A stretch of 64,000 nt of DNA, from the IMG/VR virus record IMGVR_UViG_3300021426_000071, positions 65,023 to 129,022 of that record; one strand, given 5' to 3'. The translations under genes were made by a program, and so were the position numbers. Shown here one piece after another: positions 1-64,000 of this stretch (its first letter is position 1; each line of letters begins with the position of its first letter). This DNA is from a virus. Taxonomy: Duplodnaviria; Caudoviricetes. The notes under the pieces were generated by a model that worked only from the letters and a program-made list of their open reading frames with translations, was not told the DNA's origin and did no database searches.

Positions 1-1
1 G

Positions 2-1438
2 GCGCTTGATCCGCTGAAACAGTTGAGGGATGTAACAAAATCTTCAAGTAGGAGAATTCAGTCTTTAACAAAAGAAAATATTATTACATATCTTCAAAGT
101 CCGATTTCGAACGAGGCCAATCTTAGAAATGCCTCGTTTTATATTTTTTATAGAAATCAGGTTTATCAAAGGTTAATACTATATTTTTCAACACTATTCT
201 GTCTTGAGGCAAGAAGTATTATCCCAAAGTATGACCTGATTAAACCAGATTCTGATGACAAAATTTTAAAATCATTTAATGATACGGCCAAAATGCTTGG
301 TGCGTGGAATATCAATAATGAGTTTTTAAAAGTGATTATCACATGTATGATTCAGGACGTCAGTTATAACTGTGCGTATTATGACGACACTGGGTTATAT
401 TTGCTTCCACTTCCGGCTGATTATTGTAAGATCTATGCCCAGTATCCAGACGGTTCGTTCGCCTTTATGGTAGACATGTCCTATTTTAGAGGAACAAATA
501 ACTGGTTAATCGAAGCGTGGGGCGAACCATTTGCGAGCATGTATAGAGCCTTTGAAACAGAGGGCAATAATGGCAGATGGCAACCAATGCCTGATGAATA
601 CGCTGCGGCTTTCAAATTTAGAAATTATGATTATGAGACCGTTATTCCACCGTTTTCTGGAATTCTCGGGGATATGATCAATCTAAATGACATTTTTGAT
701 AACCAGAAGATCGCTGATGATGCAGAAATATATAAGCTTATATATTTAAAGCTGAAAACTATTACTGGTGCAAAAATGGCCGACGAGTGGGCCGTTGATC
801 CATCGGTCGCTATTGAGTATTTTAGAAGGCTTATTGACGAGGCGCTCCCAGATTATATGTCTGCGGCAATCGTTCCCGGAAATGATGATCTCGGTGTTAT
901 TGACTTTTCAAATACAGATAAGGCTTCTGAAAGTAATAAGGTTCTCAAAGCGACAAAGTCAATTCTTAATACTTCCGGCGGAGCACAGATTTTAAATTCT
1001 GCCGAAATATCTGGAACCACCGCTTTTAATGCCGCAATCAGGGCAGATACGGAATTTGCCATTAGTAGTCTTCTTCCGCAAATTGAGGGATGGTTTAATC
1101 GAATTATAGAGAATGTTGTCTCGAATCCTTCAATTATCAAGTTCTATCATGTAGGCAGATTAACAAGGGATGACTTTAGAAAAGAGATGCTCGAAAATGC
1201 TCAGTACTCTCTTCCTGCAAAATTAGCGATCATGTCTTTGAGTGGACTAGACCCGCTTCATGTCATGTCTCTTAATCATCTTGAAGAGGACATTCTTGAA
1301 CTTGGGGAGAAGTTTAACGATCCGCTTAGATCAAGTTATACCTCCAGTAATTATTACAGAGGCGGCAGACCAGTAAGTGATGATGGTTCTTTGACAGACG
1401 ATGGCGAAGCCAGTCGTGAAAAGACAGATAGGGCATAA
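2..1438 (+). CDS. Phage portal protein (5' end lies outside the window)
   Basis: The frame is open from base 2, so the ORF-track start at 23 is not the true start. Over 470 aa; first gene ahead of the protease/scaffold and capsid; C-terminal GGRP motif is typical of portals. Confidence 0.75.
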   Translation, partial: ALDPLKQLRDVTKSSSRRIQSLTKENIITYLQSPISNEANLRNASFYIFYRNQVYQRLILYFSTLFCLEARSIIPKYDLIKPDSDDKILKSFNDTAKMLGAWNINNEFLKVIITCMIQDVSYNCAYYDDTGLYLLPLPADYCKIYAQYPDGSFAFMVDMSYFRGTNNWLIEAWGEPFASMYRAFETEGNNGRWQPMPDEYAAAFKFRNYDYETVIPPFSGILGDMINLNDIFDNQKIADDAEIYKLIYLKLKTITGAKMADEWAVDPSVAIEYFRRLIDEALPDYMSAAIVPGNDDLGVIDFSNTDKASESNKVLKATKSILNTSGGAQILNSAEISGTTAFNAAIRADTEFAISSLLPQIEGWFNRIIENVVSNPSIIKFYHVGRLTRDDFRKEMLENAQYSLPAKLAIMSLSGLDPLHVMSLNHLEEDILELGEKFNDPLRSSYTSSNYYRGGRPVSDDGSLTDDGEASREKTDRA

Positions 1439-1461
1439 GCATATTAAAGGGAGTATATTAT

Positions 1462-1650
1462 ATGAATAGTAATTATATTAAATCCTCAGATCAAGACACA
1501 ATCAAGAAGCTTAAGCAGCTTGGTTTTGTCCTCCTTGAGGAAAAGAATGGAATGTCAACCTTTCTAAATGACCCAGCAACCATTAGAAAGTTTGCTGAAC
1601 CAGAAGGGATGATTTTTACATTCACAGACAAGATGAATTGTGGAGGTTGA
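1462..1650 (+). CDS. Small hypothetical protein (62 aa)
   Basis: AAGGGAG RBS upstream; fills the gap between the portal and protease genes. Confidence 0.65.
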   Translation: MNSNYIKSSDQDTIKKLKQLGFVLLEEKNGMSTFLNDPATIRKFAEPEGMIFTFTDKMNCGG

Positions 1651-1651
1651 G

Positions 1652-3169
1652 ATGAACAAGAAAGACTTTGTACAAATAGTCAAAACCCCCAGTGTGTTCA
1701 AGATTGATGATTCATTCACAGATGATCGCTTTATGAGAGTAAGAATAGCGGTCATGCATTCTGGGGAGAATCTAAACAAAAGTTCGTTTTCTACCAAAGT
1801 GATCAAGGATGCGAAGGACACATTTGCCAATATTCCCGTTCTTGCAAATGTTATTAAGTATACTGACGAGAATGGAGATGAGCACTTTGATTACAACGGA
1901 CACGATGCTCATATTGAGGAAGACGCTTTTAACGAAGGTGAGTACCGACTTATTTATGACGAGAAGGTTGTAGGTACTGTGCCAGAGTCAAATAATTTTG
2001 AGATTGTTCATGATGCGGAAACTGACAAGGATTATGCCTATGTAGATGCGTATATCTATAGAGAGTATGGCAACTATGCAGCTGATATTCTCGAAGAGAA
2101 GGGCGGTATTACGGATGTTAGCGCTGAGATATATACTGATGAAATATCATATGATGCTAATGCTCAAGTAATCGTTGTCAATAAAATGAGAATGGCTGGC
2201 ATTACCCTTCTTGGCGATGACGTGAATCCGGCAATGAAAGGTGCGAACGCGTCTGTCTTCTCTCTTGAGGAGGAAGATCAACAGTCGCAAATGATTAAAG
2301 TTATGAAGGAGCTTACAGATGCTCTGGATAAATATACCGCCGCTTTTGGCGAGAATCTGAAGAAAGGAGGAGAACCGAAGTTGAAATTCGAAGAGTTACT
2401 TGAAAAGTATGGGAAGACCGCCGATGAAATTGATTTCGAATATGACGGTCTGACAGATGAAGAACTTGAGTCGGCATTCGCTTCCGCATTTGAGGATTCA
2501 GATCCCGAAGGTGGCGAGCCTGATCCCGAAGAGGAGCAGGAAGAAGAGCAGAATTTTGCAACGATGTCAGTCAATATGAATGGCACAGTCCGCGAATTCA
2601 GCGTGTCTCTTCAGGACAAGATCTCTGCTCTGTATGAGCTTGTGAACAACACTTATGCCGATGAGGATGGCTGCTGGTACGACGTCACGGTTTATGATGA
2701 TGATAAATATGTCATAATGACGGACTGGTGGACAGGCAAGGGTTATAAACAATCTTATAAAGTTAAGAAGGATGTTTATACTCTGGTCGGTGATCGAGTT
2801 GAGGTATTCTCAACTTGGCTGACACAAGATGAGATTAATAAGCTTGATAAGATGAAGTCTGATTATACAGTAATGTCTGAAAAGCTTACTCATTATGAGG
2901 AAGAGCCGCAGAAGCTTGAGATTCTTGGATCGGATGACTACTCTCTCATCGCAGAAAATGAAGATTTTATTGCGCTGTGCGATCAGGAGAATCACTTCAA
3001 CATGTCAATTGAAGAGGTGACCGCAAAGGCTGACGCGATTCTGACCGCTGCCGCCAAGCAGCATAAATTCTCTGTAACTGATCAGGAGAAGAAAGCGAGT
3101 GTTAAACCGCTGCCCGCTCCGAAGAAGAAAGCAAAAAGATTTGGCACTCTGTTTGATGGAATAATTTAA
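1652..3169 (+). CDS. Prohead protease/scaffolding protein
   Basis: GGAGG RBS before ATG 1652. The N-terminus has H-x-G-x-N-x-N-x-S and S-x-E motifs typical of phage maturation proteases; the C-terminal half is acidic and helical. Sits between portal and capsid. Confidence 0.7.
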   Translation: MNKKDFVQIVKTPSVFKIDDSFTDDRFMRVRIAVMHSGENLNKSSFSTKVIKDAKDTFANIPVLANVIKYTDENGDEHFDYNGHDAHIEEDAFNEGEYRLIYDEKVVGTVPESNNFEIVHDAETDKDYAYVDAYIYREYGNYAADILEEKGGITDVSAEIYTDEISYDANAQVIVVNKMRMAGITLLGDDVNPAMKGANASVFSLEEEDQQSQMIKVMKELTDALDKYTAAFGENLKKGGEPKLKFEELLEKYGKTADEIDFEYDGLTDEELESAFASAFEDSDPEGGEPDPEEEQEEEQNFATMSVNMNGTVREFSVSLQDKISALYELVNNTYADEDGCWYDVTVYDDDKYVIMTDWWTGKGYKQSYKVKKDVYTLVGDRVEVFSTWLTQDEINKLDKMKSDYTVMSEKLTHYEEEPQKLEILGSDDYSLIAENEDFIALCDQENHFNMSIEEVTAKADAILTAAAKQHKFSVTDQEKKASVKPLPAPKKKAKRFGTLFDGII

Positions 3170-3170
3170 G

Positions 3171-3860
3171 ATGAAATATGCGGTTTATACAGGGACTCGT
3201 AATTTGTATTACAATATGATCCCAGCGGTTAAATCCATGCTGATTAATTCAGACGTGGATAAAATATATCTTCTGATTGAGGATGACAAATTTCTGGTTG
3301 ATCTGCCAAAAGAGGTTGAGTGTATTAATGTGAGTAATCAGAAATACTTTAAACCCGATGGCCCAAATATGAAGTCGCCATTTTCTTATATGGCACTGAT
3401 GCGAGCGGCTTTGCCAAAAGTATTCCCAGATCTTGATACTATTTTATCTCTTGATGTTGATACGATTGTTGATAAAGATATTTCTGACATTTGGGATCTT
3501 CCTCTTGGCGATCAATATTATTTTGCCGCAACGCCTGAAGTAAAAAGGTCTGAAAATGGATTGGTTTATACTAATGCGGGAGTAACATTATTTAATCTAA
3601 AGAAGCTTCGAGATGACGGTAAAGTAGATGAAGTTATAGATGTGTTAAATACTGCATACTTTCGTTGGGTGGATCAGGATGTATTAAATTATTTATGTCA
3701 GGGGCGGATTTATGAGATGCCCAGTGATTATAATGATACGCCGTATACTAAGAGACCTAATGCAATTAAGATCAAACATTATGCGGGTATGAAAGAATAT
3801 GGAGAAATGTCATATTTTAAAAAGTACCGCGCAATACCGTTTTCTGAAATCAGAAATTAA
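3171..3860 (+). CDS. Glycosyltransferase family 8 protein
   Basis: GT8 motifs: LDVDT (DxD), YTNAGV, DQDVLN, HYAG-x-K. Confidence 0.85.
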   Translation: MKYAVYTGTRNLYYNMIPAVKSMLINSDVDKIYLLIEDDKFLVDLPKEVECINVSNQKYFKPDGPNMKSPFSYMALMRAALPKVFPDLDTILSLDVDTIVDKDISDIWDLPLGDQYYFAATPEVKRSENGLVYTNAGVTLFNLKKLRDDGKVDEVIDVLNTAYFRWVDQDVLNYLCQGRIYEMPSDYNDTPYTKRPNAIKIKHYAGMKEYGEMSYFKKYRAIPFSEIRN

Positions 3861-3886
3861 TAATCAAAAGTTTAAATCAATTAATT

Positions 3887-3913
3887 GAGATCGCTTAGGC
3901 GATCTTATTTTTT
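3887..3913 (+). terminator. Intrinsic terminator
   Basis: GAGATCGC-TTAG-GCGATCTT hairpin followed by a T-tract. Confidence 0.7.
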
Positions 3914-3939
3914 ATTAAAAATTAGGAGGAAATTAAGCT

Positions 3940-4428
3940 ATGGCTTATATGCATATTAACTATAATGTCACGAAACATGGCACTGGTTATCCTGCTAACG
4001 TCAATGCTCAGGAATATGGCGATCATATTCTTAACATTAAGCTTGCTTCAAATACCGACAACGGTATGCTTGTTGCTGCGGACGTGAGCAAGGTTTGGCC
4101 TGAATTTGATGTCTTTGATGAGGCTGCTGTTAATACGTTTGAAGGAATTGTAGAACAGCAGATGCCTGATGGTATGTGGCTTGTGTGCGTAACCGATCCC
4201 GGCGATGCACTTTTTGTTTATCAGAAGCCCCTTACTCCTTATGAGTCTCCGAGAGAACTTACAGAGGAAGATGCTTTCTATAACAAAGCAGGCGACATTG
4301 TTCGTTGCTATTGCCTTAAGAAATTCGACCGTATCGCTGTTTCTGAAGATAACTTCAACGGAACCCCTACAAAGGGTGCTACTATCAGTGGCGTCGAAGA
4401 CAAAAAGATGACCGTAGGGTCTTATTAA
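3940..4428 (+). CDS. Head decoration/capsid stabilising protein (putative)
   Basis: Strong AGGAGG RBS; 162 aa, beta-rich; directly upstream of the major capsid gene; highly biased codon usage. Confidence 0.6.
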   Translation: MAYMHINYNVTKHGTGYPANVNAQEYGDHILNIKLASNTDNGMLVAADVSKVWPEFDVFDEAAVNTFEGIVEQQMPDGMWLVCVTDPGDALFVYQKPLTPYESPRELTEEDAFYNKAGDIVRCYCLKKFDRIAVSEDNFNGTPTKGATISGVEDKKMTVGSY

Positions 4429-4455
4429 TTTCGAGGAAAGGAGGAGAGATAAATC

Positions 4456-5589
4456 ATGATTAAGAACTTTAGTACGATGAATCTGCGCAACGTTTTTGCA
4501 GAGGATAATAAGTATGAGAATTTCAGACGTGTCGCTTCCAACCTCGTGCGTGGCATTGACACTTATGAACTTGATGAGAATGGCAACGAGAGACGCGTTT
4601 CTACTGCTGACGCCAACAAGGCGATCCGTAAGGTCTTTATGCAGATTTGCGGCCTGACGGAGGATGACCTTCGTTCGCAGAAGAAGCTTCGCAGAGCGCG
4701 TAGGGCGCATGAGACCGAGATCTTCGAGATCATCGAAGAGGATCTTGACTTTGTGATCAATGAGGGCTTTCAGGCCAATGAGTGGTTCAATGCCTTCGCT
4801 GAGATGAAGTCCCACGCCCTTGGTGATGCGAATGTCTTCTATTCTGATGAGAGACAGTATCTTATTGTTGGGGATACTTCTGGCGATCATCATGATGTGA
4901 CCATGCAGCAGCTTGGCAAGGGACAGGAGTTCTCTGTCCGCTGCACGAATCATGCTGTGAAGATTGGTAAGGATATTGATCTTATCATTCTTGGTCGCTA
5001 CGACTACAGCAAGATGGTCAACAAGGTTGCCGAGGCGTATGTGAAGGATATTCAGAATGGCATCTTTGCCGATGTTTATGCGGCGTCCGCCAAGCTTCCG
5101 GCTTCCATGAAGGATACTGGTGCTCTTTCTGCTCAAACGAAGCAGGACTTCGACGATCTTATTGCGAACGTCGAGATGGTTAATGACTCTGCTGTTGTGA
5201 TCATGGGCACGAAGAACGCTCTGAGAAAGATCACTGGTCTTGCTGATGTTGATTGGGCGACAAATGAGCAGAAGGCTTCTATTGTTGCTACTGGACGTCT
5301 TGGTGCTTATGAGGGAACGACTCTTATTGAGGTTCCTCAGAGGCTGAAGATTGGTGCGGATCTTAGTACGATTGACCAGAACGACATGCTTCTTCCGAAT
5401 GACAAGCTTCTGATCATCCCCGTGCGTGATGATAAGTTTGTCAAGTTCTATGACGAGGGCGAGACCGAGATCTATGAGATCACCGAGAAGGCTGCTCTTA
5501 AGGATGACTTCCAGACTTATGAGGTTCAGAGAGCCTATGGTCATGAGATCGTTCTTGGCCAGTATTTTGGCGAGTGGACGCTTGAATAA
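4456..5589 (+). CDS. Major capsid protein
   Basis: 377 aa; strong RBS; strongly biased high-expression codons; position in the head module; GRLGAYEGTTLIEV segment typical of the HK97-fold C-terminus. Confidence 0.8.
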   Translation: MIKNFSTMNLRNVFAEDNKYENFRRVASNLVRGIDTYELDENGNERRVSTADANKAIRKVFMQICGLTEDDLRSQKKLRRARRAHETEIFEIIEEDLDFVINEGFQANEWFNAFAEMKSHALGDANVFYSDERQYLIVGDTSGDHHDVTMQQLGKGQEFSVRCTNHAVKIGKDIDLIILGRYDYSKMVNKVAEAYVKDIQNGIFADVYAASAKLPASMKDTGALSAQTKQDFDDLIANVEMVNDSAVVIMGTKNALRKITGLADVDWATNEQKASIVATGRLGAYEGTTLIEVPQRLKIGADLSTIDQNDMLLPNDKLLIIPVRDDKFVKFYDEGETEIYEITEKAALKDDFQTYEVQRAYGHEIVLGQYFGEWTLE

Positions 5590-5618
5590 TTTTTGTAGTA
5601 GGAATAAAGGAGAATAAA

Positions 5619-6164
5619 ATGGCGGCAAGAAAGACAATGGCTACTATTGAGCCAAAGACAAAGGAGGCGGCTCCTAAGAAGACGGAGGCCACTCCTGCGG
5701 TTAAAACCAAGAAGTTTAGCAACGAAGACCGCATTCCGTGTTTCTCCATCACATCCGGCAAATATCTGTTTGTCGGAGATAAATCCGGCGATCTGTACCG
5801 CTGGCTGAATGATGGAGACGTAGTTGACGTGCGGTATGACGATCTTGTTGCCGCTGTAAGGACGAGAAAGCCCGCGGTGTTTAAGCCGCGTTTCATTATT
5901 AAAGACAAGGATTTCATTGCACAGTTTTCTCAGGTTAAGGATCTCTATGATTCTCTTTACAGCCTCGAGGATCTCAGATCTATTCTGACCCTTCCGGCTG
6001 ATAAGATGAAGACTGTCATTAATTCGCTTCCAGAAGGAGCGAAGGAGTCCCTGAGAGATATGGCAATGTCTGCCATTGATAGTGGAAATCTTGATTCCGT
6101 GCAGCGGGTTCGTGTTCTTGATGAAATCTATGGCACGAATATGCTTCTGAAGCTGACTGATTAA
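5619..6164 (+). CDS. Hypothetical head-completion protein
   Basis: AAGGAG RBS; follows the capsid gene. Confidence 0.55.
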   Translation: MAARKTMATIEPKTKEAAPKKTEATPAVKTKKFSNEDRIPCFSITSGKYLFVGDKSGDLYRWLNDGDVVDVRYDDLVAAVRTRKPAVFKPRFIIKDKDFIAQFSQVKDLYDSLYSLEDLRSILTLPADKMKTVINSLPEGAKESLRDMAMSAIDSGNLDSVQRVRVLDEIYGTNMLLKLTD

Positions 6165-6180
6165 TATCAGGAGGTGAGTC

Positions 6181-6648
6181 ATGACCTCTATAGAATATGA
6201 CGAAGTGTTTTCCAGATTCTATTCAAAAGTAGAAGCGTTTGATTTTTTATATGAAGAATTGCCAGAAGAGTTAATTGCGGAGTACATGTCCGAGTGGCTG
6301 CTCTCCGCAATCTCTTATCCATATATCAGAAAGCTGTTTACAACTGTCATTTTGGATAATGACGACGAAGAGATCCAATTCGAGTTGAGATATGAGGTTG
6401 ACGAATTTTCGGATACGCAATTTGTCACTGAGGTGCTGGCGTATGGGATGGTATATTCGTGGCTTGAACCTAAAGTAAAAAGCATCACGAATATTTACCA
6501 AAACTTTACAACCTCGGAACAGAAGTTTTACTCCCAAAGCGCCCACCTCTCGGAACTTCGCGCACTCGCATCTGATGCCGAGACGAGAATTCGCGGTCTC
6601 ATCAGAGACAGAGGATATCTTTATAATACTTGGCTGGACGGTGAATAA
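6181..6648 (+). CDS. Head-tail adaptor (putative)
   Basis: GGAGGTG RBS; 155 aa, helical; neck-module position. Confidence 0.55.
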   Translation: MTSIEYDEVFSRFYSKVEAFDFLYEELPEELIAEYMSEWLLSAISYPYIRKLFTTVILDNDDEEIQFELRYEVDEFSDTQFVTEVLAYGMVYSWLEPKVKSITNIYQNFTTSEQKFYSQSAHLSELRALASDAETRIRGLIRDRGYLYNTWLDGE

Positions 6649-6650
6649 TA

Positions 6651-6989
6651 ATGATTTCCAAATATGGAGACTTCTCCGCCGAACAGCTTGCGGAATACCG
6701 CTCCAGACTTCATAGTAAATTATTCTGGCTTTTACTTTATAAAGATCCTGAGACCAAAGATGAGTTCCAGTATGTGGATTATGATAAATATTTTTCCACG
6801 TTAATGAAGGAATTAAACGGACTCGGGGATCTACTCTTCCATCCAGACGGATTGGTTGAGATGCTTGCTGTCCTTGAGGCGGCATATAACGAATCTAAGG
6901 AAAACGATTTTAATTATAAGCTATATCGCAAATTCGTATTAGATGCACACACGATTCTTGATCGTATGAATTGGGAGGTGGCTGGATGA
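6651..6989 (+). CDS. Hypothetical neck-module protein
   Basis: Tightly packed ORF, coupled to its neighbours. Confidence 0.55.
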   Translation: MISKYGDFSAEQLAEYRSRLHSKLFWLLLYKDPETKDEFQYVDYDKYFSTLMKELNGLGDLLFHPDGLVEMLAVLEAAYNESKENDFNYKLYRKFVLDAHTILDRMNWEVAG

Positions 6990-8254
6990 TTACACGAGAA
7001 AGCTATCTCTCCGCTCTTTCGTCAAAAGGGTCTCACCTTGGCGAGGTGCGGAAGAATCGTTCTGATATGATTATGAATGCGACATTTACTGGCGATATTG
7101 GTTATCGCAAAGTATATATTCTTGACAAAGACGAGGGTTGGAAGTTTACTGACGCGAAATTCAGTAAGCACGCCGCATCCTCAATTGTCAAGGACGCAGT
7201 GGATTCCTATCTTCAGTTTAGACCAAAAGAGCACTATCCTGTAGGAACATATGTATTTATCCCAGATGATACAAAATATGATCTTACGGTTAGTCCAATC
7301 GTTCCAGAAGAAAAGGAAATTGATCCCGTGTGTCCGCCGGAAGAAGAAGATATTGTTTATGATATCAACGGCGCAGATCCACTGTGTGATGATGCTAAGA
7401 ATCTGTGGTTAATTGTCGGTAGGACAGATTCTAGACAGTTTGTGCAGTATCTTGTTTTGAGGTGTAACTGGAAATTTAGATGGGTAGAAGGTCATGGTGA
7501 TCGCAAACGACTTCATAGTTGTTGGGGTGTTCATCGTATGGCCAATTCGTACACAAGCGGGTGGTGGAATGACTTTAGAGTGACTTCCTTAGATTCGCTG
7601 ACCGCATTTTGGCTTCCTGATACATACTTTCTTTTTCAGGACGACATTAAGAAGTATAATCTACCAGATACAAGAACGGTAACCCATCAAATCCGCACCA
7701 TGATTTCAATGAACGACTTATATCCGAGTTGTTATATTGTTTCTAAGATTTTAGATATAGAACCAATAGGTGTAATCAAACTGTCTCTTAAACTTGATCA
7801 ATTCAACCCTAAACGAGATAGTATTGAATTAAAAGTCTGTGACTATTATAACGATACTGGTGATGTTATTGTTGATGAGCCAGTTGGCACAGGAGATCCC
7901 TGTTTAACCAGCGAGATTGTTAGTATGATGGTTAACACAGACGGCGAACTTGAACCTTCGAATATCCCAGATCATTCCTTAAGTATTGGGAAAACCTATT
8001 ACTACTCTGCCACCTTCTCAGATGAGGGAATTACTGCACAGTGGCGTATCAAACTTGTAGATGATGATGAGCAGTATACGGAAAAGGAACGACTTGAACT
8101 CGAAAGACTTATGGTTATTCGAGACGTAGATTCTACTACTATCTCACTCAGACCGGGCAAATCCAATCGGCTTAAAGGTCTGCATTTTACTCTCATTGTG
8201 TGCGACACCAATGGTGAGTATGAATCGACTTATGACGTGGAGGTGCCTGCATGA
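6986..8254 (+). CDS. Head closure protein (putative)
   Basis: GGAGGTG RBS and ATGA overlap place the start at 6986; beta-rich; neck-module position. Confidence 0.5.
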   Translation: MITRESYLSALSSKGSHLGEVRKNRSDMIMNATFTGDIGYRKVYILDKDEGWKFTDAKFSKHAASSIVKDAVDSYLQFRPKEHYPVGTYVFIPDDTKYDLTVSPIVPEEKEIDPVCPPEEEDIVYDINGADPLCDDAKNLWLIVGRTDSRQFVQYLVLRCNWKFRWVEGHGDRKRLHSCWGVHRMANSYTSGWWNDFRVTSLDSLTAFWLPDTYFLFQDDIKKYNLPDTRTVTHQIRTMISMNDLYPSCYIVSKILDIEPIGVIKLSLKLDQFNPKRDSIELKVCDYYNDTGDVIVDEPVGTGDPCLTSEIVSMMVNTDGELEPSNIPDHSLSIGKTYYYSATFSDEGITAQWRIKLVDDDEQYTEKERLELERLMVIRDVDSTTISLRPGKSNRLKGLHFTLIVCDTNGEYESTYDVEVPA

Positions 8255-8859
8255 AAAGAGATATTTCGAATATTGATCGGGTTCTAGATGATGTTCGTAA
8301 CAATGACATCATTTATAAGAAAGCGATTATTAAAAGGGTCTTCAATGAAGATCCTGATTTAAAAGATGTCCTTGGGCAACTACATCCTCTTCCACTTAAT
8401 AAATATGTAGACAAGGATAATCCGACAGAGGAAGAGTTAAAAGAGCGTACAAGAATTCTTGAGTATAATGAGAAAGTATCTCATCCTCAAATTCTTTCGT
8501 TTTTAAAGGTTAACGATATTCAAACAGAAGTTTTAAATTTCATTATGTTTGATATCGGAGATGAACGACCGTCATATACGAGCGATTTGATGAAAAATCA
8601 AGTTTTAACAGTGATGGTGCTTGTTCAAGAAGATGATATGGATACCGAATATGGAATTGATCGCGCAGATTTGCTTGGGTATATAATTAAGGATATATTG
8701 GGAAATAGTAATCTTACTGGATTACGGATGAAACCATATTCTGATGAACCGGGAATAACCGATACGGCATATTATTGCAGAACTCTTAAGTTTCTGATAC
8801 ATGCGCCCAATGCAAATAACTTCAGATCTGGGGTACAACGAAACTCTTATGAGTGGTAA
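8251..8859 (+). CDS. Tail terminator/completion protein (putative)
   Basis: ATGA overlap with the upstream gene; lies before the tail tube gene. Confidence 0.5.
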   Translation: MKRDISNIDRVLDDVRNNDIIYKKAIIKRVFNEDPDLKDVLGQLHPLPLNKYVDKDNPTEEELKERTRILEYNEKVSHPQILSFLKVNDIQTEVLNFIMFDIGDERPSYTSDLMKNQVLTVMVLVQEDDMDTEYGIDRADLLGYIIKDILGNSNLTGLRMKPYSDEPGITDTAYYCRTLKFLIHAPNANNFRSGVQRNSYEW

Positions 8860-9676
8860 AGTTGATGCTCTTAGATTATATTTCGGAGATCCATATCCTA
8901 TTACAGATAATATCAAAATTTATCAACCTAGTCTTCAGCAGATAATGGATTATGGAGAATCTGAATTTTTCTCCATGCTGTTCGTCTTTATTGGTAATAC
9001 CACTTATCGAAAATTATTCCTGTGGGAAAACGGAATAGATTGGAATAAGGTTTCTGATTACGAATTATTTTGCAATCTTGTAAGAATGCTGCCACAAGAT
9101 ATGACCGAGATCCTATTTGGTGACATCGATTTTACAGGATTTAATTTGTATGTCATGGAAGATCCAAATCCTGAGCCGGAACCAGAACCGGGAGTGAAAC
9201 TAAAGGTAATAGAAAAGAATAAGCGAGCGTTTCGCCTATTTGAGAGGACACACACCTTTATCAATGAAGATCAAGGAATAGAGATAAATGCAGATACTTA
9301 TCATATGATGCGCAGTGTTCTTCGCGAGATGGTGAAGTCTTATCCTAAAACTGAATATACCGCTAGTAAGATAACGAAAGAACTTCTTATTAAAGAAGAA
9401 AAGGATAAGATCGCAAAAGCGGCAAGAGAGCAGACAGATGCGGAAGACTCTACTCTCCTGCCGCTTATTTCATTCTGCGTAAATCATCCCGGCTTCAAGT
9501 ATAAGAAGTCGGAACTTAAAGAAGTTCAAATTAATGAGTTTATGGATAGTGTACAGAGGTTACAGATCTATGAGTCTACCCACGCCCTTATTGGCGGCAT
9601 GTATAGCGGAATGATTGATACCTCTAAGATTCCTAACTCAAGTTTTGATTTTATGAGACCTATTAAACAAAAATAA
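8849..9676 (+). CDS. Hypothetical tail-module protein
   Basis: Probable start ATG 8849 overlaps the upstream gene end; lies immediately before the tail tube gene. Confidence 0.55.
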   Translation: MSGKVDALRLYFGDPYPITDNIKIYQPSLQQIMDYGESEFFSMLFVFIGNTTYRKLFLWENGIDWNKVSDYELFCNLVRMLPQDMTEILFGDIDFTGFNLYVMEDPNPEPEPEPGVKLKVIEKNKRAFRLFERTHTFINEDQGIEINADTYHMMRSVLREMVKSYPKTEYTASKITKELLIKEEKDKIAKAAREQTDAEDSTLLPLISFCVNHPGFKYKKSELKEVQINEFMDSVQRLQIYESTHALIGGMYSGMIDTSKIPNSSFDFMRPIKQK

Positions 9677-9693
9677 TTTAGGAGGAAAAAATA

Positions 9694-10808
9694 ATGGCTT
9701 TTAAGCTTGGCGATCTTGTTATTGATAGAATCGTTGATGGTGTTGCTGAGAAGAACGACGGCACACTGCTTTATATCCTGACTAACCTTCAGGAGGCTAC
9801 TATTGACATTACTGCCGATTCTGTTGATGCTGTTGACGGAACGGGTACGATCATTAAGACGTTTTATCGTGGCAAGCAAGGTCAAGATTATAATGTGAAA
9901 ATTGCGTAATTATAATCAGGCCGTCTATGATGAATCCACTATGTAGATCATAGATTATGAGTGATGAAAGAAACTGGAAAACCCTTTGCATGGGTAATCA
10001 GAGCGGAAGTTACTACGTAATAGTAGTAACACGCGCAACGCATAGGAAATGAAACTTATATTGAGATATATAAGAATATAATTTTCCCACGAGTCATCAC
10101 TACCGGGTGGAATAAGGCGCAGAGCCTTATGGTAAATAGATATGCTGGACTATATTGTAATGATATAGAGGTATGGATAAAAAGCCATACGATAACAAAT
10201 CGGAATTTACTGCCACGAACTCCACCATCTCTCTGCCGATCATCGGCGCGATGAGTGGAACTGATACAGTTGAGGCTAAGGCTGATGCTGCTCTGACGAT
10301 CCCGAGAATTATTACGACTGGCAAGAAGAGTGGTATTACTCTTCCGGGTATCAAAGATAATGGTGCTAGTTCTCAGATTAAGGTGAATGGCGTTGCGTCT
10401 AATGGAACGCTTGGTGACGAGATCACTTCTGAGAATTATACAATCTCTGTTGTTTCCGGCAAGGATAGCACGATGGAGATTACGTCTAATGATTATGACC
10501 ATTTCATCATCAAGTACAACAGAAATGTTACACAGAACGCGATTAAGATTGTCAACCGTTCTGATGCGTTCCCGAAGACGGTGAAGCTTACGCTTAAGGT
10601 GCTTATTGTCGATCCTTGCGAAGCCGACACGATCCGCGCTGCGTATGTTGTTTTCCCGTCCTTCCAGCCGTCTCCCGAGCTGTCGATCAGCTTCTCCACT
10701 GATGCTACGATTGACTTCACGGGTCGTCTTCAGACCTCGTACTGCGGCACAGAGAAGGTGCTTTATGAGATCTATGTTTGCAGTGACGACGAAGAGGAAA
10801 CTGCTTAA
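9694..10808 (+). CDS. Major tail (tube) protein, spliced: join(9694..9882,10203..10808), 264 aa
   Basis: Strong AGGAGG RBS. Removing 9883-10202 joins the two ORF fragments in frame (...KTFYRGKQG|EFTATNSTISL...). Both halves share capsid-like codon bias. Confidence 0.8.
9883..10202 (+). mobile_element. Group I intron (320 nt, no ORF) in the tail tube gene
   Basis: Exon ends in U and intron ends in G. P1: exon GGU pairs with GCC 9920-9922, extended by GATTATAAT/ATTATAATC. P3: AGTGATGA 9960-9967 / TCATCACT 10094-10101. P7: A(C)GCATA 10038-10044 / TATGCT 10141-10146. P2, P5, P6 and P9 hairpins are present. Confidence 0.85.
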
Positions 10809-10824
10809 TAATATTTAAAATTGT

Positions 10825-10852
10825 AAAGGGAGGGCCGAGTTGCCCTCTCTTT
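10825..10852 (+). terminator. Intrinsic terminator-like hairpin after the tail tube gene
   Basis: AAAGGGAGGGC-CGAGTT-GCCCTCTCTTT. Confidence 0.55.
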
Positions 10853-10872
10853 GATATTACTAAGGAGATAAT

Positions 10873-11193
10873 ATGAGCGATACAAGACAGTGTGTTATCT
10901 GTCAAACTGAGTACGACTATTGTCCCGGGTGTCCAAGATATAGTCATCTGCCGAGTTGGATGTTTATGTTTCACAACGAGAACTGTAAAAACATCTGGGG
11001 CGTGATTAATGGTTATAGGGCAGGAACAATTGATGCCAAAAAAGCTAAACAAGAGCTTTCAAAGCTTGATCTCTCCAAGAGAGACACGTTTAAACCATTT
11101 TATCAGGACATGATTAAGAAAATCTGCTCAGAGGCAGAACCAAAGAAAACAGAAGAGGCGGTAAAAATGAAGCCGCACTTTAATAAAAAGTAA
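10873..11193 (+). CDS. Small Cys-rich (Zn-binding) protein
   Basis: AAGGAG RBS; CxxC-x6-CxxC and HxxxC motifs. Confidence 0.65.
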   Translation: MSDTRQCVICQTEYDYCPGCPRYSHLPSWMFMFHNENCKNIWGVINGYRAGTIDAKKAKQELSKLDLSKRDTFKPFYQDMIKKICSEAEPKKTEEAVKMKPHFNKK

Positions 11194-11257
11194 TAGTGAA
11201 CCAAAAGGGGGTATGAACCGTTCACTATCGAATAATTCATACCCCCTTTTTTATTTT
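11193..11257 (+). promoter_or_regulatory. Terminator with a competing antiterminator helix
   Basis: Terminator stem AAAAGGGGGTATGAA 11203-11217 / TTCATACCCCCTTTT 11236-11250 plus a T-tract. Interleaved alternative helix ATAGTGAAC 11193-11201 / GTTCACTAT 11220-11228. Confidence 0.65.
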
Positions 11258-11273
11258 AAGGAGTAAACAGAGT

Positions 11274-11504
11274 ATGAAAGAAACAGTCAGAAGCCAGACG
11301 ACTGGCAAAGAGTATGCTCCGTCTGATGTTGTAAGAATTGTAAACCAGCTTCAGGCCGCAACCTATATGGCGCACGGAGCAGAGTTGCTCGACGTGTATA
11401 GCAGTCGAGATTATAAAACCCATCGTCCCACGATGGTATACATCTTTAATCGTGCTGCTACTACCCCACTCTATGATGCATGGTGCAACCATATTCTGAC
11501 ATGA
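11274..11504 (+). CDS. Hypothetical protein (76 aa)
   Basis: AAGGAG RBS; directly follows the terminator switch. Confidence 0.65.
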   Translation: MKETVRSQTTGKEYAPSDVVRIVNQLQAATYMAHGAELLDVYSSRDYKTHRPTMVYIFNRAATTPLYDAWCNHILT

Positions 11505-11517
11505 GGGAGGTAGAGAA

Positions 11518-11793
11518 ATGAACGAAACTTCTTATGAGACAAGATTTATCTGCCGGACTGCAATTGGAAAGCCGCTTTATATCGTGGCTGAAAATAAAGC
11601 CATTAATGGTCACGGCGGGACGGTATCGTCTTATCGGCTGAGCGATAATTTTGCAGATGCATCGAAGTGCATGAATAAAGTTACGGCGCGGACTTTGATT
11701 AAGGATTATCTTCAGTCAACCAATTCAACTAAAACCTTCGACATTTATGCCGTAGGAGTAACCGTAAAGCTGGGGGAAAAGATTAATGAGTGA
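11518..11793 (+). CDS. Hypothetical protein (91 aa)
   Basis: GGGAGG RBS; overlaps the next gene. Confidence 0.6.
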   Translation: MNETSYETRFICRTAIGKPLYIVAENKAINGHGGTVSSYRLSDNFADASKCMNKVTARTLIKDYLQSTNSTKTFDIYAVGVTVKLGEKINE

Positions 11794-12268
11794 GGCAATT
11801 ATGGTTTCAATCGATCCCAGTACCAAGGTTACAGGGATGGCGCTGTTTCATGGCGGGGAGTTAACAACATCTTATGCTATCAATTTAAGCGCGAGTAAGA
11901 AAGATGCTGAAGGAAGAATCCTTGACATGGGCAGAGAGATTATGACGAAGCTTGATGAGTGGAATCCTGCAATTCTATATGTAGAACAGCCACAGGGACA
12001 CGGAAACAACATTCGTGTCGCGAGACTTATTTCTGAACTGATTGGGTTTTGCAAAGCTTGGGCTGTTCAGAATAATGCATATATTGAAGAGGTTCCGCCA
12101 TCCGTGTGGAGAAAATATCTCGGGCTGGATCAGGGTGGAAAAAAGAGAGAACAATTAAAACGGGACAGTATGAATGCAGTCCTTGATGTATTTGGAATCA
12201 ATGTATCCGAGGATGAGTCGGACGCTATTAATATAGGAAGCGCAATGCTTCAGAGGTATATGGAGTAA
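11786..12268 (+). CDS. RuvC-like Holliday junction resolvase
   Basis: SIDPS-x-x-x-TG, YVEQ, W-R-K and DESDA motifs match the RNase H-fold RuvC catalytic set. Confidence 0.8.
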   Translation: MSEAIMVSIDPSTKVTGMALFHGGELTTSYAINLSASKKDAEGRILDMGREIMTKLDEWNPAILYVEQPQGHGNNIRVARLISELIGFCKAWAVQNNAYIEEVPPSVWRKYLGLDQGGKKREQLKRDSMNAVLDVFGINVSEDESDAINIGSAMLQRYME

Positions 12269-12271
12269 TTT

Positions 12272-12757
12272 ATGGATATTGGAAAATTTGTGGAAGAATT
12301 TGATCAGTCTCAAGCGAAAGACAGGGTTGTTAAGAAGCATATTGTAACTAATTATATTTCCTACGAGGTAAAGATTTCAGAGGCAAATAAGATCATTAAA
12401 CATTCCTTTTATACCGATGTGGATGGCGAGGAAACGTATCTCGCAAATTCGCCAGTTAGATACATCTTGTTTATGATGGCGGTTATCAGGAGTTATACAG
12501 ATCTTGAATTTGATAATACGAACGCAATGATTCAGTTTGATCTTTTGGAATCTAGAGGAATTATTGAAATGATCATTGAGTTGATCGGGCAAGATTATGA
12601 GCGGTTCCAGACTGTCCTTAATATGACAATCGACGACTTAATGAGCAATGAGCGCTCTCTCGTCTCCTATTTTGATCGGAAGCTTACGGCGCTCGGTAAA
12701 ACTATTTCGGAACTGGCAACACAACTAGAAGCACAACAGGCAGCGGCATCTGAATAA
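12272..12757 (+). CDS. Hypothetical protein (possible tail assembly chaperone)
   Basis: GGAG RBS; helical; lies between the tail tube and tape measure genes. Confidence 0.5.
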   Translation: MDIGKFVEEFDQSQAKDRVVKKHIVTNYISYEVKISEANKIIKHSFYTDVDGEETYLANSPVRYILFMMAVIRSYTDLEFDNTNAMIQFDLLESRGIIEMIIELIGQDYERFQTVLNMTIDDLMSNERSLVSYFDRKLTALGKTISELATQLEAQQAAASE

Positions 12758-12771
12758 AACCGCTGTAAATT

Positions 12772-12797
12772 TGGCACGAGTATATCGTGCCATTTTT
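12772..12797 (+). terminator. Intrinsic terminator
   Basis: TGGCACGA-GTATA-TCGTGCCA followed by TTTTT. Confidence 0.6.
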
Positions 12798-12822
12798 AGT
12801 GCGATTTTATTTGGAGGATATT

Positions 12823-13851
12823 ATGAGTTTTAAGAAGCTTGCACCAGTGACTGACGAGCAATGGAAAAAGATTCCACAGGAAAATCGTCAGCTTTTTACT
12901 GATTATTTTTTAGACAATGTAGAACTTAGCGAAAGAACAAAAGAGACATATAAAAGCAATTTGAGAATCTGGTTCTGGTGGCTCTATCAGAATTACGGAG
13001 ACAAATTGCATACAGAGGTAAAAAGTAGAGAGTATAAAAGATTTCAGAATTGGCTTGTTGAGCGTGGCTGTAGTACTTCTGATATTGCTACGAAACGCTC
13101 AACTATCTCCTCTCTCAATAATTATATAATGGTCTATTTTGAGGATGAGTATCCTACATTTAGGAATTTTATAAACGCCTCAATTAAACTTCCAGAAAAA
13201 ACGTTTAAAAACGAAAAGAATCCGCCGACTCGCGAGGAGCTTGCAGCCATGATCCAAAAATTGGAGGATTCAGATCTTTGGGATAAGCATCAAAAGATAG
13301 CTTATCTAAAATTTACTTTTGCAACAGGATGCAGGAGGGCCGAGACCCGTCAGCTACTAAAAAGCGACGTGCTTGATGTTCAACCGATTGTAAAAACAAT
13401 TACCGTATTAGACGAAGATGGCAATAAAGTCGAACACGAAACACGGTATTATATCACGCACGAAATTAGGTGTAAGGGCAGAGGAAAAACTGGTAAAGTT
13501 CGTAGGCTTAAGTATGATGAGGAGGCTCATGCTGCTCTTGTAAAGTGGCTGAAGGATCGTGGTGAGGATAATTGTCCATATGTATTTGTATCGAAGCTGA
13601 GTGATGGACGAATTGAACAGGTATCAGAGTCTACTTTTAATCGATGGGGGTCTGGTATTTTTACAAAGTTGCTCGGCAGAAGATTTCACCCGCATTGTCT
13701 TCGAGAAGCGAGGGCTACTGATGCGGTTGTCGCTCAGGGCGTAGATATTGAAAAAGTACGCGTTTTATTGGGCCATAATGATTCGAGCACAACAAGGATC
13801 TATGTCTGTGGCAACGACGACGAAGGCGCGGATGATGAGTTGTTTATTTGA
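12823..13851 (+). CDS. Tyrosine recombinase (XerC/D-like) in the tail module
   Basis: GGAGG RBS before ATG 12823. Catalytic set present: TGCRRAE (R), KGRGK (K), HCLR (HxxR), LGH, TRIY (Y). Confidence 0.9.
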   Translation: MSFKKLAPVTDEQWKKIPQENRQLFTDYFLDNVELSERTKETYKSNLRIWFWWLYQNYGDKLHTEVKSREYKRFQNWLVERGCSTSDIATKRSTISSLNNYIMVYFEDEYPTFRNFINASIKLPEKTFKNEKNPPTREELAAMIQKLEDSDLWDKHQKIAYLKFTFATGCRRAETRQLLKSDVLDVQPIVKTITVLDEDGNKVEHETRYYITHEIRCKGRGKTGKVRRLKYDEEAHAALVKWLKDRGEDNCPYVFVSKLSDGRIEQVSESTFNRWGSGIFTKLLGRRFHPHCLREARATDAVVAQGVDIEKVRVLLGHNDSSTTRIYVCGNDDEGADDELFI

Positions 13852-13921
13852 TACGCGATATTGGTTATGATAATATACAAAAGAGGTAGTAATACCTCTT
13901 TATACATAAAGAGGTGATACG

Positions 13922-14485
13922 ATGGCGGATGAGTTTGATGCTTTGCTTCAAAATTTAAACATTAATTTGAATACCGCTGTTCGTCGTGCGGCGGTCGAAA
14001 TAGGAGAAAAAATCCAAGACGAATATGAAACTGCGATAACTAATTTTTACGCCGATTACGATCCTCAACTGTATGATCGTACATATAGTCTATACGAGGG
14101 AGCAAAAGGGATTGGTGGTTATGGCACGAATATTAAGCAACTTGCAAAAAATATGTACGAGTGTGGAATTACTGTAGGCGCAGAAAATTATAGTGGTAAC
14201 CCATACGTCAAACCATATCCGCATGGATGGGACGCCGATCCATCTATGGTATTTCCTAACGTTTGGGATCTTGGAAGACACGGGTTTAGTAGTTATAATG
14301 TTAGAAAAGCCCACGCCGGAAAAGACAAGGATGATCCAAAATATTGGAAAATAAAGAAAAGTAGTGTTCCTAAAAATAGTACTCCACCCCAAAGGGTAAT
14401 GGATCAAGCTTTTAAAAAATACGATAATCAGGATTATGTGTTTGGAGTATTAAAGAAATATATTAGTGAAATCGGAGGATTTTGA
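13922..14485 (+). CDS. Tail completion protein (HK97 gp10-like, putative)
   Basis: GAGGTGAT RBS; Y-x-R-T-x-x-L motif common in this family; position before the tape measure gene. Confidence 0.5.
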   Translation: MADEFDALLQNLNINLNTAVRRAAVEIGEKIQDEYETAITNFYADYDPQLYDRTYSLYEGAKGIGGYGTNIKQLAKNMYECGITVGAENYSGNPYVKPYPHGWDADPSMVFPNVWDLGRHGFSSYNVRKAHAGKDKDDPKYWKIKKSSVPKNSTPPQRVMDQAFKKYDNQDYVFGVLKKYISEIGGF

Positions 14486-14700
14486 TAATGGGTGGCTGCT
14501 ATATAATAAAATTAATAGATGAAGAAGAACCAATGTGTTATTTAGGATTTTCTGTTGATTATTTATTATTAGTCAGTCGTCGTCAAAGTCAGGTATTTAT
14601 AGTAGAGGAACTCGTAAACGATCGCGTAATTCATCGTTTGAGAGGTCGTCGTTTTATTCCCATTAGAATACAGGGAAATGATTTTTGGGAGCGGTCATGA
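14482..14700 (+). CDS. Small hypothetical protein
   Basis: GGAGG RBS; overlaps the upstream stop codon; AT-rich; followed by a terminator. Confidence 0.45.
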   Translation: MIMGGCYIIKLIDEEEPMCYLGFSVDYLLLVSRRQSQVFIVEELVNDRVIHRLRGRRFIPIRIQGNDFWERS

Positions 14701-14714
14701 CCGCTCTTTTTTTT
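14687..14714 (+). terminator. Intrinsic terminator
   Basis: GGGAGCGGTC-AT-GACCGCTCTT inverted repeat plus a long T-tract. Confidence 0.7.
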
Positions 14715-14732
14715 ATGTAAAAGAGGTGTGTT

Positions 14733-17700
14733 ATGGCAAGTAAAAGTAAGGGAAGTTATATTATAAAATTAGGGGCCGACATCTCTGCCGTCGAAGCTGC
14801 GGTAGCAGAAGCCAAGGGACAAATTACAAATCTTGGCGACGATAAGGTTCTTATTCAAATTGATTATGATCATGGCGATATGGCTGCTGTGCGAAACGCT
14901 GTACAGAGCATTATTGATTATGATCCAAAAGTGCGCGTGCAGATTCAATATGATCTAGAGTCTGCGGCGTTAAAAAAGAAAAAAGAAGAGCTTGAAAGCG
15001 ATGAAGATTTATTCAAGATGATGCTTGGTGAATCTGATAACCATGCTCTTACGGAACATGTAGCTGGAATTTTAAGAGAGATCGATGATGGTCTTGATAA
15101 GGGGATATCCAAGATTGATCTTGCGGAAAAGCTTAAAAGAGCAATGGATATTTCTGAAAGCTATACTAAATACAAAGATAGAGATTTGCAAGATTATGTG
15201 ACAGATTGGATATATGATCTTGAAGAACAACTAAAAGTTGAGGATTATGAAGCTAAAACAGATATTTTTTCAAATCTCAGAACTAAGATCGAGGACGATA
15301 AGGCAATAATAAAAGGTCTGGAACTTCAGTTAAAAGATCTTAGATCTGCTGGCGCGATAGATATAGACGGAACAATAGATTTTTCTGGTATAGAAAATGG
15401 CGCTTCCGGCGTCGAGCAGCTTGCCTCTGGAATGAAAGAAGCCGCTCAGTCTGCGCGAGAGGCAAAAAAAGAAATAACTGGTTTTAGTACAGAAGCGAAA
15501 AAAGTAGGCGAAAGCATCAAGGATGTTTTTGATAACAAACTGCGTGATTTGACCAAAAATTATTTAAGTCAGTTACAGAATACTAATCGTAGAGATTTAA
15601 AAGAAACCGCTTTTGTTATGACAAAAGAGGGAAATATTATTGGTGGAACTGAGTTCGGCACTCATGATTCTGATAAAGGCTTAAACAAGAAGGCGATAAA
15701 AGAAGCACGAGAAGCTGGGCTAACTCCAGAGATTGGTGTACATACTCATGGAGGGTCATTTTTTCCCGCTCCGAGTATAAATGTTGAAGAAAAAGAAGTT
15801 GGTGGCAAATTAACAAAGGTGTTGTCTGGAGACCTTTTTGCTTGGTCAGAAAGTGTTAATCAGGGCATTAAAAAAGAAGTAATGCTTGGATTAAAAGCCA
15901 TAAATATATTTGATTCTGAGAATTTTTATTCAAAATATGGCGAGAAACTTGATGATCCTGTTATTGCTGATAAATTGGCGTCTGAGTATCAAAGAGTTTC
16001 TGCTTCTTTGAAAAACTCTCCGACTAGATATTTGGAAGAATTGGTAAATAAATTTGGCCATAATACCGAATATACAGGAGATATCTTTTCGAATGGCTTA
16101 AAAGATTATCTCACAACGATATTTAGAGATAATTTTGATTTAAACAATATAGATATTGATAGTATCGTTAAAGACGTTGGGTCAAAACTAGGTAAAACAA
16201 GTCGGAGTTTAGGCGACATTATAGAGACCTCTATAAGAAAAAATAGTAAAAATATTACAGACGATGAACTTCTCAATTTCTATGGTTCAATAAGTTGGGA
16301 TGATCTCTATGAAAAATGGGGTCTAAAAGGACTAAAAGAAACAGATATTCATGATTTCCAAATGATAAAGGAATTACCGGGCATATTCAGAAGGGGTGCC
16401 GGAATTAAGGATTTTGATCAATTTTATAAGCTCCATACTCATGATGATTTTTATAATCAAAATCCTTTAAAATTAGACACTTCCGTCCCTGAAATTAATG
16501 TTCCGAACAACACGTCTAAAATAGATGATTATATTTCCAAGCTGGAACGTCTCCACCAATTACAACAAACAATATACAATATGAAACCAGAAGCCGCATA
16601 TGGAAAATCATATGAGGAAACTGGAAGACATATAGAGAAGCTAAACGCCCAGTATGAACAGACTGTTGCAGAAATAGAAAAACTTCGCGAAGCGGACGAT
16701 GGTTCTGCTGAAATTAAAGAACAAATCGGCCTTCTCGAAAATCTTGCCGTTGCTTATAGAGAAGCAATGGAGAATTCATTTCCAAACGATGTAGCTCATG
16801 GAGATTGGCTTCGTAAGTATACGAATCTTTCTCCGAAAGATATTTATGGAGATAGCTCTGATTACACATTCAGAGCCATAAAGAGAAGTGCTGAAGAATT
16901 CAGAAATCAATTACAGCAAAGTGAATTAGACATTTTTAGAGAAGCGAATTTTTCTAATGAAGACCTGTCAAAATTGCCACAGGAAACCGGAAGCACATCT
17001 GCTCTTTTAGAAATACCTGAAATTATGGAGCGAATAACTTCTGCCGGAAAAGAAGCCACTCAAACTATGAAAGAGTTTTATTCCGCAGTCTCAGGAGAGG
17101 GTGACGGCGGTGGCGGAATAGGTTCTACTTCTGACTCGGAAGTAGATAGCTTAAGGTCTGAATTAGACCAAGCAGAGAGGGATGCTGAAGCAGAACGTCG
17201 TCGGGCCGTAGATGCAGAGGAACGTGCGGAACAAGCTGAGGATGAGGCTAAAGGCTATTTAGATGCCAATACAAGGTTATCAAACGAATTAGCTGAGGAA
17301 AGAAAAAATGCATCAGAAAGAGAAAAGGCTGATGCGGAAAGAATTTCACAGTTAGAATCAGACCTAAGTTTAAAAGACGATTTGTATCGAATCGCTGTTC
17401 AGGATCAGGTTGACTCAGATAAGAGGGCAAAAGAATACGAAGAGTTAAATAAAGATCTTCAAAGGCAAGTAAGCGAATTACAAAGGGGTAAACAAGCTAA
17501 TGAGTCAACTGATAATCTAGGACGGGAATCCTCGAATACAGCCGATGGTATAGATAAGGAATCTGAAGCATTAACCAGATTAGCCAGTATTGCGCTTACC
17601 GCTGCCGCAAATAAAGACCTTGTTACGCAGAGTAATATTAGTCTTGCGAGCCAAATGACGGCGTCTACATCTAAAATTTTAGAGGAAGCAGAAGCATTAG

Positions 17701-20700
17701 ATAAGCTTGCACAGAATGCAAAGAAAGCGGCAGACGAGAAGAAAAGGTTTACCAATAATGTCAAGGAGGCAGAACCAGCCGAGGAAAAGACAAAAAAGAA
17801 TACAGAAAGCAAAGGTAAAAAGAAGAAGGATTTTGAAAAAGAATATCTTTCTTCAATCGACAAGTTTAAAAAATTAGCTCAGGACGGTGCACTAGAACAA
17901 TTATTGCCGGATCGATACTCTTCCTTACGGCAACAATTAAATTCAATCGAACCGAATGCATATTCTATCGATAAGTTTAACGAATCTTTAAAAGAAACCG
18001 CCACTCTTCTCTCAGATGTTAAGAAGCGTCATGTAGAAATAGAGAAGGCGTCTGAGAAAGGATATATGAAGGCTATTAGTGAATACACTAATAGCGAACA
18101 AGATTTACTGAAGTATTTACCGGACTCGGCGGAGCAATTAAAGAAAGAGTTAAATTCGATTGAACCTAATACTGCATCAATTGATCAGTTTATGTCTCAC
18201 CTTGAAGAAGCCCGTAAAAAGATGGATGACATGAGAGATTCTTTCAATTTGTGGCGTTTTTCATTCGATGAGGCGAATATTCTCAGTAGAAAAGTTCAAA
18301 ATAATTCTCATCTAAATGAATTATTTGGGCAAAGAATGTCAGACATTGAGGATAAAACTCCTTATATAGACCCTTATGATACAGAAGGTGTCGAAAAGTA
18401 TCATGATGAAGTTAAAAGTTTAATAGCCGATGTAAATCAGGCCCAGCAGATGGTGGCAATGGATGCAGACAGCGGAATTTCAAGCATTGCCAGATTAGCT
18501 AAAGATAGAAATCAATATATTGATGCTCTGGTAAAAACAGCAAATGGTAAAGGAACTGGTGCATTAGAAGATGTAATTCAAAATTATAATTCAAAACTTG
18601 ATGCAATTAAACAAAAAATTGCAGACATTAAAGCAGAGTGGGGAGAAAACGATCCCAATGCGAATAGGCTTCAAAAGAATCTTAACTTATATCAGTCTGA
18701 TACCGCAGATAAAATCAGACAACGTCTTCTCGCGGACGCACAGGCGAAACAACAAAAAATAACAAATGCCCAAATGTCTCCTAACGATTTCGTGCCAGCA
18801 TTTACTGCCGAACTTAAATCTGCGCATGATTCGGTTGATTCTATAGTCAAGGAAATAAGTGGCGCGGATGTGTCAAAGTTTTTTGATGAAAAGGCTGTTG
18901 AAAAGTGGGTAGACTCATTGAAGGATGCCCAAAATACAATTGACAACATTAAAAAGCAGGAAAATGTATCGGCCACTGAAAATCAATTGCAAACGTTGAT
19001 GCGAAGAATCAACACAGATATATCCCATCGTGGACTGCGTGGAACGCTGGCAGATGAATACTCAGATTTGAAAACTCGCGTAGAAGCAGCAGCCGCGGCA
19101 ATCAGAGATGCCGATGATGCCGCTGAGGCTGTTAGCAAAATAGATATGAAGGGTTTCGTAACTGAATGGAGTACTCTAAATGCAAAAGCTAGAGAAGCTG
19201 GGCAATTATCAGATGGGTTTGCCAAGAAGTTTAGTGAAGCTATTAATAATCAGTCGGCACAGTTTTTGGCAACGTATTTTAGTTTTCAAGACATGGTGCG
19301 CTATGCAAAAGAAATTTCCCAGACAGTTGTACAGACTGATAGCGCACTTGTTGAGTTAAGAAAGGTATCAAACGAATCCAACGATAGAATTCAGGAAAGT
19401 TTTCAGAAGTCTGCCGAAACAGCTCAGGAAATGGGAAGTACTGTTACCGACGTTGTAAACAGTACAGCAGATTGGTCGAGGCTTGGCTATGACATTGGAG
19501 ACGCCGAAGAACTGGCTAGAGTTACCACTCTTTTCCAGAAGGTTGGCGACAATATGACGCAAGAGTCTGCAAGCCAGTCGCTTGTTTCGATGCTACAGGG
19601 ATTTCAAATGGACGCATCGCAAGCGGAGCGGATTGTTGACAGCGTGAATGCCGTCGCTAATAATTTCGCAATTGACACAGCAGGAATCGGCGATGCGTTA
19701 CAGAGATCGGCTGCGGCATTTAATGCGGCTGGTACAGATTTAAATAAATCTATTGCATTGGTTACAACAGCGAATGCAGTGGTACAAGATCCGGCATCTG
19801 TGGGTAAATGTTGCCCACTTCATAGGTAACTATGAAACACAAAAAGTAGCTATATCGGTTAAAGTCCAGCGGTGGATCAGACCGAGGTAAGACCTAGAAT
19901 ATGTATATGTTTGTATGTGATACGCCAATTAGGATGGCGTGTCTTTTTTTTATGAGGAAAAAATATGCCAAGAAAAGGAGATTTAAAAGGAGTATACGTT
20001 CCTTGTGAGAACTGCGGCAAGATTCTTTATAGAACGCCGTATAGGATGAATAAAAACACACATCAGTTTTGTAGCAATCAATGCCAAATGGAATACGAGC
20101 ATAAGCAAAGATTTGAGGATAGAAAATGTGAAGTATGTGGCAAGGTAATGCATCTATCGAAATTATCTACGCAGAGGTTCTGTTCCGAGTTGTGTCAACA
20201 TGAATGGCAGAAGACGCGTGTTGGAGACCTAAACCCAAAAACGAAACGTGTAGAGGTTCAATGTGATTGGTGCGGTAAAATGTTTACTAAGACGCCGTCT
20301 GTATATGCGTTAACAGATAGACATTTTTGCTCTAACGAGTGTAGGCGCAACTGGTACGCAAAGGTTTTGAGCCAACAAGACTCTTGGAAGGCGGCATCAA
20401 GAGATCGATGTCTAAATATGCTTGCGGCTGGTGAAATAAGCCATACAAATACAAAACCACAAATTATTGTCAACGATATATTGACAGACAAAAACATTAA
20501 GTTTGAAAACGAACACATATGTGGTTTTTACTCTCTCGACAATTATCTATTAGAATCTAATCTTGCTATTGAGGTAATGGGTGATTTTTGGCACGCATCA
20601 CCGCTAAAGTATAATATAGACAATCTATATCCTAATCAAAGAAAAGCAATTGGGAGAGATAAGGCGAAGAGGACGTATGCCAAGAAATATTACGATATGG

Positions 20701-23700
20701 ATATCCTTTATTTATGGGAGGATGATTTATATAAAAGAGTCGAATTGTGCGCACAGCTTATCGATGTGTTCATAGATTCTGGTGGCGAGATGCCAAATTA
20801 CCATTCTTTTAATTATTATATTAACGACAATGCCGAATTAAATCTGCGCTCAGAGATAATAATTCCATATCAAGAACAACCGTTAACAGCCTAACTAATG
20901 TCCTAATCATTTGGATAGGCGCATATTGTATTCTAGGAAACCGTAGAGACTGTAATAGTTGTATTGGTAACAATATGACTTCCGCTACTCTCCTATCATA
21001 TATAGGATGAAGATCCAGTCCGAACTGCGAATATAACCTTTGATTAAAATCGCAGAGTATGCCAGAAATGACATACCGCCTATTATTAATAGGTCATAAA
21101 AGTAACAGATTGACTATGTTTAAGACAATGTCGGCACGCATTCGCGGATCTTCTACCGAACTCGCCGAGCTTGGAGAAGAAGAAGACGAATTTACAAAAT
21201 CCACATCCAAACTCAGAGATCTCGTGAAGGGACTTACTGGGTTTGATATTCTGGAAGATGAGAATACATACAAAGATATATATGAAATAATTCGTGGAAT
21301 TGGTAAGGAATGGCAAAACCTTACGGATATGGAAAGGGCTTCATTAACAGAAGCTCTCGGCGGGAAAAGAGGAGTTAATACTCTATCTGCCGTGTTAAAC
21401 AATGTACAAATGCTTGAGGACGCCTATGCTGAGGCCGAAGGAGCAGAAGGGTCGGCAGGTGAAGAGCTAGAACATTATTCAGAAGGGCTTGAATGGTCAA
21501 TTGGTAGAGCAAAGGCATCATTAGAAGAACTTGCAAATGACTTTCTCAGTTCGAGCCTTTTAAAAGATCTTATTGAAGTGGCTAACACACTACTTCGCAT
21601 TGTTGATAACATCGTAGATAGTATAGGCAGTATACCAAGCATACTTGCTGCTATTACCGGGATGTCAACACTCAAGGGTTTGCTCGGTGCTGATAGTATC
21701 GTGGCTGATATATTTAAATCTGCCAATGAGGCGACTGGTGGAAAACCGCAGGAGACAATGCTTGGCAGTATTCGTGAGATGAAATCCCATAGAAAGGCTC
21801 TTAAAGAAGCAGCAGCTAAAGCCGCAAAAGAAACCGCAGAAGGAGCCTCTGCCGGGGTTGGGAAGGCTGCTATTTCTGGAGCTACAGACGCCATTGCTGA
21901 GGAAGGTACGGAAGCAATAATTAAAAAGGCAACCGAGGCAGTCGCTGAAGAAAGTACCGAGGCTATTGCAAAGACCGCAGGAGAAAGTGTTGTCGAGGGC
22001 GTATTTGGCGAAACCATTGAAGAGGGCGTTGAACGAACGATAGCCACTCTTAATGACGGAACAGTAATAAAAGCAACCAAAGGTTATGTAGCACCTGTGG
22101 CTCAGTCTGCTGGTGAAGCATTTGCGGAAAATATGGCAGAGAGCGCCGCAAATGTATCTGGTGTAATTGGAAATACTATTTTTAACGCTGAAGAAGAAGC
22201 AGTAGAACAGGCGGCACGAAGGTCTCTTAATATCGTGCCAAAATTCAATATCGCCGATGCGGCCACAGAAGGTGTCGGAGAAGCAGTCACCGATGCTGTT
22301 GGAGAAGCAGTCACCGATGCTGTTGGAGAAACCGTCGCCGAAGGAACTACTCGGGCTGTCGTACAAGGCGTAGAGAGCGCTGGTGCCGCTGGTGGAGCCG
22401 CAGCCGCATCTGCCGGAGGAAGTATTGGCGCAAAACTTGTCGCTGGTATTGTAGGCGCATTAGGGCCGATTGGAGCCGCTATTGCTGCCGCTGTTGCTGC
22501 CGCAGCCGTAATTGGGGGCGGCGTATATCTATATAATAAACACGAGAAGGCAGAACGCCAAAAACAATCTTCCGCTGCCGCAGAAGATTGGGAAACTGCC
22601 AAAGGTAGTTTAGAACGTTATGTTGCATCTTATCAGAGTCTTCATGAAAAGATGACAGATGCCAACAATTCAGAAGCAGAGACATATCAGTATAAAGAAC
22701 AGATTTATGCCCTTCAACAGGAGATAGTATCGGCATATGGAGAACAGGCCGCTGGCATTGATCTTATAAATGGTGATCTCCAGCAACAGTCTGATCTTAT
22801 TGAGCAAATTGGGGATAAGATTAGAGGTAATAATATCCTTCAAAATAAAGAGGCATTTCGTGATGCAAAGAACGAAATGCAAGGGCATCATAAACGAGAA
22901 TATGGATATCTTGGACAGCTTCCCGGAAGTGCTGATGTAGGTGTTGGTAAAGAGATTGCAGAAGTTGCAAATGAATTTGATAGTATCTCATTCATGCAAA
23001 ACGGTGAGACTCTTTCTTTCCATATAGATGCTGATGTGAATGACGCCATAAGCGATATTGATAAATTTGGGCAGAAATTAATTGAACTCAGAGATCAATA
23101 TGACGAAGACTCATTCGAATATAATAAAATTCAAGGAATAATAGACTCTGCAACAAATTCACAAAAGGCTGCGTTAGATATTGCCGACAAATTTGGTGCC
23201 CAATATGAAATGGCAATGCTGGACGAGGTCGAAGAAGGCCAAAAACAGTTGGTATCAAGATATGCAGAAGCTGTTACGAAATATAATAAAGCCCTTGCAT
23301 TAGGAGACAAAGAGGCTGTTGATGAGGCAAGTCAAGTTTTTGCTGAAGCCGAGGCAGACCGACAGGACTTTTTGTCGCAGGATAATAATAAAGATACTTA
23401 TGGTTTCTTATTTGATGATTATAAATTAGATGAGACTGCAAAAAGAAACTATGATTTAAAAGAAGTATTGCCAATAGCAGAACAATACAGTGGCATTGCG
23501 GATGGTGTTTCTGATATACAATCTGAGATGGAGAATTCTATTAGCCCTCAGAATCAATACAGGGACAATATTGTAGATATTACAACAAGTCTTAGCAAGC
23601 TAAAGAATCTAAACATGGATAAGGTTGATTTCTTATCTCAGTTTGACAGTATTCTAAATAGTGATGGCAATTTTACAGACGTCGAACAGGCTATTATGGA

Positions 23701-26700
23701 CGTTGGTCACGCATTTGGAATTGCGTTCAATAATACCGAGGATGCGAAACATCAATTTGATGGTTTAGCAACTACGCTTAGCAACTTTGGGTATCTGTAT
23801 AGTGGTGTCGAAGACGAGGTATCTAAGTCATCTGTTAGTATTGCAGAGTTTGCTTCGAGTATTACTTCTGAAATAACAAAACTCGATGGTGTAAACGCCG
23901 CACTGGTTAATAACTTCAAGTCTTCTGGTCTTTCTGTCGCATGGGACGAAGAAACTGGCAAAATAACTGGCGACGTTGCCAATATCCGAGATGCATATGG
24001 TGACCTTGCGGGATATAACGAGGCGAAGCTTTTTACCAGAATGTCAACTGGCGTTAAGTTAAATGTTGAAGAACTTCGTAGGCTTCGCAAGGAGCAGGAA
24101 TTAATCAACAAAGAGGCTTTCGCAAAACAGCAAACCGACCTTACAAATAAGTTGGCTGAAGCTTATAGGAATCTTTCAAATGCGGCTACAGATGCAGAGC
24201 GTAAGGCTGCATTAGATAACGCTCTGGATATTGAGGCAAAGATTCGCGACGCAAAAATGCTCGAAAGTCAATACGACGCTCAAACATCCGCATATCAAAA
24301 ATGGTTAGATGCACAGTCTGCCGGAGAACAAGGTGATATTTACGACAATCTTCGTAGTACCGCAATCACCCGTGGAGACGAACTTCTGAACAAACGTCTT
24401 GTTGGTACAGAAGAATTCAGAGCAATTGCAGAATTGGTTTCCGGGCAGGATCTTAGTACAGCATCTCTTCAAGCGGTGATTGATGCCTATCAGGGGATCG
24501 ATACGGTAGTCGAAGGAACATCGTATAAGTTACGCGACTTCTTTACCGAGGGGCAAGAAGGGACGGATAAGTTCGGCGAGGCAATGGTCGAACTTGGAAT
24601 CGCCACAAAAGATGCTAATGATTATATTCACTTTGAGAATCTCAATATTGATGAGGTCGCCGAAAAGTTTGGAACTAGCACAGACGTGATCGAGTCCATC
24701 TTTGGCAAGATGAAAGATTACGGATGGAATATTACATGGTTCGATTCAGATACTCTATCTCAGCTTAACGAGGCCGATAGTAAAATAACGTCTATTGGCG
24801 AAAAGATGGCTGCTGCTAATAAGGGTGCCAAAACACAAGTGCAGTCTAGTCTTTTTGATACTTCAAATCTTACCACTGTAGACGCCATTTCTGATCGTAT
24901 CAATATTGTTCAGGGTATGCTCAATCATACCACCCAAATGAATATAGATCCGACACAGGCGGAGCTTTTAGGTCAACTTCTTGATGAACTCATTAAAAAG
25001 AAGCAGCTTCTTGAGGTTGGTGACGGTGGAACAAATCCGTACTCTCTTGAGTCGTTAACAACTACAAAAACCGCATTTGATCAGTTGCTTGAGAAAGCTC
25101 AAGAAGTACAAAGCTTTCAAAATATGGACTTTGAAGTTGATATTGAAGGGGACGAGCAGCTTCAACAACTTGTTGATTATTTAGCGAATCAGCCAGAGGA
25201 TGTTCAGGTAAAATTTGGTATCGAAGCTGGCGCTACATCGGAACAAATCATGCAGTCTATATTAGATGGCACATTTATTCAAAAGGCAAATCAGGCCGCC
25301 GCCGCTGCGGGTAAGGTTAATGCTTCTGCTTCAAAAACAAAGCAGCCATCTCAACAGGCCGTGCAAAAGAAACTTGAGATACAAGAAGAAAGGATAGATA
25401 AGAAAGAGACAAGCACAAAAGAAAATATTGAAACGAACGTTGAAAATAACGAAATAAATGTCGAAACAAATGGCGTAGAGGAAGCAAATCAAGAATTAGA
25501 AGGTGTAAAACAGGAGGCGGCAGAGGGCGCAACCCTTCCGGTTGATGCCGATACAACAGAGGCAGAAAACGCCAAGGGTGTCATAGATTCAATGGAAGAC
25601 AAAGACGTTGGCGTCGAGGCCAATGTTGATGGAACATCCGATGTAGAGGATTTAATAGGAAAAATCAATAATTTAAATGGGAAAACCGTACAAGTTGCTG
25701 TCTCTGTGAGTGGTCTTGACGCTTTAAAAGATACGGTTTCTTACCAAAATCAATTACAAGATAAGAAGGTCAAATATACAACAGAATACGTCACAGTACG
25801 CACAACTATAACCAACAATAAAGGCGGCAACGGTGGCAAAGGCGGCAACGGCGGCGGCGACGTTAATGGCACCGCCCACAGCTACGGAACTGCTATCTCC
25901 CACTTTGGTGGCTCCGCGTTTGCCAAAGGGGATTGGAGAACGAAAAAGACAGAGACTGCGTTGGTTGGCGAACTTGGGCCTGAGATTCTTGTAAGAGGCG
26001 ATACTGGAACTTGGGAAACCATTGGAGATGAAGGCGCAGAATTTGCAAGAATCCCTAAAGGGTCTATCATTTTCAATCATAAACAGACAGAGCAGTTATT
26101 AAAAAATGGATATGTAACTGGTCGCGGAAAGATGGTTGGTGGTAATGCTCTTGCTGGCGGAACTGCGCATGCTGATTATGTATCAGGCGGATCTCAAACT
26201 TTTGTTATTAAGCAGGCTACGGTTATCAGTGATGCAAAAACGATTAGTAGTAGTACGCACGATAGCGGGAAGAGCAGTATAGGTAGAACTCCATCGGAAA
26301 AAGCAAAAGAAACAAATAAACAAAAACTTGATCCCACAGCATTTGACTGGATTGAACGTCTACTGGAAAATCTTAATACTCAGTTGGAACGTTTTAAGAG
26401 TTTAGGAGAGCTTTATACAAAATATACCGCGCAGAACAAAGAGCTTGACAGCGCAATTAAAACCGCTCAAAAATTGGTTGACGCTAATACACATGCCGCC
26501 ACTCGTTATATGGTAAATGCTGAAAGATTTTTCAGAGGTTATACATATACCGATGAGGCTGGAAAAGAAAGAATACTGTTTAATTCAGATAATAAAAAGG
26601 CGGGGGTTAATAAGCGTGTAAAATGGAAGGGATATAATGTTTACGGAGATAAAACCGTAAAACATTATATGAAGCTTGTGCAGAGCGGAAAACTCCAAAG

Positions 26701-29700
26701 AGATCCTTATACTGGAAAATTAACAAATAATGATATCCAAAAAATCGGAGACAAGAATCTGGCCGAAGCCATACAAGAGTATATGGATCTTTATGATAAA
26801 GCAACTCAGGCGAAACAGGCTGTTATTGATAATAGGATTGAACTTCAAGAACTTGCCAGACAAAAATTAGACAATATTATTGATGATTATGACAAGGTCG
26901 TTGAAAAGGCACAAGCCCTTTATGATTTAAATCAAGAAAATTATACTCTTTTAAAGAATACTAAGAGCACTTCGTCGGGTGGAAAAACAGTTCAACCAGA
27001 GGCATTTAATGCGAATATTGAGGCGCAAATTAAAAATCAAGAAACTATTGTCAAGCAAAGGGAAAAAGAACGTCAGGCGTTAGAGAAGGAATATAAAGCA
27101 AGAGTAAAACTTGATAAGATCAATAAAAAGAACCAGTTTAAGAAAGACGGTTCCTCGAAGACTACTGGACGGCTTCTATCCGACGATGACAGGAAGCAAT
27201 ATGAGATAGATCTTCTTAATATTCAAAAAGAAGAAGCTGCTGCAAACAATCAATTAAATGAGCTTTATAAACAGCAGCGCGATCTTATCAAAGAGTTACA
27301 TGATAGCACTATTTCGTATCATCAATCTCAGGTTGATTATAATAATTCACAATATGAGGCACTACAGGCACAAAAGGGAATACTGAACTCAGATAACGAG
27401 GTCAGTAAGAAATATTATGACTATTTAAATGAAGAAATGTCGAGAACCACCAGTATCATAAACGAGAATAAGGCATCCGCAAAAGCGTATAATGATGAAA
27501 TTAAAAGACAGATAAAAAATGGTCGTCTGACAAAGGGGTCTGAACCTTGGAAAGAGGCGATGTCTACATATTATGCGATGCTTCAGGCAGAGCAAGAAGC
27601 GAATGTACAACTGGCAAACCTCCGTGACAGGATTCGTGAACTTAACTGGGCCTCTTTCAATAATGCAATTGAAATTCTTGGTCATCTTAACACACAACTC
27701 GAAAGCACGCTGTCGCTCTTCAGCGATCTCAATGCTTTTAACGAGAAAGGTAATGTAACAACGAGTGGAATTGCTCAGTATAATCTTCTCGCAGAGCAAA
27801 TCAATGTTGCTAAACAGGAAACTGCTGATTATAAGTATGCGATTGAGCAATTAGCCAAGGAGAAAAAGAACGGTCTTATTACAGAAGAGCAGTACCAAAA
27901 GGCCCTTCGTGAGAATCAGGAGAATATGCTCAAGTCCGCGAACAGCGTCAAGAAGTATCGCGACTCTGTACTCTCTCTCATCAAAGACGGCATCCAGAAA
28001 GAGACCGAGCATCTTAAGGAACTGATTAGCACGCGTAAGGAAGCATTAAAGCGTCAGAAGGATGCGGATGATTACGCAAAAACTGTTGCGCAGAAGTCAA
28101 AGGACATCCAGAAGACACAAGCCCAAATTGCGGCGATGGCAGGAGATACTACTCTCGCCACTCAGGCTAAGGTAAAACAGCTTCGTGAACAACTTGCCCA
28201 GCAAGAAGAAGAACTCACTAAGACACGGCAGGATCATGCATATGACATCTACACACAAGGTCTTGATGATGAAACAACCGCTCTCGAGAAGGCACAAAAA
28301 GAGCGCATTACGGAATTAGAGTCCGATCTTGCTAAACAAAACGCGGCTATTAAGGATGCTTTAAACAAGAGTCGAAAACAGTATAATAATACTTATAATT
28401 TCCTCTCAACTATAGCAAAACAGTATGGCATTAAACTTGAAGAAGACATTACCAATCCTTGGAAAAAGGGATCTGATGCAGCCAATGAATATAAAAAGGC
28501 TGTTAGTAAAATTCCTAAAAATAATGCCACTATTGCCACAGATTTAAATGGTGGTTATACAGATAAGAAGGGTTCGTCCAGCAGTAAAAAGACTACAAGT
28601 ACAAGCAAAAAATCCACCGCTAAAAAGAAGAATCCAACCCAACAGGCTAAAGAAAAACTCAACAATGCCAGAAACGCTTTAAAGAATGCACAAAAGACGG
28701 TTCTTGCCAAGCAGGATGCATTTAATACTGCCAAGTCTAAATACGGAGCAAGTTCAGAACAGGCGAAGAAAGCAAAGGCTGCTATTACCACCGCTCAGGC
28801 AAATCTTAAAACCAAGACCACGGCATATAATTCAGCGGTAAGCAATGCCGCCAAGTATGGCATTAACACCAAAGAATCTGCGGAGACGGTGAAAAATACC
28901 GCCGCTCTTGAAAGGGCAGAAGCGCTTCAGAAGACTGCGAACGAGCAGAGAAAGAAAGCAAATGAAAATTTGCAGACCGCTCAGGCAAAGTTGGAAAAAT
29001 CAATAAGTTCTATGAAGGATTTAGAGGCTAAAATTTCAGATCTGAAAGCGACACTTAAAGTAGCAAAATCTAATAATGATTCCGAAACAGTAGCAGCAAC
29101 CCAAAAGAAGCTGACAGCTGCGCAGAACTCTTTGACAATCGCAAAGGCAAAAGTTAACAGTGCCAGCGACGGTGTTAATCAAGCAAAGCAAAAGGTGACT
29201 AATGCCGCCGTAAGCGCTACAAACAAGAAAGCCGCTGTAAATAGGGCTACGGATAACTTGGCTTATTCAAAAGAAAAGGATAATCAAAATGCAAAAACGG
29301 ATGCCAAGAATGCTATTAACACAGGCAAAGCGCGTAGTAAAAAGCTGTCTGCGGCTGACAAGAAACTGTCTGCTCTGGATCAGTATATTATTCAAAAGTA
29401 TGGCAGAACGCCTACAAACGCAATTGATAAAAAGATTGCAAAAGCACTCGGCATCTCTACAAGCACCACAATGACCGCAAAGCAGAAAACCGCAACGCTT
29501 AACGCCATGAAAAAGCTTGGTCTTCGCAGCGGCGCTTATCGTGCTGGTGGCGGCTGGCGTCTTACGGACGAAGACGGAATCGGCTCAGAGGCAATCCTTA
29601 CTAAAGAAGGAGTACTTCGTCAGCTTGATGCTCGTGACACCGTCTTCAATGCAAAACAGCGTCAGGCGCTTTGGGATCTTTCTAAGATGGATGTCCCGAG

Positions 29701-29905
29701 TCTGCTGAGCGATATTAAAGCTGCGTCTCTCTCTCGCGCTGGCGGCGACGTGAGAATTGAGAACCATTATGATTCTCTTCTGACGGTGAATGGCAACGTT
29801 GATCGGAATGCGTTGCCCGAACTGCAAGAGATTCTTAGAAAGTCCTACGAATATACAACAAAGCAGATGCACTCTGACTTTAAGAAACATATCGGAGGAC
29901 GTTAA
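14733..29905 (+). CDS. Tape measure protein, spliced: join(14733..19805,21113..29905), ~4621 aa
   Basis: The TMP core (ELRKVS...TADWSRLGY...NAVANNFAI...ALQRSAAA) continues in frame across the intron as VQDPASVG|TMFKTMSARIRG. Long coiled-coil; GELGPE motif; followed by Dit. Confidence 0.88.
19806..21112 (+). mobile_element. Group I intron (1307 nt) with a homing endonuclease in P6
   Basis: P1: exon GTGGGT / GCCCAC 19813-19818 with U-G at the splice site. P3: AGTAGC 19845-19850 / GCTACT 20984-20989. P7: G(A)GACTG 20946-20952 / CAGTCC 21016-21021. P6 stem CCTAGAATA 19893-19901 / TATTCTAGG 20929-20937 encloses the ORF. Terminal G at 21112. Confidence 0.9.
19965..20894 (+). CDS. Intron-encoded endonuclease: three Zn-ribbon (CxxC...FCSxxC) repeats plus a Vsr/DUF559-like (EDxHD-type) nuclease domain
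   Basis: Three CxxCGK...FCSxxC repeats; C-terminal TKPQ...LDNY...IEVMGDFWH...DKAK...LWE pattern; own GAGG RBS. Confidence 0.8.
   Translation: MPRKGDLKGVYVPCENCGKILYRTPYRMNKNTHQFCSNQCQMEYEHKQRFEDRKCEVCGKVMHLSKLSTQRFCSELCQHEWQKTRVGDLNPKTKRVEVQCDWCGKMFTKTPSVYALTDRHFCSNECRRNWYAKVLSQQDSWKAASRDRCLNMLAAGEISHTNTKPQIIVNDILTDKNIKFENEHICGFYSLDNYLLESNLAIEVMGDFWHASPLKYNIDNLYPNQRKAIGRDKAKRTYAKKYYDMDILYLWEDDLYKRVELCAQLIDVFIDSGGEMPNYHSFNYYINDNAELNLRSEIIIPYQEQPLTA
22277..22330 (+). repeat. 24-bp in-frame tandem repeat in the TMP (GEAVTDAV x2+)
   Basis: GGAGAAGCAGTCACCGATGCTGTT occurs twice, followed by GGAGAA. Confidence 0.8.
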
Positions 29906-29914
29906 AATCATTAC

Positions 29915-29952
29915 TGGCAACCACATCTTTTAATAGGTGTGGTTGCTATTTT
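29915..29952 (+). terminator. Intrinsic terminator after the TMP gene
   Basis: TGGCAACCACATC / GGTGTGGTTGCTA hairpin plus TTTT. Confidence 0.65.
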
Positions 29953-29969
29953 AATAAAGGAGTCAAATT

Positions 29970-30782
29970 ATGATACTTCATGCGAAAGACTTTACATATA
30001 ACGGCACATCGTTGTCCGACATTAACGAAGATTTCATTGTGATTTCTTTCGGGGATGGAGGTCATAACAGTGACGTGGAATTATTAACGCGCACAGTCAA
30101 CCGAAGCCATGTATCTTATGATCAGCCGATTACATTCGATTATGGCGCGGTTGATAGTGATGTTTTTACTTTTACACTTACGATTTGTCATAAAGATGGC
30201 GGAGACATTACCCGCGCTGAAGCAAAGGAGCTTATTAGTTGGCTGATGTCTCCAGTCGTTCCGCAGTGGCTGTCAATTGAGGGGTGCGGGAACGAGGTAT
30301 ATGAAGATATCTTTTACAAAGGGCGCTTTGTCCATGCGGGATATGAGGATATTAGCGATACACGCAAGATTGGTATGACTTTTAATTTTGAGAACATAGC
30401 CCCATACGGCTTCACAAAGGAATATACATATCAGTTTCCGACATCAAGCGGATCAATGTCAGGAGATATTGAGAATCTTGGGACGGCGGTCGGAAAGACT
30501 GTTCTGCCGGAGATCAGGATTACGCCGAATGCTTCTGGCCGTGTAACAATCAATAATACTGCGGATTCCAGTGTTGGAGCGCTCTCGATCAATGTAACAA
30601 ATGGCCAGCCAGTTATTCTCAGGAATTACGCTTGCTATCTTACAGATGGATCTTTATATGATTTGGATAAAATGGATAACTTTAACTGGGTCGTCCTAAA
30701 GGATGGCATAAATACTATTACAATTACTGGCGACTGCACGGTAACCATGAAGGTTCGATATTTTGAGGCGCTCGGCGTCTGA
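29970..30782 (+). CDS. Distal tail protein (Dit)
   Basis: Directly follows the TMP. FTYNG-x-x-L start, APYGF and L-x-x-G-x-N-x-I motifs are typical of Dit. Confidence 0.8.
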   Translation: MILHAKDFTYNGTSLSDINEDFIVISFGDGGHNSDVELLTRTVNRSHVSYDQPITFDYGAVDSDVFTFTLTICHKDGGDITRAEAKELISWLMSPVVPQWLSIEGCGNEVYEDIFYKGRFVHAGYEDISDTRKIGMTFNFENIAPYGFTKEYTYQFPTSSGSMSGDIENLGTAVGKTVLPEIRITPNASGRVTINNTADSSVGALSINVTNGQPVILRNYACYLTDGSLYDLDKMDNFNWVVLKDGINTITITGDCTVTMKVRYFEALGV

Positions 30783-30800
30783 TAGAAGGGAGTGTGTGCA

Positions 30801-33800
30801 GTGGCATTAATTGATATGGTTCATACACAAAACGGTGTGATAGCCGTAGACAGCGATGCATATGGCCGGAGCAAAGAATTCAGCGCATACATTCTAAATC
30901 CTGCCAGAAAACCGATCTGTCGAATTGGCGGCATTACGCAGTTTGATATAGATTTAAAGTTTAACGACATCAGCGAAATATCATTTGAGGTTCGCAGATA
31001 TGTCACTGATGCTTCAACATATGAACAGGTGGAAAACCCGGCCTATATCTACATTCATTCTTTTTGTGAGATCTACGTGCCGGAACTGGGACAAAAGGGA
31101 TTTTTTATTATTAACGAGGAACCAACCATAGAAGCGACCAGTACGGTAGATGAATTTAAAACCTTTGTCGCACAGTCTTATGAGAGCGTTTTGCAGTACG
31201 AAAACTTGGTGCTCTTTGATATCAACCAAGGAACGGTGACGAGTCAAGAATATAATACTGGTGAAAAGATCCGGCTGTATTATCCAGAAAAGGAGACGCA
31301 CAGCCTACTGCACCTTGCTCTTAAGGATGACTACTATGGATGGCGGATCGGCGAGGTTGATCCGGCCATAGCCAATTTAGAGCGCAGTTTTTCTGTAGAT
31401 AACCAGAATGTATACGCGTTCTTCGGCTCAGAGGTCTCCACCGCCTTTAGATGTGTTTTTGATTATGATACGGATCATAAGCTGATCAATGTTTATAGCC
31501 TTGAGACTGTCGGCAAAAACAGTAATGTATATATGTCATTCAGCCATATGGTTCATGATCTTAACATTGCTCCGGCTGTCACAGATATCTATACGGTCTT
31601 TAACGTCGAGGGCGCTGATGGTCTCAATATCAACGATATCAATTTCGGAAGCAGCAAGATTTATAATATCGACTATCCTCTCTCTCAGGTTGATGAGGAT
31701 CTGGCCGAGAGGTATAGACGGTTTGAGAAATATAGGGACGATCTTAGAAAGCAGTATGCCAAAATCTCAATTGACTATGCCGACCTTATGGCAAGAAAGG
31801 CCGCTATTGAAGATAGACAGCCGGACAGTTTGCTGGACAACAACTGGGCTTCTCCTTCCTACTCTCTTGATGAATTGAAACTCGCTCTGGAGAACTGCAA
31901 GATTATTGTGGAAGAAATCGAACGAGAGTATACCATGCCGGATGGCACGATTGATTATGATGATCTCGATCAACATGCGGAGGCATCTCAGTACTACTCT
32001 TACAAAAATGTGGCTATTCCAGATCTTACTTCTGAGATAACCAAGCGCAAGGCATCAGATGTTCATGCCGCTAAAACCGTTGAACAGGAATTTGAGTTTG
32101 ATCTCTATGGACTTAATGACCTGATCGCTGAGCGACAGAATCTCCAAAACCAGATCGATGTCCTGATTGAAGGTGGGTATAACACAAAGAAGAATACTGT
32201 AAGTATTGATGATGTATCTTATAACGAAAAGTATGAGATGTATGTCAAATATAATGAATACATCGAAAAAGTAGATAAGATGATCAAGAAGAAAAAGGCT
32301 CAGGTTAAAGAACTTGATAAGCAAATGGAGGCGCTCAACGATAAACGCAAATATATTGCTTATCTGGCCAGACTTGAGAATCATAGCTTCGATCAGCATT
32401 TAACAACAAATACAGGATCTCCTATCGTAACGTCTGATGGTCAGTATCTTGTTAGCGACCTGATGAGTACAGAGGATCTATTCTTTTCCAGAGAAGAGAT
32501 CGCGCTTATTAAGACGCTTTATCGTGAAAGTGATTATTCCGATGATAACTATCTGATTACAGAACTTGACGATGTTGCAAGTACGATTAATACACAAAAG
32601 GAGTTATACGAGGCTGCGGTTAAGCGGCTGGACATTGAGTCTCATCCACAGATGTCATGGACTATTTCGTCTGACGATCTGTTTGATATGGATGAGTTCA
32701 GGCCGCTCAGAGATAACCTGAGAATTGGTGATTTTATTATCCTTGATTATGGCAATGTAGATTATTATTCCAGAAGACTTAATGACGACAGTCATCTGAT
32801 TGGGGAAGATGGAACGCCAATTATCGAGGAGGACGGAGACGATATTGCCAGTGAGACTGAATATGAACATGCAGTAAAGATGCGTTGTGTCAGCTTCAGT
32901 TTCAGCGGTCTGAAAACATTTACGGATTTCAGTATCATGTTCTCCACAATGACCAATTCTAAATATCAGCAGAACGACTATGAGTCTATCCTCAATGACT
33001 ATATCACATCGAAGACGAATGCGATCTCTGTGAGAGCAAGTTCTGCCGCAGAGACAGCTGCTGGCAATATAGCCGCATCGCTTATTCGTCCTTACATTCA
33101 GATCCTGAACGCGCAAATCGAAAAGGCGGAAATCCAGTCCGCTTCTATTCAGGAACTTGAGGCTGTATATGGTCATTTCGCAACGTTGATCGTGGACTAT
33201 CTGAAGGCCGAGGAAGCCGATATTAAATACGCCACGGTTGACATGATGAACGTTGATCTGATTCAAAGTCGCGATGGGTCTTCGTGGTGGAATCTGGAAA
33301 CTGGAGAGATGAATTTGGCCGGATATACGATCACGGTCGTAACCGAATATGCAGTAAATACCTCTCCCACTACTCCCCCACCCGACTCCGCTTTCGCAGA
33401 GAGCGATCCGCCGAATACACCGCCTACTCCTGCCACAGGAGAATATGTATGGCAAAGAATGGTTCTGGTTAGTGGAGGCACAGAACGTCATCTGAGTACG
33501 CCTGTATGTATACAGGGTGTTCCGGGCGAAAAGGGAGAATCGGTTGTGGCAGTATCCGGCCTCAGTTCGGAAGGACTGGTTCTCAAGAATAACAAGAAAT
33601 CAACGACTATAACGATTACCGTTCAAAAGGGAACGACGTTAATAACTGATATGACAACTTTACGACAGGAGTTTGGAAATGACGTAAAGATTTTCTGGTA
33701 TATAAAACAAATGGGCGACACAGCTTATACGATTATTCCAGAGAATGATTCCAGAATTAAAAATGATGGATTCGCTCTGACTGTTTTGGCATCCGACATA

Positions 33801-33839
33801 AAGAAGCAAGTCGATGTTAAGTATGAGGTGTGGATATAA
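30801..33839 (+). CDS. Baseplate hub/Tal-like tail protein
   Basis: Follows Dit; ~1010 aa with coiled-coil and collagen-like GVPGEKGE; start probably GTG 30801. Confidence 0.7.
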   Translation: MALIDMVHTQNGVIAVDSDAYGRSKEFSAYILNPARKPICRIGGITQFDIDLKFNDISEISFEVRRYVTDASTYEQVENPAYIYIHSFCEIYVPELGQKGFFIINEEPTIEATSTVDEFKTFVAQSYESVLQYENLVLFDINQGTVTSQEYNTGEKIRLYYPEKETHSLLHLALKDDYYGWRIGEVDPAIANLERSFSVDNQNVYAFFGSEVSTAFRCVFDYDTDHKLINVYSLETVGKNSNVYMSFSHMVHDLNIAPAVTDIYTVFNVEGADGLNINDINFGSSKIYNIDYPLSQVDEDLAERYRRFEKYRDDLRKQYAKISIDYADLMARKAAIEDRQPDSLLDNNWASPSYSLDELKLALENCKIIVEEIEREYTMPDGTIDYDDLDQHAEASQYYSYKNVAIPDLTSEITKRKASDVHAAKTVEQEFEFDLYGLNDLIAERQNLQNQIDVLIEGGYNTKKNTVSIDDVSYNEKYEMYVKYNEYIEKVDKMIKKKKAQVKELDKQMEALNDKRKYIAYLARLENHSFDQHLTTNTGSPIVTSDGQYLVSDLMSTEDLFFSREEIALIKTLYRESDYSDDNYLITELDDVASTINTQKELYEAAVKRLDIESHPQMSWTISSDDLFDMDEFRPLRDNLRIGDFIILDYGNVDYYSRRLNDDSHLIGEDGTPIIEEDGDDIASETEYEHAVKMRCVSFSFSGLKTFTDFSIMFSTMTNSKYQQNDYESILNDYITSKTNAISVRASSAAETAAGNIAASLIRPYIQILNAQIEKAEIQSASIQELEAVYGHFATLIVDYLKAEEADIKYATVDMMNVDLIQSRDGSSWWNLETGEMNLAGYTITVVTEYAVNTSPTTPPPDSAFAESDPPNTPPTPATGEYVWQRMVLVSGGTERHLSTPVCIQGVPGEKGESVVAVSGLSSEGLVLKNNKKSTTITITVQKGTTLITDMTTLRQEFGNDVKIFWYIKQMGDTAYTIIPENDSRIKNDGFALTVLASDIKKQVDVKYEVWI

Positions 33840-33881
33840 TCGGGGCGGGGCAACCCGCCCTATCGCAAAAGGAGTTGAACA

Positions 33882-36800
33882 ATGAGACTATTAGCTTCTG
33901 GACAAACTACAGTGGCGGATACGACAGACGGATATTCTGTTGTTCTAAGTCCAAATAATTATACATTCCAAGGCACGACTGATTCGGTGAGCGGAACACA
34001 ATCTGTAACCGCAACCGTAACTGCACATCGCGGTGAAGATGCAGTCACTGCCGATATTAATGCTTCGAGTATTACTGTGCCGTCTGGTTTTACCGTCACA
34101 AACGTAGGAACATCTCCTAGTGCGACGATAACTATTACGGCGAATAATACAGTTACGAGTAATGGCGGCTTTACTGTTCCAGTAGTTGTACATGACGGAA
34201 CTGATAATATAAATTTTAATCTGAAATTCAGTTATAGCATCGCGTTCACGGGATCAGACGGACGCGGTGTTTCTTCTATTACGGATCAATATTGTCTGTC
34301 TACTTCGCAGTCATCTGCTATAGGAAATTGGGTAAACGAATTGCCCCCATATCAGACTGGCAGATACTATTGGACTCGTCAGCATATTGTGTATAGCGAC
34401 GGATCAGATGAATACACAGATGCTGTTTATGACGGGGCTTTAACCACGGCGAATGGCAATGCTTATGACGCTGCACAGGCTGCGGCTGCGGCTCAAACAC
34501 AGGCTGGACGCGCCGAGACTGCGGCGAATAATGCTGTCGCCAGCGCCGGACGTGCTGAAACTGCGGCAGCTACAGCGGAAACTAATGCGGCACAGGCTAT
34601 TCAGGATGCGGCTGATGCTAAGACAGCCGCTACATCTGCACAAGCGGATGCGGCTGATGCAAAGACCGCTGCCCAGAACGCACAATCAGATGCGGCTGAT
34701 GCGGCAAGTGCGGCTCAGGCAGCGCAAGGATCTGCGGCAACTGCGGCTAGTTCTGCAAGTGCGGCTCAGACCTCCGCTCAAAATGCTGAAGCTTCTGCCC
34801 AGTCGGCTCAGGACGATGCTGATGCGGCTAGTACGTCTGCTTCACAAGCGGCAACATCTGCTCAAAACGCCATTTCTTCGGCACAGGCGGCAGAGACTGC
34901 GGCTAATGAGGCTAAAACAGACGCGGCTGATGCAAAGACTGCGGCGGGCGAGGCAAAGCGTGAGGCGGCGACCGCTACCAGAGCGGCAAACGGCGCTCTT
35001 ACCCAGCTGTCTACCGTTGAGGATGTTGTTGATGTCCTCAATTGGATTCAGCAGCATGGAACATATACAAAATCGACAGACACAGAAGTAGTTGCTGGCA
35101 AGTATTATTTTACACGCAGTGGCACTTCTCCGAATTATAACTATACACTTGTGAATAATCCGACGGGCAATCCATCCACGAACAACTATTATGAGTGTAC
35201 TGGCGTGGATGAAGCGGTGACGAATTATGTCACAACCCACCTTGCTCTTACTAATGACGGCCTTTATGTCGTTAAAGATAATCAAGGATATAAATTGAAA
35301 CTTGGAGCGGACGGCGCTTATGTCATTGATCCGACTGGACAGGTCGTGGCGACATATGGAGAGTCAATCTTCTTCGACTCAGATCGTCCTCAGCGGATCG
35401 GAAATAATAATGTTTATCTGGAGTACTATGATTCAGATAATGATACTGTGGCTGATGCTCTCCGCATCGTTGGTGCCAATATCACTCTGCAATCAGGACA
35501 GACTGTCGAGCAGAGTGTCGGCGCAGTTCAGAGCGATCTGGATAGTTATAAACAGACAAACAATGCGGCGGTTCAGGGCAATGCGACAGATCTCGCGAAC
35601 TATATTTCATCCAATAACTCCGCATTAGAGGTACTTCAAACACAGATCGATGGAGCGATTGAGACTTGGTTCTACGAGGTAGATCCAACTACTTCAAATC
35701 CTCCCGCATCCAGTTGGGATACAGATGATAAGAAGAAAACTCATCTTGGAGATCTTTACTACAATACTGCTACTGGTCATGTATTTAGGTGGCAGAAATC
35801 TGGATCGACATATTCATGGACTGAGATTCAGGATATTGACGCTACTAAAGCATTGGCGGATGCGGCAAAGGCCCAGACTACCGCGAACAACAAGCGCCGC
35901 GTATTTGTCACCACTCCTACTCCCCCATATGATGTTGGGGATCTTTGGGTAGGCGGATCTAACGGTGATATAAAGAGGTGCGCGACAGCAAAAGCGGATG
36001 GTCAAAGTTATGCAGCCGGAGACTGGGTGCTTGCGAGTAAATATACAGATGACACTAAAGCAAATGCTGTAGAAACCGCGCTGAATAATTATAAGACAAC
36101 TGTTTCTAACACATATGTTACCAATACCACTTTTGAGACTCGCGCCGAGTCAATTGAAGGTCAGGTTTCATCTGTTGAGACAACGACAAAAGCTTATGCA
36201 GATGATTTAATTGAACAAGAAGTTATTGATCGCAATGCGGCTATTAAAGCTAGCTCTGATGCAATTACTCTTGCTGTTGAACAAGTGCAGACCAATTTAG
36301 ATACATTTATTAATCCTATTGCCGAAAAAGAGTATACAGATGTTGTTATCTCAGCCAATAATGATCAAGCTGGATGGCTGTATTTTGCATCAGTAAAACC
36401 TATAAATTACTATACGCCGTGGAGAATTAAATATAAGGTATATTCTTCAATTGACGATTTAAATGATGGCAATCAATATTCAGAAGTAATGATTGAGGGT
36501 GCAAAGAATACATATTATTCTTACCAAGTATATAATATGATTTCTAATACAACATATCGCCCAATATATGGTCATGTATTATATACATTAAACGATGTTG
36601 GTGTACAATCTGGATACGGACATTTATTTGGTATTAGATTTCAAAGTGCATATTGGCCTGATTTAACATATTCGCGCACGATTAAAATTGAGGTTATAGA
36701 AGCAGAGAACTGTACTCCAACATTATTTGACAGCATGTCTGTATATACCAATATTACTGGATATGGATCGACAAATTATTATGCCCGTTATGCATTTGAT

Positions 36801-39800
36801 GGGACTACACAAGGATATTCGCAATCTGGAGACCGTAACGAAACTAATACGGTTATTAATAATTTTTATGGTAGAACTGGTGCGGTTGGCTTTTGGGCAA
36901 TGTCTTTGGTGATGCGCGATGGACAGGGCACTTATCAGGGTATTTGTACCGCCGCAGATGGCACCGTTACATCTGGAAATAGAACAACTGCAACAACCAA
37001 AAAAGCAAGCACTAATGGTTTTGAAGTTGGTGCGTCTATTTATTTATTCCCTTGGAATACAGTAGCGGCGAATACCAATTTTAATCTTACTGCTTATGCA
37101 AGTTTTGGTGCATTAGATTCGAGATATTCTATTAACTCAACTTTAACAACAGGTTTCTTAACAATCGCTAAACCAATATATTTAGTTGGAACAGTTAATA
37201 GTAATGATGGTCTTTATTATCTCGATAATACGTGGTGGACACAAACTCCGACAACAGATGGAAAAGTTTATGTGTTAATTGGTACTGTTTATGATAGCAC
37301 AACTTCATATTGTAGATTTAATCTATTTGAACAAAATAGATGGTATATTTGCGTAAATGGAAAACTTGTAGATTATAATACAGCGTACACTAATGCACAG
37401 ATTAAAGTAACTTCTGATTCTATTAATTTGGAAGTATCAAAGAAGGTTGGCAACGACGAGGTAATCTCACGTATTAATCAATCCGCTGAGTCTGTAACGA
37501 TTGATGCGGCTAAAATCAATATTAACGGCGTAATCACTGCTGGCAGTATTGCCAAGACTGCCGATCTGCCGACCAAGGTAAGTGATCTTACAAATGATAG
37601 TAATTATCAAACTGCTTCAGATGTAACTACTACTCTCTCACCGTATGCTAAAACTGCCGATATTTCGAGTACATATGCGACAAAGTCTACGGCAAATCTC
37701 AGAGAGCAAAGAATATATATAACAAAAGCGAGTGGAACAAACAGCGTAGGTGCGAACACGACTTGGGTGACATCAACTTCTGATAGTCAGAATGCATGGA
37801 CGACAAAGCGGCCTACATATAACAGGGATTACCCAGTCCTGTTTACTGCAATTCAGTCTCAGACGGTTGCACAATCTGGACAAACAAGTTGTAGCTGCAC
37901 TACACCAATTAAAGATGATACATTAACCATCATTGATGGTGGTCATGTTATTACTGGCAGTATTGATGCAGATAAGATTGCGGCAAACGCGATCACGGCG
38001 AATAAGCTGGCCACGGATGCTATTAAGTCAAATAACTTCCAAGCATCCCAGAACGCATCTTCACCCTACTCAGCAACGGGTACATTCCTCGACTTATCAA
38101 ACGGCAGACTCTACATGCCGAACTTCGGCGTAGACGCGGATGGCAAAGCATTCATTAATGGTGAGATCATTGCCACAAGCGGTAAGATTGGCGAAGATTC
38201 TACAAGCTACTGGGAGATTGGAACACAGACAGATTATAACAATGAAGATTCTGCGGCATTGATCGGACACGGAACGTCCTTTATCCAGACAGGCGATTTC
38301 CAGTTATCGAATGGGTTACTAAATACACGTTCGTATACTGCAAATCATCAGATCACATATCCGAAATATAATAATACATACTGGGATTTTGGTATACAAG
38401 CTCCTACACTTGATACGACTACATCTAGCTATATAGCAGGTATAGACGATAATTTTATATATATTCGTAATCACGCGAATACAATTCCTTCATGGAAGCA
38501 GGATTGGAATTATCTCTATCGCGTAGATAAGAACGGAAATATCTATACCTCTGGACAGATTTATATCAATGGTCAATCTCTCGATCAGTTATATGCTTCG
38601 ATCTCAGATGTTGATAGTTCGTTCCTTCCGACCACAGGCGGTACGATTAATGGCAATCTGACGGTTACTGGCAGTATTAATGGCACTGCAACTAAAGCTA
38701 CACAGCTGACTCATACCTTGTCGATCAATAACAAGACATGGGACGGATCTTCAAATATGGATGTCGGCACACTTGGCGTCGCATATGGTGGTACTGGCGG
38801 TACGACATTTACAAGCGGTGCGGCGCTGATCGGTAATGGACAGGGAGCATTCCAGACAAGGGCTATTACAAACAACACAAGCGCGAACTATATAAGTGGT
38901 TCCACAAATCTGATTACGGCAAATACGCTGAAATTCTGGAACGGTGCATATGATTCGTCACATACTTCAAATTTGGAATATGTCAAGCTTGGTAAACTCG
39001 GCACGGTTGTTACGCACGATCTTGAGGATTTCATCACAACAGAGGGTGGAATCATTGATGGATCTTTGGAAGTAACTGATCTGAATGCCGGAAGTCTGGT
39101 GGTGACTGGCGCGGCTAGATTCACCAATGCTATCTACGGAGATCTGACTGGTAATGCAGATACCGCAGATAAGGTTAATCATGATCTGATTATTAAACTT
39201 AACAGCGGCACGACCGAAGGAACAAGTATGTTCACATTCGATGGTAGTGCGGCGAAGACAGTAAATGTAACCAAGTCGGCAATCGGGCTTGGTAATGTTG
39301 AGAATACTGCCTTGTCTACATGGGCGGGATCGGCTAATCTTACAACAACTAAGGTTGGAACACTTGCGGCGGCAGCTACAAAGGGTATTGATACCAGTAT
39401 TGCGGCGGCAAGTACTAGTGGCAATCTTCCTACGAGTGCGGCTGTTGCGACATTTGTCGAGGGAAAGAATTACGTGACCAGTTCTGGTGTAACATCTGTC
39501 AGGGTACAGGCGACAAGTCCTGTGGTGTCCAGTGTTAATACAGCGCAGTCTTCTACTCTTAATACAACAATCAGTCTGGCTGACGGATATGGTGATACGA
39601 AGAATCCATATGCAAGTAAAACCAAGAATTATGTATTAGCGGCTCCGAGTGATGCAAATGGTGCCCCGTCCTTTAGAGCACTGGTCGCCGCAGATATTCC
39701 TACGCTTGCTTCTTCTAAAGTTGGATTAGGAAGTGTGGATAATGCTAAACAAGTAAGGGCAATTACAGATACTTCAAGAACTACAAATAATCTCGTTGCT

Positions 39801-41936
39801 TGGGGTGCAAATGGTTACACAGTTGCTGATAGCGGAATTGCTAAAGGAAGTGTGGCAACTAAAGTCACTCTTGCAGGAACTGATTATACGGCTTCTTCAA
39901 ATGCGATCACAATTACACAGGCAAACTTACAAAGTGCAGTTCAGAGCACAGGGCTGGTTCTTATGACATCAGCAGAAAGATCAAAGCTGTCATCTATTCA
40001 GGTTTCTGAAGGTGGAACGATTGACTTTTCTGGTGTTACTGCAAGTTCTCCATTGACTGCTACTGTAGCTACAGACAAGAAGGTTAATATCACCCATAAT
40101 ACGAGCGGCGTTTCTGCGGGTACGTATAGATCTGTAACAGTCAATACATATGGCCATGTCACTGCGGGAACGAATCCTACCACGCTGAGTGGATATGGAA
40201 TTACAGATGCCAAAATTGCAAGTGGGGTTATTACTCTTGGCGGAAATACAATTACACCATTAACCGCTGATAGTTCATTGAATGCGGCTAAACTTACTGG
40301 TACAGCAAGTGTTGCAACTACTGGAAATGCGGGAACGGCAGATAAATGGAAAACTGCAAGAACTATCACAATTGGCAATACAGGTAAAACGGTGGATGGA
40401 AGCGCTAATGTCTCATGGACGTTGAGTGAAATTGGAGCAGCACCATCTAGTCATAATCAATCTTCTAATACTATAACAGAAGGATATTTAAACATCCATC
40501 CAGAAAATAATCCTACATTGATTCCGTTTATGAATAATGATATAGCATTTTTATTAAAGCGTGGCGGCAGTGCAGTAATAAAATATGATGGATCTATATA
40601 TAATGTTGATATATCAAATGTATTTGATGGGTCTGGATCATATTGGGCAATAAATCCAACTGGAATCACGGAAATAATTATTGAGTTAACGTTACATCAA
40701 ACAAAAACTTATACAAATTTTGTTTATGTAGATTTTGGAGCTAGTAATTGGAGGGCAAAATCTGTCAAAATAGAATTAATGAATTCGAACTTTGCTGATG
40801 ATGTTTGGAGTCAAAAATATAGCACTACCACAAATAGTTTGGGACATGCATATGTAAAAACATCCCATATTCCAGTAGGCGCTACTAGTTCCGGAAGCGG
40901 CTTTAATAAAATACGTTTTACTTTTAGTGATTGGGCTACGGCGAATATTTTTAGAATTGCCCAACTTGGTGTATATAATTTTGGTTCTGCTGGGCTTAGA
41001 GAGCCTTTCATGTCTAGAGGTATTGATGATTATGTTTTTAGAGACATAACTCCGAATACTAATAATACATATAATCTTGGATCTTCGGATAAAAAATGGG
41101 CAAATATATATGCCACTACTTTTAATGGCAATGCCACTACTGCAACATCTGCTACTAAAGCAACACAGGATGGGTCTGGTAATACAATAACTTCGACTTA
41201 TGCTAAATTGTCTGGGGCGACCTTTACAGGTGCGGTGAATTTTGCTAATGCAACATGGAATCTTGTTGGTGATGATGCCTATATAGGCGATATGAATCAA
41301 GGTGGTAAAATTGGCATTAAGGGTAAGAATGGTACAACAGGTATTGTGTTTGTGCCATATTCTGGGTCTACAAATAATACCATTTCAGTTGATGGTGCAG
41401 GCAATCTTACAATATCTGGAACAACAATTGGTACTTTCAGTGGTAATTTAACTGGTAATGCATTAACGGCAACTTCAGCAACTAAAGCCACTCAAGATAG
41501 TGATGGTTTAGTAATTAAAGATACTTATGCAAAGCTCTCAGGAGCAACATTTACTGGTGCAGTTACAGGCACATCATTCGGAGCATCGAGTTATTTAGCG
41601 GCGAATACTGGAAATAGTTCAACTGCTGGTGGTATCGCCCTTTATAGTACTTCTCCAACAGTATATGGTATTGCAATGCGTGGTACTAGCAATAGCGGCA
41701 AGCACGGATATGTACAAGGCGATTGGGCGATTTATAATTATATGACAGGCGCTGATAATCGTGGATTTGTATGGAGAAATGCGACTGCGGCAAAAAATAT
41801 CGCCTCTATTTCGAGTCAGGGTCATGCGGCGTTCAGTGGCTCAGTTACAATAGGTGCAAATGAAGCTAACACAAGCGGATGGCGGTTAGAGAAAGACGAA
41901 AATCTGGACTGTTTGAATTTTATTTTCGTAGCTTAA
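33882..41936 (+). CDS. Giant tail fibre/host-specificity protein (2684 aa)
   Basis: Ala-rich heptad region (~34450-35000), GSIDADKIAANAIT repeats, GNADTA/GNATTAT trimer motifs, and a duplicated ATSATKATQD...TYAKLSGATFTGAV block. Confidence 0.8.
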   Translation: MRLLASGQTTVADTTDGYSVVLSPNNYTFQGTTDSVSGTQSVTATVTAHRGEDAVTADINASSITVPSGFTVTNVGTSPSATITITANNTVTSNGGFTVPVVVHDGTDNINFNLKFSYSIAFTGSDGRGVSSITDQYCLSTSQSSAIGNWVNELPPYQTGRYYWTRQHIVYSDGSDEYTDAVYDGALTTANGNAYDAAQAAAAAQTQAGRAETAANNAVASAGRAETAAATAETNAAQAIQDAADAKTAATSAQADAADAKTAAQNAQSDAADAASAAQAAQGSAATAASSASAAQTSAQNAEASAQSAQDDADAASTSASQAATSAQNAISSAQAAETAANEAKTDAADAKTAAGEAKREAATATRAANGALTQLSTVEDVVDVLNWIQQHGTYTKSTDTEVVAGKYYFTRSGTSPNYNYTLVNNPTGNPSTNNYYECTGVDEAVTNYVTTHLALTNDGLYVVKDNQGYKLKLGADGAYVIDPTGQVVATYGESIFFDSDRPQRIGNNNVYLEYYDSDNDTVADALRIVGANITLQSGQTVEQSVGAVQSDLDSYKQTNNAAVQGNATDLANYISSNNSALEVLQTQIDGAIETWFYEVDPTTSNPPASSWDTDDKKKTHLGDLYYNTATGHVFRWQKSGSTYSWTEIQDIDATKALADAAKAQTTANNKRRVFVTTPTPPYDVGDLWVGGSNGDIKRCATAKADGQSYAAGDWVLASKYTDDTKANAVETALNNYKTTVSNTYVTNTTFETRAESIEGQVSSVETTTKAYADDLIEQEVIDRNAAIKASSDAITLAVEQVQTNLDTFINPIAEKEYTDVVISANNDQAGWLYFASVKPINYYTPWRIKYKVYSSIDDLNDGNQYSEVMIEGAKNTYYSYQVYNMISNTTYRPIYGHVLYTLNDVGVQSGYGHLFGIRFQSAYWPDLTYSRTIKIEVIEAENCTPTLFDSMSVYTNITGYGSTNYYARYAFDGTTQGYSQSGDRNETNTVINNFYGRTGAVGFWAMSLVMRDGQGTYQGICTAADGTVTSGNRTTATTKKASTNGFEVGASIYLFPWNTVAANTNFNLTAYASFGALDSRYSINSTLTTGFLTIAKPIYLVGTVNSNDGLYYLDNTWWTQTPTTDGKVYVLIGTVYDSTTSYCRFNLFEQNRWYICVNGKLVDYNTAYTNAQIKVTSDSINLEVSKKVGNDEVISRINQSAESVTIDAAKININGVITAGSIAKTADLPTKVSDLTNDSNYQTASDVTTTLSPYAKTADISSTYATKSTANLREQRIYITKASGTNSVGANTTWVTSTSDSQNAWTTKRPTYNRDYPVLFTAIQSQTVAQSGQTSCSCTTPIKDDTLTIIDGGHVITGSIDADKIAANAITANKLATDAIKSNNFQASQNASSPYSATGTFLDLSNGRLYMPNFGVDADGKAFINGEIIATSGKIGEDSTSYWEIGTQTDYNNEDSAALIGHGTSFIQTGDFQLSNGLLNTRSYTANHQITYPKYNNTYWDFGIQAPTLDTTTSSYIAGIDDNFIYIRNHANTIPSWKQDWNYLYRVDKNGNIYTSGQIYINGQSLDQLYASISDVDSSFLPTTGGTINGNLTVTGSINGTATKATQLTHTLSINNKTWDGSSNMDVGTLGVAYGGTGGTTFTSGAALIGNGQGAFQTRAITNNTSANYISGSTNLITANTLKFWNGAYDSSHTSNLEYVKLGKLGTVVTHDLEDFITTEGGIIDGSLEVTDLNAGSLVVTGAARFTNAIYGDLTGNADTADKVNHDLIIKLNSGTTEGTSMFTFDGSAAKTVNVTKSAIGLGNVENTALSTWAGSANLTTTKVGTLAAAATKGIDTSIAAASTSGNLPTSAAVATFVEGKNYVTSSGVTSVRVQATSPVVSSVNTAQSSTLNTTISLADGYGDTKNPYASKTKNYVLAAPSDANGAPSFRALVAADIPTLASSKVGLGSVDNAKQVRAITDTSRTTNNLVAWGANGYTVADSGIAKGSVATKVTLAGTDYTASSNAITITQANLQSAVQSTGLVLMTSAERSKLSSIQVSEGGTIDFSGVTASSPLTATVATDKKVNITHNTSGVSAGTYRSVTVNTYGHVTAGTNPTTLSGYGITDAKIASGVITLGGNTITPLTADSSLNAAKLTGTASVATTGNAGTADKWKTARTITIGNTGKTVDGSANVSWTLSEIGAAPSSHNQSSNTITEGYLNIHPENNPTLIPFMNNDIAFLLKRGGSAVIKYDGSIYNVDISNVFDGSGSYWAINPTGITEIIIELTLHQTKTYTNFVYVDFGASNWRAKSVKIELMNSNFADDVWSQKYSTTTNSLGHAYVKTSHIPVGATSSGSGFNKIRFTFSDWATANIFRIAQLGVYNFGSAGLREPFMSRGIDDYVFRDITPNTNNTYNLGSSDKKWANIYATTFNGNATTATSATKATQDGSGNTITSTYAKLSGATFTGAVNFANATWNLVGDDAYIGDMNQGGKIGIKGKNGTTGIVFVPYSGSTNNTISVDGAGNLTISGTTIGTFSGNLTGNALTATSATKATQDSDGLVIKDTYAKLSGATFTGAVTGTSFGASSYLAANTGNSSTAGGIALYSTSPTVYGIAMRGTSNSGKHGYVQGDWAIYNYMTGADNRGFVWRNATAAKNIASISSQGHAAFSGSVTIGANEANTSGWRLEKDENLDCLNFIFVA

Positions 41937-41941
41937 TTTCA

Positions 41942-41977
41942 AGGCATCGCGGGGTTCAACTCCTCGCGATGCTTTTT
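41942..41977 (+). terminator. Intrinsic terminator
   Basis: AGGCATCGCGGGG-TTCAACT-CCTCGCGATGCTT followed by TTT. Confidence 0.7.
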
Positions 41978-42023
41978 ATATAAAGGAGAAAAGGATTATG
42001 AAAAAGAAAGCTGGTGATGACCT

Positions 42024-43754
42024 ATCGGATTAAGAATATGGTTGCCCCTTACAGGGGATCTTCATAATCAAGGGTTAGAAGATGTAACCATTACTAATAA
42101 TGGTGCTACTGTTGATAATAATGGAAAGATTGGAAAGTGTTATTCATTTGATGGAAATTCAAGTCAAATAAGATTTAATTCAGACTGGATTCCCGCCATG
42201 CAAGGACATGATTTTACTATTGCATTCTGGGCATACAACAATGATGATGGTGATCGATCTGTTATGTTCGCAACTACTCCTACGAGCGGTTGGGGAATAT
42301 CAATCGAGAAAACAACAGGGAATACATTAAGAGTATATTGGCAAGGTAATCCAGATATTATAATCAGTGACTTTACACTGCCCGTTGGTGAGTGGGTACA
42401 TATAGCTGAGACATATACAAATAACAGCTTGTATGTTTATAAGAACGGCGAGAAGGTATATGAAAGATTGGATACTGTACTCGCGTCCAACCTGACAAAT
42501 ACTTGGAGTTATGCTGCCATTGGGCGAGATGTGCGAACTGGTAGTACAGCATTTAAAGGCAAGCTGAATGATTTTAGATGGTATGACCACGCTCTCTCTC
42601 CTCGCGAGGTCAAAGAAATTGCCAAAGGTCTGGTTTGTCATTATACGTTGAGTGGCATTGGGGGAGAGAATCTTAGTAATTTTAGTTCATACGCTAATAA
42701 CTGGAGTATGGAGGAATTAACTGGAACAAATTATACAGATGATGTGTATGGCAATGTAATTAAATTGTCAACAAGTGCAGCTTCAAAAAGAATGTATCAT
42801 AGCGTCTCTAATGTGTGGACAAGCGGACAAAAATATGCCGTCTCATTTTTAGCAAAGGCAGAATCCTCTGGTGTAACGTGTGATATGTCACGAAGTCTTG
42901 CTAATGTTAGTGAAACTTTTAGTTTGTCAGAGGATTGGAAAAGATATACTGGAACGATTACATGTACTGAAACAGTATCGGGTGGCACTCTTAGTTTCAG
43001 AATTTATCAGGCAAATGCAGTAGTTTATATCACGCAAATAAAATTAGAATATGGCACTATTGCTACTCCATATATTCCAAATTCTACAGATCCCCTCTAC
43101 ACTAAAATGGGTCTGGATGATGGTATCGAATATGATGTGAGCGGATACTGTCATAATGGAATTAAGACTGGGGCAATCACATATGATATAGATACTCCGA
43201 GATATTGGACGTCTAGCAAGTTTGATACAGGCATGGATATATGTGGTGATAATCCATTATCGAGTCCGTGCACACAATTTACTGTGGCTGGATGGGTGAA
43301 TCTTACAACAGGGTATGCAACTAATCAGGGATTCCATATATTCGGATTTGATGGAGTCTATTGCAGAATTTGTATAAGTAAAGATAATGCGGCTGTTCGT
43401 GTTTTATTGAGAGATGGTACTACTAATTATACTGGTAGTTCTGCTATGGCGGCATCTGCATTGACTGCCGAAAAGTGGAATCATTATGCCATTACTTTTG
43501 ATAATGGAACTCTTAAAATTTATATCAATGGATTACTCGATAGCACAACAACGGCGTCAATTACATCTGTGACATTTCCTTCTACTTATATAAGAATTGG
43601 GCGATACAACATAGAACAACCAAAAGGAAAAGCCTCCGATATAAGGTTTTATGTAACTGCTCTCTCCGCAGAAGATATCCTCGCGCTTTACAACAATCCA
43701 GTATCGCTATCATCAAACGGTGCTTTGCTGACACAAAGTGAGGTGACGGAATGA
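42024..43754 (+). CDS. LamG/concanavalin A-like and carbohydrate-binding domain tail protein; probable ATC start
   Basis: Two LamG-like units (W-x-H-I/Y-A-x-T...G-K-x-x-D-x-R-x-Y-x-x-ALS) flank a CBM-like unit ending KLEYGTIATPY. The frame opens after TGATGA at CCT ATC GGA TTA AGA ATA TGG TTG CCC. Confidence 0.75.
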   Translation: MGLRIWLPLTGDLHNQGLEDVTITNNGATVDNNGKIGKCYSFDGNSSQIRFNSDWIPAMQGHDFTIAFWAYNNDDGDRSVMFATTPTSGWGISIEKTTGNTLRVYWQGNPDIIISDFTLPVGEWVHIAETYTNNSLYVYKNGEKVYERLDTVLASNLTNTWSYAAIGRDVRTGSTAFKGKLNDFRWYDHALSPREVKEIAKGLVCHYTLSGIGGENLSNFSSYANNWSMEELTGTNYTDDVYGNVIKLSTSAASKRMYHSVSNVWTSGQKYAVSFLAKAESSGVTCDMSRSLANVSETFSLSEDWKRYTGTITCTETVSGGTLSFRIYQANAVVYITQIKLEYGTIATPYIPNSTDPLYTKMGLDDGIEYDVSGYCHNGIKTGAITYDIDTPRYWTSSKFDTGMDICGDNPLSSPCTQFTVAGWVNLTTGYATNQGFHIFGFDGVYCRICISKDNAAVRVLLRDGTTNYTGSSAMAASALTAEKWNHYAITFDNGTLKIYINGLLDSTTTASITSVTFPSTYIRIGRYNIEQPKGKASDIRFYVTALSAEDILALYNNPVSLSSNGALLTQSEVTE

Positions 43755-44389
43755 TACACAAAACTGGAATTATTAATGCGAGTGGGGATGAGATTGGCGA
43801 GAATCTATTAATGAGAGCAACTACAAGCGGAAGTTATGGTTCAAGTCCTATTGAAACAACATTTACATTTACTGGCTGGGATACATATGCTCAGTATAAT
43901 TTAGCAAATGATGAGATTAATTGGAATGATCACGTTGGTGAATATATTACTTATAGATGTTGGATGTCTAATGATTTACAAACAACGGGTACAGGGACTG
44001 GTATCATGCTCCATTTTCGATATGCCGATTCAACATATCAACAATTTGGTGGAGGCAAAGGAGGCGCGGTAAGTTCATATCTTGCGGAGGGTGAGTCAGG
44101 ATGGATCTGGCTAACTGTAAAAATTCCAGATCCTACCGTAAGAACAAACCCAACATCTATAATACGTGTACAAGCTAGCATCAGACACAATTCCAATAAT
44201 GGTGTATCAACGGTTAGAGTTAAAAATGGCAAGGTTGAATTTGGAACTGTCGCTACCCCTTGGACAATGAATGAAAATGACTGGGGCTTTGTTGGCAACA
44301 ACCACGGATTTATAGAGAGATTTAACGGCGAACACCCGATGAGTGTTTACGAAGGACATTATGAGATGGATGAAATAATTGAATATTGA
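43751..44389 (+). CDS. Carbohydrate-binding-type tail accessory protein
   Basis: GENLL...KVEFGTVATPW boundaries typical of phage CBM-like modules; ATGA overlap. Confidence 0.6.
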   Translation: MIHKTGIINASGDEIGENLLMRATTSGSYGSSPIETTFTFTGWDTYAQYNLANDEINWNDHVGEYITYRCWMSNDLQTTGTGTGIMLHFRYADSTYQQFGGGKGGAVSSYLAEGESGWIWLTVKIPDPTVRTNPTSIIRVQASIRHNSNNGVSTVRVKNGKVEFGTVATPWTMNENDWGFVGNNHGFIERFNGEHPMSVYEGHYEMDEIIEY

Positions 44390-44400
44390 GGTAAATATAT

Positions 44401-45198
44401 ATGGGTAAAATTAGTAATCAACCAGATGCGGGAGATCTAGTTCTTACTGATATGGTTCCAATCGTTCATCTGAGCGGGACAGAACCAATCAATCAGAAGA
44501 CAACGATGGGAGCAATCAAGGACTATGTGATTGACGCGTTTGGATCAAGCGGAGCGATTCGATGCCCCTCCCTAAAAATTGGTATGCTCGGAGACAGTGT
44601 GACGATGGGCAGAATCGGCGGCGGGGATGGCGCGGTCACTCCGCTTGGCATTCCGTACTGGGTAAACTATGAACTTAGAGTGCCAGTGACCAATTACGGC
44701 GTTGGCGGCATAGGGTGGATGACGCATAAGATTCTGGAGCAGAACGCATACGAATATATGCAGACAATTGATCTTACAGAATTTGATGTGCTAACTCTGG
44801 ACTATGGACTTAACGATACAGATGTTCCGCTAGGGGACTATCTTGACACGACCGAAGAGACAATCTTCGGTTATGTTTTTAGATGTCTGAATTACATTTA
44901 TTCTGTGAACCCGACCGCAAAGGTGATTATGATTAACCCAACGGTTGGTCAGCGTCCTGATACGTTCCCCTACTATGATCCGACTATTCCACAATCAGAG
45001 GAAACATGGACTTTCAGCCAGTTCTTTGAGCAGATGAACCAGTTCTGCAATAAGTACGCGCTCCCGCTGATTGATTCGTGGAAGGCGTTTAATGCATGGA
45101 ATAGAGTAACATTTCTGCCAGATAAATTACATCCATCTGTTGATGGGTATAAAGTTCTGGGGACATATATTGCGGGACAGATCAGATCAATGATCTGA
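44401..45198 (+). CDS. SGNH/GDSL esterase with an N-terminal attachment module
   Basis: GDSVT (block I), NYGVGG (II), YGLND (III), DKLHP (V). Confidence 0.85.
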   Translation: MGKISNQPDAGDLVLTDMVPIVHLSGTEPINQKTTMGAIKDYVIDAFGSSGAIRCPSLKIGMLGDSVTMGRIGGGDGAVTPLGIPYWVNYELRVPVTNYGVGGIGWMTHKILEQNAYEYMQTIDLTEFDVLTLDYGLNDTDVPLGDYLDTTEETIFGYVFRCLNYIYSVNPTAKVIMINPTVGQRPDTFPYYDPTIPQSEETWTFSQFFEQMNQFCNKYALPLIDSWKAFNAWNRVTFLPDKLHPSVDGYKVLGTYIAGQIRSMI

Positions 45199-45257
45199 TT
45201 TTTTTATGGTCATATGAGAAACCAATAACAATAAAGAGATGAAAGGGATAAAATTTT

Positions 45258-46106
45258 ATGATTATCAAAGCAAGGATTAATGGAGAAAATGGACATATCT
45301 TCAAGCTTTGCAGTTGGGATTCAACGAACTTTGATTCTAATCCTCTGCTGAGAATTCAGTCTAGTGATCTGACTGAAGTCAAGAATGTATTTTCTCATGT
45401 AGAATCCATTGAAATTTATGTGAGTGAAAATCTCGTTGCGGCATATTCGCAGTATGATGCCTACTCCACTATCAGCTATGTGGGAGAGGTATTTGTTCAG
45501 CATGAAAACATCTTTGCGGAATGCATGGAGGTTGGGTTAAAGCGGACTAGCCTTGCGAGTGAAGTCGCGGATCTGAGAAATAAAGTTGAGCCTGTGATTG
45601 ACATTGATGCTATGACTGTTGACGAATATCGCGACTATCTTCTGAAACAGGTGGGCGCAGCTTGCAGACAGGAAATTTATGATGGCACTCAGGTCGAATT
45701 GCCGTCCACTGGGGCAATAGAAAAATATACATATAATGATGACGATCAGAAGAACTTGACGAATGCGATGGCGATCCTGATTATCGCGCCGGAGCTGCCC
45801 ATGATACCGTATCATCCGTCTGGCGGAATGTGTAGAATGATTCCTTCTCTTGATCTTCTGACGATCTACGGTACGCTTCAGGTCAGGCTGACGTATCTGA
45901 CAACCAGATGTAACTTTATGAATATCTGGATTAGATCGATTAAAACAAAAGAAGAGCTTCTGGAGATCAATTGGAATACCGATCTTCCGCAAGAGTATCA
46001 GACTCGCGTGGATGATATTTATTCGCAGTCACTGGCGATCATGAACCAGATTAAACAGCGGTTCCTGCCGCAAGAGGAAGAGACCAATGCTGCCCAAGAG
46101 AGTTAA
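45258..46106 (+). CDS. Tail fibre assembly-like protein (DUF4376-like C-terminus)
   Basis: C-x-x-x-I-x-x-G...Y-x-x-DDQ-x-NL...PYH-x-x-G-x-x-C pattern; located in the fibre module. Confidence 0.55.
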   Translation: MIIKARINGENGHIFKLCSWDSTNFDSNPLLRIQSSDLTEVKNVFSHVESIEIYVSENLVAAYSQYDAYSTISYVGEVFVQHENIFAECMEVGLKRTSLASEVADLRNKVEPVIDIDAMTVDEYRDYLLKQVGAACRQEIYDGTQVELPSTGAIEKYTYNDDDQKNLTNAMAILIIAPELPMIPYHPSGGMCRMIPSLDLLTIYGTLQVRLTYLTTRCNFMNIWIRSIKTKEELLEINWNTDLPQEYQTRVDDIYSQSLAIMNQIKQRFLPQEEETNAAQES

Positions 46107-46530
46107 GGCGGACGCCGCTATATTTGTCATTGGCGGGCTGCTCTACTGCGGAATTGAACTGGCCTACAGAGGAAGGACGGCATTCCCAATGTTTATTCTG
46201 GCGGGATGCTGTGCGCTGATTATGGCATGGCTCAATAACATTTTCAGCTATGACATGCCTTTTAAATGGCAAGTACTTTTGGCGGCATTAGCTTGTGTCT
46301 GCGGTGAATACATTACTGGAATTATTGCTAACAGAGATTTCAAGATTTGGGATTATAGAAATCTGCCCTTCACCTTTGCGGGAGGGCAGTTAAATTTATT
46401 CTTCTGCCTAGTCTGGGTAGCACTTTCCGCAATTGGAATACCCATTATGGACTATGTGGAATGGAAGTATATGGGTGATGAAACAAAACCCTATTACATC
46501 ATTGATGGGAAAAAGATTTATTTTTACTAA
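46087..46530 (+). CDS. Multi-pass membrane protein (putative ABC transporter type IV-like family common in phage tail modules)
   Basis: GG-x-x-Y-x-x-IE-x-x-x-RG, EY-x-x-G, WDY-x-x-LP-x-x-x-x-GQ; about four hydrophobic segments. Confidence 0.65.
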   Translation: MLPKRVKADAAIFVIGGLLYCGIELAYRGRTAFPMFILAGCCALIMAWLNNIFSYDMPFKWQVLLAALACVCGEYITGIIANRDFKIWDYRNLPFTFAGGQLNLFFCLVWVALSAIGIPIMDYVEWKYMGDETKPYYIIDGKKIYFY

Positions 46531-46548
46531 TAAGGAGATAAAAGGAAT

Positions 46549-47031
46549 ATGAGCAAGAAAATTACGAAGACTATTACAAACATGGTGGCACTTAATGAAA
46601 CATCTTGGTATGAGCAGCACAGAGAGGATTCCGCAGTGCTGTCCGCAAAGGCGCGGCTTGCGCTTAAGCGTAATATGAAAGAACTTGATGAACTGGCTAA
46701 GGATTTCTATGAGATGCGGGATGAACTGGATACCAAGATCCGTGAGAAATATTCGGACGATAAGTATTCTACAGAGACTGAGATCGAGGATGAGAACGGA
46801 AATAAGCAGCCCGGTCGTTCAGTTAAAGATGAATATCTGGATGAATATCGGAAGGAGATCCGCGAGATGCAGATTAAGCTTGATGAGGTTCTTAATGACA
46901 CTGTTGAGGTTGATCTGTATGTGATTAGTCTTGATGATGAGGTTGATAGAATTGATGAGAAGGGTCTTGAAATCTCAGATGCAACGATGGATATGATTAG
47001 TCTTTTTGAAGATACAGAGGACGGCGAATAA
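46549..47031 (+). CDS. Hypothetical acidic protein
   Basis: AAGGA RBS; coiled-coil; followed by a terminator. Confidence 0.6.
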   Translation: MSKKITKTITNMVALNETSWYEQHREDSAVLSAKARLALKRNMKELDELAKDFYEMRDELDTKIREKYSDDKYSTETEIEDENGNKQPGRSVKDEYLDEYRKEIREMQIKLDEVLNDTVEVDLYVISLDDEVDRIDEKGLEISDATMDMISLFEDTEDGE

Positions 47032-47048
47032 TGCCGTCCTTTTATTTT
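47018..47048 (+). terminator. Intrinsic terminator
   Basis: AGGACGGC-GAATAAT-GCCGTCCT followed by TTTATTTT. Confidence 0.65.
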
Positions 47049-47067
47049 ATGGAAGGGGTGATGACCT

Positions 47068-50000
47068 ACGGCAATATTAAAGAATTTGGTGGTCAATGGA
47101 TCAGCCAGATGCTTAAACACCCTATATGTTAATGACTTAAATGTAAGCGGTAGTTCGACTTTTGGAGCGTTGACAGCAACAGGTCTGACTGTCTCTGGAA
47201 ATGTGAATGTAACTGGTACAACTACTCTTGGTGTAACCAATGTGTCTGGAACAATGACACTTTCAAAAACAACGGATTTAAGTGGAACTGCGAATAATAG
47301 CCCAGCCCTTATTGTTGGCGGTACAGCTACTACTCCTCATATGGAGTTTGACGCTAATGAGATTCATGCGAAGAAAAATGGTGCTGAAGTTGAATCTATT
47401 TATATAAACAATAATGGCGGCAAGGTTTATTTAGGTAGCGGAACTACTCTTTATGCGGAAAGCGGTACGCTTAATGCAAGTAAAGTCGTAGCCGGAAGTG
47501 GTCGTATTAATAATCTTTTTGTTGAAGATGAGCTAAGAGCTACAAGATATAATATTTCTACTATTGCAGATCTTGGCGGACAGTTTATTGTTGCTCCTAC
47601 ACTTTATTTAGTTGCGTCTGGATCAGTTGGCGATCTTCAAATTGATGATCCTATCACAACAACTGTAGATGTAACAGCTATTGGTTCTGACTCAGAAGGA
47701 TACAATCTACAATTAGATATTACTTCTTCTGCTATTGGTAGTGCTGATACTGACACTACTTTTGCGGGGGCGTCATGGTCTAATGGTAGTACTGTTAAAG
47801 TTTCTGGAAAGATTGGTGGGGTTGTTCTTGGTGCTTGTAATGGTAAACTAACAAGCAATATGAGTAAAACCAATCAGACTTTACATCTTAAAATTAAGTA
47901 TACTGGACAGACAATTAATACTATTAATGCAGGAAGATATAGTACCACTGATGCTAACAATCCTCTACAAGAGTTGAATGTCATGTTAACCGCCGTAAAT
48001 GTTTCAAATAACTTAAATAAGGTCGGCATCTATATGACTTCTTATGATGCCAATAAGAGGTCGCATATCTCACTGTATGGCGGGAACGATGGTAAACCTA
48101 TAGTTAGAATTGGTAATCTACAAGGGTTAGATGCGATTAATGATGTCATTCCTACTGGTTGGGGAATTTATACCAATAATGGATTTTTTAGCGGCGTGAT
48201 TGTTTCTAATTCTGGTAAGATCGGGAATTTTAATTTAACAGACAAGCTTTATACTGGATCTCATTCAACATGGAATCATAATTCTAATGGAATGTATATC
48301 GCAGCTGATGGTATTGCGGGTGGAAATGGCGGAACTTGGTATCTCTGGAATGATGGTACTGGCAAAATTGGTAAATATACGTTTGCATCAAATGGAGCAT
48401 TAACTACTGGGTCTGGAAACACTCAGGCGGGTATGGGCGGTACTTATGCTTTCTGGGCGGGTAGTGCGACTCAGGGATCTGCTCCATTTAGAGTAGCATA
48501 TGATGGCAGCGCGGTATTTGCAAATGCTACACTTGGTGATCCTAATGCTTATCATGTGAGTATTGATAGTGATTCGGTTGATATTTGGAATGGGATAGAA
48601 ACAAATCCTGATAATAGCGTTGCATCTTTTGGCCAGACAACAAGGGTTGGATATACAGGCGATGAGGGAGGCTATATTCAAATATCAGATACTGGGTTTA
48701 AGGTATATGGTCTTTATAAACAGGGGGGTCTCATAATGGGATACCCGACAGATGTTCTAGCAGAATTAAAAGATAGTCGTTTTACTGTTGGAGTAACAAA
48801 CAAAACTGGAAAGACCGCATTATATGAAAATAGAATTTATTCTTATGATAGAAACGGTGTATTGTTTTTTTGTATTGGATCATGTGAAGATATAAATGGA
48901 CTTGTTTGTCAATCAGATAGATTTACAGGCGATGGAAATACTACTGTTTTTCCTTTAACGTATAAACCTTGGAGATGGGAAGGGGAAAATTCTGTCAGTG
49001 TGCTAATAAATGGCGTATTACAAACTTTTGACACTGACTATTATCCTTCTGCGACTACTGATGTCAATAATACAGAATTAAATTTTGTAAATCCGCCTCC
49101 TGATGGGGCATCAATTTTCGTCTCTTATTATGTTGGTAATGCCACTGTTCCCGGATATACTTTTGGTCAAAGAAAAACAGGAGGTTATGGAGGTCTTTAT
49201 AGTACTTGTTTTGGCTATCAAAATGAATGCGCTGGAAAATATTCATTTTGCGTGGGAAGTAATGTTGGTGCCTTTGGCGATTATTCAATAGCCATTGGCG
49301 ACTCAACGATAGCTAGTGGAAAAAGCTCTTTTTCATGTGGGTATCATACACTTGCAAGTAATACTTATTCTTATGCTCAAGGATGCGAAACATCAGCGGC
49401 AGGAATAGCATCACACGCCGAGGGTCAAGAAACATTAGCTAGTGGTAATTTTGCTCATGCTGAAGGTTATAAAACGACAGCTTCGGATGAATATGCTCAT
49501 GCCGAAGGGATATCGACAGTGGCTTCAGGGCCTTATGGCTCTCATGCCGAGGGGCATAGTACCGTTGCAAGTTCATGGTATTCTCATGCTGAAGGTTATG
49601 AATCTAAGGCTAAAGGACATGGCTCACACGCAGAAGGGCATTCTTCAACAGCAAGCGATGAAGGGTCACATGCAGAAGGGTATAATACATTTGCGGAAGG
49701 AACCGCATCACATGCCGAAGGAATGGGTACTCATGCAACAGGGAATGGTTCACATGCAGAGGGATATTATTCTATGGCTATTGGAGAAGGGTCACATGCT
49801 CAAAATTCCAATACTTATGCAACGGCAGATTATTCCACTACAATTGGGAAATTTAATGAGGTGACGTCTACAACAGTCAATGAAGAAACAACTTATGATG
49901 CGGGAAACTATGCTTTAATCATTGGTAACGGAACTTCTGAATTATCGAGATCAAATGCTCTCACTATAGATTGGAATGGATTTATTCGACGTCGATCATT

Positions 50001-50616
50001 AGTTATGTCGAGTGATTCAAATGTAACAGCACCATCTAGTAATACTACTCTTGCGTCTAATTCATATTATGATATTAATGACCATCAAATTGGATATGAT
50101 CAAATTGTATTAAATACAAGTAATAATTTATATCGTTCTTTTGGTGTGACAAGGCAAGTTAATAATGCAACTATTACACATGCTATGTATATGGGCATTG
50201 AAACAAGTGGTGATAGATATGTTAGTTTCTCAGACCCTCAAGCATGGCGAAACGGTCTTGGATTAAAACGTGGTAGTTCTATTACAAGAACGTATACTTC
50301 CAATAATTATGTGAACCAAACAAACTTTAATCGATTAGCTGCATATCAAATAGGCAACCTTGTATATATAACTGGTAACCTTTCATTAAGTGCGGCAATG
50401 CCTAAGAGTTCCGACTGGGTTACAATTGGAAGCTTCCCTATAACGCCAAATGTTACATGGTATGAAAGTGTTGCGGGATGCGGTGCTGGTTCTAATATTC
50501 CCGCATTAGGAGTACAAATTACTACTGGCGGTGTAATTCAAATATATAACTATAGTAATACTTCTGCTCCATTAGGTGCTTGGTACAGATTTACAGCTAT
50601 CATACCTATTGAGTGA
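47068..50616 (+). CDS. Tail fibre/adhesin with YadA-head-like SHAEG repeats; probable ACG start
   Basis: About 9 tandem 14-aa (S/A)HAEG repeats (~49400-49800) ending in IIGNGT...RSNALTIDWNG. The frame opens after TGATGA at CCT ACG GCA ATA TTA AAG AAT TTG GTG. Confidence 0.75.
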   Translation, partial: TAILKNLVVNGSARCLNTLYVNDLNVSGSSTFGALTATGLTVSGNVNVTGTTTLGVTNVSGTMTLSKTTDLSGTANNSPALIVGGTATTPHMEFDANEIHAKKNGAEVESIYINNNGGKVYLGSGTTLYAESGTLNASKVVAGSGRINNLFVEDELRATRYNISTIADLGGQFIVAPTLYLVASGSVGDLQIDDPITTTVDVTAIGSDSEGYNLQLDITSSAIGSADTDTTFAGASWSNGSTVKVSGKIGGVVLGACNGKLTSNMSKTNQTLHLKIKYTGQTINTINAGRYSTTDANNPLQELNVMLTAVNVSNNLNKVGIYMTSYDANKRSHISLYGGNDGKPIVRIGNLQGLDAINDVIPTGWGIYTNNGFFSGVIVSNSGKIGNFNLTDKLYTGSHSTWNHNSNGMYIAADGIAGGNGGTWYLWNDGTGKIGKYTFASNGALTTGSGNTQAGMGGTYAFWAGSATQGSAPFRVAYDGSAVFANATLGDPNAYHVSIDSDSVDIWNGIETNPDNSVASFGQTTRVGYTGDEGGYIQISDTGFKVYGLYKQGGLIMGYPTDVLAELKDSRFTVGVTNKTGKTALYENRIYSYDRNGVLFFCIGSCEDINGLVCQSDRFTGDGNTTVFPLTYKPWRWEGENSVSVLINGVLQTFDTDYYPSATTDVNNTELNFVNPPPDGASIFVSYYVGNATVPGYTFGQRKTGGYGGLYSTCFGYQNECAGKYSFCVGSNVGAFGDYSIAIGDSTIASGKSSFSCGYHTLASNTYSYAQGCETSAAGIASHAEGQETLASGNFAHAEGYKTTASDEYAHAEGISTVASGPYGSHAEGHSTVASSWYSHAEGYESKAKGHGSHAEGHSSTASDEGSHAEGYNTFAEGTASHAEGMGTHATGNGSHAEGYYSMAIGEGSHAQNSNTYATADYSTTIGKFNEVTSTTVNEETTYDAGNYALIIGNGTSELSRSNALTIDWNGFIRRRSLVMSSDSNVTAPSSNTTLASNSYYDINDHQIGYDQIVLNTSNNLYRSFGVTRQVNNATITHAMYMGIETSGDRYVSFSDPQAWRNGLGLKRGSSITRTYTSNNYVNQTNFNRLAAYQIGNLVYITGNLSLSAAMPKSSDWVTIGSFPITPNVTWYESVAGCGAGSNIPALGVQITTGGVIQIYNYSNTSAPLGAWYRFTAIIPIE

Positions 50617-50625
50617 GGAAATCAA

Positions 50626-51228
50626 ATGAATAAGATAAAACGATATATGATTTTAGTTTTAGCCTTATTCTTGCTAGTCTCTGTCCCATCCTCTGCACAG
50701 ACTGCGGAGAGTATTGGAAAGGACTACCCTAGTTTTACAAGGGCTGTCCGCAATAAAAAAATAATTTTATTACGTGTGAGAGTGGGTAAAACCACTCTCA
50801 TTTATGATTCTAAAGTGCCCACGAGAAGGGTCAAAGCGGTTAAGAGGTGGATCAAATTCCTTCCAAGTAATGTTCAGAGGGCATCATCAAAGGTGTATTT
50901 GCTGAGGCACTCCTCCTTTATGAAGACAGGAAGGAAGAAAGATTTGGAAAACGTTCTCGGATATGAAATATTTGAGGACAAAGAGATCTATTTATACTCG
51001 ATGTCTGACTATGAAGAGATGCAATCCACATTGTATCATGAATTTGGCCATGCCTATGATAATCGGACGGGAAAATATCTTAAGTACTCCTCTTCTGCCG
51101 AGTGGCACAAGATTGGCAAGGGTTATGGTAACAGGGCAGAGTATTTCGCCGATTGCTTCGGCGAATACTATTGCTACTTATATACAAAAGAAGCGCGGTT
51201 TATTACTAAAGTTCTCAAATACAAATGA
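50626..51228 (+). CDS. Secreted zinc metalloprotease-like protein (HExxH)
   Basis: Signal peptide (basic, hydrophobic, SSA|Q); LYHEFGHAYD; downstream EYFAD third ligand. Confidence 0.7.
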   Translation: MNKIKRYMILVLALFLLVSVPSSAQTAESIGKDYPSFTRAVRNKKIILLRVRVGKTTLIYDSKVPTRRVKAVKRWIKFLPSNVQRASSKVYLLRHSSFMKTGRKKDLENVLGYEIFEDKEIYLYSMSDYEEMQSTLYHEFGHAYDNRTGKYLKYSSSAEWHKIGKGYGNRAEYFADCFGEYYCYLYTKEARFITKVLKYK

Positions 51229-51242
51229 GGGGGATTAATCAA

Positions 51243-51758
51243 ATGGAGAGTCAATTCTGGGATGTGCTTGCGGCGCATCCATTTTTCGTATTTGTGGTTG
51301 TTGTTGGAGGTGTATTCGCGGCGTCGGCTCTCCTTGGGGCATTCCACAAATTGCATGATTATTTAGGATTCAAAACCAAGGCGGAACTGGAGCGCGAGGA
51401 ATATCTCAGAAAAGAGAAAGAGCGTGATGAGCAAATCAAAACGCTGCTCGCTGAAAGAGAACGGCAAATGCGAGAGATCTGGGATGAAATTAAAGAGATG
51501 CGTCGCGAAAGTAACGAGCAATATCAGAGATTGGAACAGCAACTCGTAAACTCGCTTGAATCAAATATCATGATTATGGGAGATCGGATCTCTCAGAAAT
51601 GTAAATACTATTTGCGGATAGGATATATTCCCGCTGAGGAGATGCCCGAATTCCGCGCTATTTACGACACATATAAAAAGAATGGCGGCAATCATGGAGT
51701 AGACGATCTTTTCGAAAAGACCGTAGCTTCATTGCCGTTACAAGTTGGGGAGGGATAA
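51243..51758 (+). CDS. Membrane-anchored coiled-coil protein of the lysis module (holin-associated)
   Basis: N-terminal TM segment, coiled-coil, and Y-x-x-Y-x-x-x-GGN C-terminal motif. Confidence 0.6.
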   Translation: MESQFWDVLAAHPFFVFVVVVGGVFAASALLGAFHKLHDYLGFKTKAELEREEYLRKEKERDEQIKTLLAERERQMREIWDEIKEMRRESNEQYQRLEQQLVNSLESNIMIMGDRISQKCKYYLRIGYIPAEEMPEFRAIYDTYKKNGGNHGVDDLFEKTVASLPLQVGEG

Positions 51759-51761
51759 TAT

Positions 51762-52355
51762 ATGGCAGTTAATACAGAATCTACCACAATTGCAGATCTG
51801 CCGGAGGCAACTAGTCTTACTGATAACGATCTGCTTGTTCTAGAAGCTGGAGGAACTCAAACTAAAAAGACTCTTCTATCCCGCTTGAAGGCATTTATTT
51901 CAAATGGACTTAATCTTACAGGGACACCGACCGCGCCAACCGCTGCTGTCGGAACAAAGACTACTCAAATTGCCACTACGGCTTTTGTAAATAATGCGCA
52001 CCAATGGATTTATGCAAGAGGTCAAGTAACCGTTACCCAAGCGGAATATTACACGATATGTAGTGTAGAACTTCCGGCAAATTCGAGGTTTCTTGTTATG
52101 AGTTGGGTGAAATCTAATGATTCTAAATCATGTCAGATTTTGAATCAGTTGCGTATTGCGTCTGGGGGAGGAGATGACGGCGGGCCAAGCGTCAGCTGTC
52201 CTGCGCGAACCAGCACGACAAATGGAGCAGCCGCAGTAGCATATGGTATTTACACCGTAGGCAGTGCTGCAATGAGAGTAGAACTAAGGTGCTATGGCTA
52301 CGATACGGCTACGCACACAGAAGACGGAAGAATTGACGCTTTTAGAATTGGATGA
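51762..52355 (+). CDS. Short tail fibre-like protein
   Basis: LTGTPTAPTA...TTQIATTAFV fibre motif; N-terminal IADLP module. Confidence 0.7.
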   Translation: MAVNTESTTIADLPEATSLTDNDLLVLEAGGTQTKKTLLSRLKAFISNGLNLTGTPTAPTAAVGTKTTQIATTAFVNNAHQWIYARGQVTVTQAEYYTICSVELPANSRFLVMSWVKSNDSKSCQILNQLRIASGGGDDGGPSVSCPARTSTTNGAAAVAYGIYTVGSAAMRVELRCYGYDTATHTEDGRIDAFRIG

Positions 52356-52365
52356 GGTGAATATT

Positions 52366-52746
52366 ATGGATGGAATTAAAAATTTTCTTCAGCTGATTAA
52401 CGAAAATTGGACTACGATCTGTGTGATCCTCGGACTGATTATTGGAATCGTCCAGAGGGTGAGGGTGTGGCTCGCCCAGTCTGATGATGAGAAGATTGAG
52501 TATGCCAAGAAGCAGATCTCCGAAACAATGCTTAAATTTATTACCACTGCGGAACTGGATTTCAGCGACTGGAAGCAAGCCGGAGAAATCAAGCGTGCTC
52601 AGGTCATTAAGCAGATCTATGCGGACTATCCGATTCTTGAGAAGGTAGCGGATCAGAGTGTTGTTATCGCATGGATTGACAAGGAAATTGACGAGTCTCT
52701 GAAGACTCTCAGGAAGATTGTTAAGGAGAATCAGAATGCGCAGTGA
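52366..52746 (+). CDS. Holin (putative)
   Basis: GAGGTGA RBS; single N-terminal TM segment; AE...G-x-x-K-R-x-x-V pattern of LL-H-like holins. Confidence 0.6.
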   Translation: MDGIKNFLQLINENWTTICVILGLIIGIVQRVRVWLAQSDDEKIEYAKKQISETMLKFITTAELDFSDWKQAGEIKRAQVIKQIYADYPILEKVADQSVVIAWIDKEIDESLKTLRKIVKENQNAQ

Positions 52747-53101
52747 AGATCGCGCTCTTCGTGATCACAAACGTCGCATGAAAAGGATTGCCGAGAAAAA
52801 TCGCGAGGCTGGATATAAAGCCAAAGAGAAGAAGGCCGCAAGGTATAAGAAGCATATTTCTACTTCTAAGATCGCGCTGTTTGTTATGATGGCAATCTGT
52901 TTTGAGATAATCATATATGCCGAGTGGGCTATGTACCGACTCGGAGACCTTTCAACTCTGGCCGTGCTGGTGGGAATTCCTGCCAGCATGGCTGCTGTTA
53001 TTTGGGCCTATCTCAGCAAAAGTAAGACAGAAAATCAGGTCGGAGGGATCGTATATGAGGCAACCATGCGCGAACTCGATAACGAAGACGCTGTGGGGTG
53101 A
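52736..53101 (+). CDS. Two-TM membrane protein (holin-like)
   Basis: Basic N-terminus, two hydrophobic segments, KSKTEN-x-x-GG; immediately before the endolysin. Confidence 0.55.
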   Translation: MRSEDRALRDHKRRMKRIAEKNREAGYKAKEKKAARYKKHISTSKIALFVMMAICFEIIIYAEWAMYRLGDLSTLAVLVGIPASMAAVIWAYLSKSKTENQVGGIVYEATMRELDNEDAVG

Positions 53102-53106
53102 AAGGA

Positions 53107-54420
53107 ATGGCTTTTAAAAAATATAATTTAACGAACGCACAGCTTAAGGCTATTGCCAATCTATGTGTTCAGGAAAATGGAGAAGAAGGAGTCGCAAACG
53201 AGGCGTCGCTGATGGCGAATCTGTTTGAACTCCAAAGTAAGTATAAGACAATTTATGACTATGTTCGTAAATCGGGCTGGTTTAGTCGGGCGGCTCACTG
53301 GATGGATGCGGGAACGTCTTCCAGTGCGGCAGTCGCAAAGGTGAAGGATGTTCTTGTTAATGCGAACAGAACGCTTCCGCCCTACGTCAATGAACACGAC
53401 GCTACGGGAGATATCCAAAGCGCCAAGAACGGAGAGGTCTCTATCAATAAAAAAGATCCTTCGCAATATAAAAGGGGCGTGACAAGAATTAAGAATGTGT
53501 ATGGCTCGACATATACCTATTACTGCCACGCTTCCAATTCTAAGTACGCCGATCCAATGGGTTATACGGATGATGCATACAAAAAGTATGCCACCGCAAG
53601 TCAAACGACGATTGTGAGTAAATCAAGTACAAAAGTCGATCAGGTGATTGCTGTCGCAGATGGAGAAGTCGGATATCTGGAAAAAAGATCCAACGCCAGT
53701 CTGGATAGTAAAACTGGTAATTCCGGCAGTGGAAATTACACAAAGTATTGGCGCGATATGGACAAGAGTCTGCAAGGACAACCTTGGTGCGACTGCTTTG
53801 TGTCGTGGTGTTTTAAACAGGCTTTCGGCAGTACGGTTGCAAATAAGATGTTGTGTGGCGGGCTGAACTCTTTTTATACACCTGATTCTGCGCAATATTT
53901 TAAGAACAAAGGACAATGGCACTCAAGCCCGAAGGTCGGCGATCAGATCTTTTTCAGAAATAGCGAACGGATTAACCATACTGGTATTGTATACAAGGTG
54001 GACTCCTCGAAAGTTTATACCATTGAGGGCAATACAAGTTCCGGCAGTGCCGTGATCCCCAACGGAGGGGCGGTCTGTAAGAAGTCTTATGATCTGAACA
54101 ATAGCAGAATTGCAGGATACGGAAGACCAGCATATTCTGTCACTACTGCTGTCGATGCTGTCACAACTGCAATTTCCACAAAAAAGAAGACTCCGACTAA
54201 GCTGACTAAGACGGTTGCATGGTATGGATACGTCACGGCTTCGAGTCTTAATGTCAGAGAGTGGGCTGGCACGGAGAACGATCAGGTATCCTTCTCCCCT
54301 CTTCCAGAGGGAACAAAAGTCGGTGTGTGCGCACAAATCAAGGCTGATGATGGCTCGCTGTGGTATTACATTAAGTATGGCGGAAAAACAGGATTCGTCA
54401 GCGCCAAATACATAAAGTAA
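53107..54420 (+). CDS. Endolysin: possible SleB-like N-terminal domain + CHAP + SH3b
   Basis: CHAP motifs QPWCDCFVSW, NHTGIV, IEGNT, GYGRP; C-terminal LNVR...WY...GFVS SH3b. Confidence 0.85.
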   Translation: MAFKKYNLTNAQLKAIANLCVQENGEEGVANEASLMANLFELQSKYKTIYDYVRKSGWFSRAAHWMDAGTSSSAAVAKVKDVLVNANRTLPPYVNEHDATGDIQSAKNGEVSINKKDPSQYKRGVTRIKNVYGSTYTYYCHASNSKYADPMGYTDDAYKKYATASQTTIVSKSSTKVDQVIAVADGEVGYLEKRSNASLDSKTGNSGSGNYTKYWRDMDKSLQGQPWCDCFVSWCFKQAFGSTVANKMLCGGLNSFYTPDSAQYFKNKGQWHSSPKVGDQIFFRNSERINHTGIVYKVDSSKVYTIEGNTSSGSAVIPNGGAVCKKSYDLNNSRIAGYGRPAYSVTTAVDAVTTAISTKKKTPTKLTKTVAWYGYVTASSLNVREWAGTENDQVSFSPLPEGTKVGVCAQIKADDGSLWYYIKYGGKTGFVSAKYIK

Positions 54421-54430
54421 GGGAGGAAAC

Positions 54431-54757
54431 ATGTATTCAGTAAGTGGGAATAATATTTCTTTGACTCGCGGGGATACTCTTCTTCTGACGATTGATCTTA
54501 CAAACAGTGATGGCACCCCTTATGAGGCTGCAAATGGCGATGTACTGAGATTTGCCATGAAGAGGAAGATCAAGGATGAAGAGTGTCTCATCTATAAAGA
54601 GATCCCGACAGATACATTTCTGCTGGAATTACAACCTAGCGATACAAAGGAATTGTCTTTTGGAAAATATGTATATGATATAGAACTGACTACAGCAGTC
54701 GGGCGGGTTACCACCATCGTGATCGGCAACCTGAATTTGACTGAAGAGGTGTACTGA
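54431..54757 (+). CDS. BppU N-terminal-like baseplate/adaptor protein
   Basis: I-x-L-x-RGDT...L-x-P-x-DT...G-x-Y-x-YDIEL pattern. Confidence 0.6.
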   Translation: MYSVSGNNISLTRGDTLLLTIDLTNSDGTPYEAANGDVLRFAMKRKIKDEECLIYKEIPTDTFLLELQPSDTKELSFGKYVYDIELTTAVGRVTTIVIGNLNLTEEVY

Positions 54758-54758
54758 T

Positions 54759-55067
54759 ATGGAAGTCACGCTTACAATGCACGGACAGATTACAGGGGTT
54801 GTTTCAGAGTCTGCCCCGGTATTGCATGGCACGATTTCAATTCCAACCAAAGAGGATGATGCTCCAAAAATGGATGGGACTATCACTGTTCCTAAGATAG
54901 TCACTAACGCTGATAAATATACGGGCAGCTATACGGTAGTCCCGTCCAATCATTCACAGACACTTGAAACGCGGAATCGCGTCATGACTGATAATTTAAC
55001 GATAGATGAAATACCATATTTCTCGACATCAAACGAATCGGGAACAACGGTTTATATAGGAGGATAA
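54759..55067 (+). CDS. Small virion accessory protein
   Basis: YTGSYTVVP...IPY...SN-x-x-G-x-TVYIG; coupled to its neighbours. Confidence 0.55.
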   Translation: MEVTLTMHGQITGVVSESAPVLHGTISIPTKEDDAPKMDGTITVPKIVTNADKYTGSYTVVPSNHSQTLETRNRVMTDNLTIDEIPYFSTSNESGTTVYIGG

Positions 55068-55069
55068 AC

Positions 55070-55645
55070 ATGGCTGTTAATAAAGTAATATATGCCGGAA
55101 GTACGCTGATCGATCTGACCGCCGACACAATTACCGCCGCCGATCTTGCAGAGGGAGTTACTGCCCATGATAAGTCTGGCGAGATAATTACGGGAACAAA
55201 CACATATGACAGTGATACTTCTGATGATACTGCGGCTGTAGCGGAGATTCTTGTGGGGAAAACTGCCCACGCTCGCAGGACTAAGCTGACAGGAACTATG
55301 CCGAATAACGGCAGCGTAAGCGGCTCGATCTCTACCAAGTCTGGATCGTATACTATCCCTCAGGGATATCACGATGGTTCCGGCACTGTCGGAATCTCTG
55401 CCGTAGAACAGGCAAAGATTATAGCTAACAATATCAAGAGTGGAATTGAGATCCTTGGAGTGACGGGGTCGTATGCGGGAGATGCCGTAACTGCTCAAGC
55501 AAAGACGGTTGCCCCTAGCAGCACACAGCAAGTGATTACCCCGGACACTAATTATGATTATCTCTCTCAGGTTACGGTTTCTGCAATCAGCTATGTTGAG
55601 ACACAAAACGCTGCCGGAGGTACTACCGTAACGATTGCGGGGTGA
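55070..55645 (+). CDS. Tail fibre-like accessory protein
   Basis: MAVNKV...TLIDLT-x-DT N-terminus; GTMPNNG and IPQGYHDGSG repeats. Confidence 0.65.
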   Translation: MAVNKVIYAGSTLIDLTADTITAADLAEGVTAHDKSGEIITGTNTYDSDTSDDTAAVAEILVGKTAHARRTKLTGTMPNNGSVSGSISTKSGSYTIPQGYHDGSGTVGISAVEQAKIIANNIKSGIEILGVTGSYAGDAVTAQAKTVAPSSTQQVITPDTNYDYLSQVTVSAISYVETQNAAGGTTVTIAG

Positions 55646-55649
55646 TTAA

Positions 55650-57470
55650 ATGGCAGTTAATAAAGTTGTATATGATGGCCGGACGCTGATTGATATATCG
55701 GACACGACCGCGACCGCTGATAAGATTTTATCAGGATATACGGCGTATGGAGCAGATGGAAACAAAGTAACTGGAACCGCCGAGTCTGGTGGTGTTTCTC
55801 CGCAGCCAACTGAGGAAAAGGCTGTCTTCTTTTATGATTACGAAGGGACTCTGCTGTATTCTTACACAAAGGCGGAATTCTTGGCACTGAGTGCGATGCC
55901 AGCTAATCCGTCACATACGGGTCTTGTGGCACAGGGGTGGAACTGGAGTCTTGCAAATGCAAAGACTTATATTCAGTCATATGATAAGCTGATTATTGGA
56001 CAGATGTATACTACATCCTCTGGAGATACAGAGATTGATGTATCGTTATATGAAGGACGAATTGATCCGTATTTTGGGCTTGCGGTAAAAGGAACTGTAA
56101 CAATTTACTGGGGAGACGGTTCATCCAGCAGCCTTACAGGAACGTCTCTGACAACGATCAAAAAAACTAAACATACTTATAGCGCCGTTGGTAATTACAC
56201 GATTAGCATTCACGCTGAAGGAACCAATGAATATAGTATTTATTCAAATAAATCATCTGGCCCTAGTGCATTATTATCAAGTGTATCCAGTACATCCAAT
56301 TCATCAGTAGCGAATGACAGTATAGAAGCTTATATCAAATGCATCAAGGCTGTTAGAATTGGAAATAACATTTCCACTATAGGAACGCGGGCATTTCAGG
56401 AGTGTACATGTCTCGAATATGTTAGTATGCCGGATTCCATCACAACCATAATGAGTTACGCATACATAGGTACAAATTTAAAATTCTTAACCGTACCCAA
56501 TAGTGTAACCTCTCTGCCCGCATATTGTTTTGAAGATTCGGCGAATTTAAAACGTGTATCACTCCCATGCGCTTTGACTTCAGTGGGTGGTTTTTCATTT
56601 CGCGATTGTGTGTCATTGGAAGAAATAGCCATACCAGACAATGTATCCAGCCTTGGATCTTATACATTTAATGGATGTGAATCATTAACGTCGATTAAGA
56701 TTCCTACGGCGGTTACATCTTTGGATACATATGTTTTTTACGGTTGTTCATCACTTATAGATGTCACACTCCCTGATACAATCACAAGTATAGGAGCGAA
56801 CGCCTTTTCTAAATGTGGTTTTTCTGAGCTTACTTTGCCGGAACATTTGACCAGTATTGGTAATTATATTTTCAGCAGCTGTTTATCATTGATGTCTATC
56901 ATTATTCCGGCTTCGGTTGTTTCAATTGGAGATCGTATATTTTCTGGGTGTACTAAACTGAAAAGCGTTACATTTGAAGGGGATGTCGAATCTGTTGGAG
57001 AAGGAATATTTACAGGTTGTTCATTCTTAGAATCCGTCACGCTTCCAGATACAATTACATCATTTGGTAAGGGATTATTTACAGACTGTATATCATTAAG
57101 ATCGGCTAATATACCAAGCGGAGCAGACAATGTCCCAACTGAAATGTTTTACGGATGTTCATGCTTAGATAGTATTACAATTCCAAATACTGTTACAACA
57201 ATTAATCAAAGTGCTTTTAGGAGTTGTGCATCCATTAAATCTATAGATATTCCAGAAAATGTAACTACTATTGCTACATATGCATTTTATAACTGTTATA
57301 GTTTATCCATTATCAGATTTCATGGAACAACCCCGCCAACGATTGGTGGATCTGCTTTTGCTGGATTAAAATTACCTTGTACAATATATGTTCCTGCCGG
57401 AACATTATCTGCGTATACAGGAACGACGAATATGCCTAAGAGCACAACTTATACATATGTGGAATATTAA
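55650..57470 (+). CDS. BspA-type leucine-rich repeat (TpLRR) protein with a virion-attachment N-terminus
   Basis: About 13 repeats of L-x-x-I-x-IP-x-x-V-x-x-IG-x-x-AF-x-x-C; N-terminus paralogous to 55070. Confidence 0.85.
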   Translation: MAVNKVVYDGRTLIDISDTTATADKILSGYTAYGADGNKVTGTAESGGVSPQPTEEKAVFFYDYEGTLLYSYTKAEFLALSAMPANPSHTGLVAQGWNWSLANAKTYIQSYDKLIIGQMYTTSSGDTEIDVSLYEGRIDPYFGLAVKGTVTIYWGDGSSSSLTGTSLTTIKKTKHTYSAVGNYTISIHAEGTNEYSIYSNKSSGPSALLSSVSSTSNSSVANDSIEAYIKCIKAVRIGNNISTIGTRAFQECTCLEYVSMPDSITTIMSYAYIGTNLKFLTVPNSVTSLPAYCFEDSANLKRVSLPCALTSVGGFSFRDCVSLEEIAIPDNVSSLGSYTFNGCESLTSIKIPTAVTSLDTYVFYGCSSLIDVTLPDTITSIGANAFSKCGFSELTLPEHLTSIGNYIFSSCLSLMSIIIPASVVSIGDRIFSGCTKLKSVTFEGDVESVGEGIFTGCSFLESVTLPDTITSFGKGLFTDCISLRSANIPSGADNVPTEMFYGCSCLDSITIPNTVTTINQSAFRSCASIKSIDIPENVTTIATYAFYNCYSLSIIRFHGTTPPTIGGSAFAGLKLPCTIYVPAGTLSAYTGTTNMPKSTTYTYVEY

Positions 57471-57473
57471 AAT

Positions 57474-57504
57474 AGGAGTCACCTTAAATGGTGACTCCTT
57501 TTTT
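57474..57504. terminator. Terminator between convergent late operon and integrase
   Basis: AGGAGTCACC-TTAAAT-GGTGACTCCT followed by TTTTT. Confidence 0.75.
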
Positions 57505-57508
57505 ACTT

Positions 57509-58780
57509 TTAGATCCCATTCATTATTTTAAAGGCATCTTCTGTCTGATCGGCAATGATGTGATAGTACACTCTTCTCGTAACATCCGTAGACGAGTGTC
57601 CGGCCATGCGTGAAATAACATCAATCGGGACGCCGTGCCGCAAGTAATAACTAATACCAGTGTGTCGCAGATAATGCATGGAGAATCCTTTTCTCGCGGG
57701 AGGAATAGGCTGATCTTTATACTCTTTCTTGGGATCTTTTTTCAAATTTGTCGCATACAAAATCCCATTCAGCGCCCGCCATGCCTGTGCCTCAGAGAGC
57801 GGCTTGCCGTTATCCGTGGCAAAAATCAATTCATTCTCAGATTCTGGGCGCATCCTCTTCTTATGTTCTAAAATTGCTTCTTTCGCATCGTCGGTAATCA
57901 TGACGATCCGTACCCCGTTTGCCGTCTTTGGGGTTGTCGTGACCACCTGTGTCTTTGCGTCTTCCTCCTCGCTCCGATTAATGACTCTGGATATGGACTT
58001 TGTCACCTGTAGGCGGTTGTGGTCTAAATCTAAATCCCTCCACCTGAGCGTCCTAGCCTCGCCAGATCGCAAGAAAGTCATCATTGTGAAATACAGTGCC
58101 AACCCATACTTACTTCGCCCCTGAGAGCCTGTTGCGGCTTCGTTAAACACCCAGTCCCTGAAGGTTTTAATCTCATCATCTGACAACACCATATCCTTGA
58201 GATCGTTCGACTCAAATAGATTCCTCTCCTCTACTAATTCTCCAATATCCGCCCCTTTGGTCGGCTTGGCAATCCCATTCATCGGATTTCCCGAGAGGTC
58301 TTTGGCATAAAGGAAATGAAAGAACTGATGAAGCACATCGTATGTCTTTGATATGACAGACTGGGAGTACTTCTTATCATATCGCAGATAATCCAAATGT
58401 GACCGAATATCGTCTGCGTCTACGTCGGCTGCTGGCATGATGCCGAGCCTCGTATCTTCGATCTGATTTTTAATTGTCCGCTCAATTCGATCATAAGAAG
58501 TAGCCTTAATCTTTCCAAGCTTTTCTTCCTTCAGCCACTTCTTCATCGCGTCCTGAAGCAGATCCTGTGTAATGGGTATCGTCTCAGAGAGGAATTCTTT
58601 GTCTAGCTCTTTCTCTCGGACTTTCATAAAGTTTATACACTCGTCGATGGTTTTGGCAGTAACTCCGATTCTGATCTTTGTAAATCCGTCTGGATACGTG
58701 TGTGTTTTTTCGTAACGAAACGAGTCACCTCTTTGTTGAAACGACCCCATTCCTCTTGGCATTTTTGGTAAATTTTTCAT
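57509..58780 (-). CDS. int: Phage integrase (tyrosine recombinase)
   Basis: LRSGE (R), PKT (K), HYLRHT, AGH, VYY; N-terminal arm-binding RGMGSF region; adjacent attP and xis. Confidence 0.92.
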   Translation of the reverse strand: MKNLPKMPRGMGSFQQRGDSFRYEKTHTYPDGFTKIRIGVTAKTIDECINFMKVREKELDKEFLSETIPITQDLLQDAMKKWLKEEKLGKIKATSYDRIERTIKNQIEDTRLGIMPAADVDADDIRSHLDYLRYDKKYSQSVISKTYDVLHQFFHFLYAKDLSGNPMNGIAKPTKGADIGELVEERNLFESNDLKDMVLSDDEIKTFRDWVFNEAATGSQGRSKYGLALYFTMMTFLRSGEARTLRWRDLDLDHNRLQVTKSISRVINRSEEEDAKTQVVTTTPKTANGVRIVMITDDAKEAILEHKKRMRPESENELIFATDNGKPLSEAQAWRALNGILYATNLKKDPKKEYKDQPIPPARKGFSMHYLRHTGISYYLRHGVPIDVISRMAGHSSTDVTRRVYYHIIADQTEDAFKIMNGI

Positions 58781-58789
58781 AGGGCCTCC

Positions 58790-58821
58790 TTGGCGTAAAT
58801 CTTGGCGTAAATTGGCGTAAA
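58790..58821. repeat. Integrase arm-type sites (TTGGCGTAAA x3)
   Basis: Direct repeats at 58790-58799, 58802-58811 and 58812-58821; related TTTGGCGCA x2 at 59041-59061 on the other side of the core. Confidence 0.7.
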
Positions 58822-58848
58822 AGAAAAAGTATTTTTTACTGTTTTTTA

Positions 58849-58877
58849 ATTATAACGCCTAAGAAATCCGCTGTCCA
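58849..58877 (-). promoter_or_regulatory. Sigma-A-type promoter for the integrase
   Basis: Minus strand TGGACA-N17-TATAAT. Confidence 0.7.
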
Positions 58878-58938
58878 GAGGATAGAAAAAAGAGCCAAAA
58901 ACCTTGATTTTACAGGGTTTTTAGCTCTTCGTTTTAGA

Positions 58939-58983
58939 GAGGCGACACCCGGAATCGAACCGGGGATAAGGGTTTTGCAGTCC
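58939..58983 (-). other. attP core: 3' half of tRNA-Cys(GCA)
   Basis: Minus strand GGACTGCAAAACCCTTATCCCCGGTTCGATTCCGGGTGTCGCCT gives the anticodon loop, T-arm and acceptor 3' strand with no 5' half; lies between int and xis. Confidence 0.85.
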
Positions 58984-59034
58984 AGCTTCGGGAGTCCAAA
59001 AAAGCTTGATTTTACGCGGTTTTTTGGCTTTCGA

Positions 59035-59217
59035 TCAGCGTTTGGCGCACTTTTTGGCGCAATTCAAGCACCACTTATCAAAAGTTTTTCGGTCAAATCT
59101 GATCATTCCGCCTATCTTCATCGCAGGAACTCCTCGCGTATGCGCAAGTTTATACGCCGTTGACTTGCTTATACTAAGAATTTCCATTACATCTCTAATA
59201 GTATAGTATTCTTTCAT
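59035..59217 (-). CDS. xis: Excisionase (HTH_17-like)
   Basis: YYTIRDVMEILSISKSTAYKL...P-x-x-KIG-x-x-IR pattern; adjacent to attP. Confidence 0.8.
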   Translation of the reverse strand: MKEYYTIRDVMEILSISKSTAYKLAHTRGVPAMKIGGMIRFDRKTFDKWCLNCAKKCAKR

Positions 59218-59235
59218 TGTAAAATTTTCAAGACT

Positions 59236-59559
59236 TTAATAAAGATCTTCATGTGAGTCTCTGTATTTGACCCACGCCTCCATGTCATTAATATCTCCAC
59301 CATCATCTAAAAATTGTTCAAACAATTGATTAACTCTAAACCTTGCAAATGCCAAATCTTCCGGGTCAATACTAAGATAGTCTCGCCTTGCCTGTGCCAG
59401 ATCGTCTGGTTTTAGAACCGACCATACCTTAATAGGGTCTTCTTTAGCATCATCTATTACATAAGCGGTTAATTTCAACTTAATAGTATCCTTCGGTATA
59501 GACAGAACGACCATATGCTGATCGCCAGTATACTCGTCTTTCTTCTTCATAAAGAACAA
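59236..59559 (-). CDS. Hypothetical protein
   Basis: Packed ORF in the minus-strand operon. Confidence 0.55.
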   Translation of the reverse strand: MFFMKKKDEYTGDQHMVVLSIPKDTIKLKLTAYVIDDAKEDPIKVWSVLKPDDLAQARRDYLSIDPEDLAFARFRVNQLFEQFLDDGGDINDMEAWVKYRDSHEDLY

Positions 59560-59759
59560 ATTCTCCTAATCTGCTGACTTAATTTACTAAACCGACACGC
59601 CTCATCCCACGCCTGATTCGACGTGGGATTTTCGCGACAGACGTCATTGGCAATCTCGGTCAGACGGCTCGCCACCTGTCTAAAAAGTGTTTTATCATCA
59701 GCGCCCAATTCCACCCATACCGTGCCCTCGAAATCCTTGCGAACGTGCGTGTCGTACAT
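59547..59759 (-). CDS. Hypothetical protein
   Basis: GGGGAG RBS; overlaps the downstream gene. Confidence 0.55.
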   Translation of the reverse strand: MYDTHVRKDFEGTVWVELGADDKTLFRQVASRLTEIANDVCRENPTSNQAWDEACRFSKLSQQIRRICSL

Positions 59760-59778
59760 ATATATTAAACTCCCCAGT

Positions 59779-59964
59779 TTAATGATCTAAAATTTCTGCT
59801 ATCTCTGTAATTAAATACGCTATGATTAACATTATCAGTATGATGACTGATACGCTGTTCCGATTAGTCATTTCTGCTATCAGACGCTGCACATAAGGCT
59901 GCGCAGAAGATGCCGAGGACTGCCCCGACGAATAAACCTCCGATAAACCACCACATAATACCAT
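59779..59964 (-). CDS. Small membrane protein
   Basis: AAGGAG RBS; C-terminal hydrophobic segment. Confidence 0.45.
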   Translation of the reverse strand: MVLCGGLSEVYSSGQSSASSAQPYVQRLIAEMTNRNSVSVIILIMLIIAYLITEIAEILDH

Positions 59965-59970
59965 CTCTCC

Positions 59971-60060
59971 TTACGCCAATCGTCCTCCGCTCGGGGGATC
60001 AAATAATTGTGTGATCATAATCACAACCATTAAAACCACCATAATACCAATTAACATCAT
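59971..60060 (-). CDS. Small hydrophobic peptide (29 aa, below the ORF-track cutoff)
   Basis: ATGA overlap with the upstream stop; MMLIGIMVVLMVVIMITQLFDPPSGGRLA fills the gap exactly. Confidence 0.4.
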   Translation of the reverse strand: MMLIGIMVVLMVVIMITQLFDPPSGGRLA

Positions 60061-60320
60061 TGCGGGAATCTCACCTTCATTCCAACAATATAAATCGCCC
60101 TCGTAACCATATTTCCCCTCAGGTCTCTTGCGATTCTAATCAATCCTTCTTCTTCGGCTTTTAGCAGGTATTTTCTTACTGTCTCAGTTGAATTGCACTC
60201 AAGCAAATTCTGTAACTCTCTAAATGTTGGCATATATCCATGCCTCATCCAGTATTTCTTTAAAGCAGGAACGACATCTTCAGTTGAATGTTGACTACTC
60301 CTCACTACCAATCCCCTCAA
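60057..60320 (-). CDS. LexA-like DNA-binding-domain-only protein
   Basis: Y-x-x-x-HGY-x-PT-x-RE...S-x-x-TV-x-x-Y-L-x-x-x-E-x-x-G-x-I...RAI winged HTH; no peptidase domain. Confidence 0.75.
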   Translation of the reverse strand: MRGLVVRSSQHSTEDVVPALKKYWMRHGYMPTFRELQNLLECNSTETVRKYLLKAEEEGLIRIARDLRGNMVTRAIYIVGMKVRFPQ

Positions 60321-60549
60321 AAGTGTAAATCGAATTTTCTGTAGTTACGCTAAATCCACCGTTAAAATCTTCTACATTCTCAACAAATGATGTGAGTAGG
60401 GCGAGGCCATTTCTTTCATCGGCGTACTCCGCGTACAGCCTGTTATTAGACAGGACAATCGGCTCATATGTGATACGCCCAACTCTTTCTAATTTATCCT
60501 CTCCAGTATTTTTATCTTTTACTGATATAATTTTATAAAGATGTCTCAA
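60295..60549 (-). CDS. Hypothetical protein
   Basis: Overlapping packed ORF; TS-x-V...TENSIYTF motif. Confidence 0.55.
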   Translation of the reverse strand: MRHLYKIISVKDKNTGEDKLERVGRITYEPIVLSNNRLYAEYADERNGLALLTSFVENVEDFNGGFSVTTENSIYTFEGIGSEE

Positions 60550-60959
60550 AATGACAACCCCAACTTTTCTTTAATACCTTCCAGCTGTTTCTCTACCTCT
60601 TTCATATCTGGCTTAACAGTGACCTCGATTTTATTGCCCTTATTTTGGTATGTTTCTTTAGGCAACCATTTTTTAAAGACGTCATTAAATGATCCTTTGT
60701 TTCCGAAGAATCTCTTCATCACCGCCATTGCCAATCCCTTCTCAGGATCGTATGTATCGCCCTTCTGGCATTTCACAACAGTTTTTACACCATCGCTCCA
60801 TTTAATAATCGTCGCGGGATCATGAAAGATAACATCAACAATTTTCGGAGTTATCGGTTCACCGATGAATAGCGTATATGTTGTACTATTAATCGTAGGC
60901 GCACTTTTGCCATTACTTGGGATTGTCCTTGTAACCGTATCATATAAATCCCTAAACAT
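60546..60959 (-). CDS. Conserved phage hypothetical protein
   Basis: AAGGAG RBS; VIF-x-DPATI-x-x-W-x-DG-x-KTVVKC...EKGLAMA motif. Confidence 0.65.
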   Translation of the reverse strand: MFRDLYDTVTRTIPSNGKSAPTINSTTYTLFIGEPITPKIVDVIFHDPATIIKWSDGVKTVVKCQKGDTYDPEKGLAMAVMKRFFGNKGSFNDVFKKWLPKETYQNKGNKIEVTVKPDMKEVEKQLEGIKEKLGLSF

Positions 60960-60972
60960 TATTTGTTCTCCT

Positions 60973-62133
60973 TTAATGATATTTTAGTAAGTATTCGTTA
61001 GATACTGCTTTAAATGATTTTGTCGCATCTTGAGATCTTAACACTACTCCTTCTCTCATCCCTCCATCGTATACAGATTTGCCAGTCGCATACTCAAGTA
61101 ATTCATCAACCGTATCTGGAAGAATAAAGTTCGTATCTATAATCGGAACACATGGCAGATGATAATCCATTTCAAGTATATCCTTCATAACGATTGAATT
61201 AACTCGTCCACTATCAGAGAAGATCAAGTTAAATGCTGCGAAACAATGTTCTTTCTTATCATATGTGCGCTTTTGTATTCCTTGACCGAAGATCTCGCCC
61301 TGAATCGTAACCCATTCTGCTCCCGGATGTTTCTCGAGAAGATCTCCAAGTATCTCACGCATGTTATACTTCTTTGCGATCTCCCAATAGACGTTTGTGT
61401 TGTAGTAGGCTCGCTGATTCTCGTCCTCCTGTACAACATTTCTGCTACACACATAAAAATCGGATTTGGCAAATAAGCCATGTCCACGCTTTAAAGAATA
61501 GGTTCCACTCGTTCCGTCGATCTTCTCCGTGACAATATAAGGCGTTTTATCCTCGAGCATCCACGGAGCGTTTTGACAGCGGGTTTCGTCAGTCTTAACC
61601 ACCCATTCAGGCCAGCCATTCTTCCGATCCTTCTTTCTGCCGAAGAATAGGAACATTAGCTTCTTTCCCCAGCTACGACGCATCATCCATCTCGCCCACG
61701 GCTGTTTAAAAATAATCGGATGCCGTTTTGACATTTGTTTATATTTATCTACCGAAGGGGCTTTTCTGATATTGTCTTCTGGTTCGTAATAAGTAATTCC
61801 CAAGAGATCCGTGACTCCCTGACCTTCTTTAAAGTCAGCCGGATTTAAACCAAGATCCTCAAATGACATCAACAATCCTTGAGATAACACAGTGCCTTTA
61901 AAATACTTCTGTGTTTTTACTCTATAACCTTTCGACTCTAAAAATTTAAATGATTCTGTTGCTGGTGTCTTCGAATCAATTTCGATATAGACAGCAAGAT
62001 CTCCTACTTTAAATTGATCCTTACGAACCATAACATGCCACCCAAGTACAGTGGCGTATTCAACCCTATCCGCGCCTTGTATTGGGCTGATCGATATTAT
62101 CTTTTCGACATGTGCCAATTCTCTATTGCTCAT
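60973..62133 (-). CDS. RNA ligase (DRB0094/Rnl2-like) with an N-terminal tRNA-binding-type OB fold
   Basis: Nucleotidyltransferase motifs TEKIDGT (I), QGEIFG (III), FNL (IIIa), REGVV (IV), SFKAVS (V); N-terminal PI-x-GAD...G-x-x-SQG OB fold. Confidence 0.85.
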   Translation of the reverse strand: MSNRELAHVEKIISISPIQGADRVEYATVLGWHVMVRKDQFKVGDLAVYIEIDSKTPATESFKFLESKGYRVKTQKYFKGTVLSQGLLMSFEDLGLNPADFKEGQGVTDLLGITYYEPEDNIRKAPSVDKYKQMSKRHPIIFKQPWARWMMRRSWGKKLMFLFFGRKKDRKNGWPEWVVKTDETRCQNAPWMLEDKTPYIVTEKIDGTSGTYSLKRGHGLFAKSDFYVCSRNVVQEDENQRAYYNTNVYWEIAKKYNMREILGDLLEKHPGAEWVTIQGEIFGQGIQKRTYDKKEHCFAAFNLIFSDSGRVNSIVMKDILEMDYHLPCVPIIDTNFILPDTVDELLEYATGKSVYDGGMREGVVLRSQDATKSFKAVSNEYLLKYH

Positions 62134-62296
62134 TTCTAATCTTGTCGCCCTCCTCTATTGGTTCGAAACATAAGCTGATATCATTCTCGTCAAATAACGT
62201 ATATGTTTGCCGCCTTCTATATGGTATTGCCATAAATCTATAGCATTCTTTCTTCTTATCGCATCTCTCATTTCTGCACATCGAAATATCTGGCAT
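62123..62296 (-). CDS. Small Cys-containing protein (57 aa, not in the ORF track)
   Basis: MPDISMCRNERCDKKKECYRF... fills the gap and overlaps both neighbours; GAGGAGG upstream. Confidence 0.55.
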   Translation of the reverse strand: MPDISMCRNERCDKKKECYRFMAIPYRRRQTYTLFDENDISLCFEPIEEGDKIRNEQ

Positions 62297-62525
62297 CGAA
62301 CGGACTCAGCACCTCCTCAAACTCCGCGACTTTATTCTCGTTATCCGTAATGATTGTCGCATTAATATTTGGCGATACGCTTATCATTGAAACTCCCATG
62401 ATACTCTTGCCGTTTACAATATACCGCCCATCGGTTACGTCTATCTCCTCTGAGAATTGTTCGCACAGGCGGACAAACTGTGCGATCTCCTTCATGTTTT
62501 CAAATTTTACCCTCAATATCCTCAC
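62268..62525 (-). CDS. HPr-family protein lacking His15
   Basis: FV-x-x-C-x-x-F...GRY-x-V-N-G-K-S-I-M-G (Ser46 motif); the protein contains no His; AAGGAG RBS. Confidence 0.8.
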   Translation of the reverse strand: MRILRVKFENMKEIAQFVRLCEQFSEEIDVTDGRYIVNGKSIMGVSMISVSPNINATIITDNENKVAEFEEVLSPFDARYFDVQK

Positions 62526-62548
62526 TCCTTTCTTTATATTTTAGGTAA

Positions 62549-62606
62549 AATCCGAGGTCGGATTCGAACCGACATTGAGATGTTTTACCAGTTAAACTAC
62601 TCGGAC
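62549..62606 (-). ncRNA. tRNA-like RNA lacking the anticodon arm (58 nt)
   Basis: GTCCGAG-TA-GTTT AACTGGTA AAAC-ATCTCAAT-GTCGG TTCGAAT CCGAC-CTCGGAT-T. Confidence 0.75.
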
Positions 62607-62609
62607 TCT

Positions 62610-62661
62610 GACGGGCATAGATAGGGTAAATTGCAGAAAGGGAGGTAACGTTTCGCCCGCC
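62610..62661 (-). ncRNA. Hairpin sRNA candidate with an anti-SD loop
   Basis: Stem GGCGGGCG/TGCCCGTC; the 36-nt loop contains ACCTCCCTTTCT. Confidence 0.5.
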
Positions 62662-62682
62662 TCAAATAAATGAAAGACTTAA

Positions 62683-62756
62683 CCTGAGTAGTGCGATTCG
62701 AACGCACGACCTCCTGATCCCAAATCAGGCGCTCTACCAAACTGAGCCATACTCAG
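62683..62756 (-). tRNA. tRNA-Pro(TGG)
   Basis: Full cloverleaf: CTGAGTA/TACTCAG, GCTC/GAGC, CCTGA-TTTGGGA-TCAGG, GTGCG-TTCGAAT-CGCAC; no encoded CCA. Confidence 0.9.
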
Positions 62757-62758
62757 AT

Positions 62759-62822
62759 AGGGACGAGGGGACTTGAATTCGGCTTATAAGGCCGCTGCGC
62801 TAACCTATTGTGCCACATCCCA
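62759..62822 (-). pseudogene. tRNA-Ile(TAT)-like sequence missing the variable loop and 5' T-stem
   Basis: Acceptor GGGATG/CGTCCC, D-arm and CGGC-CTTATAA-GCCG are present, then the sequence jumps to AATTCAAGTCCCCT. Confidence 0.6.
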
Positions 62823-62894
62823 TTGTACGGCGAGGATTCGAACCTCGGACTCCCTCTTTCGCGAGGGCGTTTATCTCCGCTAAACTACCGTACT
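62823..62894 (-). ncRNA. tRNA-like RNA with a non-decoding 6-nt anticodon loop (GCGAAA)
   Basis: All four stems are intact; loop CCCTC-GCGAAA-GAGGG has no U33; A1.A72 mismatch. Confidence 0.7.
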
Positions 62895-62896
62895 AC

Positions 62897-62992
62897 TTGC
62901 CACTATACTCTTCCGCCTGTAATAGGTTGATCAAACCTACCCCATCCTACACTCTTGCTAAGCCGCTCCTCAGCAGTACCATTTAGTGACAA
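62897..62992 (-). ncRNA. Unclassified structured RNA
   Basis: Closing stem TTGTCACTA/TAGTGGCAA; inner hairpins TGCTGAG/CTTAGCA and GTAGGTT/AACCTAT. Confidence 0.5.
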
Positions 62993-62993
62993 A

Positions 62994-63102
62994 AGTCGGA
63001 GACTACTTTCCGCCGCTTCCGCGTCCGGCTTCTTCGGATTACGGTGTCGCATCCGACGAGGATATTTCCTCCCAACGGTTAGGCTTTCACTTATCTCCGA
63101 CT
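62994..63102 (-). ncRNA. Unclassified multibranch structured RNA
   Basis: Closing stem AGTCGGAGA/TCTCCGACT; inner helices GAGGA/TCCTC, GTCG/CGAC, TCCG/CGGA, CCGTT/AGCGG. Confidence 0.55.
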
Positions 63103-63104
63103 AA

Positions 63105-63177
63105 TTGCGGGAGCAGGATTCGAACCTGCGACTTCCAGCTTATGGGGCTGGCTTTCTGACCTCTGAATTATCCCGCT
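63105..63177 (-). tRNA. Atypical tRNA-Met(CAT) with an initiator-like body
   Basis: AGCGGGA/TCCCGCA-A acceptor with a 1:72 mismatch; T-arm GCAGG-TTCGAAT-CCTGC; anticodon arm CCAGC-CCCATAA-GCTGG has C33 and no 3 G-C pairs. Confidence 0.7.
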
Positions 63178-63190
63178 ATGTACTGGCGTA

Positions 63191-63262
63191 GCCCCAGTAG
63201 CAGATTCGAACTGCATCGCCGGACTACAATTCCGGTGCTCTAACCTATTGAGCTAACCGGGG
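63191..63262 (-). tRNA. Atypical tRNA-Thr(TGT)-like RNA with an extended flanking helix
   Basis: Cloverleaf with loop ATTGTAG (A32, G38) and a 3-nt variable loop; the flanks pair (63183-63189 with 63263-63269). Confidence 0.5.
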
Positions 63263-63271
63263 ACGCCAGAA

Positions 63272-63387
63272 CGGGAGCAGAAGGATTCGAACCTTCGTTT
63301 TCTGATTGATGGATATCAGACTGTTGCCAATTGACATACTCTAACAAGCACATCACGCTTGTACCCTTTGTCTACACTTACACTCCC
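63272..63387 (-). ncRNA. tRNA-like RNA with an expanded D region and aberrant anticodon loop
   Basis: Acceptor GGGAGTG/TGCTCCC; T-arm GAAGG-TTCGAAT-CCTTC; TCTGAT/ATCAGA stem with an 8-nt loop; extra hairpin ACAAGCG/TGCTTGT. Confidence 0.5.
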
Positions 63388-63391
63388 ATAT

Positions 63392-63452
63392 GACTGGCGG
63401 GAATCTTGGCGCCTCATCGATTCCACTTTAAGCGCTCATTAGCGCACCAGTC
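63392..63452 (-). ncRNA. Small three-way-junction RNA
   Basis: GACTGGT/GCCAGTC closes GCGCT-AATG-AGCGC and GGAATC/GATTCC. Confidence 0.45.
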
Positions 63453-63504
63453 TATGCATGTTACTCATCCGCAGAACAACCACCACTCGCGTTCTGCCAT
63501 GCGC

Positions 63505-63605
63505 TTATGTGGGCAAGGACTTGCACCTTACATGGCTTGCTACCCATATTAGTTCGTTCACAGCCTCACTTCTCGTATTAGCGTCTACTGTTCCGCCACC
63601 ACATA
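63505..63605 (-). ncRNA. Leu/Tyr-type tRNA-like RNA with a replaced anticodon arm and TGCAAGT T-loop
   Basis: TATGTGG/CCACATA acceptor; GCG-GAACAGTAGA-CGC D-arm; GTAAGG-TGCAAGT-CCTTGC T-arm; ~48-nt non-anticodon insert. Confidence 0.6.
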
Positions 63606-63658
63606 ACGTAGTCTTTCCCACTGTCAGACAAATTCCTCCATTCTTGCACTGAATGGAA

Positions 63659-63719
63659 TTGGGACGATTGGATTTGAACCAATGACACAATTTCCTCTAG
63701 CCAACTGAGTTACGTCCCG
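63659..63719 (-). ncRNA. Second tRNA-like RNA lacking the anticodon arm (61 nt)
   Basis: CGGGACG-TA-ACTC AGTTGGCTA GAGG-AAATTGTGTC-ATTGG TTCAAAT CCAAT-CGTCCCA-A. Confidence 0.75.
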
Positions 63720-63738
63720 ATATGCACCGTATCCCCAA

Positions 63739-63894
63739 AGGTGCGCCCTACTTCCGTATTGCCAGACCGCTGCGTTTTCGGATTTCTCACTCGACTGGCT
63801 TTCTGGATGCCAACAGGAGGAGGATTCGTTTGTTTCCGCTATGCACCTTCCACAGATACGTCTGCTCGGAATTATTGGAAGTTACGGCGCACCT
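63739..63894 (-). ncRNA. ~156-nt structured RNA with an internal TCCTCCTCCT anti-SD tract
   Basis: Closing helices AGGTGCGCC/GGCGCACCT and ACTTCC/GGAAGT. Confidence 0.5.
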
Positions 63895-63970
63895 CATACG
63901 CCGATGCGATTAACGGAGATTCAGGATAACTGCAAACCTCTCTGGTTTAGCGTGGGAAGATACCACGGCA

Positions 63971-64000
63971 TCGGAACGGCGGGACTCGAACCTACACATC
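63971..64000 (-). tRNA. 3' end of a tRNA or tRNA-like gene cut by the window edge
   Basis: GTAGG-TTCGAGT-CCCGC T-arm followed by CGTTCCG-A. Confidence 0.55.

Follow-up and report, generated by a model that had tools for sequence, protein, structure and literature searches.

E. coli infC, which encodes IF3, starts at AUU, and AUA, AUC, AUU and CUG are start codons in genetic code table 11; in these cases, as in the phage genes analyzed here, a single-base variant of AUG stands behind a Shine–Dalgarno (SD) sequence. In prfB (RF2), an SD very near the P-site codon promotes a +1 frameshift. The phage sites likewise carry a strong SD-like element close upstream of the P-site codon, and their main frame is the +1 frame of an upstream AUG. 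Translational coupling through UGAUG or AUGA, as between genes V and VII of M13 (PMC2268962), resembles the phage sites in that an upstream stop lies near the restart codon. For near-cognate starts of the infC kind, reading by fMet-tRNA and checking by IF3 are expected (PMC2268962, PMC5499595; 10.1101/063800).

The phage sites also depart from these systems. Unlike the infC start, near-cognate starts occur in several genes per phage genome and, for one gene, in as many as a fifth of its relatives, they include ACG, which is not a table 11 start, nearly half of the sites have an AUG at position -7, and no autoregulatory logic is evident in the phage genes. Unlike prfB, the phage sites lack a conserved slippery P-site codon, 8 of 9 sites present UAU or UAC in the zero-frame A site rather than a stop or slow codon, and 11 of 20 sites offer nothing from which a shift could start. 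A stop near the restart codon was found at the first site described below, at a helicase gene and at an 861-aa gene, but the second site has no such stop nearby, that of its upstream ORF lying 63 nt downstream; this, and the use of a non-canonical restart codon, distinguish the phage sites from M13-type coupling.

The window, i.e. the whole 64-kb stretch of DNA that was analyzed, belongs to the 129-kb record of a large uncultured gut phage and contains two genes with unusual 5' ends, a LamG tail protein gene (site 1) and a tail-fibre gene (site 2), whose features are collected in Table 1. Scanning of the window revealed exact + strand copies of an 11-mer, GGTGATGACCT, at both sites, each downstream of an intrinsic terminator as the earlier note had reported; neither the window nor the remainder of the 129-kb record contains a third exact one. 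The hairpin of the first terminator (41941-41975) showed an RNA folding energy of -23.4 kcal/mol; that of the second spans 47016-47042, with the T-run behind it. Taken alone, the recurrence of an 11-mer within 64 kb is unremarkable, at least two matches with one mismatch allowed being found in 18 of 100 shuffles of the sequence. The non-random part is the register, as each copy ends one base before the codon that aligns to Met1 of the homologs. In the gene frame, TGA TGA CCT is followed by ATC GGA (42024) or ACG GCA (47068), as had been noticed before, and the out-of-frame ATG ACC TAY was also found at both sites, with its ATG at position -7 (42017-42019 and 47061-47063) and a U at -1. Between the SD of copy 2 and the anti-SD, 8 pairs can form, including a G-U pair. 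A mini-hairpin that had been proposed within the motif comprised a trivial 3 bp and was given no support by folding.

Table 1. Coordinates of the features at the two start sites
Feature	Position	Strand	Remarks
Intrinsic terminator, 3' side of the 2684-aa gene	41941..41981	+	14-bp stem, 7-nt loop, T-run
Short upstream ORF (uORF)	41983..42033	+	AAGGAG, 9 nt, ATG 41998; 11 codons (MKKKAGDDLSD)
Motif copy 1	42013..42023	+	Extended SD GGTGAT (42013-42018) and spacer GACCT
LamG/Laminin_G_3 tail protein gene	42024..43754	+	576 codons from ATC 42024, proposed true start
Intrinsic terminator, 3' side of the 160-aa gene	47016..47048	+	From terminator scan; fold -17.5 kcal/mol
Motif copy 2	47057..47067	+	SD GGGGTGAT and spacer GACCT
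Tail-fibre gene	47068..50616	+	1182 codons from ACG 47068, proposed true start

Homologs of the LamG protein begin MSLQVWLPL or MGLQVWLPL and those of the fibre protein begin MAILKNLLVNGSARFLN, and their Met1 aligned to ATC 42024 and ACG 47068, respectively. The starts chosen by gene callers drop conserved residues, 6 from the LamG protein with TTG 42042 and 6-7 from the fibre protein with TTG 47086 or GTG 47089. In related phages from different samples, assembled independently (L004/L005, L006 and L007), the position of ATC 42024 reads ATC, ATT and ATC and that of TTG 42042 reads CTA, CTT and CTG, all synonymous codons for Leu. ACG 47068 is kept in L004, L006 and L007, and a distant fibre homolog (L290) has ATC at this position. 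L006 shows many base differences between the motif and the first canonical start, yet SLRLWLPLLGD is kept, and both L006 and L007 lack a canonical start for at least 21 codons over which residues are still conserved. Homolog alignments thus do not begin at the TTG, and the agreement of independent assemblies on ATC/ATT and ACG speaks against an ATG obscured by sequencing error. Because TGA TGA closes the frame just upstream, at most 3 codons away, neither gene has an in-frame canonical start. The alignment of Met1, the codons of the relatives and the conservation upstream of the annotated starts therefore exclude TTG starts, sequencing error and decay; as judged from these comparisons, translation of either gene has to start on the non-AUG codon or beside it.

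SD strength was estimated as anti-SD pairing with a generic 16S tail and reached -15.6 kcal/mol at ATC 42024 and -17.5 kcal/mol at ACG 47068. The 28 ATG genes of the window averaged -9.5 kcal/mol (s.d. 3.6), and both sites were at the top of the range. The TTG starts, previously described as devoid of an RBS, gave only -3.3 (42042) and -1.7 kcal/mol (47086).

Near-cognate starts are a habit of this genome and of its family. A DnaB-like helicase starts at CTG and the 861-aa polymerase-like gene at ATC (ATC 55781), with homolog starts aligning within 0-2 residues, and at these two starts as at ATC 42024 and ACG 47068 a codon one base from AUG occupies the Met1 position. The 861-aa gene does so without the 11-mer altogether, and many related phages have near-cognate starts too, with other spacers. 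The 861-aa gene was compared across 78 IMG/VR relatives, in which the codon aligned to Met1 was ATG in 44, ATA in 10, TTG in 9, GTG in 4, ATT in 4, ATC in 2 and CTG in 1, the other 4 having a canonical start within two codons upstream. Genuine near-cognate starts (ATA, ATT, ATC, CTG) were counted in 15 of the 78, leaving out L186 and L189, where ATA follows an in-frame ATG two codons upstream. Every non-canonical codon at this start is among the best near-cognates known from E. coli (10.1101/063800), and on the gene tree the trait requires at least 3 changes, with 7 as the most parsimonious number. No further validated ACG start was seen in the family besides that of the fibre gene. Near-cognate sites had U at -1 in 15 of 20 cases, as compared to 243 of 603 canonical starts (p=0.002). 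An ATG precedes them by exactly 7 nt in 9 of 20 cases, without exception in the -1 frame, as compared to 10 of 603 ordinary starts (p=3.6e-10), so that the out-of-frame ATG pointed out in the earlier note proved relevant. SD energies of near-cognate and ATG starts in the family set did not differ significantly (p=0.17). The 11-mer looks like a regular extended SD, GGTGAT, followed by 5 nt of spacer, not like a dedicated receptor-gene element. The earlier interpretation stands as to a start at or next to a non-AUG codon, and finds no support as to an element reserved for adsorption genes, given the near-cognate starts of the helicase (CTG) and the 861-aa gene (ATC). INPHARED contains no near-identical phage records, and scanning of IMG/VR for GGTGATGACCT-N6-TTA, which did not seem to cover relatives of the window itself, returned only chance matches inside coding regions, mostly of the GDDL type. 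Within an incomplete coverage of the literature, no reports of family-wide near-cognate phage starts or of an upstream AUG at -7 were found.

A phage factor reading the motif, as had been suggested, was not found either. The phage tRNAs found were Gln-UUG, Pro-UGG, Met-CAU, Thr-UGU and one with a 6-nt loop, and none among them had the anticodon GAU, CGU or CAG. A phage-encoded initiator tRNA with a private start codon was consequently discarded, as no anticodon matches the odd starts: the initiator-like phage tRNA has CAU. The genome also carries odd tRNA genes with a 1:72 mismatch. ARAGORN run at a very low threshold returned noise only. Two relatives (G003 and G004) have near-cognate starts without any tRNA-Met.

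From these features we infer, with a probability of roughly 0.7, that both genes are translated from the near-cognate codon (AUC 42024, ACG 47068) read by the host initiator fMet-tRNA, the 11-mer serving as RBS. GGUGAU would pair with AUCACC in the 3' end of the 16S rRNA, and the 5-nt spacer GACCU would place the P site on the next triplet. Between the U at -1 and A37 of the initiator tRNA a fourth base pair could form, a pairing that agrees with the enrichment of U at -1 (PMC10018350). With a very strong SD compensating for the weak codon, output would be low but steady, as would suit tail proteins of low copy number. Re-initiation may contribute at site 1, where ribosomes on the 11-codon uORF, itself strongly initiated, terminate 5 nt beyond the AUC. 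E. coli makes protein with an N-terminal Met from AUC and ACG starts (10.1101/063800). Against this reading, ACG is a poor E. coli initiator, in the 0.1-1% group, and plain near-cognate initiation leaves the enrichment of AUG at -7 unaccounted for.

That enrichment speaks for a route, rather unlikely overall, in which initiation takes place on the SD-adjacent AUG at -7 (ATG 42017, 47061) and a +1 event brings the ribosome into the main frame, either after decoding of one codon (M-T-I-G..., M-T-T-A...) or by fMet-tRNA sliding or hopping 7 nt. Two further observations are in line with such a route: the base following GTGAT at -10 is G in 12 of 17 non-ATG starts as compared to 0 of 7 ATG starts (p=0.005), and 7 of 7 inferred changes of this ATG on the gene-4 tree fall on rows with non-ATG starts. 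A paired phylogenetic test of -7 ATG against start type on this tree was underpowered, comprising 3 supported pairs only. However, the codon after the AUG varies (ACC, AUG, CAA, CAG, AAG, UGU, and a UGA stop in L144), so that the sites have neither a slippery codon in common nor a stop or hungry codon in the A site, and 11 of 20 near-cognate sites, including ATC 55781 of this genome, have no such AUG. In variants the AUG has moved, to an in-frame position at -9 in L480 and to -4 in L479, and the A and U of the AUG sit within the predicted SD duplex. Frameshifting would, moreover, free the Met1-aligned codon, yet this is always a near-cognate of AUG. Little resembles a T4 gene 60-type bypass, as take-off and landing codons match imperfectly, L144 alone has a stop after the AUG and no conserved hairpin was found; a nascent-peptide signal of that type is ruled out because no nascent peptide can exist at initiation. 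The AUG at -7 might instead be a docking codon, on which the 30S subunit and fMet-tRNA would lock before a two-step 'start-codon hand-off', a possibility that we regard as quite unlikely. Here, a true AUG would pass the IF3 check but lie too near the SD core for use, the SD helix would grow from GGAGG to GGAGGUGAU, absorbing the A and U of the AUG, and the initiator tRNA would move to the near-cognate codon 7 nt downstream, aided by U(-1):A37. If so, phage genes could start efficiently at AUH, CUG or ACG.

Termination-reinitiation as the main route, with the SD holding ribosomes at the weak codon, appears improbable, despite several suggestive arrangements. At site 1 the uORF has a strong RBS (SD pairing of -9.1 kcal/mol) and terminates, in a different frame, at TAA 42031-42033, which occupies +8 to +10 relative to the ATC. 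The uORF is present in L004, L006 and L007, with an in-frame 12-nt insertion in L004, but such conservation says little because the four relatives are nearly identical upstream of this site. The helicase CTG directly follows TGA TGA TGA of the upstream gene, the stop of the gene preceding ATC 55781 ends 2 nt before it, and at site 2 relatives have a 10-codon uORF with its stop at +11; re-initiation, in addition, requires fMet-tRNA and is IF3-sensitive (PMC2268962). In the window itself, however, the uORF at site 2 is in another frame, runs to the stop 63 nt downstream, and its ATG has no SD (-0.6 kcal/mol). A -1 frameshift out of the site-1 uORF was rejected, since 42021-42033 contains no slippery site and L006 differs there, as was recoding of TGA as W, which opens neither gene to an upstream start. 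The 11-12-mer identity could also stem from copying or recombination between the 5' ends of exchangeable receptor-binding cassettes rather than from translational need. The two genes are otherwise unrelated, and beyond the family rule (GGTGATG, N4, start) the sites have ACCT and the A that opens the start codon in common, extra bases with a chance of about 1 in 256 to 1 in 1000. Such an origin is nevertheless very improbable: similarity stops at the flanks, with 4 of 8 bases matching upstream and scattered matches with indels downstream, and recombination between the copies, which are direct repeats, would delete six genes, a deletion seen in no relative. Least credible, and already contradicted by the alignments, is that the TTG and GTG starts picked by the callers are right, or that ATC and ACG represent sequencing errors or decayed ATGs in dying genes. 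The TTGs have no SD and are replaced in relatives, four independent assemblies agree on ATC/ATT and ACG, and the two ORFs are long, uninterrupted and furnished with conserved domains.

Direct near-cognate initiation has consequences for annotation, because standard callers, which admit only ATG, GTG and TTG, cut N-termini or miss starts in a widespread family of 90-190-kb gut phages whose hosts, to judge by similarity, are probably Clostridia. The data build a comparative case that phage genes naturally use near-cognate starts, including an ACG outside the standard bacterial start table, and yield a testable rule, by which an extended SD stands at a constant distance of 5 nt, U occupies -1 and an AUG in another frame is often present at -7. 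If functional, this AUG would point to an undescribed step in bacterial start-site selection.

Several candidates were set aside. L186 and L189, together with several 'ATC/ATA' picks in DnaB genes, have an in-frame ATG 1-3 codons upstream and were counted as canonical. The apparent AGA start of a 13-locus LamG group gave way to a TTG one codon later, and an N-terminal extension of P0007 proved to be a caller over-extension, the real start being a TTG behind AGGAGG. About 10 further near-cognate candidates, from an ORF hunt in five whole relatives, were not validated by homology within six genomes and were left uncounted. At the fibre gene, AUA 47074, two codons past the ACG, might be the real start instead, although its SD distance of 11 nt is poor.

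The IMG/VR virus record spans 129 kb, and the window makes up its right half; GC content is 41%, and a clear GGAGGTGAT-type Shine-Dalgarno (SD) sequence stands before nearly every gene. The 11-mer GGTGATGACCT was found at 42013 (site 1) and 47057 (site 2), with no other copy in the entire record, about 35 nt and 15 nt, respectively, downstream of a strong terminator hairpin. At both sites the frame of the long ORF runs through the 11-mer as TGA TGA CCT and continues with ATC GGA (site 1) or ACG GCA (site 2), confirming the arrangement described in the earlier note. Two occurrences of an 11-mer within 64 kb are by themselves no rarity; the non-random feature is the common register of both copies ahead of two gene starts.

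The N-termini of the two proteins were compared with those of their homologs. The gene at site 1 encodes a Laminin_G_3 (LamG) tail protein with more than 1000 homologs, which begin MSLQVWLPL, MGLQVWLPLTKDLHNQGL and similar, so that their Met1 aligns to ATC 42024. The gene at site 2 encodes a fibre of 1182 residues, whose homologs begin MAILKNLLVNGSARFLN, aligning Met1 to ACG 47068. In three close relatives, represented by four assemblies from different samples (L004/L005, L006 and L007), the 11-mer is kept at both sites; the site-1 codon is ATC, ATT and ATC, respectively, and the site-2 codon is ACG in all three. SD pairing at ATC and ACG amounts to -15.6 and -17.5 kcal/mol, values at the upper end of what 28 ATG genes show (mean -9.5, s.d. 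3.6). The alignment to homolog Met1 and the retention of near-cognate codons in the relatives thus give good comparative support to the proposal that both genes use non-canonical initiation.

Two alternatives were considered and rejected. The TTG codons chosen by gene callers (42042 and 47086) have an SD pairing of only -3.3 and -1.7 kcal/mol, in line with the previous remark that they lack a ribosome-binding site. The position of TTG 42042 is CTA, CTT and CTG in the three relatives, and in L006 the first canonical start lies 21 codons 3' of the motif, with many base changes in between and the residues SLRLWLPLLGD retained. Changes of codons with conservation of residues indicate that the stretch is coding and that TTG is not the start. 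Sequencing error is likewise excluded, as independent assemblies of the relatives carry ATC or ATT and ACG.

The whole record was scanned for strong SD sequences ahead of long ORFs that lack a canonical start, which yielded two further cases. In the gene for a DnaB-like helicase, AGGAGGTGATGATGA is followed by CTG, the alignment to homologs begins at residue 5 of the phage protein and residue 6-7 of the homologs, and no canonical codon occurs until 24 codons into the gene. In a gene for a protein of 861 amino acids, GGAGGGAGTGAAGTGAT is followed by ATC, and homologs begin MGEYGLKI or MSEYGLKI. Relatives of this protein include the annotated 'RNA-dependent RNA polymerase' from Enterocloster phage PMBT24 and a protein from Clostridium phage c-st, which suggests a polymerase-like function and a Clostridia host. 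Across 78 IMG/VR loci related to the 861-aa gene, the codon aligned to Met1 was ATG in 44, ATA in 10, TTG in 9, GTG in 4, ATT in 4, ATC in 2 and CTG in 1, and the remaining 4 had a canonical start at most two codons upstream. Since two of the ATA loci also contain an in-frame ATG two codons upstream, 15 of the 78 count as real near-cognate starts (single-base variants of AUG other than GUG and UUG). The gene likewise starts at ATC in L339 (76% identity) and L340 (70%), and on its tree the near-cognate trait requires at least three changes, most parsimoniously seven. Starts among helicase relatives include ATT, CTG and ATA, a distant fibre homolog (L290) starts at ATC, and LamG relatives outside the clade of the window use exclusively ATG, TTG or GTG. 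Every non-canonical start codon seen is a single-base variant of AUG, and nearly all belong to the set AUA, AUC, AUU and CUG, the best near-cognates of E. coli, with 1-2% of AUG initiation; ACG falls in the 0.1-1% group (10.1101/063800). Mass spectrometry has shown N-terminal Met for AUC and ACG starts (10.1101/063800).

The nature of the 11-mer was analyzed by comparison of start sites. GGTGAT is the 3' portion of the consensus SD of the phage family and, with a 5-nt spacer, would set the P site on the following triplet. Of 20 distinct near-cognate sites that were validated, 8 have GTGAT at -10, versus 9 of 603 canonical starts from six whole family genomes (p=5e-9), and 15 have U at -1, versus 243 of the 603 (p=0.002). 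The latter enrichment agrees with the fourth base pair that U(-1) is known to form with A37 of the initiator tRNA (PMC10018350). Combined with the fit of SD and spacer, these statistics argue that the 11-mer is a ribosome-binding site tuned to a weak start codon, and no separate element. The idea of an element dedicated to receptor genes is not sustained, given that the helicase and 861-aa genes also have near-cognate starts.

Of the 20 near-cognate sites, 9 (site 1, site 2, the helicase CTG, L339, L340, L144, L173, L175 and L347) contain an ATG at exactly -7, out of frame and within the SD region; the 603 canonical starts include 10 such cases (p=3.6e-10). The base after GTGAT(-10) is G in 12 of 17 non-ATG starts versus none of 7 ATG starts (p=0.005). 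On the tree of the 861-aa gene, all seven inferred changes of the -7 ATG fall on non-ATG-start rows, the pairs being too few for a formal paired test. Translation from this ATG with a conventional +1 frameshift into the gene is unlikely, because the codon 3' of it is variable and is a stop in L144, and because the ATG is displaced to -9, in frame, in L480 and to -4 in L479. Possibly, the -7 ATG has a docking function for initiator tRNA, or forms a mini-ORF feeding re-initiation. Near-cognate initiation as such is of an already known kind; what is new is how often it occurs in this phage family, together with the ACG case and the -7 AUG rule.

An 11-codon upstream ORF with a strong ribosome-binding site ends 5 nt beyond the ATC of site 1, and is retained in relatives, with an in-frame insertion in L004. 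The helicase and 861-aa genes each begin immediately after the stop codon of the preceding gene. Such adjoining stops suggest that translational coupling may contribute; no comparable upstream-ORF stop lies near site 2 of the window.

Both tRNA genes and tRNA-like units are present in the record. The acceptor stem of tRNA(CAU) is initiator-like, but its anticodon stem lacks the three G:C pairs. None of the tRNAs of the record has an anticodon matching AUC, ACG or CUG, and tRNA-Met is absent from the related genomes G003 and G004, both with near-cognate starts. Hence, nothing in these sequences supports the dedicated phage factor that the earlier note had envisaged as reading the motif.

Positions of the tRNA array and of the 861-aa gene
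Feature	Position	Strand	Remarks
tRNA and tRNA-like array	window 62549-63719	minus	
tRNA(CAU)	window 63177-63105	minus	A1.A72 mismatch, G2:C71, C3:G70, A73; C33
unit of the array	window 62894-62823	minus	identical 1:72 mismatch; 6-nt anticodon loop
unit of the array	window 62822-62758	minus	anticodon UAU
861-aa gene	G000 (own record) 55781-58366, outside window		conserved; no Pfam family; relatives L128-L206

Several further sequence features were observed. Terminator T-tracts run directly into an ATG (TTTTTTTTATG or TTTTATTTTATG) at window 14700-14732, 19935-19964 and 47040-47051, all intergenic, and these junctions may be part of a terminator/promoter signal and not an ORF start. Window positions 47049-47056 read GGAAGGGG, and three relatives (L004 at 5307-5315, L006 and L007) have GGAAAGGGG, a one-base difference that puts the upstream ATG 47049 in another frame with respect to the 11-mer. 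Near the start of the LamG gene (codons 1-20), an in-frame TAG replaces a conserved Q in L212, L225 and L265, and an in-frame TGA a conserved W (V*LPL) in L234, L241, L256, L264, L278 and L282, indicating that a stop codon is recoded in relatives, with TAG read as Q or TGA as W; the genome of the window uses the standard code. Between the two receptor-type genes lies a GDSL lipase/esterase gene (window 44401-45198) that L004 shares and L006 and L007 lack, evidencing whole-gene variation of the tail module.

Follow-up and report, generated by a model that had tools for sequence, protein, structure and literature searches.

tRNA-framed units and conserved structured RNAs form a probable operon in a phage genome and are predicted to serve as RNA-processing signals and scaffolds

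Results

The locus lies on the minus strand at the end of a 64,000-nt window (the whole stretch of DNA analysed, positions 65,023 to 129,022 of the viral record IMGVR_UViG_3300021426_000071). The 129-kb record is self-closing and its contig ends share a 126-bp overlap, so the end of the window cuts the array, which continues on contig 1-1276. The array thus measures ~2.7 kb, from contig 1-1276 across the contig junction to window position 62549, and the part past the window end holds a tRNA-Gln and at least three further aberrant units. A preliminary description had counted eight tRNA-shaped units between 62549 and 64000, and the same number was recovered as minus-strand matches to the Rfam tRNA model (RF00005), of which seven exceed the 29-bit gathering score. 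In the whole genome, nine matches scored 29.3-67.6 bits, another scored 22.5 bits and a fragment 12.7 bits, and the acceptor, D and T arms that membership of the family needs were found. ARAGORN called only the Pro, Met and Thr units and one unit with a 2-nt 'anticodon' within 62549-64000.

One perfect sigma-70 consensus promoter was found upstream of the array (contig 2502-2474, minus strand), and the scan, which like that for the promoter relied on consensus matches, detected no convincing minus-strand terminator inside the array. These scans suggest co-transcription, and the locus is probably a single long phage RNA operon of ~2.7 kb. It contains decoding tRNAs (Gln, Thr, Pro and perhaps Met) together with conserved non-decoding RNA families built on a tRNA frame, as well as at least two structured RNAs that are not tRNAs, namely module B and family G. 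The first ORF downstream of the array (62268-62525, minus strand) encodes an 85-aa HPr-like protein (Pfam PTS-HPr, 31 bits, E 2.7e-07) for which no relatives were found among viral contigs. The RNA ligase gene described earlier as lying just downstream on the same strand is indeed present at 60973-62133 (minus strand). Its product has an N-terminal OB domain (PF21189, E 4e-23) and a nucleotidyltransferase domain (PF09414, E 3e-19), is assigned to phrog_968 (RNA ligase) and matches the Naegleria gruberi RNA ligase (PDB 5cot, E 1e-25). Domain matches therefore show OB and adenylyltransferase domains that relate the protein to the enzymes of Naegleria gruberi and Deinococcus, a family which we take to be Rnl5 and which presumably seals nicks with 3'-OH and 5'-P ends.

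When we required a 5-bp anticodon stem, a 7-nt loop, U33 and a readable anticodon, only the Pro, Thr and Gln units passed, and these three are decodable by appearance. The tRNA-Pro(UGG) at 62683-62756 (minus strand; Rfam 67.6 bits, also called by ARAGORN) is canonical, as had been described, but it is not the only one, since the tRNA-Thr(UGU) at 63191-63262 (minus strand; 47.5 bits, ARAGORN) is essentially canonical apart from a short T stem. The tRNA-Met(CAU)-like unit at 63105-63177 (minus strand; 55.2 bits, ARAGORN) failed on C33 and also carries an A1:A72 mismatch. The remaining failures were the units at 62549-62606 and 63659-63719, which have no anticodon arm, the unit at 62823-62894 with a 6-nt loop, and families D and C with loops of 8 and 19 nt, respectively. 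Damage had been said to be concentrated on the anticodon arm; this holds for most units but not for the tRNA-Ile(UAU)-like unit at 62758-62822 (minus strand; 29.3 bits), in which the anticodon loop (CUUAUAA) is intact and the T arm is truncated, with 7 nt in the Rfam alignment where the model has a 15-position T arm. An intact counterpart of this tRNA type is present in relatives (L025), and 62758-62822 is possibly a decaying copy. The unit with the 6-nt capped anticodon loop (62823-62894, minus strand; 38.5 bits) is the one for which ARAGORN reported the 2-nt anticodon; it is lineage-specific, and elsewhere it matched nothing but an ordinary tRNA, and that weakly. Among the related loci, no conserved aberrant counterparts of these two units were found, and both may be decaying copies.

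Two units are reduced to an acceptor stem, a D arm with its GG, and a T arm. The first (62549-62606, minus strand; 58 nt, 43.9 bits, supported by its fold) has 3 unaligned nt in place of the 17-position anticodon region of the model, and part of a double-elbow unit in the related locus L015 matches its D and T arms at 85% identity. It is the last element of the array and lies ~25-35 nt upstream of the start of the HPr-like ORF. The second (63659-63719, minus strand; 61 nt, 38 bits) has 2 unaligned nt in place of a 15-position anticodon region and belongs to a conserved family with a shared linker, GGAAATTGTGTC. In its homologues in L030, L050 and L076, the T and acceptor stems covary, and the linker is constant in all four phages despite these changes. 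Both here and in those three relatives, the minimal units are placed between non-tRNA RNAs or beside mRNA. Two further elements made of an acceptor stem and a T arm (contig 50976-51049 and 51801-51849) flank a 224-aa ORF elsewhere in the genome.

Other tRNA-framed RNAs have enlarged or conserved middles. Family A (63505-63607, minus strand) has an 8-bp acceptor stem, a Leu-like D arm and a T arm, and a variable middle replaces the anticodon and variable arms; the T loop reads UGCAAGU in this copy and UGCAAAU in most members. Across loci, the 8-bp acceptor stem takes 12 distinct forms with full complementarity, and the same D arm comes after every one of them (the table has 13 rows, one of which repeats the 5' strand of another and contains a G:U pair). 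On this one D/T chassis sit ~30 different middle domains of 31-160 nt. Family D was called at 63272-63345 and is in fact a 117-nt RNA (63272-63388, minus strand) in which an outer acceptor stem is combined with a T arm, additional hairpins and the 8-nt loop at the anticodon position. It is 90.6-95% identical in eight other contigs, with compensatory changes at 8 of 30 consensus pairs. Family C enters the window with its 3' part (63971-64000, minus strand), where the last 7 bases are an assembly-end artefact revealed by the end overlap; the full tRNA-like unit is contig 104-182 (L001; 46.5 bits) and carries its 19-nt loop on a 4-bp stem. Its acceptor sequence is nearly invariant across phages and its middle varies.

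The sequences between the tRNA-shaped units had been taken for at least five non-tRNA structured RNAs, which is only partly right, as the largest spacers themselves use the tRNA frame. Two of the supposed spacers are paralogous composites, each made of family A and a 62-nt three-way junction, module B. Spacer IV3 (63346-63658, minus strand) holds the family A RNA described above and the second copy of module B (63392-63453, minus strand; covariance model R1, 68.6 bits), which terminates 3 nt before family D. The composite starts with a conserved 5' hairpin and leader (63608-63658, minus strand), recognized in the alignment of IV1 with IV3 and in 9 viral contigs; it begins 0-4 nt past the upstream discriminator base and, in this copy, directly after it. 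In an alignment (A2) of 42 distinct module B sequences, 98.6% of cells are paired and 10 of 18 pairs are double-changed, a level reached in none of 500 shuffles. The P1 stem brings the two ends of module B together, and in 25 of the 42 cases the module ends 3-7 nt before a tRNA-frame unit.

Family G, the second RNA for which the earlier description as a non-tRNA structured RNA held, is the 251-nt spacer IV2 (63720-63970, minus strand). It is 78-93% identical in L065, L043/L068 and L035, has a consensus fold, and consists of a conserved 5' part of ~45 nt, a variable middle and a conserved 3' part of ~110 nt; a tRNA-like unit follows directly after it. Spacer IV4 (62895-63104, minus strand; 210 nt) has two predicted stem-closed domains (MFE -69.8 kcal/mol, z ~ -3.1 against mononucleotide shuffles), and the 76-nt spacer IV5 (62607-62682, minus strand) is no more structured than shuffles (z ~ -0.6), contrary to the earlier view. 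In 78 loci and 5 related phage records, no homologues were found of IV4, IV5, 62823-62894 or the upstream 670-nt non-coding stretch.

In ~60 uncultivated phage or metagenome contigs, families A, B, D and G and the 63659-63719 type recur with compensatory base changes and are therefore under selection and not decayed tRNAs. A pattern scan for module B alone returned 38 metagenome and 21 viral loci. The family D motif had no match in GTDB species genomes, and GenBank phages gave no matches beyond ordinary tRNA. As proposed in the preliminary description, we ran ARAGORN and Rfam scans; with the Rfam 15 covariance models at a permissive E-value, the array and its relatives yielded tRNA and chance-level matches only, which places the accompanying RNAs A, B, D and G outside all Rfam families. 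At least five conserved RNA families (A, B, C/anticodon-less, D and G), present in dozens of uncultivated phage contigs, are thus absent from Rfam. Likenesses of the A-B composite to RNase P RNA, a group I intron, cobalamin and ZTP riboswitches, twister and hammerhead had been noted by eye and were dropped because none had an Rfam match. Antisense targeting was likewise rejected, the longest complementarity of the array RNAs to the rest of the genome being 13-14 nt, which is the chance level. A 16-nt complementarity to the genome sits in the RBS region beyond the last unit.

Canonical and aberrant units share their flanking signatures. No CCA is encoded in any of the 13 units of this array or in the 168 distinct units of related loci. 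Here, T occupies position 74 in 12 and position -1 in 8 of the 13 tRNA-frame units, and abutting units are separated by 0, 1, 4, 8 or 13 nt. In the related loci, T is found at position 74 in 54-67% and at position 75 in 63-82% of the distinct units, compared with a T background of 30%, and the values are similar in the canonical, inserted and long classes. The enrichment of U74/U75 and of U-1 is equal in canonical and aberrant units.

Discussion

Here, we have described a phage array in which decoding tRNAs, non-decoding tRNA-framed RNAs and other structured RNAs follow one another at short distances. Minihelices made of an acceptor stem and a T arm are substrates of bacterial RNase P, RNase Z and CCA-adding enzymes. 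The anatomy of the array, its conservation with covariation and the flanking signatures common to all classes of unit lead us to favour, with moderate confidence, a model in which the tRNA fold serves both as processing punctuation and as a chassis for small RNAs; cleavage, CCA addition, stability and function in trans are predictions of this model from sequence. The host RNase P, RNase Z and CCA-adding enzyme would recognize the frame of acceptor stem, T arm and elbow whether a unit is canonical or aberrant, and the precursor would be cut at the 5' end of each unit and past its discriminator base. The preliminary description had suggested that the units may be processing signals, and the predicted cleavage is consistent with the 0-13-nt gaps, the lack of encoded CCA, U74/U75, U-1, the promoter and the ORF-flanking elements.

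The units at 62549-62606 and 63659-63719 would act mainly as punctuation, like the t-elements of plant mitochondria. Each has an acceptor and T-arm fold and stands at an RNA border in a longer transcript, the transcript being predicted from the promoter and terminator scans. Such minimal units would free the structured RNAs on either side and would part the RNA array from the downstream mRNA, which covers the HPr-like ORF, a small ORF and the RNA ligase. In families A, C, D and E, the tRNA frame would be a stable and processable chassis, with the variable or conserved middle as its cargo. The conserved or hypervariable middle domains of several units imply a function beyond that of cleavage signals. 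Punctuation by itself does not explain the strong interior conservation of family D and module B, nor does it explain why the hypervariable middles of families A and C are often enlarged rather than deleted. Moreover, module B, lying 3-7 nt upstream of a presumed RNase P site, might hinder cleavage rather than help it.

That acceptor stem, D-loop GG and T loop are under selection and the anticodon is dispensable would also fit decoys or sponges, in which the anticodon-less units, once processed and CCA-tailed, would build up and sequester a factor specific for the acceptor end or the elbow, be it a defence toxin that attacks the 3' ends of tRNAs or a host factor such as RNase P, the CCA-adding enzyme, EF-Tu or modification enzymes. 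The near-invariant acceptor of family C with its variable middle would suit such a role, and the hypervariable middles of families A and C resemble arms-race variation. We nevertheless consider it unlikely that decoying accounts for the array: there is no linked defence or anti-defence gene, no binding partner was found, units lacking an anticodon could not decoy enzymes that read it, and the minimal units stand exactly at RNA/RNA and RNA/mRNA borders, which punctuation explains better. The two explanations are compatible.

The position of the ligase gene, ~415 nt downstream on the same strand, raises another role for the predicted cuts. Cleavage by RNase P and RNase Z leaves 3'-OH and 5'-phosphate ends, which the co-oriented Naegleria-type enzyme, of a presumably nick-sealing family, might join, so that stem-closed RNAs such as module B are circularized or flanking segments are spliced. 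The ends of module B are already held together by its P1 stem, and the genome yielded no AAA_33-type end-healing kinase. The same logic may extend to tRNA-shaped introns in related phages: L052 (~4121-4259) has a tRNA-Ile-like gene whose anticodon loop is split by a mini-tRNA, and a phage tRNA intron that possibly encodes a tRNA is on record (Devoto et al. 2019, PMC6784885). We regard ligase-coupled rearrangement as improbable, as this genome has no interrupted tRNA, none of ten ligase relatives has an array beside it and the ligase is not among the recurrent neighbours of module B. Even slimmer are the prospects of a broader scheme in which the units are excision and punctuation signals, the ligase seals circular or spliced forms of module B and families A and G after cuts by host RNase P and RNase Z, this machinery as a whole removes tRNA-shaped introns from the tRNAs of related phages, and the hypervariable middles are the specificity parts of an undescribed class of effector RNA.

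Decay of a once-normal phage tRNA cluster, with aberrant units as pseudogenes and spacers as junk, is very hard to reconcile with the relatives. For most units they carry the same aberrant forms and not intact tRNAs. The deletions are common to diverged phages and are not private lesions, and conservation with compensatory changes extends over ~60 contigs for families A, B, C, D and G and for the anticodon-less unit. The earlier argument for selection over random decay thus stands for most units, whose acceptor and T stems change in a compensatory manner, but not for 62823-62894 or 62758-62822, both of which lack conserved aberrant counterparts. Covariation contradicts decay for most of the array, and the idea would survive only for four lineage-specific pieces: the truncated 62758-62822, resembling a tRNA-Ile(UAU) that is intact in relatives, and 62823-62894, IV4 and IV5, which have no conserved counterpart; these may be evolutionary debris. 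We give just as little credence to Y-RNA-like scaffolds, in which the tRNA-like modules would bind a protein of the Ro60 type in the manner of YrlA, and reject them for this genome: the YrlA matches here (24.2 bits, contig 159-214) and in L015 (33 bits, a permuted module of T arm, closed stem and D arm grafted into a tRNA frame) fall far under the RF02553 gathering score of 69 bits, the former spans two adjacent units, a known false-positive context (PMC4201824), and TROVE (Ro60), DUF2828 and Band_7 genes are absent, as PF05731, PF11443 and PF01145 had no match anywhere in the 129-kb record. In five other loci, DUF2828/DUF7788 proteins do recur near module B, with a hypothetical relation to Ro60/TROVE.

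If the favoured model of punctuation and chassis is true, the host tRNA-maturation enzymes would be a general RNA-processing system for these phages, and the phages would have adapted the tRNA fold as a chassis on which an entire series of non-coding RNAs is built. The conserved RNAs can be cloned as candidates for new regulatory or counter-defence RNAs of phages, and module B is a well-supported new three-way-junction motif. Annotators should bear in mind that a 'pseudo-tRNA' in a phage island may have a function.

The phage T4 tRNA cluster includes small stable RNAs. Like T4 and other ordinary phage tRNA clusters, the array has packed, co-oriented tRNA genes without encoded CCA, co-transcribed (here as predicted from the scans) with stable RNAs that are not tRNAs; it differs in that most of its units are non-decoding and its RNAs A, B, D and G lie outside Rfam. 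Structured non-coding RNAs beside tRNAs in phages and prophages are also known from GOLLD and ROOL, and some RNAs of this type came to light first in data from the rumen (Weinberg et al. 2017, PMC5737381). The array RNAs match neither in Rfam, are smaller and modular, and have their order shuffled between phages. YrlA (RF02553; Chen et al. 2014, PMC4201824) resembles the array in that both involve non-coding mimics of the tRNA elbow recognized, in our case by prediction, by tRNA enzymes, and the relative L015 carries a YrlA-like permuted module. Unlike YrlA, the units described here have open, non-permuted acceptor stems and sub-threshold scores, with no Ro-binding stem and no Ro60 gene. In Lak megaphages, too, tRNA-shaped sequences other than ordinary tRNAs are found in the tRNA loci of gut phages, one example being a tRNA intron in which a further tRNA may be encoded (Devoto et al. 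2019, PMC6784885). The mini-tRNA nested in the anticodon loop in L052 is similar to these introns, whereas the tRNA-shaped units of the window stand between RNAs and none lies inside a tRNA.

Another close likeness is to the t-elements of plant mitochondria, which are documented processing signals (Forner et al. 2007, PMC1920247). Like the minimal units, t-elements are non-decoding folds of an acceptor stem and a T arm that occur in polycistronic transcripts where these border on other RNAs, presumably guiding RNase P and RNase Z to their cutting sites; the minimal units of the array lie at RNA/RNA and RNA/mRNA borders, and two elements flank an ORF. Unlike the organellar t-elements, the array resides in a bacteriophage, its processing is predicted, and several of its units carry conserved or hypervariable middles. 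It would thus be a parallel, in a bacterial virus, to the tRNA punctuation of organelles.

Results

The record of this IMG/VR virus comprises 129,022 bp, and the window is its second half. The two ends of the record overlap by 126 bp (window 63868-64000 against contig 1-133, contig coordinates being those of the whole record), with only the last seven bases of the window differing. On the basis of this overlap, the molecule, labelled 'linear, 72% complete', is probably circular, with a length of 128,889 bp. The array of tRNA-shaped units is encoded on the minus strand, and the window end divides it; read in transcriptional order, it extends from contig ~1276 to 1 and continues from window 63993 to 62549, ~2.7 kb in total.

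Two minus-strand ORFs are located upstream of the array, one annotated by PHROGs as "tail fiber" (contig 1799-2428), the other a DUF6847 gene (contig 1277-1786). A consensus scan placed a perfect TTGACA-17-TATAAT promoter ahead of both (contig 2502-2474), and a terminator scan revealed no convincing minus-strand terminator inside the array. An AT-rich non-coding stretch of 670 nt (contig 603-1276, minus strand) separates the DUF6847 gene from tRNA-Gln; it has no homologue among the fetched loci and includes, at 712-752, a minihelix of 41 nt composed of a 7-bp stem, a 9-nt linker and a T arm. Downstream of the array are an HPr-like ORF (62268-62525, minus strand), an ORF of 57 aa and the gene for an RNA ligase (60973-62133, minus strand). 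This ligase has domains PF21189 and PF09414 and a match to phrog_968, and among solved structures it is closest to the RNA ligase of Naegleria gruberi (E 1e-25). Since a tyrosine-integrase gene (PF00589; 57509-58780, minus strand) is found 2.2 kb downstream of the ligase gene, the phage may be temperate.

The Rfam tRNA model matched eight units in 62549-64000 and two further units across the contig junction, with the anticodon arm missing or altered in several, so that the aberrant tRNA-shaped units noticed in the preliminary description are borne out. ARAGORN called only Pro, Met, Thr and Gln, plus one unit with a 2-nt anticodon. Two minus-strand units, 62549-62606 and 63659-63719, retain the acceptor stem (7 bp), a GG-containing D arm and a T arm of canonical form, but three and two unaligned nucleotides, respectively, replace the anticodon arm. 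Others carry a 6-nt capped loop (62823-62894, minus strand) or a 19-nt loop (contig 104-182), and the Met unit has C33 and a 1:72 mismatch. That only Pro is canonical was overstated, for Thr, and Gln past the window end, look functional as well as Pro; nor is the damage confined to one arm, because in 62758-62822 (minus strand) the CUUAUAA loop is normal whereas half of the T arm is missing.

Alignment shows a paralogous relationship between two of the spacers, IV1 (contig 183-530) and IV3 (63346-63658). Each is a composite of a hairpin directly after the upstream discriminator, a conserved leader, a tRNA-framed RNA (family A) and a three-way junction (module B). In family A, the acceptor stem is 8 bp long, the D arm is Leu-like and the loop of the T arm is of the UGCAAAU type; a middle of 31-160 nt without an anticodon arm fills the space between the D and T arms. 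Across loci, the acceptor stems comprise 12 distinct pairs with full complementarity, and ~30 different middles occur. The 62-nt module B is 98.6% paired in its three helices over 42 distinct sequences, with double compensatory changes in 10 of 18 pairs, and the observed values were reached by none of 500 shuffles. A covariance model detected two copies, and no more, in this genome. A tRNA or tRNA-framed unit begins 3-7 nt after the end of module B in 25 of 42 contexts.

The unit initially called at 63272-63345 proved to be a 117-nt RNA (family D, 63272-63388) in which an outer acceptor stem is combined with additional hairpins and a loop of 8 nt. Eight other contigs carry it at 90.6-95% identity, and compensatory changes affect 8 of the 30 pairs. 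Spacer IV2 (63720-63970) is another conserved family, G. The 3' domain of family G (63755-63865, minus strand) contains an invariant AUCCUCCUCC stretch resembling the anti-Shine-Dalgarno end of 16S rRNA, which might, purely speculatively, pair with ribosome-binding sites. A structured fold is predicted for spacer IV4 (z about -3.1 against mononucleotide shuffles), which has no homologue in 78 loci or five related phage records, and the fold of IV5 is indistinguishable from shuffles. Decay may explain 62758-62822, 62823-62894, IV4 and IV5.

The 5' domain of the composite was found in nine viral contigs, and the module B motif in 38 metagenome and 21 viral loci, where it is followed, in shuffled order, by family C (the contig 104-182 unit), family D, ordinary tRNA-Gln or tRNA-Ile, or other RNAs. 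Three homologues of 63659-63719 (L030, L050, L076) keep the same D arm and linker GGAAATTGTGTC while their T and acceptor stems covary, which argues that this anticodon-arm deletion is old and maintained. Relatives carry no intact tRNAs at these positions, which answers the refuting condition posed in the preliminary description, and tRNA was the only Rfam family matched.

Several relatives have further features. A tRNA-Ile(UAU)-like gene directly after module B (L052, about 4121-4259) has its anticodon loop interrupted by a ~63-nt mini-tRNA that has an acceptor stem (7 bp) and a T arm of its own, forming a tRNA inside a tRNA. A double-elbow unit (L015 7591-7710) places an outer acceptor stem and D arm around a permuted T-arm/closed-stem/D-arm module, followed by a second T arm; the permuted module scored 33 bits with the YrlA model, below the 69-bit threshold. 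One contig with families A, C and D also has a type II hammerhead ribozyme (L025 13592-13660; 38.7 bits, gathering score 37). The most frequent module B neighbour cluster in other phages (10 loci, including L031, L033, L037, L045, L046 and L047) contains a 123-aa stand-alone protein, encoded directly after module B-tRNA-Gln, that has the NAD-binding Ia domain of NAD-dependent DNA ligase and nothing else (PF22745, E 8e-28; one member scanned, L031); no such neighbour lies beside the present array.

Discussion

We argue that the units could be matured through the ordinary tRNA pathway of RNase P, RNase Z and CCA addition, because of several signatures. No unit encodes CCA. Of the 13 tRNA-frame units of the array, 12 carry T at position 74 and 8 carry it at -1, and abutting units are separated by only 0, 1, 4, 8 or 13 nt. 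Across related loci, 168 distinct units show T74, T75 and T-1 at 54-82%, compared with a T background of 30%, and the enrichment is equal whether units are of canonical length, inserted or long. Minimal units lie between non-tRNA RNAs or ahead of mRNA, both here and in relatives, and a 224-aa ORF is bracketed by two acceptor and T-arm elements without anticodon arms (contig 50976-51049 and 51801-51849, minus strand; L081 1477-1550 and 2302-2350). The ~350 nt upstream of the first element contain no long ORF. Acceptor/T-arm substrates are known to be accepted by bacterial RNase P, RNase Z and CCA-adding enzymes, so that, of the readings considered, we slightly favour the one in which the tRNA-shaped units would serve as t-element-like punctuation and as a tRNA chassis carrying cargo RNAs.

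That the units are decoys is compatible with the same data, though we consider it unlikely. Less likely still is circularisation or splicing coupled to the downstream ligase. It is chemically coherent, as this type of ligase seals 3'-OH/5'-P ends, and neither an AAA_33 kinase nor a CCA-adding enzyme was found in the genome; the mini-tRNA within an anticodon loop in L052, which resembles a phage case of Devoto et al. (PMC6784885), also speaks for it. Against it, none of the tRNAs of this genome is interrupted, and elsewhere the ligase shows no synteny with arrays of this kind. A Y-RNA identity fails, as scores were sub-threshold, the match spanned tandem units (a known artefact) and a profile search of the 129-kb record found no Ro60-like gene.

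No published description of such arrays was found in the literature. The closest analogues are t-elements, Y RNAs, Lak-phage tRNA introns and the GOLLD/ROOL RNAs beside tRNAs, and it is to the punctuation role of t-elements (PMC1920247) that we liken the tRNA-shaped units of this array.
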